In this document: positions 1 to 64,000 of the stretch, in pieces
Numbering within the stretch: the first letter of the stretch is position 1
Layout: each line of letters begins with the position of its first letter
From: Eledone cirrhosa
Taxonomy: Eukaryota
Reading direction: 5' to 3'
Assembly: GCA_964016885.1 (NCBI GenBank)
Contig: OZ024744.1
Location: 84,506,001-84,570,000, forward strand
DNA: 64,000 nucleotides
Translations under genes and position numbers: made by a program
The notes under the pieces: model-generated
Database searches by the model: none
Told to the model about the DNA's origin: nothing
Seen by the model: the letters and a program-made list of their open reading frames with translations, nothing else

Positions 1-834
1 TAAAATAAGGGAAAGTACCTCTTCTACCGTAACACCGTGATCCTCGTTTACGAGCTCCGATGTTTGCTGAGTGAGACATATTGCCCACAAGTGGAGATAT
101 TTACTAAGCATCCTCGGAACATCAGACTCTGCAAGCAGTCTCCACTCACCTGACATTCCTGCGCTGCTCTGCTGACCACACTACACAGCATCTCATACCT
201 TTCAACCCTGTCTCTAGCACCGAGCCACCATCTAACTCATGGTTCCAGAGAGAAAAGCAGAATCTACACCCCCAATCTATGTGGCATATCTCAGCTGCGC
301 TCCGCAGACAAAATGGTGAAGGCATTGCCTTTGGTGAACAACCAGCCATACCTGCTGCATCAGCTACTCTATCTCACGAGTATCTATCCTGAGGTGAAAT
401 GCACTCCTGCCTATTTTGCAGAGGAAAATAGCAATTCAGAGACCCAGAACACAAGAGGTCCCGGCGGTGGCAATCAGCACGAAAAAGAAATGGTCGGTCA
501 AATTCCGACTAAAGGCATGTCTACCTCTTTTGTCTTTTTTAACCCACTACACACTTATGCCTAACCATTAATATATTTCCACTCTTAAAATCCTTACCTC
601 ATTTTTTTCTTTTGACCGCGATCCAATCAACATTTCTTGGATTATCGTTATCTTGAGGATTTAATTCAATTTAACTGGATTTCCGAACTCACCTCTACTT
701 ACATAACTGCTTCATGCACCAAACATTTACGTCTTCATCTTTCTGCATTGTACGCGCTCGCATGCACACGTACACATACGCGTGTGCAGACATCTATTTG
801 CTTTGTGATACACTACCACGCACATATACCAACT

Positions 835-971
<137 letters not shown>

Positions 972-2061
972 ACACATACACTTAGACATACACATACATA
1001 CATATCCACATTTCCGATATAAACACACATAATACACATACATACACTATAAACCTACAACGCCCAATAACCACACATACACGTTTACACTGATCTACAC
1101 ACACACACACACACACATACATGCTATGACTGATACACACAAACCCACATGAACATACTCTAAACACCACATATACCATTAACACAAACACACACACAAA
1201 CACACACACACACGTCTAACTCACGCATATATACACACACACACATAACAATTCTTTCGACACTCGCTCATAGACAGGCGCACACCTCGAGTAGACGTGG
1301 TTCCCCTTACTCACCGTACTCACACACCTGCATTACTGATAGTCCAGGAAATTCTCTGCCATTACAACTATATGCACACCCTCATACAGAAAAACATACA
1401 TCCCTACTTTCCTTTGCACATCACTCCCTCCTGATGATCCCCTATTTTTTTCATAACCTCTTCTCTCTCCTAACTTCTCCTCCACTTTCATTTTGCAAAC
1501 CGAAATAACCCGGAATGCATACCCGACTCTGCAAGAACATCGCCTGAGCCGGGACAGGATGACCCGGATTCCACTGACTTTCGGTCAAATGCATTACACC
1601 TATAGGACAATATACCTCAATATATTGCACGTTTATTTCATACATCTGTATATACGTATGTGTATATATAGATATATTATATATATGTGTGTGTGTGTAG
1701 ATATATGTGTGTGTTTATATGTATGTGTATGGTTATATTGTTTATATATGTGCATGCTTATAACAAGATGCATCATTTCATGTATGACCCATTCTATGAC
1801 CCATTGTGTATCTTTATATGACTTTGTGTATATATCCTATTTGTGTATATATATATATATATATATATGTAGATAAATCTACCAAGAGTTTACGGTAGTG
1901 TCCAATCCGTATGAAGAACTCAATGTATTCCGGATATCATGGAAAGAAGAGATGTAATGAAAATCCACTTTCGGTGAAAGATAAACGGTATACAGAGTCA
2001 AGATAAAATATTAAACAAATAATGAACAAACAATTCCTTATATTAAACAAAAAAAGTTCAC

Positions 2062-2206
2062 TATTTAACGATCGTTTCTAGGGTATATATGTGTTATAAT
2101 TGGTATGCATATTTAACAGATCTATGTACAAAATTATACAAAATTATACAAATTATCAAGATTAAATATACATACCTAACTCATATATACGCCGTCTTCA
2201 GAAATA
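2062..2206 (-). ncRNA. Type I hammerhead ribozyme motif with ~115-nt stem II (PLE1 3' end)
   Basis: Minus strand tattt-CTGAAGA-[gtatatatg/catatatac; ggtatgtatatttaa/ttaaatatgcatacc]-GAAAC-gatc-GTT-aaata; stem III palindrome AACGATCGTT. Confidence 0.75.
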
Positions 2207-2981
2207 ATGAAGTATATTTATTGATAATAACAACAATTCAAAATATCAGTTCAAAATTGACCAATGAAAACACAAAGGGTTAAAAGCAGTTTGGTGTGTG
2301 TATATACATGTAAAAAGCCTTACACATATTTTACAATAATGTGTGTATAATTTGTATGTGCATACTAAAAAGATGGATGCAAACACAAAATTTCAAGGTT
2401 AATATCTCTGTAAGCTTAATGCGCTGATAAGATACGCAATGATACTTATGGAGTCAAGCATATAAATATATTTTTTTCATACTCACACATATCAGTATAA
2501 TCACACATACATGTGCGTATATGCATAAATATACACATAACCACGAACATACAAACACACACACTCCCCCACTCACATTTATATATGTGGATATAAAATC
2601 ATAAGCAAATAGAAATTAAGTCACTCACATAAAACACTGGCACACACATTTCAAGATCAAGATACAGAAATTAGGTGGGAGGGGGGGGGGGAGGGGTCAG
2701 TATTAGATTGTCAGACCAGACTGCCTAATATAAATGTATCTATAAATTAAGAAAAATAAAAAAATAAAAACAATAAAATATAATAAATATAATATAATGT
2801 ACATACACATACAGATATACATACACATACATACATGTACGCGCACATAGAGATATCTACACATACATACATACACACATACCTATACAGTCATACACAC
2901 ACATACATTTACACGAACATACACATACACATATAAAAAGATATAAATACACACACACACACGCGCAACACATACCCACAT

Positions 2982-3032
<51 letters not shown>

Positions 3033-3177
3033 TAGACTCATATATATATATATACATATACATATATATATATATAAACATATATATCCACACACTCATA
3101 CCACCATAAATACACATACAAACACCCACATGTATATATATATATATATATATATATCCACATACACACACGTACAC

Positions 3178-3208
<31 letters not shown>

Positions 3209-3247
3209 CATATATATATATACACACACACATAAAAAACAGACATG

Positions 3248-3278
<31 letters not shown>

Positions 3279-3521
3279 TTCATTACTCTTATATATACAC
3301 ATAGTATATATACATACACAACCTCACTTATACACATATACACATAAGTTATATTACAATAATAATAAAGAATAATATATATATATATTTATATATACAT
3401 ATACATATATACATATATATATATATATACATACATACATACACATACATACATACACACAAATATATACATACATAAATACACGCATACGAATAAAGAC
3501 ATATATTCACACATAGACACC

Positions 3522-3553
<32 letters not shown>

Positions 3554-3555
3554 TC

Positions 3556-3605
<50 letters not shown>

Positions 3606-5345
3606 CACACACACACACACATACAGACACACATACACACTCACATATATATATATATATATGTGTATGTGAGTGTGCGCAAATACACATATATATACAC
3701 ACACATATACAAACACACACAAACACATACATATGCATACGTGCACACACACACACATATATCACATAGATACGAAGATAAACATATAAATAGAGAGACA
3801 TACAAATATATACAGAACCCATATACACATACATACAAACACGCATATACATATACATACATATATACACATATATATATTCCTATATACAAGCATACAC
3901 ATACATACACATATATACATATACATACACATATACATACCACACATTCACATACACATACATATATAATACATATATATACATATATATACATACATAT
4001 GTATGTACAATCATATATACACACTCAATCTTACATTCATATTTACATGCTCATATATGTATTTTTATATTTAGAAATAAATACCAAAACCTATATAGAC
4101 ACCCACCTACACATATATTCATACATATACGCTTACAAAAACAGATGATAATAGTATGGGGGAAAGGGGGGGGTTGGAGAAGGGGATCAAAGTAAATATA
4201 TGTTTCAAGAAACATATAATATTTTCCGTATCTTAATTCAATGTATGTTCTTACATATTTTCAGTGCTAGGAAATACGAAATCTATGCATCTCAAAATAA
4301 AAAAGTATACCATTAATCATATGTTAACTAAACCAAAGATAGTCAACATATTGATTTCCAAGGTGTAAATTAGTTAGGTTTATAATATTTGAAGCAGAAT
4401 TATGAAGTCAAACAGTAGTAGATTATTAATTACATTATAACTAAATTAAATTTAATAACGTTATGGTATCAATATTAGGAGATGAATTTAGTAATAGGGA
4501 AAAGAAACCCAAATAAAAATAAAATAAAGTATTACATCGGTAGTAGCATATAAATTATATGTTAACTAAATTAAAAATTATATATTTATTTCAATAGTAT
4601 ATGTTAATTAGTATATGTTAATTAGGTATACAATACATAAAGCAGATATTGTATTTCATCAATAGCATAATATAATTATATGCAAATAAAAATCAAAATT
4701 AATACGCATACATATACATATACATACACATACACATATATATACACATATACACACATATATATATATATATATACATATATATACACATATATACATA
4801 TATACTCACATAAACATACATACAGATACACATACACAACACACACATATACATATACATATAGATATACATATCTTTTTCAAAAAATTGCACAGAATAT
4901 ATTAACTAGGTATATATCCAAAACACTTCCCATTCTATGATTACATGACATTCTGCAATTCGTCTGTACAAGGATACTAATTTTAAGCAAATTAAAATTA
5001 AAGTTTTAGGTTGATTAAAACTAAAACCAAATAATAAATATATTTCCAAAATGTATATTAATTAGGTCTATAATACTAAAAATTCTTTCTCCGTCATTGG
5101 ATACATGATATTATTTTGTTATATTTTATCTGTAAAAGAATTATAATAAAAAAAATTATAATAAAAGGTTAAAATAAATTAAAATTAATCTATAAATTAA
5201 ATTACTGAGTATATATTAGTAATATTTAAAGGTTTTTCAAAATTTATGATTACATAATATTTTCTCATCTGTAATAAAATATTAATTAAATTAAATTTAT
5301 AGGTTAACTAACATTTAAATTAAATTAAATTCTAGAATAATGTTA

Positions 5346-7787
5346 TTAATTAGGTTTATAATATTTAAATGTTTTTTTTAATTTATGATTACACGATATA
5401 ATTAATTCCTGTCTTTTATTTAATAAGATATCCCTAGACCTCATTATTTCAAATAGTTCTTGGGAACATAATCTACATTCCTTTCTATTATTTTGATAAG
5501 GGGTGGCTCTTTTGAGCACACTCCAGGTCAAATCATATTTTATATTTTTATTTTTATAACTATTGATTTTTTCTGCTAGAGATGTTGTATTAGCCAGTGC
5601 GGCATTTTTAAAGCTATGTTTGTGGGTATTATACCTTGTCTTAAAATTGTTAGAGGTAGCTCCTATATATGAGCAAATAGAATCTTTAGTTTTAACATTA
5701 CATTTATAGACTATGTTGTTAACAAGACAATTCCCTTTTAATGGGCAGTTTGTTTTGTTTCTACAGTTACATCCTTTCGTTAATTCTGTATTTGAGGAGA
5801 TATTATTGTTAATTTGATGTACTGGTGGTATACTTATGGTTTTCTTACATTTATATGCATTATATGCACTTATATTTTGTTTTATGTTATTTGTTGTAGA
5901 GTATGAGAATTTAACTGTAGACCTATTTAAGATTTGATGGTATTTGTGGTTTGGCGGGAAGTTTTTCTCAAGGATATAAAAAAATTTTTTAGCAATATTA
6001 TCCTTAACTTGTAAATTAAAAGGAGCATTATACCAAGTAACTCGTCTATTACGGTTTCTATGTTGTTTATTATTTTTATTATTTTTATATGTTGTATCAT
6101 GATTTTTACTAGGAGGATTAATGTTAATGATCTCACCACAACTATTTTTAGTTATATTTGTAGATTTAGGTGTTTTATCTTTTTTATTAGGAGTTTTATT
6201 ATTAATATTTATTATAGTTGTATGATGAGTAGTTTTTTGAGGGTTACTATACTTTATATTAGAAGATTTAGTATTTTGGGGTATACTGTGGGTGGCATTT
6301 AGGTGTGTACTTTTCATTTGGTGTTTGTTGGTAATATTATGCTGTATGCTTTCAGTATTTTTAGTAGAAGGTATATACTCTAATCTATTTTTGTGGCCAC
6401 TTCTATCTAGAGCTTCATTATAAAAGGTCGCATTTTTATCAAATACATCTTGGTTAGAAGAAAGGTTAGAAATTCTAAGTGATATATTATATGTAAGGTT
6501 TTTAAGGATAGATTTAGGGTGATTAGATTGTGAGTGTATGTAATGTAAGTTTTGGTTAGGTTTATGGTAAGGTTGGTATATACCCGTAGCTAAATCTAAA
6601 GTTATATCTAGGAAATTTACTACTTTACTTGTTTTTTCAAAAGTAATATTAAGATTATAATAGTCTTTAAGGAAAGTTCTAATATGCTTTTTGTTTTTTT
6701 CGATTTCTGAAAGGCTAAGGTTGTTAGAAAGAAGAAGACAGTCATCACGATATAAACCACCTTTGAGGTGGGGAAAAGAGGCATTTATGTTGAAAAGGAG
6801 AAAGAGGCCCACAAGATCAGTAATTTGGGCGGAATCGCTTGAACCCATAGTAATATCAAAAAGATTACTGTATGTGTTTCTGGTCCAGTATTCATTCTGA
6901 AATTCAATAAGTGTTTGTCTAGCATGTGTAATAATGTTAATGTCATCCGAAGTTAAATTAGATCTATTTTTAGCAAATATTAATGCTTTGTTCAGGAGTA
7001 TGGGTGATATAGAAGAATAGTAATTATCTATATCAAATTGTAGGAAAGAAGCAGAAGATTTACACCTAATATTTTTAAACCAATTAATTACCTGGGAGGT
7101 GTTTTCCCAGAGTGGTAAAATAACGTATTTTCTTATTTGTGGGATGACTCTATCTAAAATTTTTTTGCTAATTATTCCAATATCTGATTTGGAGGGACAT
7201 ATAAGTCTAATAGAAGGATTAGAGTTAAAGTTAGATTTGTGATCTTTCAGGTTGAAGTGTGGTCTTTTCAATGCCAAAGGTTCAGTTCTATCTTCAATAT
7301 TTAGTTTTTTTACTATGTTGTGTGTTTTGTTGTTGATGTTGGTGAGTGACACATTATTAGATTTTTTATAATTTTTTCTGAGTTCTTTATATATGAACTC
7401 ATTATAATGTTCAATATCCATATGATACAAGTTACCAGTTTTGTCCGAGTGGACATGGATTTTTTTAGACTTTTTTAGGTCAAATAGGGTAGAATCAAGG
7501 TCCTTTTGAAAGACGGATTTATACTTTTTAAATTTGAGGTGTTTAATTAAATTAAAAAGGTCTTTCTCGAAGTCTTCAAGTAAAAAGTTGTGTGGTGGAT
7601 TCTTGTAAGTGTTGAAATCATACATATATTTCCGATCTGCTTGTTTAGATTTCCTATCGAAGTGGTAGGCTCTCCATCTAACCCTTCTGATAAAATTATT
7701 AGTTTTCTGAATCATAAGGAGTAAGAAGTCGTCCTTAGAAGGTATTGGTATGTTTTTTAAGGAGGTTCCTAAATATTGTTTTTCCAT
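5346..7787 (-). CDS. Intact PLE polyprotein, 813 aa: reverse transcriptase + C-terminal GIY-YIG endonuclease (Hydra-clade-like)
   Basis: ATG at 7787 (track start at 7808 is TTG). SLKNIPIP N-terminus, SDKTG, FDIDNYYSSI, ITMGS, YRDD, FLDITL, WYNAP, CNCRNKTNCPLKGNC, IVY..YIG..FKTRY..H, CRLC, LNKRQE..CNH; no stops. Confidence 0.93.
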   Translation of the reverse strand: MEKQYLGTSLKNIPIPSKDDFLLLMIQKTNNFIRRVRWRAYHFDRKSKQADRKYMYDFNTYKNPPHNFLLEDFEKDLFNLIKHLKFKKYKSVFQKDLDSTLFDLKKSKKIHVHSDKTGNLYHMDIEHYNEFIYKELRKNYKKSNNVSLTNINNKTHNIVKKLNIEDRTEPLALKRPHFNLKDHKSNFNSNPSIRLICPSKSDIGIISKKILDRVIPQIRKYVILPLWENTSQVINWFKNIRCKSSASFLQFDIDNYYSSISPILLNKALIFAKNRSNLTSDDINIITHARQTLIEFQNEYWTRNTYSNLFDITMGSSDSAQITDLVGLFLLFNINASFPHLKGGLYRDDCLLLSNNLSLSEIEKNKKHIRTFLKDYYNLNITFEKTSKVVNFLDITLDLATGIYQPYHKPNQNLHYIHSQSNHPKSILKNLTYNISLRISNLSSNQDVFDKNATFYNEALDRSGHKNRLEYIPSTKNTESIQHNITNKHQMKSTHLNATHSIPQNTKSSNIKYSNPQKTTHHTTIININNKTPNKKDKTPKSTNITKNSCGEIININPPSKNHDTTYKNNKNNKQHRNRNRRVTWYNAPFNLQVKDNIAKKFFYILEKNFPPNHKYHQILNRSTVKFSYSTTNNIKQNISAYNAYKCKKTISIPPVHQINNNISSNTELTKGCNCRNKTNCPLKGNCLVNNIVYKCNVKTKDSICSYIGATSNNFKTRYNTHKHSFKNAALANTTSLAEKINSYKNKNIKYDLTWSVLKRATPYQNNRKECRLCSQELFEIMRSRDILLNKRQELIISCNHKLKKTFKYYKPN

Positions 7788-8135
7788 TGTGATATGGATG
7801 ATGGACAATTGAAAGAGCTCAACTAAATGTATATGGGTTTACAAAATCATACATATATATATGTTTATACATAAATATAAAATTAATACACACATACAGT
7901 ACAAAAATACGAATATTTCCGTGAAAATAGGAGCAAAATTATGTAGATAAATCTACCAAGAGTTTACGGTAGTGTCCAATCCGTATGAAGAACTCAATGT
8001 ATTCCGGATATCATGGAAAGAAGAGATGTAATGAAAATCCACTTTCGGTGAAAGATAAACGGTATACAGAGTCAAGATAAAATATTAAACAAATAATGAA
8101 CAAACAATTCCTTATATTAAACAAAAAAAGTTCAC

Positions 8136-8280
8136 TATTTAACGATCGTTTCTAGGGTATATATGTGTTATAATTGGTATGCATATTTAACAGATCTATG
8201 TACAAAATTATACAAAATTATACAAATTATCAAGATTAAATATACATACCTAACTCATATATACGCCGTCTTCAGAAATA
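8136..8280 (-). ncRNA. Hammerhead motif, second tandem copy (PLE1)
   Basis: Same sequence as 2062-2206, 6074 bp away; about 350 nt upstream of the ATG of the intact ORF. Confidence 0.75.
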
Positions 8281-9052
8281 ATGAAGTATATTTATTGATA
8301 ATAACAACAATTCAAAATATCAGTTCAAAATTGACCAATGAAAACACAAAGGGTTAAAAGCAGTTTGGTGTGTGTATATACATGTAAAAAGCCTTACACA
8401 TATTTTACAATAATGTGTGTATAATTTGTATGTGCATACTAAAAAGATGGATGCAAACACAAAATTTCAAGGTTAATATCTCTGTAAGCTTAATGCGCTG
8501 ATAAGATACGCAATGATACTTATGGAGTCAAGCATATAAATATATTTTTTTCATACTCACACATATCAGTATAATCACACATACATGTGCGTATATGCAT
8601 AAATATACACATAACCACGAACATACAAACACACACACTCCCCCACTCACATTTATATATGTGGATATAAAATCATAAGCAAATAGAAATTAAGTCACTC
8701 ACATAAAACACTGGCACACACATTTCAAGATCAAGATACAGAAATTAGGTGGGAGGGGGGGGAGGGGTCAGTATTAGATTGTCAGACCAGACTGCCTAAT
8801 ATAAATGTATCTATAAATTAAGAAAAATAAAAAAATAAAAACAATAAAATATAATAAATATAATATAATGTACATACACATACAGATATACATACACATA
8901 CATACATGTACGCGCACATAGAGATATCTACACATACATACATACACACATACCTATACAGTCATACACACACATACATTTACACGAACATACACATACA
9001 CATATAAAAAGATATAAATACACACACACACACGCGCAACACATACCCACAT

Positions 9053-9103
<51 letters not shown>

Positions 9104-9248
9104 TAGACTCATATATATATATATACATATACATATATATATATATAAACATATATATCCACACACTCATACCACCATAAATACACATACAAACACCCAC
9201 ATGTATATATATATATATATATATATATCCACATACACACACGTACAC

Positions 9249-9279
<31 letters not shown>

Positions 9280-9318
9280 CATATATATATATACACACAC
9301 ACATAAAAAACAGACATG

Positions 9319-9349
<31 letters not shown>

Positions 9350-9592
9350 TTCATTACTCTTATATATACACATAGTATATATACATACACAACCTCACTT
9401 ATACACATATACACATAAGTTATATTACAATAATAATAAAGAATAATATATATATATATTTATATATACATATACATATATACATATATATATATATATA
9501 CATACATACATACACATACATACATACACACAAATATATACATACATAAATACACGCATACGAATAAAGACATATATTCACACATAGACACC

Positions 9593-9624
<32 letters not shown>

Positions 9625-9626
9625 TC

Positions 9627-9676
<50 letters not shown>

Positions 9677-11416
9677 CACACACACACACACATACAGACA
9701 CACATACACACTCACATATATATATATATATATGTGTATGTGAGTGTGCGCAAATACACATATATATACACACACATATACAAACACACACAAACACATA
9801 CATATGCATACGTGCACACACACACACATATATCACATAGATACGAAGATAAACATATAAATAGAGAGACATACAAATATATACAGAACCCATATACACA
9901 TACATACAAACACGCATATACATATACATACATATATACACATATATATATTCCTATATACAAGCATACACATACATACACATATATACATATACATACA
10001 CATATACATACCACACATTCACATACACATACATATATAATACATATATATACATATATATACATACATATGTATGTACAATCATATATACACACTCAAT
10101 CTTACATTCATATTTACATGCTCATATATGTATTTTTATATTTAGAAATAAATACCAAAACCTATATAGACACCCACCTACACATATATTCATACATATA
10201 CGCTTACAAAAACAGATGATAATAGTATGGGGGAAAGGGGGGGTTTGGAGAAGGGGATCAAAGTAAATATATGTTTCAAGAAACATATAATATTTTCCGT
10301 ATCTTAATTCAATGTATGTTCTTACATATTTTCAGTGCTAGGAAATACGAAATCTATGCATCTCAAAATAAAAAAGTATACCATTAATCATATGTTAACT
10401 AAACCAAAGATAGTCAACATATTGATTTCCAAGGTGTAAATTAGTTAGGTTTATAATATTTGAAGCAGAATTATGAAGTCAAACAGTAGTAGATTATTAA
10501 TTACATTATAACTAAATTAAATTTAATAACGTTATGGTATCAATATTAGGAGATGAATTTAGTAATAGGGAAAAGAAACCCAAATAAAAATAAAATAAAG
10601 TATTACATCGGTAGTAGCATATAAATTATATGTTAACTAAATTAAAAATTATATATTTATTTCAATAGTATATGTTAATTAGTATATGTTAATTAGGTAT
10701 ACAATACATAAAGCAGATATTGTATTTCATCAATAGCATAATATAATTATATGCAAATAAAAATCAAAATTAATACGCATACATATACATATACATACAC
10801 ATACACATATATATACACATATACACACATATATATATATATATATACATATATATACACATATATACATATATACTCACATAAACATACATACAGATAC
10901 ACATACACAACACACACATATACATATACATATAGATATACATATCTTTTTCAAAAAATTGCACAGAATATATTAACTAGGTATATATCCAAAACACTTC
11001 CCATTCTATGATTACATGACATTCTGCAATTCGTCTGTACAAGGATACTAATTTTAAGCAAATTAAAATTAAAGTTTTAGGTTGATTAAAACTAAAACCA
11101 AATAATAAATATATTTCCAAAATGTATATTAATTAGGTCTATAATACTAAAAATTCTTTCTCCGTCATTGGATACATGATATTATTTTGTTATATTTTAT
11201 CTGTAAAAGAATTATAATAAAAAAAATTATAATAAAAGGTTAAAATAAATTAAAATTAATCTATAAATTAAATTACTGAGTATATATTAGTAATATTTAA
11301 AGGTTTTTCAAAATTTATGATTACATAATATTTTCTCATCTGTAATAAAATATTAATTAAATTAAATTTATAGGTTAACTAACATTTAAATTAAATTAAA
11401 TTCTAGAATAATGTTA

Positions 11417-13474
11417 TTAATTAGGTTTATAATATTTAAATGTTTTTTTTAATTTATGATTACACGATATAATTAATTCCTGTCTTTTATTTAATAAGAT
11501 ATCCCTAGACCTCATTATTTCAAATAGTTCTTGGGAACATAATCTACATTCCTTTCTATTATTTTGATAAGGGGTGGCTCTTTTGAGCACACTCCAGGTC
11601 AAATCATATTTTATATTTTTATTTTTATAACTATTGATTTTTTCTGCTAGAGATGTTGTATTAGCCAGTGCGGCATTTTTAAAGCTATGTTTGTGGGTAT
11701 TATACCTTGTCTTAAAATTGTTAGAGGTAGCTCCTATATATGAGCAAATAGAATCTTTAGTTTTAACATTACATTTATAGACTATGTTGTTAACAAGACA
11801 ATTCCCTTTTAATGGGCAGTTTGTTTTGTTTCTACAGTTACATCCTTTCGTTAATTCTGTATTTGAGGAGATATTATTGTTAATTTGATGTACTGGTGGT
11901 ATACTTATGGTTTTCTTACATTTATATGCATTATATGCACTTATATTTTGTTTTATGTTATTTGTTGTAGAGTATGAGAATTTAACTGTAGACCTATTTA
12001 AGATTTGATGGTATTTGTGGTTTGGCGGGAAGTTTTTCTCAAGGATATAAAAAAATTTTTTAGCAATATTATCCTTAACTTGTAAATTAAAAGGAGCATT
12101 ATACCAAGTAACTCGTCTATTACGGTTTCTATGTTGTTTATTATTTTTATTATTTTTATATGTTGTATCATGATTTTTACTAGGAGGATTAATGTTAATG
12201 ATCTCACCACAACTATTTTTAGTTATATTTGTAGATTTAGGTGTTTTATCTTTTTTATTAGGAGTTTTATTATTAATATTTATTATAGTTGTATGATGAG
12301 TAGTTTTTTGAGGGTTACTATACTTTATATTAGAAGATTTAGTATTTTGGGGTATACTGTGGGTGGCATTTAGGTGTGTACTTTTCATTTGGTGTTTGTT
12401 GGTAATATTATGCTGTATGCTTTCAGTATTTTTAGTAGAAGGTATATACTCTAATCTATTTTTGTGGCCACTTCTATCTAGAGCTTCATTATAAAAGGTC
12501 GCATTTTTATCAAATACATCTTGGTTAGAAGAAAGGTTAGAAATTCTAAGTGATATATTATATGTAAGGTTTTTAAGGATAGATTTAGGGTGATTAGATT
12601 GTGAGTGTATGTAATGTAAGTTTTGGTTAGGTTTATGGTAAGGTTGGTATATACCCGTAGCTAAATCTAAAGTTATATCTAGGAAATTTACTACTTTACT
12701 TGTTTTTTCAAAAGTAATATTAAGATTATAATAGTCTTTAAGGAAAGTTCTAATATGCTTTTTGTTTTTTTCGATTTCTGAAAGGCTAAGGTTGTTAGAA
12801 AGAAGAAGACAGTCATCACGATATAAACCACCTTTGAGGTGGGGAAAAGAGGCATTTATGTTGAAAAGGAGAAAGAGGCCCACAAGATCAGTAATTTGGG
12901 CGGAATCGCTTGAACCCATAGTAATATCAAAAAGATTACTGTATGTGTTTCTGGTCCAGTATTCATTCTGAAATTCAATAAGTGTTTGTCTAGCATGTGT
13001 AATAATGTTAATGTCATCCGAAGTTAAATTAGATCTATTTTTAGCAAATATTAATGCTTTGTTCAGGAGTATGGGTGATATAGAAGAATAGTAATTATCT
13101 ATATCAAATTGTAGGAAAGAAGCAGAAGATTTACACCTAATATTTTTAAACCAATTAATTACCTGGGAGGTGTTTTCCCAGAGTGGTAAAATAACGTATT
13201 TTCTTATTTGTGGGATGACTCTATCTAAAAATTTTTTGCTAATTATTCCAATATCTGATTTGGAGGGACATATAAGTCTAATAGAAGGATTAGAGTTAAA
13301 GTTAGATTTGTGATCTTTCAGGTTGAAGTGTGGTCTTTTCAATGCCAAAGGTTCAGTTCTATCTTCAATATTTAGTTTTTTTACTATGTTGTGTGTTTTG
13401 TTGTTGATGTTGGTGAGTGACACATTATTAGATTTTTTATAATTTTTTCTGAGTTCTTTATATATGAACTCATT
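11417..13474 (-). pseudogene. 5'-truncated second copy of the PLE1 ORF (lacks the first ~128 aa)
   Basis: Same protein from NEFIYKEL onward, one I>F change (SKKILD/SKKFLD); truncated at the inversion junction. Confidence 0.92.
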
Positions 13475-13907
13475 GAATGTAAGATTGAGTGTGTATATAT
13501 GATTGTACATACATATGTATGTATATATATGTATATATATGTATTATATATGTATGTGTATGTGAATGTGTGGTATGTATATGTGTATGTATATGTATAT
13601 ATGTGTATGTATGTGTATGCTTGTATATAGGAATATATATATGTGTATATATGTATGTATATGTATATGCGTGTTTGTATGTATGTGTATATGGGTTCTG
13701 TATATATTTGTATGTCTCTCTATTTATATGTTTATCTTCGTATCTATGTGATATATGTGTGTGTGTGTGCACGTATGCATATGTATGTGTTTGTGTGTGT
13801 TTGTATATGTGTGTGTATATATATGTGTATTTGCGCACACTCACATACACATATATATATATATATATGTGAGTGTGTATGTGTGTCTGTATGTGTGTGT
13901 GTGTGTG

Positions 13908-13959
<52 letters not shown>

Positions 13960-13961
13960 GA

Positions 13962-13993
<32 letters not shown>

Positions 13994-14103
13994 GGTGTCT
14001 ATGTGTGAATATATGTCTTTATTCGTATGCGTGTATTTATGTATGTATATATTTGTGTGTATGTATGTATGTGTATGTATGTATGTATATATATATATAT
14101 ATG

Positions 14104-14136
<33 letters not shown>

Positions 14137-14474
14137 ATATTATTCTTTATTATTATTGTAATATAACTTATGTGTATATGTGTATAAGTGAGGTTGTGTA
14201 TGTATATATACTATGTGTATATATAAGAGTAATGAAATATATATATATATATATATATGTGCATGTCTGTTTTTTATGTGTGTGTGTATATATATATATG
14301 TATGTGTATATATATATATATATATATATGTGTACGTGTGTGTATGTGGATATATATATATATATATATATATACATGTGGGTGTTTGTATGTGTATTTA
14401 TGGTGGTATGAGTGTGTGGATATATATGTTTATATATATATATATGTATATGTATATATATATATATGAGTCTA

Positions 14475-14525
<51 letters not shown>

Positions 14526-15493
14526 ATGTGGGTATGTGTTGCGCGTGTGTGTGTGTGTATTTATATCTTTTTATATGTGTATGTGTATGTTCGTGTAAAT
14601 GTATGTGTGTGTATGACTGTATAGGTATGTGTGTATGTATGTATGTGTAGATATCTCTATGTGCGCGTACATGTATGTATGTGTATGTATATCTGTATGT
14701 GTATGTACATTATATTATATTTATTATATTTTATTGTTTTTATTTTTTTATTTTTCTTAATTTATAGATACATTTATATTAGGCAGTCTGGTCTGACAAT
14801 CTAATACTGACCCCTCCCCCCCCCTCCCACCTAATTTCTGTATCTTGATCTTGAAATGTGTGTGCCAGTGTTTTATGTGAGTGACTTAATTTCTATTTGC
14901 TTATGATTTTATATCCACATATATAAATGTGAGTGGGGGAGTGTGTGTGTTTGTATGTTCGTGGTTATGTGTATATTTATGCATATACGCACATGTATGT
15001 GTGATTATACTGATATGTGTGAGTATGAAAAAAATATATTTATATGCTTGACTCCATAAGTATCATTGCGTATCTTATCAGCGCATTAAGCTTACAGAGA
15101 TATTAACCTTGAAATTTTGTGTTTGCATCCATCTTTTTAGTATGCACATACAAATTATACACACATTATTGTAAAATATGTGTAAGGCTTTTTACATGTA
15201 TATACACACACCAAACTGCTTTTAACCCTTTGTGTTTTCATTGGTCAATTTTGAACTGATATTTTGAATTGTTGTTATTATCAATAAATATACTTCATTA
15301 TTTCTGAAGACGGCGTATATATGAGTTAGGTATGTATATTTAATCTTGATAATTTGTATAATTTTGTATAATTTTGTACATAGATCTGTTAAATATGCAT
15401 ACCAATTATAACACATATATACCCTAGAAACGATCGTTAAATAGTGAACTTTTTTTGTTTAATATAAGGAATTGTTTGTTCATTATTTGTTTA

Positions 15494-15502
<9 letters not shown>
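13474..15502 (+). repeat. Inverted pseudo-LTR arm of PLE1 (copy of 2003-4039)
   Basis: Reverse-complement match including unique segments; stops 137 bp short of the main 3' end. Confidence 0.93.
15299..15443 (+). ncRNA. Hammerhead motif in the inverted arm of PLE1
   Basis: tattt CTGAAGA(15304) ... GAAAC(15427) gatc GTT aaata. Confidence 0.75.
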
Positions 15503-15542
<40 letters not shown>

Positions 15543-15585
15543 ATATATATATATACATATATATATATATACGTATGTATGTGTG

Positions 15586-15620
<35 letters not shown>

Positions 15621-15768
15621 TTGTGAGCGAATCTGTATCTGTGTCTGTATATGGGCATGTAGGCAGGCGTCTGTGTATGCATATGTCTATGGTTTTTTTT
15701 GTTTATTTATTCTCCTTAAGTGTGTGTGTATAGCGGGAGTCTATGCGTATGGAAGTTGTTATCTATGT

Positions 15769-15847
<79 letters not shown>

Positions 15848-16068
15848 CGTGTGTGTGTGCGCGCGCGCGGGTGGACGTGTGAACTACTAAACCCAATAGG
15901 TATTCATCGAAGTGTGGCAGAAGGGAACAGCTGTTGCTCAGTAGAATTCACACCTGTTGGTCAGATTTATGATGACGTAGAAAAGCAGCAGCCAATAACA
16001 GGACGCGCGAAGAGGATGTTTTTTACGCTAACACCCCATTGAAGAAATTTGCTCCGAAATCATTAGAC

Positions 16069-16156
16069 GTGTCCGTCGAACCTGCAGATCCAGAATCAGA
16101 CAGATCCACACAATGATCGTGTCTCGAGCTGTCCGCCGGCGAAACAATTGTAACAC
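16069..16156 (+). ncRNA. Degenerate hammerhead remnant
   Basis: gtgt-CCGTCGA-...-GAAAC-aatt-GTA-acac; two core changes. Confidence 0.4.
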
Positions 16157-16196
16157 ACAATAAATTGAGTTCAGATACATCACTGATTTTTCGTTT

Positions 16197-16271
<75 letters not shown>

Positions 16272-16274
<3 letters not shown>

Positions 16275-16495
16275 TGTATGTAAAAGGTAAACAGAAATAA
16301 CACAATCGGTACAGTATATAGAAGGTATATATTAGGTTAACGCTTGATATAGCAGTTAGAGGGTCTTAACGTTTTGGACGCTAGTCCTTCATCAGAAGAA
16401 AGAATGAGAAATAAAATAGATTGAGGAGGCGGGCGAGATGGAATTGGAAAAAATGTATTTAGATAAAAATAACAGGTCCATTCATGTTGACATCA
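16272..16495 (-). mobile_element. ~230-bp non-coding PLE-end element between (TA)n tracts, with minimal hammerhead at 16363-16400; second copy at 49262-49500
   Basis: tctt-CTGATGA-aggactagcgtcc-AAAAC-GTT-aagac; homologous over its length to 49262-49500. Confidence 0.7.
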
Positions 16496-16569
16496 CTTAT
16501 ATATATATATATGCAATATGCAGCTGCTCCATATTTTAAAGTATGATATAATGCTGCTTAACAACAAAA

Positions 16570-17550
16570 TAGAACGATCAATTTTCAGTAGGCACAAAGC
16601 AGCTACCAAAGTTCTCTAACTTTAAACCAGCATGATTCGATCCAACAATCTCAGAATTCAAGCAGAACCACCCGGGTTTTAACCTACTAGCACCACACCA
16701 CCTCACTGTTATTAGCTGTCAACTGACCAACTGGTCATTAAACAACATCATAAATCTCCAAACCTTTCTTTCACTCTCTCTCCCTATATAGCCACATGAC
16801 CTTCATTAAGATAAAACAATCAGCCTGCTGATATTAAGCCCCGTATACCATCACCTCCCCTTTCACCTTTTATTCTCTATCTATCTACCTACTCATTCCC
16901 CGTCCTTAGCCCTACCCCTTATGTCTCATCCTCGAATCCTTATCCCCACTCTCACTCTGTCTCCTTCCCTTATCTCTTCCTCTCGCTTATTTTTTATTTA
17001 TTATTTTTTTTATCTTTATCTATTATTTTTTTTTTCTTTCCTTTTTTTATTCTAATCCTCTGAGATTTGACCATACCTCTCGCATTTATACTACATATGT
17101 ATTTATTTAACGTTTCTTTTCATGTTATTGTTATCTCTACCACCATCACTACTTTACACATCCACTTACTCACCACTGACACTTCAACTGCCACCACCAC
17201 TATTATTATCAGCAATCGTATTCTGTACTTATTTTTTACTTATTTTTTTACATCTTTATCATTTTCATTCTAACTTCTTTATTATTATCTTTTATTATCT
17301 TTTATTATTGAGGTTATTGTTTTGATTCTCCGATGTATCTATAAATACCAATGCCATGTGTTACACCCACCAGTATTCGGATGATTTGATCAGACACATA
17401 CTGTATTTAAGGACGAGTGACGCTGTAAATAAAACCATTTTTGTACAGCCGACCATATTATTCTTCACTCTTTCACTACTATACTCATCTTTTTCCATTT
17501 ATCTAAGGGTTCTAAACCCCACTAATCAGGCTAAAATATTTCTTTAGTCA
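16570..17550 (+). mobile_element. Diverged ~1-kb PLE 3'-end/3'UTR remnant, homologous to 60780-61900
   Basis: Shared blocks gcacaaagcagc, cactgttattagctgt, ttctccgatgtatctataaatacca; the 3' half of the hammerhead is deleted in this copy. Confidence 0.65.
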
Positions 17551-17750
17551 AAAATATGATGAAAGCTTATATTTCTAATTTCAAACTCGCTCACTGTTTC
17601 AAAACATACTTACATATATATATATAGTTATACTTAGGGAGGGTCATATTGTTGTAATAATATTGCCAGAAATAATAACAGAACACACTCACTGTTTGGT
17701 TGGTTTTCGTTTCTGTATCTTTTATATCTCCATAGTTAATTTATTTGGCA

Positions 17751-17858
<108 letters not shown>

Positions 17859-18499
17859 ACTAACATAAGCGCACAGATGTACGCTAATGCCAGCAAATAC
17901 ACAGGTTATGTCATAGTACCTAGGTGGTTCAATGCAGGAGGATGCAGAACAATAATATAAAAGACGTAAAATAAGAAATTTTTTTTAAAAACTGTCTTTA
18001 TCCCATTGCAGAAACTAATTAGTTGGAGTGAAAATTTAAGTAAGTTAATTTTTTTTTTATTTTTTTTTTTTTTATTTTATTATTTTACGTCTTTTATATT
18101 ATTGTTCTGCATCCTCCTGCATTGAACCACCTAGGTACTATGACATAACCTGTGTATTTGCTGGCATTAGCGTACATCTGTGCGCTTATGTTAGTAGATA
18201 TATTAAATTATCTATATTTATCTCCAAATCACTGATTTGTCGAGCAAACCTGCCAAAACCACTTCTGAATTTTTTGGGGGGTGTTAGTAGGCGTCTGTCA
18301 TCTTACCATCCCATTCCTACTGACTAGCCTCTGTGTCACGTGATTGATTCTTTAGAATCGGCCATATGACCAGTGGCAGTGAGAATTTTCAGTACCTGGA
18401 ATCCAGTCCTCGATAGCTGTTCCATTTACCGAATTATTATTATTTTTATATGAGTCCCCAGTGTCCGCGCATTGCCTGGAGACTTGGCTGAGAATAGAC

Positions 18500-18579
18500 C
18501 TCCCTGATGATGCAATGAAATTCTCAACAGTTCATTACGTAACTGTCTTTATCCCATTGCAGAAACTAATTAGTTGGAG
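18500..18579 (+). ncRNA. Type I hammerhead ribozyme motif, unit 1
   Basis: ctcc-CTGATGA-tgcaatg...cattgca-GAAAC-taatta-GTT-ggag; palindromic stem III AACTAATTAGTT. Confidence 0.8.
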
Positions 18580-19047
18580 TGAAAATTTAAGTAAGTTAAT
18601 TTTTTTTTTATTTTTTTTTTTATTTTCTTATTTTACGTCTTTTATATTATTGTTCTGCATCCTCCTGCATTGAACCACCTAGGTACTATGACATAACCTG
18701 TGTATTTGCTGGCATTAGCGTACATCTGTGCGCTTATGTTAGTAGATATATTAAATTATCTATATTTATCTCCAAATCACTGATTTGTCGAGCAAACCTG
18801 CCAAAACCACTTCTAAATTTTTTGGGGGGTGTTAGTAGGCGTCTGTCATCTTACCATCCCATTCCTACTGACTAGCCTCTGTGTCACGTGATTGATTCTT
18901 TAGAATCGGCCATATGACCAGTGGCAGTGAGAATTTTCAGTACCTGGAATCCAGTCCTCGATAGCTGTTCCATTTACCGAATTATTATTATTTTTATATG
19001 AGTCCCCAGTGTCCGCGCATTGCCTGGAGACTTGGCTGAGAATAGAC

Positions 19048-19127
19048 CTCCCTGATGACGCAATGAAATTCTCAACAGTTCATTACGTAACTGTCTTTAT
19101 CCCATTGCAGAAACTAATTAGTTGGAG
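19048..19127 (+). ncRNA. Type I hammerhead ribozyme motif, unit 2
   Basis: As above; first stem II base T>C. Confidence 0.75.
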
Positions 19128-19600
19128 TGAAAATTTAAGTAAGTAAGTTAATTTTTTTTTTTTTTTTTTTTTAAATGTTCTTATTTTACGTCTTTTATAT
19201 TATTGTTCTGCATCCTCCTGCATTGAACCACCTAGGTACTATGACATAACCTGTGTATTTGCTGGCATTAGCGTACATCTGTGCGCTTATGTTAGTAGAT
19301 ATATTAAATTATCTATATTTATCTCCAAATCACTGATTTGTCGAGCAAACCTGCCAAAACCACTTCTAAATTTTTTGGGGGGTGTTAGTAGGCGTCTGTC
19401 ATCTTACCATCCCATTCCTACTGACTAGCCTCTGTGTCACGTGATTGATTCTTTAGAATCGGCCATATGACCAGTGGCAGTGAGAATTTTCAGTACCTGG
19501 AATCCAGTCCTCGATAGCTGTTCCATTTACCGAATTATTATTATTTTTATATGAGTCCCCAGTGTCCGCGCATTGCCTGGAGACTTGGCTGAGAATAGAC

Positions 19601-19680
19601 CTCCCTGATGACGCAATGAAATTCTCAACAGTTCATTACGTAACTGTCTTTATCCCATTGCAGAAACTAATTAGTTGGAG
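19601..19680 (+). ncRNA. Type I hammerhead ribozyme motif, unit 3
   Basis: As unit 2. Confidence 0.75.
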
Positions 19681-19730
19681 TGAAAATTTAAGTAAGTAAG
19701 TTAAATTTTTAAAAATGTTCTTATTTTACG

Positions 19731-19778
<48 letters not shown>

Positions 19779-19784
<6 letters not shown>

Positions 19785-20333
19785 AAATAAAATAAATAAG
19801 TCAAATGTTTAAAATTTGGCTTCGTTTATTACTGCTATATATATTTCGGTGACAGCCATTTTTGGCTGTGACCTCTTCAGGCAGTAAGAATTAGTGTGGT
19901 AGAGACGAGTACATATGTTGTTGAGGTATAACTTTGTCAATACTCTGATATGCGCAGTTCCTGGTTGGGTTGTTATTTCACTGAGGAACTGGAATCATAT
20001 GAATTTAAACATTCATATGATTCCAGTTCCTTAGTGAAATAACAACCCAACCAGGAACTGGGCATATCAGAGTATTGACAAAGTTATACCTCAACAACAT
20101 ATGTACTCGTCTCTACCACACTAATTTGGACTGCCTGAAGAGGTCACAGCCAAAGATGGCTGTCACCGATATATATATATAGCAGTAATAAACGAAGCCA
20201 AATTTTAAACATTTGACTTATTTATTTTATTTTATTTTACATTACTCCGGAGTAACCAAACCAACCTGCGCGCTTCGTCGAGTGCTCCAATCTGCATACT
20301 CAAGTGTTGGTATACAACCAACATATACTCAAA

Positions 20334-20338
<5 letters not shown>
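19779..20338. mobile_element. Asymmetric foldback insertion: arms 19779-20004 / 20011-20238 plus 100-bp tail, flanked by (TA)n
   Basis: ~226-bp inverted arms with 6-bp spacer; hammerhead in each arm (right copy 20130-20186 has GAAA>GATA). Confidence 0.9.
19829..19887 (-). ncRNA. Minimal type I hammerhead ribozyme motif
   Basis: ttactgc-CTGAAGA-ggtcacagcca aaaa tggctgtcacc-GAAA-tatat-ATA-gcagtaa. Confidence 0.88.
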
Positions 20339-20407
<69 letters not shown>

Positions 20408-20408
20408 A

Positions 20409-20690
20409 TATAGTCTTTTTCAAGACTATACAGAGCATTTGTAGTTGTCCCAAATTGAAGGATGAGTATTTTAAACTTTATTTTATCATGAGTTAAGGCT
20501 CTATTGATTTTTTCCCTGTATTTCACTAAATTCTGTGGATGAATCTATATCCTGATTCTTTTTGAATTGAGTTTGAATTATTTTCCCACATCTTACGTTA
20601 ACTATTTTCCCATTTTGACGCTATAGTCACTTATATATTATGGAATACTGTTGGCTTCTTGCTACAATACTTTCTATACCTTTCATTTAT
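20409..20690 (+). mobile_element. Partial, diverged copy of the 627-bp hammerhead unit at 22023-22649 (opposite orientation), starting at stem III
   Basis: Reverse-complement similarity to 22023-22303. Confidence 0.8.
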
Positions 20691-20705
20691 ATATATATAT
20701 ATATT

Positions 20706-20780
<75 letters not shown>

Positions 20781-20784
<4 letters not shown>

Positions 20785-20980
20785 CAAAGAAAGTGTGGTA
20801 AGGAGCCAGGTGGACCATAACGCACCAAAGTACACGATACTTAGCGTAGTAGAGTGGGTTATAGGAAAAGAGTCAGGACTCCGATGGCTGAGCTCCGGCC
20901 GTTTCGATAGCTAGATTCGAACAGTTCGGATCTAGCTGTCGAAATGGCCGGAACTCAGCCGTCGGGATCCTGACTCTTTT

Positions 20981-20986
<6 letters not shown>
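20781..20986. mobile_element. Mini foldback: 63-bp arms (20860-20922 / 20924-20986) plus ~80-bp tail; related to the PLE3 3' end
   Basis: Arms carry the hammerhead 3' half GAAA(c/t)-ggc..gcc-GTC-ggga; tail aligns with 59760-59846. Confidence 0.8.
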
Positions 20987-21051
<65 letters not shown>

Positions 21052-21509
21052 TCTACTCTTACCCCACTTTCTTCCTCTCCCTTTCTCCCTCTCACTTTCA
21101 CCTCCTCGCCTGACCCCTTTAGTAGTTCTTTTCTCACTTACAACTGCGGGGATCAGACGTGTGTCTTTTTCTCTCTCGACCACTCAGTCTTGAACTTAAG
21201 TTCTCTTATCGAGTGGTCTTGGATTTTCTTACCTTAAGTTGCTCGCACATTGCTCGGTTTGTTGTTGTTTTTTTCGCTGTATTTTCACTGTTTTCTTTTT
21301 TCTTCCCTTTTGTTTTCCTTCCCTCCCTCCTCCGTTTTCCCAATAACCTATCCAGTTATTGACGCCTTGGGGTGAAGTGGTATCTTGTCTTTAAAGCGTA
21401 GAAATATGCGAGACCCCCCAGTAGACAACTGATGAGGAAAACTGCCCCCCCCCTCCCTCCTCGTTCTTGCTTTATTCTTATTCCCACTCCATTTTAAGAT
21501 ACCTTAAAT

Positions 21510-21780
21510 AGCAGAAAAAGGTAAAGGAAAGGAGAGTGCTCTATGTAGGCTACAGAGCTTTTTAGTTATGTAATAAACAACATAAGATAATTATTTCATT
21601 TACCAAAGGTTTCACGAAGACAGACGAGCTTGGCACAGATGTCTGCCTTCAATCAACAGAATGAATTTTATTTAAAATGGAAGTAAGATATGGTTTTCAA
21701 AACAGAGTCTAGGACAATTGAAAGCGAGGCTGAAATAAAATAACGGACATGATGTAAAGAGGAAAATAAAAAAGTATATG
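21510..21780 (-). mobile_element. Non-coding PLE-end arm with degenerate hammerhead (21595-21665, core CTGTTGA); inverted partner at 27095-27308
   Basis: High reverse-complement identity to 27095-27308; family member with canonical core at 39385-39600. Confidence 0.72.
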
Positions 21781-22022
21781 TATAATATACAAACACATAT
21801 ACAAGCACATGCTCACGCATATACATATACTTCCACATACGTTCACACATACGTATATGTGCGCCTACATGCAAATACAAACACACACATATACATGCGT
21901 TCATACACTCACACATGCACGCACACATGCACACATGCACATACACGTACCCCAAAATATACACAAATATACATACACACATATCTCCATACATACAAAT
22001 ATATATATATATATACATACAT

Positions 22023-22710
22023 ATAAATGAGAGGTATAGAGATTGTTTTAGCGAGAAGCTAATAGTATTCTATAACATATATGTGACTATAACGTCAAGA
22101 TGGGAAAAGTAGTTAACGTAAGATTTAGGAAAAATAACTCAAACTCATCTCAAAAGAGAATCAGGATACAAATTCATCCACAGAATTTAGTGAAATCCAG
22201 GGAAAAATCAATAGACCCTTAACTCATGATAAAATAAAGTTTAAAACACTTATCCTTCAATTTGGAATAACATCAAATGATCTGTATAGTCTTAAAAGAC
22301 TATTTCATGAAAACTTTCAGTGGAGATGGTCACGGTTGGATTTCAATCGTCAGCAGAGCTCAACAGAAACCAGGGCTCTCACAGTATTATAATCCGAAAA
22401 AGGGAATTCTAAAACTGGCTAGTTCGCCAACATGTGTAGTTATGAAAAAGCACATGAGGAAAAACGGGGCTAGTGACGTCAGGATGAAAGTGAATGTTTA
22501 TTTACAAGAAATAGCAGTCAAATACATTCTGAAAAAAACTCTACAAAAGGAGTTCAGCAAATAGCAATAATTATCACAGTTTTTATTAAAAAAACCGGGA
22601 TTAGTCACAGATAGTTTAAGCACTCTAGGAAAAGAATCCGAGTATAAATATAAATGAGAGGTATAGAGATTGTTTTAGCGAGAAACTAATAGTATTCTAT
22701 AACATATATA
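22023..22710 (-). mobile_element. Retrozyme-like element: one 627-bp unit plus terminal redundancy
   Basis: ATAAATGAGAGGTATAGAGATTGTTTTAGCGAGAA at 22023 and 22650; contains a hammerhead. Confidence 0.75.
22279..22359 (-). ncRNA. Type I hammerhead ribozyme motif with stable stem III
   Basis: gctctg-CTGACGA-ttgaaa...tttcat-GAAA-tagtctt tt aagact-ATA-cagatc (cagagc in the 20409 copy). Confidence 0.8.
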
Positions 22711-23161
22711 TATAGATATACAAACACATATATACATATATATATATACACACACATATATACAAACATATATATATATGTATATATGTTTGTATATACA
22801 TATATATATATGTATATATGTTTGTATATATATGTATGTATATACACGTACATATACACAAACATACATATATGCATACACATGTTCGCTTATGCACATG
22901 CAGGCACACACACAGACACACATACATTTGGATACATATACACACATACATACAAACATACATACATGTATACACACGCACGCACACATACGGACATGAA
23001 TACATATACTCACACACGTACATAAACACATACACAACACACCACACATATGCATAAAAAGTCGATACAGTTCATTGGCAAAATGAACAGACACGAAAAT
23101 TATTAAAAACAAGATCAAAAAAATAAAGACAAAAATGAACGGGCTGACAAAGAAAAGAAAA

Positions 23162-23205
<44 letters not shown>

Positions 23206-23206
<1 letters not shown>

Positions 23207-26200
23207 TAGCAGAAGTACCCGACGTTGCCCGGGTGTAAGTCGACCTTTGCTCTGTTGTTAAAATGTGTGAAAGTTGCTTCCTGTGCAGTACAGGTGCAAA
23301 AACCTTCGAACCTCAAGGAAAAAAACAGAGGTTAGTAGACGCAGGTGTGTAATTGAGCATAAATAATGGATCAATTGTAGGTTCACAGTGTATCGTTGAA
23401 ATTGTTCTTTGCACGACTGACGGAAGTCAAATTCACTTGAAATTGAATTTTCAGTTGATTTTTAAAGCAGGGTGAAAAAGTCGATTTTTTCACAGTTTTT
23501 TTTTTGTTTTACAATTTTCGCGGTCACATGTGCAGAAGAAGAAATTAAAGGGACTTTATCTGAACCGCGGCATAAGGGCGAGTCTTTTGCGACACTTTTC
23601 AAGAAAATCGGACGTTCCTGTAAAAAGTTTTCCCATGTGCAATTTTGCCTTGTTTTTTGCGCAAAGTTGAACCTCGCTTCAGTTTTATTGATTTTTTATA
23701 TGAATGCGTGACCTCTGAAGTAAATTTGAGTAGTTAAAAACCTGTCCCGGTAAATTTGCTATAGGTGAAAAAAAGTTGATCAAAATTGTGTCTAGGGTTA
23801 TTGCCCATTGCAACAGCCTCAACGTGTCTTCAAGTATGGTTTGTTAATTTGTTGTGGAACTAAATCGACTTTCGTCAAATCGGACCGAGGAAACAATGTT
23901 TCCATTTGTCTTTCTAGCTGGTGTACCCGGTTACACTCGGGGTTATAAGGCGCTGTATTTAAACGGGTCTGCGCTAAATTCCAGCAGGATACTTTAACCG
24001 AAATAAATGAAGAAAAAACGTTTCTTTTTGTGCTCCAATCTGTGATATTGGTATTTTGAAAAAATAGTCCACAAACATCCATGGAGCATGTGTAACGCAT
24101 GTATCAGGTTATGATAAAAAAGGTTTTCGATTCTCCATTCATAAGATACCAAAAAATTGCACGCAAATAAACCGGGATTTTACCTGAAAGGTAAGAATCA
24201 AGTGGAATAATGTTTTGCGACATTGTCAAATGTACAACCGTATAAAAGCAAAGGATATAGCCAGTGAAATCCAGGTAGACCAAAGAATTTGGTGGGGTTG
24301 TATATCAGAGGATTGTTTTCCTTGTGATTCGCGTCTAGCCTACAAAGTGAAGTTAGATGATTGTAGTCGGTGTTGTATCAATAAAAAATAAAAGCATACG
24401 GAAGACTGAACACTTACGAATTAAGTGAAAATCACGTTAATATTCCTATCGGAGCAACATGTGCCGAAAAACCTGACGGACTGTTGTGTCAATATTGAAA
24501 TCATAGAAATTACGAATCCCCACCTCTAAGATGTAATCATCGTGCGGTTTTGTTGTTTATGGCCTAGAATGAGGGCCGGTTAAATGCGGCAGAAAAATAA
24601 GCCATGCTGATGATGTTTAGGGGCGTCGCAGGGAATAGATGCGGCGTTGTGAGTCAATTGTGAGGACAGTGGAAGGCACGCTGATCGCTTGAGAAGACCC
24701 AATGCTACACAGGATGCTTCTCGGCCATAATTGACAGAAAGGCATGTCAGGAGAAATGAAAGAGTTGCTATTCATCCTTTGCTTAGCATGATGAACATGT
24801 AATTAAAAAGATTTACCATGGACTATCGTGCACGTTGGTATTGTGTTTAGCCTGCGAAAATCGGTGGTCAAATGGGGCAACAATAAGCCATGCTGATGAC
24901 GTTTAAGCGGTTGAAAAGGAATTGATGCGGCATAGATAGCCATGGGAATCTTGAAGGAGCACGGCGGTCAGGCAAAAGTAAGGGCCGAGGAGGGAATGGG
25001 GGCTGACAGTGCATGGATGCGGCATCCTGAGGCATGACGACGGCCAGCAGGCAAGGAAGAGGGCAGGGGTGGACGGTGGCAAGGATGCCGCATGGTGAGC
25101 CATGGCAGTCTTGAACGAGCACTGCGGGCAGGTAAAAGAAAGAGCCGAGGAGAGGATGGCGGCTAACAGAGCATTGATGCGGTATGGTGATGCATGAAAA
25201 TGCAGTGGGACGACGGCGTGCAGGGAACGGAGAGGGCAGGGGTTGACGGTAGCAGGGATGCAACATGATGAGGCATGACGAAAGGGCAGGGTGCATGGCG
25301 GCTGACAGGGCGTGGATGCGGCATGCCAATTGAGTTGCACCTCGGGAATGTAGAGAGCACCAGGAGGCACAATGATTGTTTGAGAAAACCGGCTGCAAAG
25401 CAGGATGTTTATCGGCCATACATGATCGGTAGGCTTTGGAGGTGAAAGGGATGAATTTTTGTTTAATTTTGTTAAATATGGTCAAAATGAACGTAAAAAG
25501 ACTTACACAGGATCGTCTTCATGTTCGGTGCTGTCTTTGGTCTGAGATAATGGGCGGTTATGTGCGGCGCAGGAATAAACCATGCTGATGACATTTGAGC
25601 AAGTTGCTGACAGGGCAGGAATGCCGCATGGTGAGCCATGGCAGTCGTGAAGGACCAAGGCGTGCGGGCAAGGGAGAGGGAAGGGGTTGACGGTGGCAGG
25701 GATGCGGCATGGTTAGGCATGGCAGTCATGAAGGAGCACGGTGGGAAGGCAAAATAAAAGGCTGAGGAGGGGATGGCGGCTGACAGATCATGGATGCGGC
25801 ATGGTGAGGCATAACGATACAGTGGGTCGACGGCGTGCAGGGAAGGGAGATGTCCGGGATTGACGGTTGCAGGGATTCCGCACTCGTGAAGGACCAAGGC
25901 GTGCGGGTAAGGGAGAGGGCAGGGGAGGGCATGGCGGCTGACACAGCATGGATGCGGCATGGTGATGCATGACGATGCAGTGGGACGACGGCGTGCAGGG
26001 AAGGGAGAGGGCAAGACTTGATGGTGGCAGGGATGCGGCTTGGTTAGGCATGGCAGGCTTGTAAGGAACACGGCGGGCAGGCAAATGAAAGGGCTGAGAG
26101 AGGGATGGTGGCCGACAGGGCAGTAATGCGGCATGGTGAGGCATGACGATGCAGTGGGACGACGGCGTGCAGGGAAGGGAGAGGGCAGGGGTTGACGGTG

Positions 26201-26898
26201 GCAGGGATGTGGCTTGGTCAGGCATGGAAGTCTTGAGCTCTCACGGAGTGTAGGCAATGGAAATGGGCAGGGGTGGACAGTGGCAGGGATTCGGCATGTT
26301 GAGCCGTGGCAGTCCTTAGGGACCACGGAGGGCAGGCAATGGAAAGGGCCGGGGAATGAATTGCGGCTGACAGGGCAGAGATGCGCATGGTGATGCACAA
26401 CGATGCAGTGGGTCGACGACGTACAGGGAAGGGAGAGGGGAGGGGTTGACGGATGCCTCATTATGCTACGGTAGTGGGACCACGGGAATGAAGAGAGCGC
26501 ATGGAGGCTCAATGATCGCTTGAGAAGACTGGGCGCAATACAGGATGATGCGCGGCGGTATAGTCTTGATAGTCCTTATATAAGAAATGGAAGAATCGGC
26601 ATAAAAGGTTTGCTGAATATGGTGAGCGTTAATTTAAAGAGACTTACGGTGGATAATCCTGATAGATTGAACGTTTTTTGCATGGCGGGAGTCGCGACAA
26701 ATGGAAGCAAGAAGAATGGCGTTTTTCGGTTGCCGGATTTTTGCCTCTGGGGGTCCGATTATTCCATTCTACGCGTCGAGTTTTATATATGTGTCAAGTT
26801 TCATGAAAATCGGATGAACGGTGTAGCCTGCAAGTTCGGGACACGAAACAAACAAACAAACAAACAAACAACGCCCAACTTCACTTTATATATATAGA
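23206..26898 (-). mobile_element. Non-autonomous Helitron, 3.7 kb
   Basis: Minus strand begins A|TCTATATATATAAA followed by (GTTT)n; ends hairpin ACCCGGGCAACGTCGGGT-acttctg-CTAG|T; no Rep/helicase ORF. Confidence 0.85.
24940..26460. repeat. GC-rich degenerate minisatellite (~70-90 bp alternating units, core GGATGCGGCATGGTGAGGCATG) inside the Helitron
   Basis: Repeated core motif; explains the repetitive Pro/Cys/His-rich ORFs. Confidence 0.85.
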
Positions 26899-26991
26899 TA
26901 TACATACACACACACATACATATAACTATATACACACACATATATATATATATATATGTGTGTGTGTACTTACATATAAATATATATGTAT

Positions 26992-27052
<61 letters not shown>

Positions 27053-27094
27053 GGCTCACGCCAACACACACATATAAGAAAAAGTAATATACTC

Positions 27095-27308
27095 TATATA
27101 TACATATACTTTTTTTATTTTCCCCTTTACATCATGTCCGTTATTTTATTTCAGCCTCGCTTTCAATTGTCCTAGACTCTGTTTTGAAATCCATATCTTA
27201 CTTCCATTTTAAATAAAATTCATTCTGTTGATTGAAGCCAAGCTCGTCTGTCTTCGTGAAACCTTTGGTAAATGAAATAATTATCTTATGTTGTTTATTA
27301 CATAACTA
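27095..27308 (+). mobile_element. Inverted partner arm of 21563-21780 with internally deleted hammerhead (27219-27276)
   Basis: Reverse-complement match; ends at cataacta next to TA. Confidence 0.75.
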
Positions 27309-27320
27309 TATAATATATAT

Positions 27321-27393
<73 letters not shown>

Positions 27394-27748
27394 CCGTAAA
27401 ATTATGAAGTGTTACTTTACTGTGATGTACCCTTCAGTGATTGTATTTGCTTCTCTGAATGAGATTATTTTAGTGATTTCTTTTCATTGAGATGTTATGT
27501 ATATTTGTGACAATTTTACTTATGTATAATATTTACTGCTCCATAAATGATGAGCTCATAGACGATCTATATTGATTTCTATTTCTAGTGGCAGTTTAGA
27601 CTCGTCACTTTGTTTATATGCAAATATTTACTTTCTTAGTATATATACGCATGCGTGCAATATTATTTCTTCCACCATGCGGGTTCGATAAAAAAAAGAC
27701 ACATTTCTGTTAAGGGGTATTTATTTATTTTCTTTATACCATACAGAA

Positions 27749-27844
27749 ATCCGTCTGATGATAAGCCCTTCTGTTAACGGAGCCATATCAATCTATACGA
27801 ATGGTCTCCGATATTCTTTGAGTTTTGAAACTGCAGTAAGGCAT
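27749..27844 (+). ncRNA. Decayed hammerhead motif within an old ~490-bp partial tandem unit (27405-27980)
   Basis: CTGATGA...ggagccat/atggtctcc...GAAAC-tgca-GTA, weak stem I; 27405-27515 resembles 27895-27980. Confidence 0.5.
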
Positions 27845-28007
27845 CTTGATTTAAGTTGCTTGACTAAGAATGTATCGCTAGGGACAAATACTTGTGAAGT
27901 TGTACTTTACTGTGTTCAACACCTTAGTGATTTTCTATAAGATGCTCTATCATTGAGATGCTATGTATATCTGTCACAAATATATATATTATATATTAAT
28001 TTAACAA

Positions 28008-28129
28008 TGTTTCCGAAGAAGAGGGTCTGCTCGAACCTATATATGCAGTTTGATAGTATACAGTTATATAACTGCTATAGATCAATCAATATGCCAATAT
28101 GATCAACCCTCCGAAACGATCGTAGAACA
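28008..28129 (+). ncRNA. Hammerhead motif, U4C core, long stem II
   Basis: tgttt-CCGAAGA-agagggt...accctcc-GAAAC-gatc-GTA-gaaca; homologous to 41311-41399 (minus). Confidence 0.65.
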
Positions 28130-28686
28130 ATGATATAAATAGGTAAAACTGGCAAAATGGCTCGGCGTTGCTCGGGCTTCTAAACATAGATTGGCATGTT
28201 TATCCCTCCTTTCTGAAACAGTACAGAGAAGTACGGAATACCTCGGCCTGGGGATGGTGTCTACATTTTGTGCTTGTAAAAAAAAATTCGTCGTAGATTA
28301 CCAGGGGTTTAAATTAATTTGGTGCCTGAGAGTAAAATGTTCAACCCACGAAAGCCAAGACGATAGGGTTAAGTAAAAAGGCATTCGACAAACCGAACAT
28401 GTATTTGTTGTGCTATAGTACAATGAAAGCAATAGTTACAGAGCAGTAAGCATGTGGGACTGCAGTGGTGGAGAGTGGTGTTGTCTTATTCCTTTCAATG
28501 TTTCGTCGTATGTTCACCAATTGAGGCAGAAGTCCTAATGAAAAGTGAAGTCGCCTTAGGTGAATAGGCAAATAATTTTCCATTACGATTTTTAAAAGGT
28601 ATGTAATTGCGTTCCCTCTCTTTTTTTGTTGTTGTTTTTGCTGCTGTTTATATTTTGTTTTTGTGTATGCAAAAATATCTGTACAC

Positions 28687-28733
<47 letters not shown>

Positions 28734-28734
<1 letters not shown>

Positions 28735-29728
28735 GACCGTTATACCGCGTGACTATCTCCCCCTCCGCCTTTTGGGATTCTTTCTCACGTCGTGTAGACG
28801 CGTTCTTGAGACTAGTAAAATGAGGTATCCTCTTGATAAGTCGGCAGACCTCGCAAGGACTCTATATCTTTGATATATTGTTTTTGTTTATGCCACGAAG
28901 CTACGTAGTCGAGGAATTTAGGAGCAGTTTAGGTATGATACATTTTATTACTAATTATATCTAAATGTTTCTTCTCTCTTCATAATGTATTTTTAACTCT
29001 GATACTGGTTCAGTCTAGTTCAACTGAATTGGTCTGTCCCAGTCATTCATTGAGCAACATCGGTGAAGTTGGCACCCTTAACTCACAGTTGGGTGCGGAT
29101 GCATTCATGTATATATGTGTGTCCGCATGTATCTGTGTGTTTCTAAATATATTAATAACTCCCTCTGGTCGAGCAATCTTTGAAGTGTGGGGACAACTGG
29201 AAAGCTTCCATTACTCATACTTCTCGCCTTCTTCACTACCTCTTCTACGGCCTCGATATGAATACCCCCTCCGCCTCCGTGGTATTTTCTTCGTGGTTAT
29301 AAGAGGCTTAGCTCTGTTTCTCGACCGTTATACCGCGTGACTATCTCCCCCTCCGCCTTTTGGGATTCTTTCTCACGTCGTGTAGACGCGTTCTTGAGAC
29401 TAGTAAAATGAGGTATCCTCTTGATAAGTCGGCAGACCTCGCAAGGACTCTATATCTTTGATATATTGTTTTTGTTTATGCCACGAAGCTACGTAGTCGA
29501 GGAATTTAGGAGCAGTTTAGGTATGATACATTTTATTACTAATTATATCTAAATGTTTCTTCTCTCTTCATAATGTATTTTTAACTCTGATACTGGTTCA
29601 GTCTAGTTCAACTGAATTGGTCTGTCCCAGTCATTCATTGAGCAACATCGGTGAAGTTGGCACCCTTAACTCACAGTTGGGTGCGGATGCATTCATGTAT
29701 ATATGTGTGTCCGCATGTATCTGTGTGT

Positions 29729-29733
<5 letters not shown>
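28734..29733 (+). mobile_element. Retrozyme-like partial tandem: 1.7 copies of a 588-bp non-coding unit between (TA)n tracts
   Basis: CGACCGTTATACCGCGTG at 28734 and 29322; repeated part appears identical; hammerhead in each copy. Confidence 0.85.
28828..28915 (+). ncRNA. Variant hammerhead motif (U3-A8 core, GAAG); second copy 29416-29503
   Basis: tcctc-TTGATAA-gtcggca...tgccac-GAAGC-tacgta-GTC-gagga. Confidence 0.65.
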
Positions 29734-29796
<63 letters not shown>

Positions 29797-30433
29797 ACAA
29801 TAATAAATTTGAAGACGACTAAAATCGAAAGAGGGCTCGATAAGGATAAATATATATAAGAACCGTAGAGCAAATATTTATTAAAATAACGGATTAAAGT
29901 TTAAGCAAATAATCGCTGCTTTCACCACCCTTAACGGGATCTTCTGAAACTAAAAAAGTTCATCTGTGAACGCAGAAGTAAATATTTCAAAAAAAGTTGC
30001 AACCAAAGGAAGACAGGAAGACGATACTTTGGTTCGTGGAAACGTTCTTGGCAAAGAACGGAAAAAAACGAAGATAATACGTCATTATTTGGTGCAGTGA
30101 AAACAATTACACGCAAAGACAAAACCACATTTATGGTATAAATGAAGTCGTAGACTAATATTCCATTTAGGAAACCGAATGATTCTCGGCTTCAGAGTTA
30201 AGAATAAAGTAAATAAAATACAGAGGTAATTGAAATTAAATATATACATACACACATCCATATACGTACATACACAAGCATACGCGAAACCACTCCCCGT
30301 GGGTATGCAAATACAAGCACGTGCACAAAACAAAAACACACAGACACACACGCACAAGCAGAACCCACGCAACGCCTGAACCGCACACATACGAACGTAT
30401 ACACCAAATACACATAAAAACATATATATATAC

Positions 30434-30487
<54 letters not shown>

Positions 30488-30830
30488 ATAATTAAATAAA
30501 CGTATATAAATATACACATAATTACGTATACAACGCGCGCACACACACCCACATGTAAAGACACATATGTTCGCGGACGTACGTCAACCAAAACACAAAG
30601 TACACATATACACACACCCTACATACGTACGAACCCGCATACTCACACGGACGTAAAACACCCGTATACACATAACCAAATGCACATGTACCGGTATATA
30701 TAATATATACGCCAATAACATATACAAGCAAATATACGTACGAGAAAATATACGTAACTTCACAAAGCATACAGGTAATATATACTTACTTATACGAATA
30801 AGTAATGGTATTAACATAACATATACTTAG

Positions 30831-32983
30831 CTACAACATCAAGACGTAAAATATCCGCGTATAGTTCGTACTATCCGTTAGGGTATACAGGAAAGTTGTG
30901 TGCAATTTATGTTTACAAGCCGAAATTGCCTCAAATTTGTTTGTTTAAGATGTGGTCTTTGGGGTAGAGTATTTCCAGGGCCTCAGCGGCGCAGCGGTCA
31001 CGTGGTCTTTTATTTCCGTTATACGATCTAGCCTCAACTAGGATCTCCCAGTGTAACTTATATTGGGTGTGGGTGTCTTTTAGGCTCCAGATATAAGCTG
31101 AAAGTGACGTCATATTCCTTCTTAAAGGGTTAAGAAAAGAATGGGTATGCATGTAAAGACGCTGCTTGAATCTATTGGCGGTTAACCCTATGTAGGCCCT
31201 ATGGGACGTGGGTGTTTCAACCTTACATTTGTAGACAATGTTACTAGAGAGGCATTTCCCGGATAGGGGGCAGTCAACCCGATTCCTACAATTACAGTTA
31301 GGGCTAGCTACAGGGTTGCACGTGTTCCTACGGCAAAGGTAATTTAGCTAAATTTGAAGCTGTGATATCATGTGCAAAGTTAGGAATCGTAGAGTAAGAA
31401 ATTTTAATGGTATTTCTATTAAAAATGTTACTATATTTATGTGCTGGAGGGAAATGCTTCATAAGGGAGAGAAAGATCTTAGCTAAAGATGTGGCCACCT
31501 CCATATTATATGGTGGGTTATACCAAATAATGCGTCGGGATCTATTTTTCCTAGGTCTATTCTCGTACGCTGTATAAGCTACCTTATCGACAAATCCACT
31601 CCGAGCAAGAGCTTCATTGTAATATGTGGAATGGTCGTTGAAAATATGCTCGTTTGTAGATAGACGGGAAAGCCTCAAAGAAACGTTTCTCACCAGGTTC
31701 TTGGTTATGCTGGCAGGATGGTTAGAATGTTTACTTATGTAATTAAGCGTATCATTCGGCTTTCTATACGGGTAGTGCAAGCCATTCGACAAATCGAGGG
31801 TAACGTCGAGGTAATTAACGACCGAGAGGTTGGCCTCAACCTCTATGGAGAGGTTGAAGCCTTTAAAGAAGGCTGTGAGTTCTTTTCTGAACCTGTCGCA
31901 AGCACGTGGGCCGCACTTTGTCATGGTCAAAAGACCGTCATCACGGTACAAACCACCGCCCACGTTGAAGAATTGTTCCTTGATAGAGAAAAGAAGGAAA
32001 AGGCCGATAAGATCAGTAACCTCCGCAGAATCGCTGGCGCCCATACTCACGCCGAATGGGGTACTATTAGATTTTTTAATCCAAATAGAGTCGTCGAAAT
32101 TAATCACCGACTTACGAGCATTGAGGATGACATCAACTTCGAAATCCTTAACCACTGTGAGTGTTTTGGCGAAATTGATAGCTCTAAGGAGAAGTGGTAG
32201 AGTGATGGAGGAGTAATAATTATTGATGTCGAATTGGATAAAACGGCAATGTTCCTTGTTACATATGCCGTTGAACCAATCAATCACCACGAAAGAATTG
32301 TTCCACAGTGCAAGATGGGCCAAACTACTAATTTCAGGTATAATCCTATCTAAAATCCTTTTACTAACTCTACCTAAATCGGACTTCGTAGGATTAATAA
32401 GCCGAATAGAGGGGTTGTTCGGGAAATTGGATTTGTGATCCTTCAGGGTAAAGTGGGGAGAAATAGGGTCCAGAGGTTCGGTCCGGTCCAGGATGTTGAG
32501 ATCAGAGGTGATATTAAACCCAGCATCGTTGATTTCATTAATGACGCTCCGATTAGTTTTACGGTAATCCTTAGTTACAGCATTATGTAACAGTTGATCG
32601 TAAGTACTGCGCTCCACTTGATATAGATTGCCAGTTTTATCGGAATGGACGTGCACGGCATTAGAATCCTTAATAGAACGAATTCTATTCTTCAGGTCCT
32701 GCTGGAAGAAATGGCTCCTATTCCGAAATTTGATACTCCGTATGAGTTCCAAGACATCATTTTCGAATGGTAGCAATGCTGGGTTACTCGGAGGGTTATT
32801 ATAGGTTTTAAACCCAAATTTATCCTGTTTGTTTTCTGCTTTTCGCTGATTATCGAAATAAAAGGCACGCCACCGCAACTTTTTAATGAACGCGTCTGTT
32901 TTCTGTATCAAGAGTTTTAGGTATGTTTTCCTGCTTGGTACGGGTATGTTCTTTGTAGAAATATTCAGATGTTGTTTCTGCAT
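30831..32983 (-). pseudogene. PLE RT + GIY-YIG ORF; RT part open for 551 aa, frameshifts near 31330 and 30935
   Basis: STKNIPVP, SDKTG, FDINNYYSSI, YRDD, WYNPP; after the shift CNCRNRVDCPLSGKC, IVY..YIG, LNK..ISACKHK. Confidence 0.9.
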
Positions 32984-33267
32984 GATGAATATAAGTCAAT
33001 AGAGTGCTCCACTTCCGTTCATTGCCAGAAAACGTCTCCATGAACCACCTAATAGAATATTAGTCCACGACTTCATTTATACCATAAATGTGGTTTTGTC
33101 TTCGCGTGTAATTGTTTTCACTGCACCAAATAATGACGTATTATCTTCGTTTTTTTTTCGTTCTTTGCCAGGAACGTTTCCACGAACCAAAGTATCGTCT
33201 TCCTGTCTTCCTTCGGTTGCAACGTTCTTTGAAATATTTACTTCTGCGTTCACAGATTAACTTTTTT

Positions 33268-33318
33268 AGTTTCAGAAGATCCCGTTAAGGGTGAAAGCAG
33301 CGATTATTTGCTTAAACT
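33268..33318 (+). ncRNA. Hammerhead-like motif with CAGAAGA core (U4A); other copies 29898-29951 (-) and 33413-33463 (-)
   Basis: agttt-CAGAAGA-tccc gttaa gggt-GAAA-gca gcgattatt tgc-TT-aaact. Confidence 0.6.
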
Positions 33319-33338
33319 TTAATCTGTTATTTTAATAA

Positions 33339-33401
<63 letters not shown>

Positions 33402-33810
33402 TAACAGATTAAAGTTTAAGCAAAGTATCGCTGCTTTCACCCTTAACGGGATCTTCTGAAACTAAAAAATCAATCTGTGAACGCAGAAGTAAATATTTCA
33501 AAAAACGTTACATACTATATATACATATATATACATATATGCACACAATATATATACATATATACACACACACAGATAGCGTCATAATGTCGTAATGCAG
33601 ACAAACAGACATACAGACATACAGACAGATATTATAAAGGCGCGATGTTCGGCCCCTAGGGCATTGAAAATTTGAATTTTTTGCTCAAAACACTCACACA
33701 ACCATACGTATTACATGTGTAAAAATCGGTTGCGTGGTTCTCGAGTTTTAGGGAGTCTGACAGACAGACATTCTCTGTTTTAGATATACTTCACTTATAC
33801 TTTAGATATA

Positions 33811-33982
33811 CTTCACTTTGTTGCTAATATTTTTATTGCTAAATTAATATCTAATATCAGACTCTGTATCTATGGAATACGGAACCTTTCTATGGATTTC
33901 ACTGGAATACTCGCTATAGGATTACATTGAGTTCTAACTACAGTATGGACCCTACCACAAAGGGTGGACCACATTGAAAGTA
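33811..33982 (+). mobile_element. Solo PLE 3'-terminal fragment, same family as 41125-41399 and 28008; distantly related to the PLE1 end
   Basis: Shared gactctgta, tggatttc and TACATTGAGTTCT blocks; ends in (TA)n. Confidence 0.7.
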
Positions 33983-34031
33983 TATATTTATATATATATG
34001 CAAAAGAACGCTTACATACTCAAACAGTCTT

Positions 34032-34087
34032 TATTCACTTACAATGTTTCATCCTCACCTTTTGGCAGGAATCATCAGAGCCTAATA
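34032..34087 (-). ncRNA. Hammerhead motif, probably marking the 3' end of PLE4
   Basis: gct-CTGATGA-ttcctgcc aaaa ggtgaggat-GAAAC-att-GTA-agt; short stem I. Confidence 0.6.
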
Positions 34088-34401
34088 AATACAGTGTTGA
34101 GTATAAGCCCCACAAAAACCTAGTCACACGAACAATCAGAGTAAAGATAGGGAGATTGGAGATGGCTAACAAAGAGGTGCATGCTGGGGTTACTAAGCAT
34201 CACTGCAAAATGCCAAGGCACAAGTGGATTCAACAAGATGAAGATACAGTAGATGGCATTCAAAAATACAGAATGTAAAAGCAAAAAGTGCATAAAAACT
34301 ACATAAAAATACATTAAAAATACATCTAAAAAAATACAGGCAAATGTTAAAACATATAAATTATAATAAAGTAATAAAAAATATAAAAATAATAAAGATA
34401 A

Positions 34402-34490
34402 TAAAATAAAATAAAATAAAATAAAATAAAATAAAATAAAATAAAATAAAATAAAATAAAATAAAATAAAATAAAATAAAGTAAAATAAT
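34402..34490. repeat. (TAAAA)n
   Basis: Direct. Confidence 0.95.
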
Positions 34491-35729
34491 TAAAAACAAT
34501 TAATAAAATATAATGAAAAATAATAAAATAGAAAATAAAAAATAAAAAATAAAATAAAATAATGTAAAAAATATATTAAAATAGTAAAAGATAATAATAT
34601 AATAAAATAATATAATAAAATTAAAAATTAAAAAGAATTTAAAATATTTAAGAAATTGAGAAAAAGTTATATGTTATGAGCACTTATAGAAAGCAAAAGA
34701 TTACAAGCGCCAGATTACAAGTGAATAGGATCTCAGTAGCCTATATACAGACGTAAAGAGTTCTTTTTTTACATCCCAAAAGACCACAGTAATCCGAATC
34801 ACTACCATAATATACATACACAAGGTATATTGGTAGGTACCCGAACCAGGTAGCCAATGGGTGCTCACAAGTATATAGGAAGGTATCACAAAAGCCAAGC
34901 CTTACACAAGTAAAATATGGTTATTATATGGTATGGCTGAGTAAAACAAGTAAAAAGACAGTCACGGCATAAAAACAAGCTATGCACAAGCAGGTCTGGG
35001 TTAGTGTACCACAGAGCTGAAGCAGTCTTATTATATTAGTTGATATAAACTAACCGACAAAGTTATTATTCATGCATATTAGCAACATAGGCTAGACCAA
35101 TTGGTTACATATTTCCCATATTTTCACGGGTTAAATAGAAGTAGTAGGATATTAAGCGTAACAATTACATTCCAACCCATCAAATTACATGCTGGATTAA
35201 TACAACAGACAACCTCTCTATGTAAAAAATCACAGGCCGTATATTATAAATTGTTCAAGAATCAGTTCCAACCAAGTCTCCACACACCATCTGGTCACGA
35301 ACATGTGAATATAATTTCTGGTCCCAGCGGCGGCTATCAGCATGGCTAACCAGTCTAAACAAAACAGAAAGGAAATAAACTCTAGTGCCCAAGTCGTTAA
35401 ATCCGCCAAATACCTTAGCATGTTTGCTACATAGGGTCAAATTCAATTATATATTCAGAGATTAAAGAGAATAAATACAAAAATAAAAATAAAAATACAA
35501 ATACAGTCTACATACCACTAAAATTAAATTAATTCTGGCTCAAAAAAAAAACATTTTACTTTATCTAGCGCCACTAAGCTCAGTGCACATCATTTGATGA
35601 CGTTTTAGTTGTCAGAAAATGACGTGGCGTAATTGTGGTAAACGAAAGGGAGATTACTCTAATTAGTCATCTAATAAGTTATTAATTCGGACTATGACCA
35701 AATAAAGAGAAAAAAATATAAGTTCAGTT

Positions 35730-37585
35730 ACCTCACCCCATCTCACCCCCTAAACCCAACCTCACCAAACCACATCGCACCACCTCACATCCCACCACAC
35801 AACCCCACCCCACACCCCACTATACCTCAGTACATCCCACCACACTACCTCAAACTGCACTACACTACACCCCGCTACACTAATCTACGGGACACCCCCC
35901 CCCCCACACCAATCAACACCACACAACTCCACCACATCACACCACACCATACCTCATTAGACAACCAAACCGCACGACACCACACCACACCACGCCAAAC
36001 CACTCCACCATACATCCATCCACTATATACCACGCCACACTACCCCACACATTCAACTACACCACATGACATCACACCACACCACGCTAAGCCCTACCAC
36101 TCCTCGAAGCATCATACCACAGTATACCACACTTCATTACCCCCAAAAACAGCACACCACACCCCAGCGCGCCATACCACACACTTCTACATCAGACTAA
36201 TCTACACCACAGTACACCACACAACACCGCACCGAATTACAGTACACCACACTACAACACATAAAAATATCCCCCCCCCCCCCCATCTCACCACTCGGAG
36301 CCTCACTATGTTTCAAACACTACATAATACTACACCACACCACACTTCACCATATCACACCTCATTCCCTCTCACCACCCTACACTACATCACACCCCAC
36401 CACACTACAATACACCACACCGCACCACGCTGCACTACATTACTACACACTAAACCACACCACACCATACCCGCCTCATCACCACACACCACACTACACC
36501 GCAACACACCACAGCCACATACATCTCACACCACAACCACGTACTACTCAATATCTCGCCACAGCAGACTACACCATTCCACACCTCAATCCGGTGAGTG
36601 TAGCAGCTGAAACTGCATAGGTGGGAACACACCTCACCAGACTACGCCACACCATACCATCCTCACCACACCAGACAACACCACACGACACCGCACGCCC
36701 ACCCACCCCTCCATACCACACTACACCAAACTTCATCACAACCCACACATCACACCCCACTGCACAACAACACCCGACACCCTACTTCAATACATCACAT
36801 TATACCACACTACATCATACTACACTACATTACACTTCACACCACTAAACTACTGGACACCTTTCCATACTACTCAACACCAAGCTATACTTCACTACAT
36901 CACACCAGACCGCACCGCATTACATTCAACCACCCCCACCCCACCCCACCACCACCACCACCACCACCACCACCACAGTACGCCTAAACACTCCACAACA
37001 TACCAAACCACAGTACACCGCACTACGCCACACCACACTTTCAACTACACCTCACGATACCGCACTACACTACACTACACTTTACCACTCTGCTATTCAC
37101 CATACCACAGAACACCAAACCGCACCACACTACACCCAAACAGCACACTACACCACATCACCCCTTACCACGCCCTACCACATCAAACTATACTACACGA
37201 CAATACACGACATCGCAGCACACCAAACCATAGTACACCACACTACAACGCATTAACACACATCACAGCTCACCACTCAATACCTCACTACACCTCAATA
37301 TACTACAATATACTACACCACACCACTGCACACCGCACCACTCCACACTACACTTCATCACCCCACACTACACTACACTATATCACCAACATCACACCAT
37401 AATACACCACACAACACCACGCTGCACTACAATACTCAACACCATACCACACCACACTACACGACACCACATCACCTCACACCACACCACACTACAGCAC
37501 ACCACAACCACATCGCATTACACCCACCCACCCCCCAAACCATTCAATACCACACCACAACCGACTAAACCATTCTACACACTAA
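35730..37585. repeat. Degenerate pentamer array (CACCA/CACTA)n, 1.85 kb
   Basis: Direct; begins just downstream of the PLE4 stop codon. Confidence 0.9.
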
Positions 37586-37643
37586 CAAATTCAATAGGGT
37601 CAAGCAGCGGTACTGCACAGGGAGGAGTGATTCATCGGCAGAA

Positions 37644-39045
37644 CTAAGTAATAGGTTTATAGTGGTAGAAGGAATTAAGTTTCATGTGAATACAAGAAGA
37701 GAAAATCTCCGATTTCCTATTTAGTAAGTCATAGTTAGAGTAAACTATATGGCGTGAGACTCAAGCAGGCAAAGGTTACAAGTTTTGCTCGGCGGGGCGG
37801 TAGGGTGGAGATTTAGTCACCAACCTCCAATTGAGTGTATAATCTATACCATCATATTTTAAAGAATGGATATATTTAGCTAGGGAGGTAGCATTTTTAA
37901 GCCTATTATATCTAAAAGTATAATTGTGGGAGTTGAATCTAGTTTTAAAAGCTGTCTTAGTAGAGGTTGTTGTTACAACATCACACGCATAAACAATATT
38001 CTTCGTGAGGCAATTGCCTTTTAAAGGGCAATTTCCACTCCTTCTACAATTACAATTACGGTTTGTGTCGTTATTCATACCTTGGGATGGCCTATTGTTA
38101 AAACCCACTTGACCTGGAATGTGTTCATTCGATGTGTTGTTAGCGAGCTGCGGTGCCACACTAGCCAATGTGTTAGGTTGTTGTTGGTTATTCACAGATT
38201 TAATATCTTCAAAACCTACACTAATTTTCTGATTATTAGTACGTGCCAGGTGGTAAGCTAGATTCGGTGTAGTGGAGTACGATAATTTAATTGTGTTTTA
38301 TTTAATATACTATGGTATCTGTTGCCCGGCGGGAAGTTCTTTTCTGGGATTAAGAAGAATGTTTTGGGAATGTTAGTTAAGACCTCAGAGTTATATGGTG
38401 GGTTAGAAAAGGTGTTCATTCTTCTTCTATTTTTTCTATTTTCCCCCACTTCAGTCCGGTTACCACCAGAACTACTACTCTCTCCTTCGCCTACGGAACC
38501 AAGTCCACTATATACTGGTCGTGAAACTCTCACATTATATTGGTCAATACGCCCACCTGATACTCTACCATGAGTATAGTTTCCAAATCTCGACACACTT
38601 CCATTAGTGTAACCAGTAGGAGTATTTGGAGGATGTATATTATGGCCATTCAGTCTGGGCCGGGCTGAACCAATCCCTATATGGGTCCTATCTAGAGTTC
38701 TATAACTGTTAGCATTATAATTATAATTCAAAGACATATTGTGCGTAATAACATTATTATGCCCAGCTATGGTGGATTGGGAGCTAGTAGGTACGAAATA
38801 TAGTTTATTCTTATAGCCAGAGTTAGCTAGTGCCTCGTTATAATAATCCACATTAGAATTGAAAATATCTTCTCCGCATGATAAACGGCTGATCCTATTA
38901 GATACCCCCTTAGTAATAGCATTCAGTACTGATTTAGGGTGGTTGGATCCAGCATGTACATAAGTTAGTTTCTCATTAGGTGTGAAAGTCTTATTTTCTA
39001 GATCTAGTGTTGCATCCAAGAAATTTACTGTTTTATTATTCTTTA
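37644..39045 (-). pseudogene. PLE4: 5'-truncated, frameshifted PLE ORF (RT thumb, G/S/N/R-rich insert, GIY-YIG)
   Basis: VNFLDATLDL, SNHPKSVL, SNPPYN, CNCRRSGNCPLKGNC, FKTRFNSH, LLNRKSEIFSSCIH. Confidence 0.88.
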
Positions 39046-39196
39046 TAACAGCTCTGTTCATGTACATTGAGCTAACACAATACTGCCATAATACAGTACG
39101 GTGATTGTGTGTTTATGCACATACGCTCTGTACTTTACGTAAATAACTATTTATATATATATATATACATGTATGTATGTGTGTATGTATATACAT

Positions 39197-39337
39197 ATTT
39201 GAAAAAAAGGAAAAGAATCACTTCACTTGTAGTGTTAAAAGATTTTGGATTTAATTTTCTAATATTATAATATAAAATTAAATCAGAATTTTTTAACACT
39301 ACAAGTGAAGTCATTCTTTTCCTTTTTTTTCAAATAT
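39197..39337. repeat. Foldback with ~64-bp arms
   Basis: atttgaaaaaaaggaaaagaatcacttcacttgtagtgttaaaa versus ttttaacactacaagtgaagtcattcttttccttttttttcaaat. Confidence 0.85.
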
Positions 39338-39414
39338 ACCTAACTGTACCAAGGATCTCACACATTTTCCAATATATATATATATTTATGTAATAAACAA
39401 CATAAGGTAATTAA

Positions 39415-39476
39415 TTCATTTACCAGTGGTTTCTTGAAGACAGATATTTATATCTGTCTTCAGTCGTCAGAATGAA
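39415..39476 (-). ncRNA. Canonical type I hammerhead motif in a ~220-bp element (39385-39600)
   Basis: ttcatt-CTGACGA-ctgaagacagatat aa atatctgtcttcaa-GAAAC-cactg-GTA-aatgaa. Confidence 0.87.
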
Positions 39477-39828
39477 TAACATGGGATGTTTATTAAATAT
39501 GGATTTGAAAACAAAATTTAGGAAATATGAAAATGAGTCTGAAATCAAATAACGGGCAAAGAATTGAGGGGGAAAATATATATAAATAAATATCCAGAAC
39601 ATAAACATACACACACTCAAACACACGCTTATACATAATAGTACGTAAACGTATACATTCTTACATAAGTGTATGTGCTTCTACATGGAAAGACGAACAC
39701 ACACATATAAACGTGTGATCTTTTGCCCACATATGCGCGCACACAGGCGCACACTCACACAGGTACTGAATAATAACGTAAAATTTATATATAGACACCT
39801 GCATATTTCCCCATACACATATACACAA

Positions 39829-39901
<73 letters not shown>

Positions 39902-39939
39902 AACACATATACATACATATATATATATATATAGCTATT

Positions 39940-40415
39940 GCATGAAGACGACAAGACTGTACAAGAGCATCGTGCTGCCGACAGTGCTTTATGTGAGCGA
40001 GACCTGGAAGAGTACGGCAAAAATAGAGAGACGGCTGAACGCTTTCCACCAGCGGTGCCTGCGAAAGATCCTTCGTGTGTCCTGGTGCGACCGAGTGCGA
40101 AACGAGGAGATCCTGCGGAGAGCCGAGTCGTGGACGCTACAGAGAGTGGTCGCGGAGCGTCGGTGCCGTCTGGCTGGCTATATTCTGCGTCGCCCAAATG
40201 AACGGCATTCGAAAACAGCGATGACCTGGACTCCGCCTGGCGGTAAACGGAGGCGGGGTTGCCCAAGGATCACCTGGCGACGAACGTTCTTCCGGAAGGA
40301 CCTGATGGCAGCCAACATCACCTGGTCTCGAAAAGGTTGCCGCTGATCGTGACCGTTGGCGAGTACTTACTGCTCGAGGCACCGAACGGCGCGGAAGAAT
40401 CTAAGACTAAGACTA
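39940..40415 (+). mobile_element. RTE-clade LINE 3' fragment
   Basis: RLYKSIVLPTVLYVSETW..AFHQRCLRKILRVSW.DRVRNEEIL..GKRRRGCPRITW; (TAAGAC)n tail. Confidence 0.88.
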
Positions 40416-40649
40416 TATATATATATAGAGAGAGAGAGAGAAATCGAGGATAAACCTCCTACATCCAGATATGCCTCCGTAAACAATAACTCTCTACTTG
40501 AGTGGGCCATGGTGCCCAAATCCTGATTTGAAGACTTCGCCAGGTGGTGCTATTAAGTTAGACATGGCCTGGGCCAATACTGGCCGAAACCTATCAAAGT
40601 TATCAAAATTATCAAAGTTATATATATAGATATATATATATATCAAAGT

Positions 40650-40679
<30 letters not shown>

Positions 40680-40680
<1 letters not shown>

Positions 40681-41053
40681 AGGAGGTGAGTTTTATTGTA
40701 GTACAATAAAGCAATGCAGATATCGGATAAGTAGCACTCTACAGTTTGTAGGACTGGAGTATACATAATATATAAGATCAAAAGATGGTTAAAAGAGTTC
40801 CATGTATTTTATTATGCGCATTTCAAAAACAAATATCATCATGCAATAACATTTGCGTTTTCGTCAGATAAAATAGGGAGACATGATATGAAGGTTAAAA
40901 CACACTTGTGTCTCCCTATTTTAAAACACACTAATGTCTCCCTATTTTATCTGACGAAAACGCAAATGTTATTGCATGATGATATTTGTTTTTGAAATGC
41001 GCATAATAAAATACATGGAACTCTTTTAACCATCTTTTGATCTTATATATTAT
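40680..41053. mobile_element. Asymmetric foldback: arms 40765-40885 / 40934-41053 plus ~85-bp tail; hammerhead in each arm
   Basis: Apparently perfect inverted arms; minus-strand hammerhead at 40805-40875. Confidence 0.88.
40943..41013 (+). ncRNA. Type I hammerhead motif
   Basis: tattttat-CTGACGA-aaacgcaaatgtta...tgatatttgttttt-GAAA-tgcgc-ATA-ataaaata; palindrome ATGCGCAT. Confidence 0.82.
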
Positions 41054-41124
41054 TTATATATAACTTTGATAACTTTGATAACTTTGATAGGTTCCGGCCA
41101 GTATATACATATATATATATATAC

Positions 41125-41399
41125 TTTCAATGTGGTCCACTCTTCGTGGTAGGGTCCATAATGTAGATAGAACTCAATGTAATCCTATAGCGAGTAATCC
41201 AGTGAAATCCATAGAAAGGTTCCCTGTTCCGATGAATTAATTCCATAGATACAGAGTCTGATATTAGACATTAATTTAACAATGAAAATATTAATAACAA
41301 AGTCAAGTTATTTTACCTATTTATATCATTGTTTTACGATCGTTTCGGGGGTTTGATCATATTGGCATATTGACTGATCTATAGCAGTTATATAACTGT
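41125..41399 (-). mobile_element. PLE 3'-end fragment with hammerhead 3' half (GAAACgatcGTA)
   Basis: Homology to 28060-28148 and 33811-33982. Confidence 0.72.
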
Positions 41400-41559
41400 T
41401 CGATGGGCTTCTACAATTTCTGTCTTCCGAATTTCATTTACAAAGCATTGATCAACCCAAACAGAAAATACTTGCCCAAGGTGCCACGCAGTGGGACTGA
41501 ACCTGGAGTCATGTGATTGCGAAGCGATCCAATTAACCACACTGTTATGTCTGCGCCTG
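41400..41559 (-). mobile_element. tRNA-derived CORE-type SINE
   Basis: A-box-like gtgtggtt, B-box ggttcagtccc, accttgggcaagt core; related copy at 63664-63760. Confidence 0.75.
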
Positions 41560-42439
41560 TACTGTTACCTCGGATGTTATTTTTAATGAATATATTCTAA
41601 AATTCAAATGAAAATTAATTTCAATTACATTATACTAATTGTAATCATTGTTGAAAGAAATTTCATTCAAATGTTTTGGTTTAATTTCTGTATAATTAAT
41701 TCATATAACATAGCTTCAAGCTTCCAAAAGTAATTTGAAAATTCATTGATTTCTGTTTTGAAATTTTTTTTTTTTTTTTTTTGTCTATATCTTGAAAAGA
41801 TGTTATTTATTTTCTAGATAATTTTTATTTTTGTTGTTGTTAGCGTCTCAATAATTGTGATTTTGTACAGAAGCATGTAGGTGATGCACGTAATCCTTAT
41901 GAGTCCCATCGCCCCCGCTGGAAACCCAGCTTTCTCGCAGAAAATGAAAGAAGAAATAATCTAGAATGGTTCCTAATTGACGTCATCAGTCCTACAGCAG
42001 GTCTTGATCACTCACAGCATTCAGAGTTGTACTGTACTACTGCTCATAACAACGAAGAATTACCCCCACTTAAATCTACCGACTTACAAATAGATGAGCT
42101 CGCTTTAAGGATTTTGAACATGATACAACACAATACAATAACGGTGAAAGAATTACTAACAACCAACTCGTTCTTCTGCTTTCTTATATACGAGTATAGT
42201 TCTTTAAGCAAATTATACTGTTCCAAGACACATCATGGCAGCTTAACGTCCATCTTGTTTTCTCTCCCTACTTCCTCAACTCAAATTAGTAATGCAATAT
42301 TCTCGATTATATTGATTCCATTATATGACACAGAAGGATGAAAGAGAAACGAGGCCACCACTTCAGAACTTAGTAAAAAATAAATTGAATGCTGAAATAT
42401 ATTTAACATGGTATTCTCCCCATCCCAATTAACAGAGGG

Positions 42440-43736
42440 TTGTTTCAAATGGTGTCCCTATCACCATTTCTCTTCTGTCGAGCAGTGACACCATTATCTG
42501 AAATACTAAACATAACTGGACGGCAAGAAACGTATGGGTGATCTAAATCTATAGGCAGCAGACGAGAGACAACTTAAAATACTTCAGCAGAAAGTTCATT
42601 GATTCACAAAAGAAATAGGCATGAAATTTGCACTAGAAAAATGCGTCTAGACAAACCTGAAGATTGGAAGACTAGTGAAAATTATACTAGATAAGAGAAT
42701 TATATCAAACAGACATACAAATACTTAGGAAGCAATGAACCAGTAAAGGTTCAACACACAAAAATGAAAGAAAATATTAGAAGCGATACTATAGGCGGAT
42801 TAGATTACTACTTAAACAGAACTCAGTATAAAGTATAAGGTAATAGGCATCAATGCTTGAGCAATCTCGGTGATAAGCCGCAGTTTTAGTAATCTTGACT
42901 GGACACTAAAAGAACTGGGAGGGATAGACAGAAAACAAGAAAAATAATGACTGCATTTAGAATACTTCACCTAAAAGCAGATATAGAGAGATTATATCTA
43001 CCACGAACACAGGGAAAAAGAGACTTAAATCAACTAGAAAACTATTATAAAATAATCACTTTATGGGGATAAAAATATCTAACGAAGAATGGTGGAAAGT
43101 TAAAACAAATAAATACAAAACATGGATAAAATAAAAAAAATGTTTTCTATCTCCAAGGCAGCCAGCAAATTCAAGATGGAAGCTGAATTGAGAGATGTTT
43201 ATGAAGAAAATTAAAACACAAAAGATACAGCAACAGAAACTCCAAACTAAAAACTGATCATTAGAATACTATGCTAAAAAAAATGGCAAGAAAAAAACCT
43301 TACATGACCATTACCCGATAAAAAGTAAATAAGGAGGAAGCGGACAGATAAAACTCATGAAACTGATAAAGAAGCACTGAACTAAAAGCCGAAACTGAAA
43401 GATTTCTAATTGCAGCACAAAGTCAATGTCACCTCCACCAGAAACCACCTAAATATACAATGAAGCAGAATACAGTAAGTAACTTCAGAATACGTGATGA
43501 TGAGGAAGAAACAATTAGCCACATTTCTCAAGCAGTGCAGTCTTACCCATAAAACAATACATACACTAACATGAAAGAGTTCGGATTTACATTCACTGAT
43601 AGTTATGCCAACATTACGAAATAGCAACATACATACACCTGAAAAGGTGTCAGACAAAGCAACCATACTCTGGTATGCCAATACATACAAAAAGGGGAGA
43701 ACAAAGCCAACCAACCGGATATTATAGTCAAAGATT
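42440..43736 (+). mobile_element. Heavily decayed Dong/R4-type (RLE) LINE fragment
   Basis: Remnant peptides YM.DL.LY, IGMKF.LEKC, YKYLG, LHLKADIERLYLPR, LKAETERFLIAAQ. Confidence 0.7.
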
Positions 43737-43910
43737 GGCAGTATCAGTAGAGAGGCCGATGCCATGCTTTGTAGCATAGAGTTACGCCTCTTTATGATAT
43801 GAGTTCAAATCCCGCCGAGGTTAACTTTGCCTTTCATCCTTATGTGGTCGATGAAATAAAGTACCAGTAATACACTGGGTAATTGCTGGCCTTGTGCCAA
43901 AAAGTAAACC
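43737..43910 (+). mobile_element. tRNA-derived SINE with Meta/Sauria-like central domain
   Basis: B-box gagttcaaatccc then gcctttcatcct..ggtcgat.aaataaagtaccag; second copy at 61336-61510. Confidence 0.75.
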
Positions 43911-43989
43911 ACAAAGAAAAGAAACTCATCTAATTTAGCTACCTACTCCCCCTCCTTTCTATTTATTTTAACGCTACTTCTTTACTAAA

Positions 43990-46356
43990 ACCTATAGAAA
44001 CTAATCTAATCTCTCTGTTGAGAGCACCCCACCACCTGCTGTTGGGGAACTCCCCTCTCTCTCTACGTCATCTTACATTTAACTAAAGTGGTGACCCGCT
44101 TTACGCATCTGGAATGACATGTTAAGCTTCTAATAGCCAGGTTCTAACCTGTGTGTTCTATCTAGGTCGACCATGCAGATCACAAGTTGTAATCTGAATA
44201 GACCGTTCGGAGATGTGGACAACATATACTATCCTTATCTACTGACCTAACTAAAAACCCATCTATTTACGATCTTGATAACCCTATGCGGTTAGTCCAG
44301 GTCCACACTGGCGCATTAGGGAAATCTTGTCGGTACCTGTCAGACAGTTGGAACTGGCTGATCAAGCTCTTAAGGCTTTTGCACCCACCCACTCCCGCTC
44401 CTATCAGCTACTCCCACACAATTCCAGCGTGCGTCTAACATTCCTTTCCAGTCCCCCGCTAACAGTAAAGGGCGAGATGTTCCCACAAAGTCTTCCAAGC
44501 GCTTAAAGAAATCTGGCCGGCCGGCCCCGGTCGGGATGTAGATGGCCACCAGTTTAAAGGAAGCACTTGTGCTATTGCTCACGTCCGGGCCCACGAACTT
44601 ACTGTTCGGGTCCAGGAAGACCATACTTACCTCGAGATCCAGGCCTTTCCTAAACACCACTGCCACTCCACCGCCCATTCCCCACCGACTAATATATACG
44701 AAGATCTGATAGTCGTCGAAAATGGGGGCTCGTGCGCGCGTATCTAAAATTCTGATCTCGCTGACGGCAGTCATATGTAGTGATCTGAGGTCGTTCAGCA
44801 AGCCACTCTGCTTCCTGGACGACCCCAGCTCATGAACATTTATGCAACCTACTCTTAAGATAGCCATGTTGGTCGGTTGATCAAGTGCGAACATTTTTAC
44901 TTACACTCCGGCCGCTTGTTGAGGTCGAGTGGTCCCACCTCCATGTTTGGTGGGATTTCTTTTGGGAACCTCTTAAAAACCTACTCGTTGCTTTTACATT
45001 AGGGATTCCCACATCACGTGGAAAGCTCTCCCTAATGTTCTTGTAGGCAGCTAGTGATATTCGTACCATCCACAGATCTTCTGGTATTCTAAATATGCTG
45101 GTGCCAAATACCCCCTCCCCCTTCTCGATTTCTTTACTTTGTGCTATGAGGGCCATCAATTTTTCATTGGCCCTTCTTACTAACACTAAGGTTTCTGGGA
45201 TTTTTTGTTGTGGGAGTGCTTTTTTTCGTTTTGGGTGATTGTGGTAGTGGTGATGGTGTTAGTTTTGTTGTGAATGTGTCTGTGTTTGTTGTGTGTGGTA
45301 TCTGTGTTTTCTGTTGTATGTGTATATGAGTTTCGCGTTTTTTGTTTTGTCCTTTCTGTGTCCTCATTTGTTGGGGTTTTTTTGTTGTTTTTTTTCTTTC
45401 TCGTTCTAGTAGTTCTTCGTCTTAGCAACAAGAAGACGAGATCTCTGCGTCATTTTCATACATGTTTGTGTTTGTGTGAGTGTTTATGTGTGCATTTGTT
45501 TGGGTAGGGTGGAAAGGGAGGTGGAGAGCTTTCTTCGTCTTCCTCTTTGGTTGATACCATTGTTAGTAGTAGTTTAACTGTTGCTGCTGCTGTTGCTTCT
45601 GCTGTTGCTTCAACTGTTACTGCTGCCAGTGCTGGCGTTTTAGGTTGTGAGATTTTAATCCCGGCGCTGGTGTTTGCAGCAACGGAGTTTTGGGGGCCGT
45701 CTGCATTTTTGGGCTGAGAGCAGAAGGCTTGCAGATGTATTGCTTTGCTGCAGACGAAGCAGTGTGACCTTCTGCCCTCGGTGACCACGTGAATGGTGGA
45801 CCCGTCCTGAAGGCGAACATGGTCTGGGATGTTTTTGAGTTCCTCCGGTTTGATTTTGGAGAAGAATTTTCAAATGCATCCCGCCTCGTTCCTCTTGATG
45901 TTTTTCTGACGTCTATGAGGGTACGATCGGTACCTTCCTCGACCATACATCCTAAGAGCCACCATAGGTTCAGTCCTGGCAGGATCCTCGGAATGCGGAC
46001 CTTTACTGTTCTTCTGCCCATGTTTTCCGTTCTACAGAGTGCCACCGAATGTTTTGGACTGCACCGAAATGGTGCCGAACTGCCTGTCTCTTGCTATTTA
46101 TTCTATATCCTCTCTGATACATTTCAGTGCAGCCTCCACTTCAGATTGGAGGGCCAGTTCCGCTTTGCGAGTTTGGACTGAAATGCATCTACAAATCAAC
46201 ATCAACCTTTGCGTTGCTGCCATTACTTCATCTGCGAGGGTTAGGTTGACCTAAGTTCTTTCTCGCTTAGTTAGTTCCCATACCTGGGTCAAATGTTCTG
46301 CCTTGACTGAAATATATACAGCTGCAAATGTTCTGTTGTTGCTGTTGCTGTTCGTT

Positions 46357-46391
<35 letters not shown>

Positions 46392-46905
46392 GCTGCTGTT
46401 GCTAGTGGTGTCGTTCACCTTGTCACTGCCGTTTTTCCTCTCGTTGTGGTTGGTGTTGTTGGTGGTTTTGTTGTTGTTGCTGTTAGTTCTGTCGTCGTTC
46501 ATGTAGTTGTTGGTGGAGGTTTTTGTTGTTTATTTTCTTGTTGGTGTTGTTGTTGGTGTTGTTGCCATTGTTACTTTCCGTTTATTTTATTTTTGGTGTT
46601 GGTGCTACTGTTATTGTTGGTGATACTGCCTAAAGTGGTGGGGTTATCACTCTGCTCAACTTTTGAGCCGGTCACGTAATATCTGGTTCAACGTCAGGCG
46701 GCGTGTTCCATCCATATCTTTTTCACGGAAAAGATATTTCAAAAAGTAAAGTTCAAATATTACGCGGTCGCCTTTTTAGAGGCCATTGAATGGCACCATA
46801 TATACATTTCGTAAACAAAAATATTCAACAAATTCCACTTTAAAACAATTCAAAATAACCAAGCTTCTGGAGCCGATATGAACACGTCCGTCGCAAACGA
46901 GACAT
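43990..46905 (-). mobile_element. Decayed, internally deleted L1/Tx1-type LINE: 5'UTR, ORF1 with CCHC knuckle, APE endonuclease
   Basis: CFVCSKAIHLQAFC; LRVGCINV..AVSE..GGVAVVF..VAIYIP..LAGDW (44370-44870); ggacgtgt motif near the 5' end. Confidence 0.78.
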
Positions 46906-46907
46906 AG

Positions 46908-48690
46908 GGATGGATAGACTACAAGAAGGCATTCGAGATGGTTCCTTATTGTTGGATAACCAAAGGCCTAGAGATCTTCAAGGTGACAGACAACATCAGA
47001 CAGCTATTAAGTTATAGTATGAAGATCTGGGAGACAGAGCTAACTTCGGTGGAGAATCCTTGGGTGGAGTGAAGATCAAGAGAGATATTTTCCAAGGAGA
47101 TAGTTTGTCCCTTCTGTTGTTTGTCCTTACCCTCATGACCTTGTCCCTCATATTACGAGAAGTGAAAGCGGGATACAAGTTGGGAAGAGGAGAGCTTACC
47201 ATCAACCACCTCCTCTACATGGATAATCTAAAACTCTTTGGGAAAAGCGAGGAGTTGGATGAACTTGTTAACACTGTTCGTATTTTCAGCAATGATATAT
47301 GTATGGAATTGATGTTAATAAGTGTGGAATCCTAGTGATGAAGAGGGGTAAATTGAACAGAAGCAACGGAATCCAGGTACCAACAAGTGAGATGATAAAG
47401 AAAATCAACACTGAAGAGGGATATAGGTATTTGGGTGTTCTGGAGACAGATGACATCAAGAAGAAAAAAATGAAGGAATTGATAAGATCTGAATACATAA
47501 GAAAAGTAAGGAACATACTAAAATCGCATCTAAATAGTAGGAATGTCATAAGTGCAGTAAATTCCCGAGCTGTATCTATTATTATGTACAGTGCGGGGGT
47601 TCTGAAATGGAATGTTACTGAACAAAAAGAAATGGATAGAAAGACTAGGAAGCTAATGATTTACCTACAGCATGTTTCACAAGAGAAGTGGTATTGATAG
47701 ACCCTACTTAAAGAGATCTGAAAGCAGAAGAGGTCTTATCAGCATAGAGGACTGTGTTCAGATGGAGAAGAGCAGTCTACACAAATATGTGCCTGAGAGT
47801 AGGGAGCCGATGCTAAAGGTTGTACTGAAGGAGAAGGCAATAAACCAGGGGATGTCCAAGAAGGAAGTAACAACAAAGAGGAAGGGCAACCTTCTTTACG
47901 AAAACGGAATTCAGAGATCCACATACATGCAGCTGGTTAAAAAGAGGAGACCTTTAAAAAGCTACAGAAGGAATGTTAAATGCTGCACAGGAACAAGCCT
48001 CTAGAACGAAGTGAGTGAGACACCATATTGACAAGAAGGAGGCTAGCAGACTCTGTAGGATCTGTGGAGGGAGAGAGGAGACTGTGGCTCACATTGTATC
48101 CGAGTGTAAACACCTAGCCCAGGCTCACTATAAAGGATTGAGGTACGATATAATCGGAAAGGTGATTCACTGGCATCTATGCAAACTAAACAATTTACCA
48201 CATTCTGAGAAGTGGTATGAGCATAAGCCAGAGTCGGTGATAGAAAACGACCAGGTGAAGGTGCTATGGGATTTTAGGATACAGACGGACAAGAAATTAG
48301 AACACAATAGGCATAACTTGGTGGTTTTTGACAAGGAAAAAAGATCTTGCCTGATTGTTGATGTAGCCTGCCCCTTTGACACAAGAGTACAAGAAAGGGA
48401 TAGTGTGAAATTAACCGATACCAGGATTTAAAGTGGAAATTAAAAAGGATTTGGGACTGTCATGAGATCAAGGTAGTCCCAATTGTCATAGGAGCACTAG
48501 GTACTAGGTACTGAAAGAGTTTTCAACGACGGTTAAAGAACATTAGTCCAGCAAAAGGCATGCTTACTGGGAACTGCAATAACCCTCTGATACGTCCTGA
48601 ATATCTGAGGCTGCAGGTGGCGGCTTCATGTTCATTTCAACAAAGTGAGACTCCATGAAAAAAAAAAATAATAATAATAATAAAATAATT
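46908..48690 (+). mobile_element. 5'-truncated Dong/R4-type LINE (RT, CCHC finger, restriction-like endonuclease), frameshifted
   Basis: WIDYKKAF, IFQGDSLS, HLLYMDNLKLF, YRYLG, CRIC..ETVAHIVSEC, LWDFRIQTD, IVDVACPFD; (TAA)n tail. Confidence 0.88.
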
Positions 48691-49089
48691 TCGATAAAAT
48701 CATTATTGAAGTGTCTTTTAGAATCATCATTGATTCAGAGAAATGTCGAAGCGATAAAAACCGTTTAACACCACTTTGCACTTTAAGGAAATATTATTTT
48801 GAAACAATTTGTTTGATAAAGTTATTTGAATTTGATTTTTATTATCAGTCAATAAATTATGCATTCTGTTCTTTTCTGGGTTTATCTTTCCTCAGAAATA
48901 TGCATTTGTTGCTTTAATTTTATTTTTAGCGTTTTATTGTCAACTATATCAAATTCTATATTGAAATATCTTTCTCAGTGTTCAAAGCTGAATAAATACG
49001 TTGAGAGGTGGTTTGATTGAGTGTTTGCTTGGCTTGTCTGTTTGTCAAGGTATGTGTTTAGAAATCCGTGTTGTATGATATAATTGTGA

Positions 49090-49230
49090 AGGAACATAGC
49101 TTAGTGGTTAGAGTGTTTGGCTCCCGACCATAAGAACGTGAGTTCGATTACCGGCGATGCGTTTTATCTTTGAGCAACACACATTATTTCACGTTCTTCT
49201 AATCCACTCAGCTGGCAAAAGGGAATGTAC
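49090..49230 (+). mobile_element. tRNA-derived SINE
   Basis: A-box tagcttagtggtt, B-box gagttcgatt, tctttgagcaa core-like segment. Confidence 0.65.
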
Positions 49231-49378
49231 TTACATATATATATATTTACAAACATATATATACATATATATATATATATAAACATGTCAACATGAATGG
49301 AACTGTTATTTTTGTCTAAAGAAATTTTTTTCCAATTCTAACCCGCCCGTCCCTTCAATCCATCTTATTTCTTATTCT

Positions 49379-49416
49379 GTCTTCCGATGAAGGACTAGTG
49401 TCCGAAACGTTAAAAC
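49379..49416 (+). ncRNA. Minimal hammerhead motif in element 49262-49500
   Basis: gtctt-CCGATGA-aggactagtgtcc-GAAAC-GTT-aaaac; consensus with the 16363 copy restores a perfect core. Confidence 0.65.
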
Positions 49417-49528
49417 CATCTTCCTGCTATTTCAAGCGTTAACCAAATATATTTCTTCCATATACAGTACTGATTGTGTTGTTATTTCTGTTTACCTTTT
49501 ACATATATATATATATATATATACCTTT

Positions 49529-49701
<173 letters not shown>

Positions 49702-50132
49702 TGAGTGAGTGAGTGGTGAGATACGCGAGAAAGAAAAAGAGAGAGTGGAAAAGAATGAATGAAAGAGAAAAAGAATTAAAGTAGGAAAACGGCATAAGAT
49801 ATCTTTAGAATTAAGCAACCGATTCGCAGGTGTTATTTTCATTAACTACTTACCTGTGATTAATGTCACTGGTTAACTAATGATTAGCTGAAGAAATAGT
49901 TTTATTTTCCAATCCAAATTGGATATCGATGTTCGTGTTGACGTATGAAAGCCCATAATTGGAATTCATAAGTTTAATTAGAAGATATATGTAATATGTA
50001 GTTTCATTCTTACCAAAAAAGGCATTTCGCCACTGCTGCGCCACGATTTGAGGTGGAGGTGTAAGAGTGATTGGCTGTTTCCATTTCAATAGCTTCAAAG
50101 TATCTATGAGTGTGGGATGCGTATGCATGTAT

Positions 50133-50192
<60 letters not shown>

Positions 50193-50453
50193 CAAATAGT
50201 TATCGTTCTACATGGATGAATACAATAAATGTAATCTGAGTTTTTCGAATAGCAATAATAATAGTCGATTCATTTGCAATTATGCAAAAATCTTCTTTTA
50301 ATCAATGTCAGTAGAATGGGTCCCTTATTCTTGCTCTTGTCTTCGCATGTAAACAGAACTGCAGGCAGACACTAATGTTTCTGGGTGATTACTCTTCATC
50401 AGTTCAGTTTACTGTTCACTGTTTACTGTTCATTCGAAAAACTCAGATTACAT

Positions 50454-50534
<81 letters not shown>

Positions 50535-50578
50535 TATATAGATATACATATATATATATATAGAGAGAGAGAGATAGA

Positions 50579-51730
<1,152 letters not shown>

Positions 51731-51739
<9 letters not shown>

Positions 51740-52000
51740 TATCCACGGTAAGTTGTGGGATCTAGTCTGCATGAAGAACTCAATGTAATCCATATGTTGA
51801 AAATGTTGTAGGTTAAAATAAATCCCGGAAAACAATAAAACATTAAAAGGAAAACAGAGTCATGATATAAGTTAAAACAATGAAACAAAAATTCAAGTCA
51901 TTAGAAATATACTTCACTGCTTTACGATCGTTTCTAGGTGATGATAATACATCGTAACCATACTTCGTTATCGATCTATGTAAGGTTAGTTACAAAATAT
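51731..52000 (-). mobile_element. PLE 3'-end fragment related to PLE1
   Basis: atgaagaactcaatgta, acagagtca and ttcact..acgatcgtttctagg shared with 1911-2083. Confidence 0.7.
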
Positions 52001-52543
52001 CAGATAAGGAAAATATTTACTTACATGTATATCTCCAGCTGTTGATATACATGTAAGAGATTACGCAATAGTGATTGCCTAAACACGAGAAATGAATTTT
52101 TCACACGTTGTCCACACGTCGCCAAACACCTATTGCCTATCTACAAGGCTCCGGACTGATTCTTTGTAATTTTATTTTCAACCTAAAAATGTTCGCACTT
52201 TCGCAGTTATCTCCCTTACACCTCTCGCATGCCAGTTCTTGAAACTGAGACGCAGCCATTATGTATGTATTATGCATAATGTGTATATGTATATATATGT
52301 ATAATAAACATCCTTTTAGACTCGTTATGAATTTTGAAAAACCTGTGATAATGTCACTGCTATTCTTAGCAACAAAGGGAGAGCATCCCCGTGGCACCGT
52401 TTCTTGGTTTTTATCCGTCATCAGAGAGGCTTACTCCTTCACTGCTCAGACAAAATAAGCTGAAAGCGTATAGTTTTTTGCTTATATCAACTGATTATGA
52501 TAATTTGCATACAAAGCAAAAGCTGGCGGGCTCGAATCAATAA

Positions 52544-54197
52544 CACCGTGTAACAAAAAAAAATTTTCTCTGTTCCTGGCTTGCAATCACTTTTTTTGTG
52601 TTGCTTAGGTCCCAAGTAAATAAATAAAAAAAAGTGCTATTAAACAGTTAATAGTTTGGGTTTGTAAAAATTCTAAGTTATTCACTAGAATTATTTGTAT
52701 GCTGGATTTTATGTAAGTTTAATTTTCTTATGTTAAATGATTTTTTTAATATATGTTTCAGGTTAAATTAAAATTATAAAATAAAGAGTAATACCTAAAG
52801 AAAATTATAAAAGTGCAATAAAGTATAAAATTGTTAAAAAGTGGATTAAAGAGATTTATTGATACTGGATTTTCGCACCCGGAATAAAGAGTAAGTTGTG
52901 TTTTATGCATTCGTCTCCAGGATGAAGCAATGGAACTTGGTCAAGGAGGACGTGCAGGTGACAAGTCAGATAAGTCGACACGAACCTTTCTCAGGCTTTT
53001 ACACTTTTAGGGATGGCCTCTGCTTATGCCATGACGTGCCTGGACTGTTTGACGTTATTGGGGTGCCGTTTGTGCCCAAGGAGTGGCGGCTATTTATAGA
53101 CAGCTCCACCACAAGTTTGAAGGCTGCCCTCCTCCACAATGGAAACATGTTCCCGACACTTCCCCTAGCTCATTCAGTCTGCCTGACGGAAGATTACTAC
53201 AGTGTGAAAGTCCTCTTGGAAGCTCTGCAATACAACCAGTACAATTGGGAAATCATTGGAGACTTCAAGATGGTGGCTTTCCTGCTTGGACTCCAAGGAG
53301 GCTTTATCAAATTCCAATGCTTCCTCTGCCTTTGGGACAGCAGAGCCACCTCTGACCACTACAATAGAAAGAACTGGGAGCAGCGAACAGAATTTGTAGT
53401 TGGGACCCGGAACGTCATGTGGGGGCCACTGATTGATCCCAGGATTGTGCTCATGCCGCCACTCCACATTAAGTTGGGGTTGATGAAGCAGTTTGTGAAG
53501 GCTCTTAACCAAGGATCAGCCGCTTTTAAGTACCTTCTTGAGTTCTTCCCCAAGTTATCTGAGGCCAAAATCAAATGTGGAATTTTTGTTGGACCTCAGA
53601 TAAAGAAGGTGTTTGAGTCTACCGAGTTCTCCAATAAGCTCAATAGGAATGAGAGAACAGCATGGAACTGTTTCAAGGCAGTTGTTAAAGGCTTCCTTGG
53701 CAACTACAGAGCTGAAAACTACCAGCAACTGGTGCAGGATCTGATAAAGGCTTTTGGCGCCATGGGATGCAGGATGTCGCTTAAACTCCATATGCTGGAC
53801 GCTCATCTGGAAAAATTCAAGGACAATATGGGCGCCTACTCAGAAGAACGAGGCGAACGATTCCACCAAGATGTGAAAGAGATGGAGCGGAGGTACTAGA
53901 ACCGCAAATCCAGGAAATCCAGTCATTTCTGACGTGTATAAATTGCTTTATAAGTGTTATTTGTTTTTACTTGTTTTCTTTTGATAAGCTTGTGTAATAA
54001 AATAAATATATATACTCTGTTGATTTATGTATATGAACTGATAAATTTTTTTAAATATATGAAAATTTCGAAATATCAAACTCCTGACCACAAACCCAAA
54101 CTTCTGATTAAATAATAGTGTTTTTTTATAATAATGGGATATAATAAACCATGAAATGACACTTAGAACCGGGGAACAAAAAATATGTTACACGGTG
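52544..54197 (+). mobile_element. Chapaev3-like (CMC) DNA transposon, internally deleted
   Basis: TIR CACCGTGTAACA ... TGTTACACGGTG; TAA on the left flank but no matching right TSD; transposase ORF. Confidence 0.75.
52898..53899 (+). pseudogene. Transposase catalytic region, open 333 codons, N-terminus missing
   Basis: LFIDSS..SLKA.LLHNGN, GDFKM, CFLCLWDSR, PPLHIKLGLMKQFVKA, GIFVGPQI, MSLKLH.L..H, SEERGERFHQD. Confidence 0.85.
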
Positions 54198-54556
54198 GAT
54201 CAGTGGTAATGCCCTGACGTTGAATATTGAAACATATACGAAGTGTTTCTGTCTAATAAACATCCTTTTAGCATCCCTATGTATTTTTTAAAAAGCTGTG
54301 ATCATATCACTGGTAATCAGCCAAAGTTCATAAGCAAGAAACGATAAGCTTTCGGCTTATTTTGTCTTAGCAGTGAAGGAGTAAGCTTATCTGATGATGA
54401 ATAAAAAATCCAGAAACGGGGCTGTCATGGTTTTCTCCCTTTGTTGCTAACAATATATGTGATATGATCACAACTTTTTAAAACTTCATACAGAGTATTT
54501 TATCTGTTTTCTAAATCTGAAATTATTTATTCAGATTTCTGCGTTTGGATTCCAAC

Positions 54557-54659
<103 letters not shown>

Positions 54660-55022
54660 AAACTCTGTGCTTGTGTTGTTCTCTGTAATTTAATACAGCC
54701 AAAACGGCGCATAATGGGAAAATACTTTGAAAGGAAATTGCTACTGAAATGGGAATACAAATGGATTAAAATAAGTTTCGCGTAAATCGGAGCAAAGGTT
54801 CCGGGTATCTTCATAAATAGAGAGAGAAAAAGATGGAGAGAAAGAGATAGTGGTTGTGAGAGAGTAGATTTAAAGAGAGATATAGAGAGCCGGAGAGAAG
54901 GAGACAGAGAAGGAAAATGGAAGAGGGAGAGAGCTGGTGATGTTGTTGAAAGAAATTATAATACAGCATTATTGAATCCTGCTAAATTGGAAGGGTTTCT
55001 GTGTGTATATATGTGTGTGTGC

Positions 55023-55090
<68 letters not shown>

Positions 55091-55092
<2 letters not shown>

Positions 55093-55530
55093 CGATATTA
55101 AACAAATGGAAACTACATTTATAAAACCATATTTATTTCATTATATATATTTCAGGGATATCATATTAAAAATATGGTATGCCCTCTTCAGACAAAATAC
55201 AATATATAAACAGTTTTATAAATAAATTTGACATACCTTAAAAATTTTACAACTTCCATTTAAAAACAACTTTTTAAATGGAAGTTGTAAAATGTTTAAG
55301 GTATGTCAAATTTATTTATAAAACTGTTTATATATTGTATTTTGTCTGAAGATGGCATACCATATTTTTAATATGATATCCCTGAAATATATATAATGAA
55401 ATAAATATGGTTTTATAAATGTAGTTTCCATTTGTTTAATATCGTAAAATACTCCAAAACTTGTTGAGTGCTTTTATATCAGTTATAAAATATTTACTCG
55501 TTGTAACCCAACAATTTTAAATAAAACTTT

Positions 55531-55534
<4 letters not shown>
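55091..55534. mobile_element. Asymmetric foldback: 176-bp arms (55091-55266 / 55271-55446) plus 88-bp tail, in (TA)n
   Basis: Near-perfect arms, 4-bp spacer; hammerheads at 55135-55198 (-) and 55339-55402 (+). Confidence 0.9.
55339..55402 (+). ncRNA. Minimal type I hammerhead motif
   Basis: attttgt-CTGAAGA-tggcataccatatt..aatatgatatccct-GAAA-tatat-ATA-atgaaat. Confidence 0.72.
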
Positions 55535-55572
<38 letters not shown>

Positions 55573-55653
55573 TGTTGATGTTCGTTCTGATGCTATTGTT
55601 GTTGTTGTTATAGATGTTAGTGTTCGTTGAACATTGATCGTTTTAACTGAGTG

Positions 55654-55722
<69 letters not shown>

Positions 55723-56021
55723 TATAGATATATATAGATATAGATATATATATATATATACCAACACACAGCAACAACAGCATCAGAACGAACACCAACA
55801 CCAATATCTACAACAACATCAAAAGGAACAACACCAACATCTACAACAACAGCGACATCAAACGATAAAAAGCCAAACAACATCAATTGCCAACATCACC
55901 ATCACCCCCACTCGGTCAACGATCAAACCATATGAAAACAACACCAATAACGAAACGATAAATCTAAACAGCAACACACTTACAGCTTCAATTGTACCAA
56001 AAGACAACAGTTGCCACATAG

Positions 56022-56099
<78 letters not shown>

Positions 56100-57589
56100 G
56101 TTTGAATTTGTAAAGCCAAACAATGCAGGTATGGACATAGATTAAAAAATGCGTATGCAAAAGATATTGTTGACAATTAGTCTTTTACCTTAGATTTATT
56201 TAAATGTCCTTAATTTTCGATATAATATCTCTTCTTCGGAGGGAAGTAAAGCGGTTAAACAAGTGTTCTAATTAGCTTGCCAAGTCTTGCTGACAGGAAA
56301 TGGTATAGAGTATCTGTTCTATCTCTAATGTCAAAGAGTTAAGGTTAGGTGGATGAAGAGTAATCTCCCTTTAAAGGGTTTTTTTTTGTACATGTCTGTT
56401 TAAGTGTGTGGGAGAAAGCGTGAATGTGTAAGTATGTGTGTGTGTGTGAGTGTGAGAAGATATGTCTATACGTAAATGTGGGGGGTAGATGTTCTCTCGT
56501 GTTAGAACTGGTCTTTGTGTGTGTATGTGTGTGTGTGAGAGAGGATAAGTGGAGGTGTAAGCGTGTGTGTGTGTGCTTGCGTATCTGTGCGTGTGTGAGG
56601 GGGGTAAAGTTTTCCTATATATATATATATATATATAAGAAACTGTATGACCCCGACGGCAGAGTTCAAGCAGTTTCGACGGCTATTTCTGGACTAAATT
56701 ACAATTTTTAGCCTGATAAATAAATACCCAAACTTTTCAAGGGGTAATTCCTTATACGAGAAGATTGTAATTTTTTAAGAGGATTGGTCAAAAATTCTTG
56801 TAAACACAACTAAATCTATCATGGCAGTGGGTGGCAGGTGGGGGTGGCTGAACTTGCCTGTAGAATAATGAGGGAGTGGATGGAGCCGGTCAAGCGTTGA
56901 AAGTGAAATCTATACAGCAAATTCTAAGGAGTGTGTATGAAACTAGGCCAGAGGAAGTAGGCGAAAAAGGATTCTGGAGAAAATAGAGAAGGGACGTTAT
57001 TGAATAGGTAAATCAATTGAGATTAGGAGATACTAAATAAATAAGAGAAAAATATATAAGAATATAAGAAGTGATAAAAAAAAACTGTAGAGTCTAAAAC
57101 AGCTGCTATATTTAGTTGGTGTTGCGTTTTCGGACAATGCTATAGAATAGGTTAATAAGTTGAGAATGGAAGATACTAAATAAATAACAAATTTGGAAAT
57201 TATAAAATTGGGTAGTAAAAAGTAATACAAAATCTCTGGGGTCTAAAACAGCTGCTATAAATAGTTTCTATCGTGTTTTCGGCCAATGCTATCTTTAATT
57301 TACTGGGGTGGGGGTACTGAGGCTACAAAGGCCCGATGGGCTGCCTCGGGGTAGGCGAAAGGGGAAAAAGGAAGAGGAAAAAGATAGGGAATGGAAGGAA
57401 GTGATAGGAGGAGACAAAGGGAAGAAGAAAACAGAAAGGAAAAGAAAAGAAATACGTCTACTTATGTAAGCTGGGGTTTCCCCTATCTTATTCGGCAAGT
57501 GGGATGTTGCAGCCATTGTCTACCCACCAGTGTCATTAGGGGGTTTGAGGGCGAGGTAAGTCCTACGTAATCGGTATTTACATGCAGTT

Positions 57590-58848
57590 ACCATTCTGCA
57601 CGCCAGGAAGACAGTCCTACTTTTCGACAACTCCAAATGGATAAAAAGAGCTCCCCACTCCCCCTTCGACATCAGTATGTGCGCGACCGATTCGGCCGAG
57701 GTGACCGATCTTATAGGATTATTCCTACTATTTAAACTCACCGAAATGTTTCCTGCATTCGGCGGTGGATTGTACCGAGACGATGGGCTCCTTACCCTCA
57801 AAGGGTACAACCGCAGTAGTACAGACCGGGTCCGTAAACAACTAATCAACTTCTTCTGGGACTGGGGATTTAAAATCACCCTACAAACGTCCCTAACCCG
57901 AGTCAATTTCCTGGACGTTACCCTCGACCTCGAAAATGATCTGTACTACCCATACAGGAAACCAAACGACAACCTGCACTACATCCACCGCCTCTCTAAC
58001 CATCCTAGAAACATCACCAATAACCTGGTTAAAAACATGTCCCTCCGCATATCTCGTTTGTCCGCTAATGAGCAGATATTCGATGAACATGCGCCTCATT
58101 ACAACCAGGCCCTCAACCGAAGCGGCTTCCTGGAGGAAATATCCTTTTATCCAGCTCCCTTAGCGGAACCAGCAGGCAATGCCGCCGCTCACGCCACGTA
58201 ATGTGGTTCAACCCTCCTCACAATGCCGAGGTGGCAACACCTATCGGGAAAATATTCTTTAGGCTCCTCAAAAAACACTACCCACCACAACACCGCGAGT
58301 ACAACATAATTAACAAAAACACTATAAAACTCTCCTACAGCACCACACCCACCTTCGCACAAAACATCGCTTCCTCAAACAACAAAAAACTCAACCCCTA
58401 TGGAAGAAACAACCTAGACATTAGTGGAGAGGCGACCAGGAGATGTAACTGCCCTGATAGATCTACGTGCCCCCTCAACAACAGATGCCGAGAACGTAAC
58501 GTGATCTACCAATGCAACGTGAGGACGGACACCTCCAACAAAGCTTATATAGGATTAACCACTTGTGACTTTAAGACCCGGCTCTACCAACCCCGACATA
58601 CGTTCCGAAACCCGGCCCGGCGACATGCCACTACACTTTCGGGCCACATCGGGGACCTCCAAGATAATAACGTAACATACAATCTTACTTGGAGCTTACT
58701 TTCCAGGGCTAACTCTTACACGGGAGGACGCCGTCCGTGTAACTTATGCTCGGAGGAAACATAACAAACGTTGTTTACAAAGGACCAACTCCTAAACAAG
58801 AAAGACGATCTGGTAACTGAATGCAAACACCGATTGCGTAGGACTTAG
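57590..58848 (+). pseudogene. PLE RT (from motif 4) + GIY-YIG, frameshift near 58190 and stop at 58764
   Basis: DSAEVTDLIG, YRDDGL, FLDVTL, WFNPP, CNCPDRSTCPLNNRC, VIY..YIG, CNLC, LNKK..ECKH. Confidence 0.9.
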
Positions 58849-59656
58849 CTCGCCCTCAAACCCTCTAATGACACTGGTGGGTAGACAATGGCTGCAACAT
58901 CCCACTTGCCGAATAAGATAGGGGAAACCACAGCTTACATAAGTAGACGTACCTCTTTTCTTTTCCTTTCTGTTTTCTTCTTCCCTTTGTCTCCTCCTAT
59001 CACTTCCTTCCATTCCCTATCTTTTTCCTCTTCCTTTTTCCCCTTTCGCCTACCCTGAGGCAGCCCATCGGGCCTTTGTAGCCTCAGTACCCCCACCCCA
59101 GTAAATTAAAGATAGCATTGGCCGAAAACACGATAGAAACTATTTATAGCAGCTGTTTTAGACCCCAGAGATTTTGTATTACTTTTTACTACCCAATTCT
59201 ATAATTTCCAAATTTGTTATTTATTTAGTATCTTCCATTCTCAACTTATTAACCTATTCTATAGCATTGTCCGAAAACGCAACACCAACTAAATATAGCA
59301 GCTGTTTTAGACTCTACAGTTTTTTTTATCACTTCTTATATTTTTATATATTGTTTTCTTATTTATTTAGTATCTCCTAATCTCAATTGATGTACCTATT
59401 CAATAACGTCCCTTCTCTATTTTCTCCAGAATCCTTTTTCGCCTACTTCCTCTGGCCTAGTTTCATACACACTCCTTAGAATTTGCTGTATAGATTTCAC
59501 TTTCAACGCTTGACCGGCTCCACCCACTCCCTCATTGTTCTACAGGCAAGTTCAGCCACCCCCACCTGCCACCCACTGCCATGATAGATTTAGTTGTGTT
59601 TACAAGAATTTTTGACCAATCCTCTTGACAACTACAATCTTCCCGTATAAGGAATT

Positions 59657-59752
59657 ACCCCTTGAAAAGTTCGGCTATTTATTTACCAGGCTAAAAATTG
59701 TAATTTAGTCCAGAAATAGCCGTCGAAACGGCTTGAACTCTGCCGTCGGGGT
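59657..59752 (+). ncRNA. Type I hammerhead motif with U3-A8 core; mirror copy 56650-56745 (-)
   Basis: acccc-TTGAAAA-gttcggctattt...aaatagccgtc-GAAAC-ggc ttgaactct gcc-GTC-ggggt. Confidence 0.78.
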
Positions 59753-59876
59753 CATACATTTTCCTATTACCCACTCTACTATCCTAAGTATTGAGTACTC
59801 TGGTGCGTTCTGGTCCATCTGGTTCCTTACCACACCTCCTTCGTTATATGTGTGTGTGTGGGGGGGGTGCGCGCGC

Positions 59877-59975
<99 letters not shown>

Positions 59976-60029
59976 TGTGTGTGTAAGTGAGTGGCGTGTA
60001 CGCGGGGACATAGTAATAATTGAGCTGGA

Positions 60030-60770
60030 TACCCGATCGCGCGGTTAAACTACTCGTAGTGGAGGTCCTCTAGCCTTTGTTAGGGCACTCTTCTAGGAGG
60101 AGGCAACTCAGGAAACTGGGATACATAAAACCTGCGGCTCAGTAGTTACCGATGATGTTGATCTTTTCTTCTTTTCGGGTTATAGCTACTGTGGCTCAGG
60201 GAGTGGAATTGGCTCAGTGTACAGTCTTTCCTCACTTTAAAAATAATCTTCACGCACAGGCATTGCACGATTGCATTAATTAATAATTATTAATAGTGTT
60301 ATTATTATTTTTTTTTTCTTCTACTGAATTGCTGGCTGTAGCCTTAAAAAGCAACCAATTCAATGATGTTCCAAAACAGTATAACAGAGATGTTTGGCAA
60401 TAAACGCTCTGGAACCACACCAGGTGAAAGGGCCTTGGTCGTCAGGGGCCCCGGAGTATCACAGCTTTGGCCCACCCGTCATCATGCCACTGTGATAGAA
60501 CCAAACAAAACATTGAATATTGGCTGTTGGAACGTACGGACACTGCTTGACAGGGATTCCTCCGAACATCCTGAACGAAGGACCGCTCTTGTTGCAAAGG
60601 AGCTTCGTCGTTACGATCTTGACATCGTTGCTTTATGCGAGACGAGGTTAGCTGGAGATGGTCATCTTACGGAATTTTGTGGAAAATATACATTCTTTTA
60701 GAAAGGGAGAGATGAAGAGGCTGGGTTAGCATTTGCTGTTAAGACTGCTCTTGTTGATAAATTGGAAGCA
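60030..60770 (+). mobile_element. RTE-clade LINE 5' fragment (5'UTR + APE endonuclease start)
   Basis: LNIGCWNVRTLLD..RRTALVAKELRRYDLDIVALCETRL.G.G..YTFF. Confidence 0.85.
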
Positions 60771-60779
60771 TTGAAAAAT

Positions 60780-61900
60780 TCTTGATAAAGCGAACAATCT
60801 TCTGTAAGCACAAAGCAGCCACCAAATTTTCCAACTTCAAACCGCGACCAGCATAATTCGACAAGCTATTTCAGTATCTAGTCAAAACCACCAAGATTAA
60901 AATGTACTAACTTTACACCACTTCACTGTTATTAGCTGTTATTAAATCAATCTCGAGAATCCCTCAACCTTTCTTTCCTTTTCTCTCTATAGTCACATCA
61001 CCTCCATTAAGATAAAACAGTCAAACTACCCCGACCTTAATCACCCATATGTCATCACTGTCCCTTTTACTTTTTATTCTCTATTTAGCTATTTACCGTT
61101 CTCTGATTTTTATTCCCATCCTTTATGTTTCATCTTCGAATCCTTATTCGTTATTCTTTATCTCATGTTCTTTATCTTTTTCTTTTGCTTTCATATTACC
61201 CCTCTATTATTTTTATAGATTTATCACTTTTATTTCGCCAAATTTATTAACTCAATACACTATATAAATATGGCGTCGACTCACCAATCTACAAGAGACC
61301 AATATTTCACATATCATATATCGACTTTCTTTTCTGGCAGTACCGGTAGAGGGTCGGACGCCATGCTTTGCAGCACAGTTACGTCCCTTTACGGACTGAG
61401 TTCAAATCCCGCCGAGGTTAACTTTCCCTTTCATCCTTACGGGGGTCGATAAAATAAAGTACCAGTAATTCACTGGGTAATGCTGGCCTTGTGTCAAAAG
61501 TAGAAACAATTATTATACCTACTGTCATTATTATTTTACACATCTACCAACTCACCACTATAACTTCAATTACTACCATCACTACTACTATTAATAGTAA
61601 CTGTATTTTGTATTGCTCTTGTTATTGTTTTCATTTATCTTATTCTCCGATGTATCTATAAATACCAGTGCCCTGTGTTACACCCTCCAGTATTCCGATG
61701 ATTTGATCAGAAACACACACTGAATTTAAGGTCGAGTGACGCAATTTCGAGCGATCAGTGGCTCTTAGACTCACCTGATTAATGAAACAATTGTTAATAC
61801 TATAAATTAACCCTTTTAGTAAAGCCGAACATGTTATTCTTCATTCTTTCACTACTATTACTCCAAGAACCATCAGCATGGGAATTCTCTTAAACTGACT
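60780..61900 (+). mobile_element. PLE 3'-end remnant (homologue of 16570-17550) interrupted by a SINE at 61336-61510
   Basis: Blockwise similarity; begins with FCKHK-like endonuclease end; hammerhead near the 3' end. Confidence 0.65.
61689..61801 (+). ncRNA. Hammerhead motif, U4C core, long stem II
   Basis: agtatt-CCGATGA-tttgatcag...ctgattaat-GAAAC-aatt-GTT-aatact. Confidence 0.7.
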
Positions 61901-62004
61901 ACCTAACTAAGGAAATTTCTTGTTGAGTCAAACAACGCCGTACGTTAAAACTATCCAGAGTACAGAGTACTCACAACCTCTAATTGTATTACCTTAAACC
62001 TCGT

Positions 62005-62593
<589 letters not shown>

Positions 62594-63158
62594 ATATTAA
62601 GATAAGCAGAACAAGTAAAATTCAACCAATTTTTCAAAGTAAATTAAAAAATATAATATAAATATTTACCTCTTCTAATGGCCCTTACTGATCAGTTTCG
62701 CTTTGTAAAACCCCAGAAATCCGATGGATATCTGATGGAAAACCAAAGCTCATCAGAGAAGCATTTTCCTTTCCTAGGGCTAAACGACCCAGGAACGATA
62801 AAATATATGACCTCCTGCCAGCTAATACAGGTCTGAAAGGTCGTAAAAGTGACCCGTATGTAAACCGGACCGAAGTAAAAGCGGGAAACCACAGACTTGC
62901 TGTCTATAATTACTACTAAAAAAATCGGATTTCTGGGGTTTTACAAAGCGAAACTGATCAGTAAGGGCCATTAGAAGAGGTAAATATTTATATTGTATTT
63001 TTTTTATTTATTTTGAAAAATTGGTTGAACTTTACTTGTTCTGCTTATCTTAATATTAAAGTTCTGGTATATCAAATTAATACCATTGAACAACCTTGAA
63101 TCATAGACAACCTATGTATTTCTAAGGGTACCTAGTATCCTTGGACATATTAACTTCA

Positions 63159-63162
<4 letters not shown>
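62594..63162. mobile_element. Asymmetric foldback: arms 62594-62725 / 62924-63056 plus ~105-bp tail; full hammerhead at 62682-62760 (-)
   Basis: ttct-CTGATGA-gctttg...caaagc-GAAAC-tgatca-GTA-aggg; (TA)n on both flanks. Confidence 0.82.
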
Positions 63163-63201
<39 letters not shown>

Positions 63202-63663
63202 GGCGTAGATATACAATACAACAGGAGGAACATAATAGTACCACTACTGATGTTGCAGATGTGCAACGAAAGAACTTTGTTAGACTATATATATGTGTTT
63301 ATATCTGTATTTTTGACCGTTGGTCAGTTAATGATAAACATTGAGGACCAAATGAGTTAACTGTGGAGATATAAACATTTTTTAAAAAGATACAGAAGCG
63401 AAAACCAACCAAACAGTGAGTGTATTCTGTTATTATTTCTGGCAATATTATTACAACAATATGACCCTGCCCAAGTATAACAATATACATAGTCTTTCTC
63501 CCTACCTCTTTCTTTTACTGTTTCTCGACTATGCGACTTCCACGGAAATGTAGGATTTGTGTCCTCGTTTAAACAATACTTGAATTGATGCAAAGTAAGG
63601 GGGGAAATTTAGGTTTTAAAGCAATATTTGTTGAAAGAGTAGCTGAATGAGAAATGTTTCCAA

Positions 63664-63760
63664 TAGGCGAAGGCTTTACTGTGTGGTTAAGTGGTTTGCT
63701 TCACAAACACATTGTTTCGAGTTCAACCCCCGCTACGTAGCACTTTAAGCATGTGTGTGT
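63664..63760 (+). mobile_element. tRNA-derived SINE head, same family as 41400-41559
   Basis: ctgtgtggttaag A-box-like, gagttcaaccc B-box. Confidence 0.6.
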
Positions 63761-63761
63761 A

Positions 63762-63803
<42 letters not shown>

Positions 63804-64000
63804 TGTGTGTATGTGTGTGTATGTGTGTTGTGCACAGTGCCCTTGAGAGAGGGGGGGCCCAGTCGGTACTTCGTTCCGAGACTCAAGAACTAAGAAGCCC
63901 CCCTCCCCTCACAACTTTAAGCATGTGTGTGTACGTTTGTGTGTGTGTGTGTGTATGTGTGTGTATGTGTGTTGTGCACAGGGCCCTTGAGAGAGGGGGG

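Follow-up and report, generated by a model that had tools for sequence, protein, structure and literature searches.

Hairpins beside two copy start sites as a candidate dual-priming signal in foldback Penelope-like elements of Eledone cirrhosa

An inverted, 5'-truncated copy and a one-sided tail of 30-40 bp have been described as standard for Penelope-like elements (PLEs), and the origin of their inverted repeats and tails has been named an open question (PMC8557442). Members of the Hydra clade, of the C-terminal EN+ type, have an RT domain followed by a GIY-YIG endonuclease, a DKT motif, a CxCX5C linker, a canonical hammerhead ribozyme and a (TA)n target, and are generally shorter than 3 kb; the octopus family Hydra-1_Obim is listed among them (PMC8557442). 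For PAc, a Poseidon element of Anolis carolinensis, both target strands have been reported to be nicked and extended in vitro, with two internal RT start sites bounding the tail, and the steps after initiation were left unvalidated (PMC11167929). Non-LTR retrozymes are non-coding, consist of tandem units with a type I hammerhead, and derive from PLE pLTRs (PMC7229834; bioRxiv 10.64898/2026.07.22.740005).

The window referred to below is the whole stretch of 64,000 nucleotides of Eledone cirrhosa DNA analysed here (contig OZ024744.1, positions 84,506,001 to 84,570,000), and coordinates are those of the window.

Foldback elements and ribozymes in the window

All ten foldbacks listed in an earlier note were recovered by self-BLAST, microsatellite-border scanning and alignment of ends (Table 1). 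The self-BLAST was run after masking of simple repeats, without which microsatellite matches dominate, and the scan covered 122 borders, an inverted partner within 15 kb turning up for shuffled 16-mers in 11 of 1000 trials. In every one of the ten, one arm ends short and the other has a tail of 66-136 bp, the 3' ends facing outward; the ends lie in (TA)n-type repeats, and two long ends adjoin (CA)n/(TG)n. The measured arm/tail lengths are 2029/136 (PLE1), 294/82 (PLE2) and 959/81 (PLE3) for the large elements, and 226/96 (19779), 63/78 (20781), 127/83 (40676), 176/90 (55091), 18/66 (62068) and 133/107 (62594) for the small ones. The lengths given earlier were within a few bases of these values, except that the element at 17857 had been mis-described as 135/105: its tail measures 100 bp, its tail arm overlaps upstream of the short end by about 35 bp, and its other arm is a 1.75-kb tandem. 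The inverted arms overlap in all ten (18-2029 bp), which bears out the distinction from L1 twin priming that the earlier note had drawn. Divergence between arms ranges from 0.2 to 11% with a transition bias.

Related inserts lacking an inverted partner are numerous in the window, so that the foldback is a frequent but not universal arrangement among them. Three foldbacks were found in addition to those listed earlier (39198-39373, 50191-50458 and 50575-51681), with extensions of 36, 33 and 46 bp. A decayed fourth PLE has a long, degenerate (CACCA)-type pentamer satellite at its 3' end (35700-37580); the short end in (TA)n predicted for this PLE near 37600 was not found there.

Table 1. Positions of the foldbacks, their parts and related features in the window.
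Feature	Position	Strand	Remarks
Focal foldback, short-site arm	19779..20004	-	226 bp, 3' end against (TA)n
Focal foldback, type I hammerhead ribozyme	19836..19880	-	core to cut site, palindromic stem III
Focal foldback, head-to-head junction	20005..20010	.	6 nt
Focal foldback, long-site arm, part common with short arm	20011..20242	+	
Focal foldback, tail	20243..20338	+	96 bp, ends in (TA)n
Focal foldback, HP1	20244..20283	+	4-bp base stem, 2-nt bulge, 6-bp inner stem including two G-U pairs
PLE1	1867..15502	.	1.9 tandem units of 6071 bp on -; inverted 2029-bp arm 13474-15502; tail 1867-2002
PLE1 RNA signals	HP1 1998-1918; HP2 7935-7818		
PLE1 ORF	5346-7787	-	813 aa, RT/GIY-YIG
Retrozyme-like tandem foldback	17855..19740	.	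~550-bp units, each with ribozyme and HP1; ends at short site; 135-bp tail arm on -
20781 foldback	20782..20986	.	63-bp arms, 1-nt junction, tail left; PLE3 relative (82%)
PLE2	29793..33341	.	ORF 31328-32983 (-); inverted arm 33048-33341; tail 29793-29874
40676 foldback	40677..41058	.	127-bp arms, ribozyme in both, tail left, 26-bp duplication at junction
55091 foldback	55091..55536	.	176-bp arms, 4-nt junction, tail right
PLE3	56635..59848	.	5'-truncated broken ORF on +, inverted 959-bp arm, tail right
62068 foldback	62068..62209	.	58-bp short-site arm with ribozyme 3' half; tail arm overlaps 18 bp
62594 foldback	62594..63163	.	short-site arm 330 bp, ~200 bp further 5' than tail arm; ribozyme stem II spans unique part
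Probable tail-only arm	39041..39150	+	abuts decayed fourth PLE (-) head to head without overlap; HP1 39051-39072; tentative
HP1, non-foldback family	21538..21558	-	copies 27308, 39383 end 4 nt before HP1
HP1, partial tandem	22622..22643	-	copies 22031, 20686 end 4 nt before HP1

Judged on sequence, the foldbacks are assigned to Hydra-clade PLEs and their non-coding derivatives. The 813-aa PLE1 product aligned end to end with homologues and has its YIG core near the C end, as predicted for an RT with a C-terminal GIY-YIG. Both PLE1 and PLE2 have SDKTG (DKT in place of DKG), and RWR replaces RWK, as in two of the four homologues shown; the CxCX5C linker is present in PLE1, as are CxxC and CxH around the conserved E and N, and two cysteines within its core, checked for a CCHH motif, are not kept in the homologues. 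The match to the published Hydra-clade alignment was judged by eye, and a Pfam search returned no family for any of the eight window proteins. With a unit of 6071 bp in PLE1 and more than 3.2 kb in PLE2, these elements lie outside the Hydra-clade range of less than 3 kb, which is a tendency and not diagnostic.

A structure scan found 15 type I hammerheads at a score of at least 13 in the window, compared with none in each of five shuffles. Since the hammerheads fix the sense of the RNA, the 3' end of every foldback arm can be seen to face outward towards the flank, as expected if a target 3'-OH primes the cDNA. A ribozyme was located in seven of the ten foldbacks (only its 3' half in 62068), the one in the long-site arm of the focal foldback (20135-20181) having one core change; by the same scan none was found in PLE2, PLE3 or 20781. 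Rfam gave no hammerhead among the 150 of 183 matches listed, where only sub-threshold matches of miRNA-type hairpins appeared. Of the 14 arms in the seven elements whose cut could be located, none begins there, in agreement with the in vitro finding that ribozyme cleavage is dispensable (PMC11167929). A candidate start at the cut in the arm at 17990 was rejected, as a scan allowing long stem II loops placed it within loop II. The tandem non-coding units at 17990-19740, with three full type I hammerheads at a spacing of about 550 bp, fit a candidate non-LTR retrozyme. A GC-rich degenerate satellite at 24578-26547 contains several CTGATGA cores, among which the scan found no complete hammerhead.

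Some other features of the window were also recorded. A DNA-transposon-like element (52545-54198), which may be Chapaev-like, has CAC...GTG terminal inverted repeats and a 334-aa ORF (52895-53899, +) without a Pfam match, and it sits between two ribozyme-bearing inverted arms (52303-52485 and 54330-54562). A perfect 395-bp direct duplication (28746-29140 and 29334-29728) lies between (TA)n tracts, and a fragment at 44370-44900 (-), with no Pfam match, resembles by eye a LINE AP-endonuclease.

Fixed 3' ends and the adjoining hairpins

The earlier note proposed that cDNA is primed from either strand of the target, at two fixed positions downstream of the ribozyme, with head-to-head joining of the two products, and this proposal gains support from ends common to relatives and from the two start sites published for the Anolis element. 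PLE3 and 20781, which are 82% alike, have both ends in common, and 33981 and 41128 have the same long end. Six solo copies (33395, 62578, 22031, 20686, 27308 and 39383) stop at the short end of their own family and have no tail arm, the reference being 22648 for 22031 and 20686, and 21563 for 27308 and 39383. The short site lies 38-92 nt past the ribozyme cut in ten measured cases. Two ribozyme-bearing solo inserts of 205 bp (16284-16490 and 49291-49498), which are 85% alike and lie between (TA)n tracts, have the same 5' and 3' ends, suggesting an RNA with a defined 5' end. Three pairs of ends did not fit: 28148 with 41311, 52303 with 54496, and 17486 with 61860, where 17486 ends 4 nt inside the stem.

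Tail-to-tail palindromes with (TA)n at their centre were observed at 33341/33395, 62578/62594 and 40627/41060, in the manner of repeated short-end insertion of the same family into one tract. Reiterated tiny copies of 8-26 bp are also found beside ends or junctions (49520, 40640, 40900-40950 and 51150-51180), and resemble abortive or telomerase-style repeated priming.

A bulged stem-loop, HP1, begins about 4 nt downstream of the short end; it consists of a four-pair base stem (RYTC/GARY), a bulge of 1-2 nt whose first base is U, an inner stem and a loop that varies. This motif was drawn by eye from the ten listed elements, and pairing is itself a selection criterion of the script, which makes the in-sample figures circular in part: HP1 was found within -2 to +8 nt of the short end in all ten, at offsets of 4, 4, 1, 4, 3, -1, 4, 5, 4 and 4 after the last base common with the short arm, a score matched by 4% of 3000 random positions, and its first three inner pairs were paired in 97% compared with 54% for shuffled partners. 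The base stem covaries, its first two pairs changing jointly on both sides (A-U/G-C and C-G/U-A). A TA or AT step occupies positions -6/-5 relative to the stem in 11 of 12 cases, and would pair with a (TA)n primer. Loose matches to HP1 are common (29 in the window, with a mean of 14.4 in 20 shuffles), and the evidence is therefore the position of the hairpin rather than its presence. Tail length follows hairpin length (r=0.82), with 42-72 nt left after HP1. The full hairpin appears in the MFE folds of only about half of the tails; in that of the focal element the inner stem is present and the base stem pairs elsewhere. The 5' strands of the hairpins did not align under MAFFT.

Once the motif had been fixed, HP1 was found at +4 in both further window families (21558 and 22643), and at +6 and +5 in the two small foldbacks of the same build in L001, one of three contigs (L001-L003) of eukaryote-like DNA from a single metagenome-assembled record, an unrelated assembly. 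Several Hydra-type PLEs and (TA)n tracts occur in this record, whose title is that of a bacterial MAG, and most likely they represent eukaryotic contamination. HP1 was also recognized by eye in the consensus sequences Hydra-2_Amil, Hydra-2_Ajap and, with one mismatch, Hydra-1_Crog (coral, sea cucumber and copepod; Craig 2021 File S7), which are all three of the six Hydra consensi there that run past the ribozyme, the other three stopping about 35-47 nt after the cut. None of the three additional window foldbacks has it (no match in 39198 and 50574, and a background-level match in 50190); these may belong to other PLE clades, and 39198 may be symmetric.

A similar hairpin, HP2, follows the long end by 4-5 nt in three of five testable cases, at +4 in L002, at +5 for the L001 end set against L003 and at +5 in PLE1, each shortly 5' of a start codon or ORF. 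The other two are misfits, with +8 for the end at 2337 in L003 and an imperfect hairpin at +21 for 17857. In PLE1 HP2 spans 118 nt and is not shown by the folding run, and in the Hydra-1_Ajap consensus two hairpins lie 61 nt apart (by eye; Craig 2021 File S7). As HP2 lies outside the inserted DNA, it could act only on the RNA. An AT-rich stretch of the PLE1 5' UTR (7818-7935) has GT...AG ends within the HP2 loop and could be an intron. A remnant of the PLE2 5' UTR (33001-33047) is complementary to a pLTR motif (33160-33195), and the RNA could pair across the two start sites.

Origin of the two arms

It is highly probable that the two arms arise by dual priming at sites set by the hairpins. In the scheme proposed, Hydra-clade RNAs would carry two like hairpins, HP1 and HP2, with a spacing of about 60-140 nt, downstream of the hammerhead and immediately upstream of the next unit's start codon. 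The RT/GIY-YIG protein would bind both hairpins as a dimer and cut (TA)n DNA, and each target 3' end would pair with a UA/AU step located some 4 nt upstream of one of the hairpins, priming cDNA at that point. The products would be one short arm and one arm longer by the tail (4 nt, HP1 and 42-72 nt), and the two cDNAs would be joined head to head. PLE RTs are not known to have RNase H, and strand displacement by them could allow one RNA to be recopied; usually, one RNA would be copied twice, the trailing RT displacing the leading cDNA and leaving an overlap from zero to complete. This reading, with both arms mostly from one RNA, is given a probability of about 0.6. Its extension to at least four animal phyla, in which each subunit of an RT-endonuclease dimer would load on one of the paired hairpins and start copying 4-5 nt upstream of it, one RNA yielding both cDNAs by strand displacement, is more tentative and falls a little short of even odds.

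Some of these features might be expected if one cDNA or antisense RNA primed itself by folding back and an endonuclease resolved the hairpin at staggered sites to leave the tail (PMC3846280; PMC8557442), as has been proposed in print for Adineta elements, and the near-palindromic junctions in 19779, 20781 and 55091 agree with this. Such a copied arm cannot exceed its template, and the fixed polarity cannot give both directions of arm length that are seen: the tail arm reaches further 5' in PLE1, PLE2 and PLE3, and the short arm in 17857, 62068 and 62594, which rules out simple foldback copying and calls for two primings. In 62594 the ribozyme stem II spans the unique 200 bp, which must therefore be native, and this element contradicts self-priming as a general model, though it could still hold for the symmetric subset. 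The six solo copies ending at the short site without a tail arm, the location of HP2 beyond the insert and the 1-nt loop of 20781, too tight for snap-back, also count against it, and self-priming is considered improbable. Still less credit is given to the small foldbacks being MITEs of DNA transposons or artefacts of chimeric-read assembly, to which their palindromic form, short length and TA context, and the lack of a hairpin or ribozyme in 39198, could point; 39198 may itself be a MITE or a short+short product. Terminal inverted repeats, which the earlier note had named as a sign against its proposal, are absent from all ten listed foldbacks, 39198 being set apart, and the termini are offset by the tail in each. 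Ribozymes and HP1 are common to foldbacks and RT-coding elements, 20781 shares both its ends with PLE3, the arms differ by up to 11% with a transition bias, and the same layout recurs in the unrelated assembly (L001).

A closer question is whether, under hairpin-set priming, each arm might have its own template, in the form of two RNAs, the two pLTRs of a tandem RNA, or a circular RNA. Tandem arrays do exist (PLE1, 17857 and 22031-22709), and the inverted arm of PLE1 differs from both tandem units at four sites where the units agree, which suggests another template, three of the four being microsatellite lengths. The main element of L001 has the short end at both sides; together with PLE1 it argues for the additional use of a second template or unit. 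The long cDNAs of PLE2 and L001 stop close to the upstream pLTR, as if the upstream site were occupied, and a full-length element in L002 (3886-3948), adjoining (TA)n and without an inverted arm, has its 5' end at the base of the upstream HP1, as expected if the upstream unit primes; a tandem RNA with two pLTRs covers these cases without a second molecule or circle. Against separate templates, if two RNAs chose their sites freely, about half of the products should be symmetric, whereas a short end is paired with a long one in 12 of 13 Hydra-type foldbacks (10/10 in the window and 2/3 in L001). Three of 13 window junctions deviate from symmetry by no more than 6 nt; if the stops were independent, P would be 0.036 to 6e-5 with the mean cDNA length set at 100-1000 nt. 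Separate templates would need a common 5' stop to produce such junctions; the L001A junction lies within 7 nt of symmetry, at a point that a relative in L003 reads through. A defined RNA 5' end, as at 16284 and 49291, could yield symmetric junctions from two RNAs. That none of the 14 arms starts at the ribozyme cut counts against separate templates. The near-symmetric junctions and the short and long pairing favour one RNA common to both arms, and separate templates are regarded as rather unlikely, without being negligible. The overlaps themselves are graded, from possibly 0 (39041, tentative) through 18, 35 and 133 bp to complete. The contention of the earlier note that overlapping arms need a second or circular template was too strict, because a partial-tandem RNA already has two pLTRs and one RNA recopied by displacement of the first cDNA fits most cases.

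The foldback layout, the two start sites and the extension of both strands have already been published, dual priming being in print for another clade (PMC11167929). The paired hairpin signal and the one-RNA model appear to be new; in the text of the open-licence papers searched, which include few of the older Penelope papers, neither the hairpins nor the spacing was found described. A rule of structure and spacing is a testable answer to how these elements choose where copying starts and turns that question into simple mutational tests, for which PLE1, with an open 813-aa ORF and its own RNA signals, could be used. Curators could set the true ends of Hydra families and recognize small MITE-like palindromes as retroelement products. 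If true, one rule would explain the tail, the inverted pLTR and the palindromic junction, would provide a portable start signal by which RNA could be written into the two ends of a (TA)n break, and would bear on how the sister group of telomerase places its template through RNA structure.

Comparison with known systems

L1 twin priming likewise starts cDNA from each strand of the target and ends in a head-to-head junction, the second site being opportunistic and the arms without overlap. In the window foldbacks, by contrast, both sites are proposed to be fixed by RNA structure and the arms overlap by 18-2029 bp, with 39041 as a possible zero-overlap case resembling L1 twin priming. RNA structures also assign RT subunits to target strands in the two-subunit model of R2, and the epsilon structure of hepadnaviruses sets the priming site; the window elements differ from both in having two like hairpins in tandem, 3' of internal DNA-primed start sites.

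Partial tandems, an inverted 5'-truncated copy and a one-sided tail are shared with Hydra-clade PLEs as described, from which the window elements differ in tails of 64-136 bp instead of 30-40 bp, in the 6-kb unit of PLE1 and in the miniature non-coding foldbacks (PMC8557442); no mention of tail hairpins was found in the available text of that source (PMC8557442). The tandem at 17990-19740 fits the non-LTR retrozymes, and in the passages covered the two accounts of these say nothing of inverted arms, tails or start sites (PMC7229834; bioRxiv 10.64898/2026.07.22.740005). The start sites of PAc differ in lying inside the ORF, in an AC-rich stem-loop, and in showing no strand preference in vitro (PMC11167929); this lack of a strand difference in the choice of start site counts against the scheme proposed for the window elements. 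By eye, the PAc RNA shown there lacks the RYTC/GARY stem, and inverted products and a spacing rule are not addressed in the available portion of that study (PMC11167929). PAc nevertheless resembles the window elements in its AT-rich target, in the dispensability of ribozyme cleavage, in a predicted dimer and in a copy start located in a stem-loop (PMC11167929).
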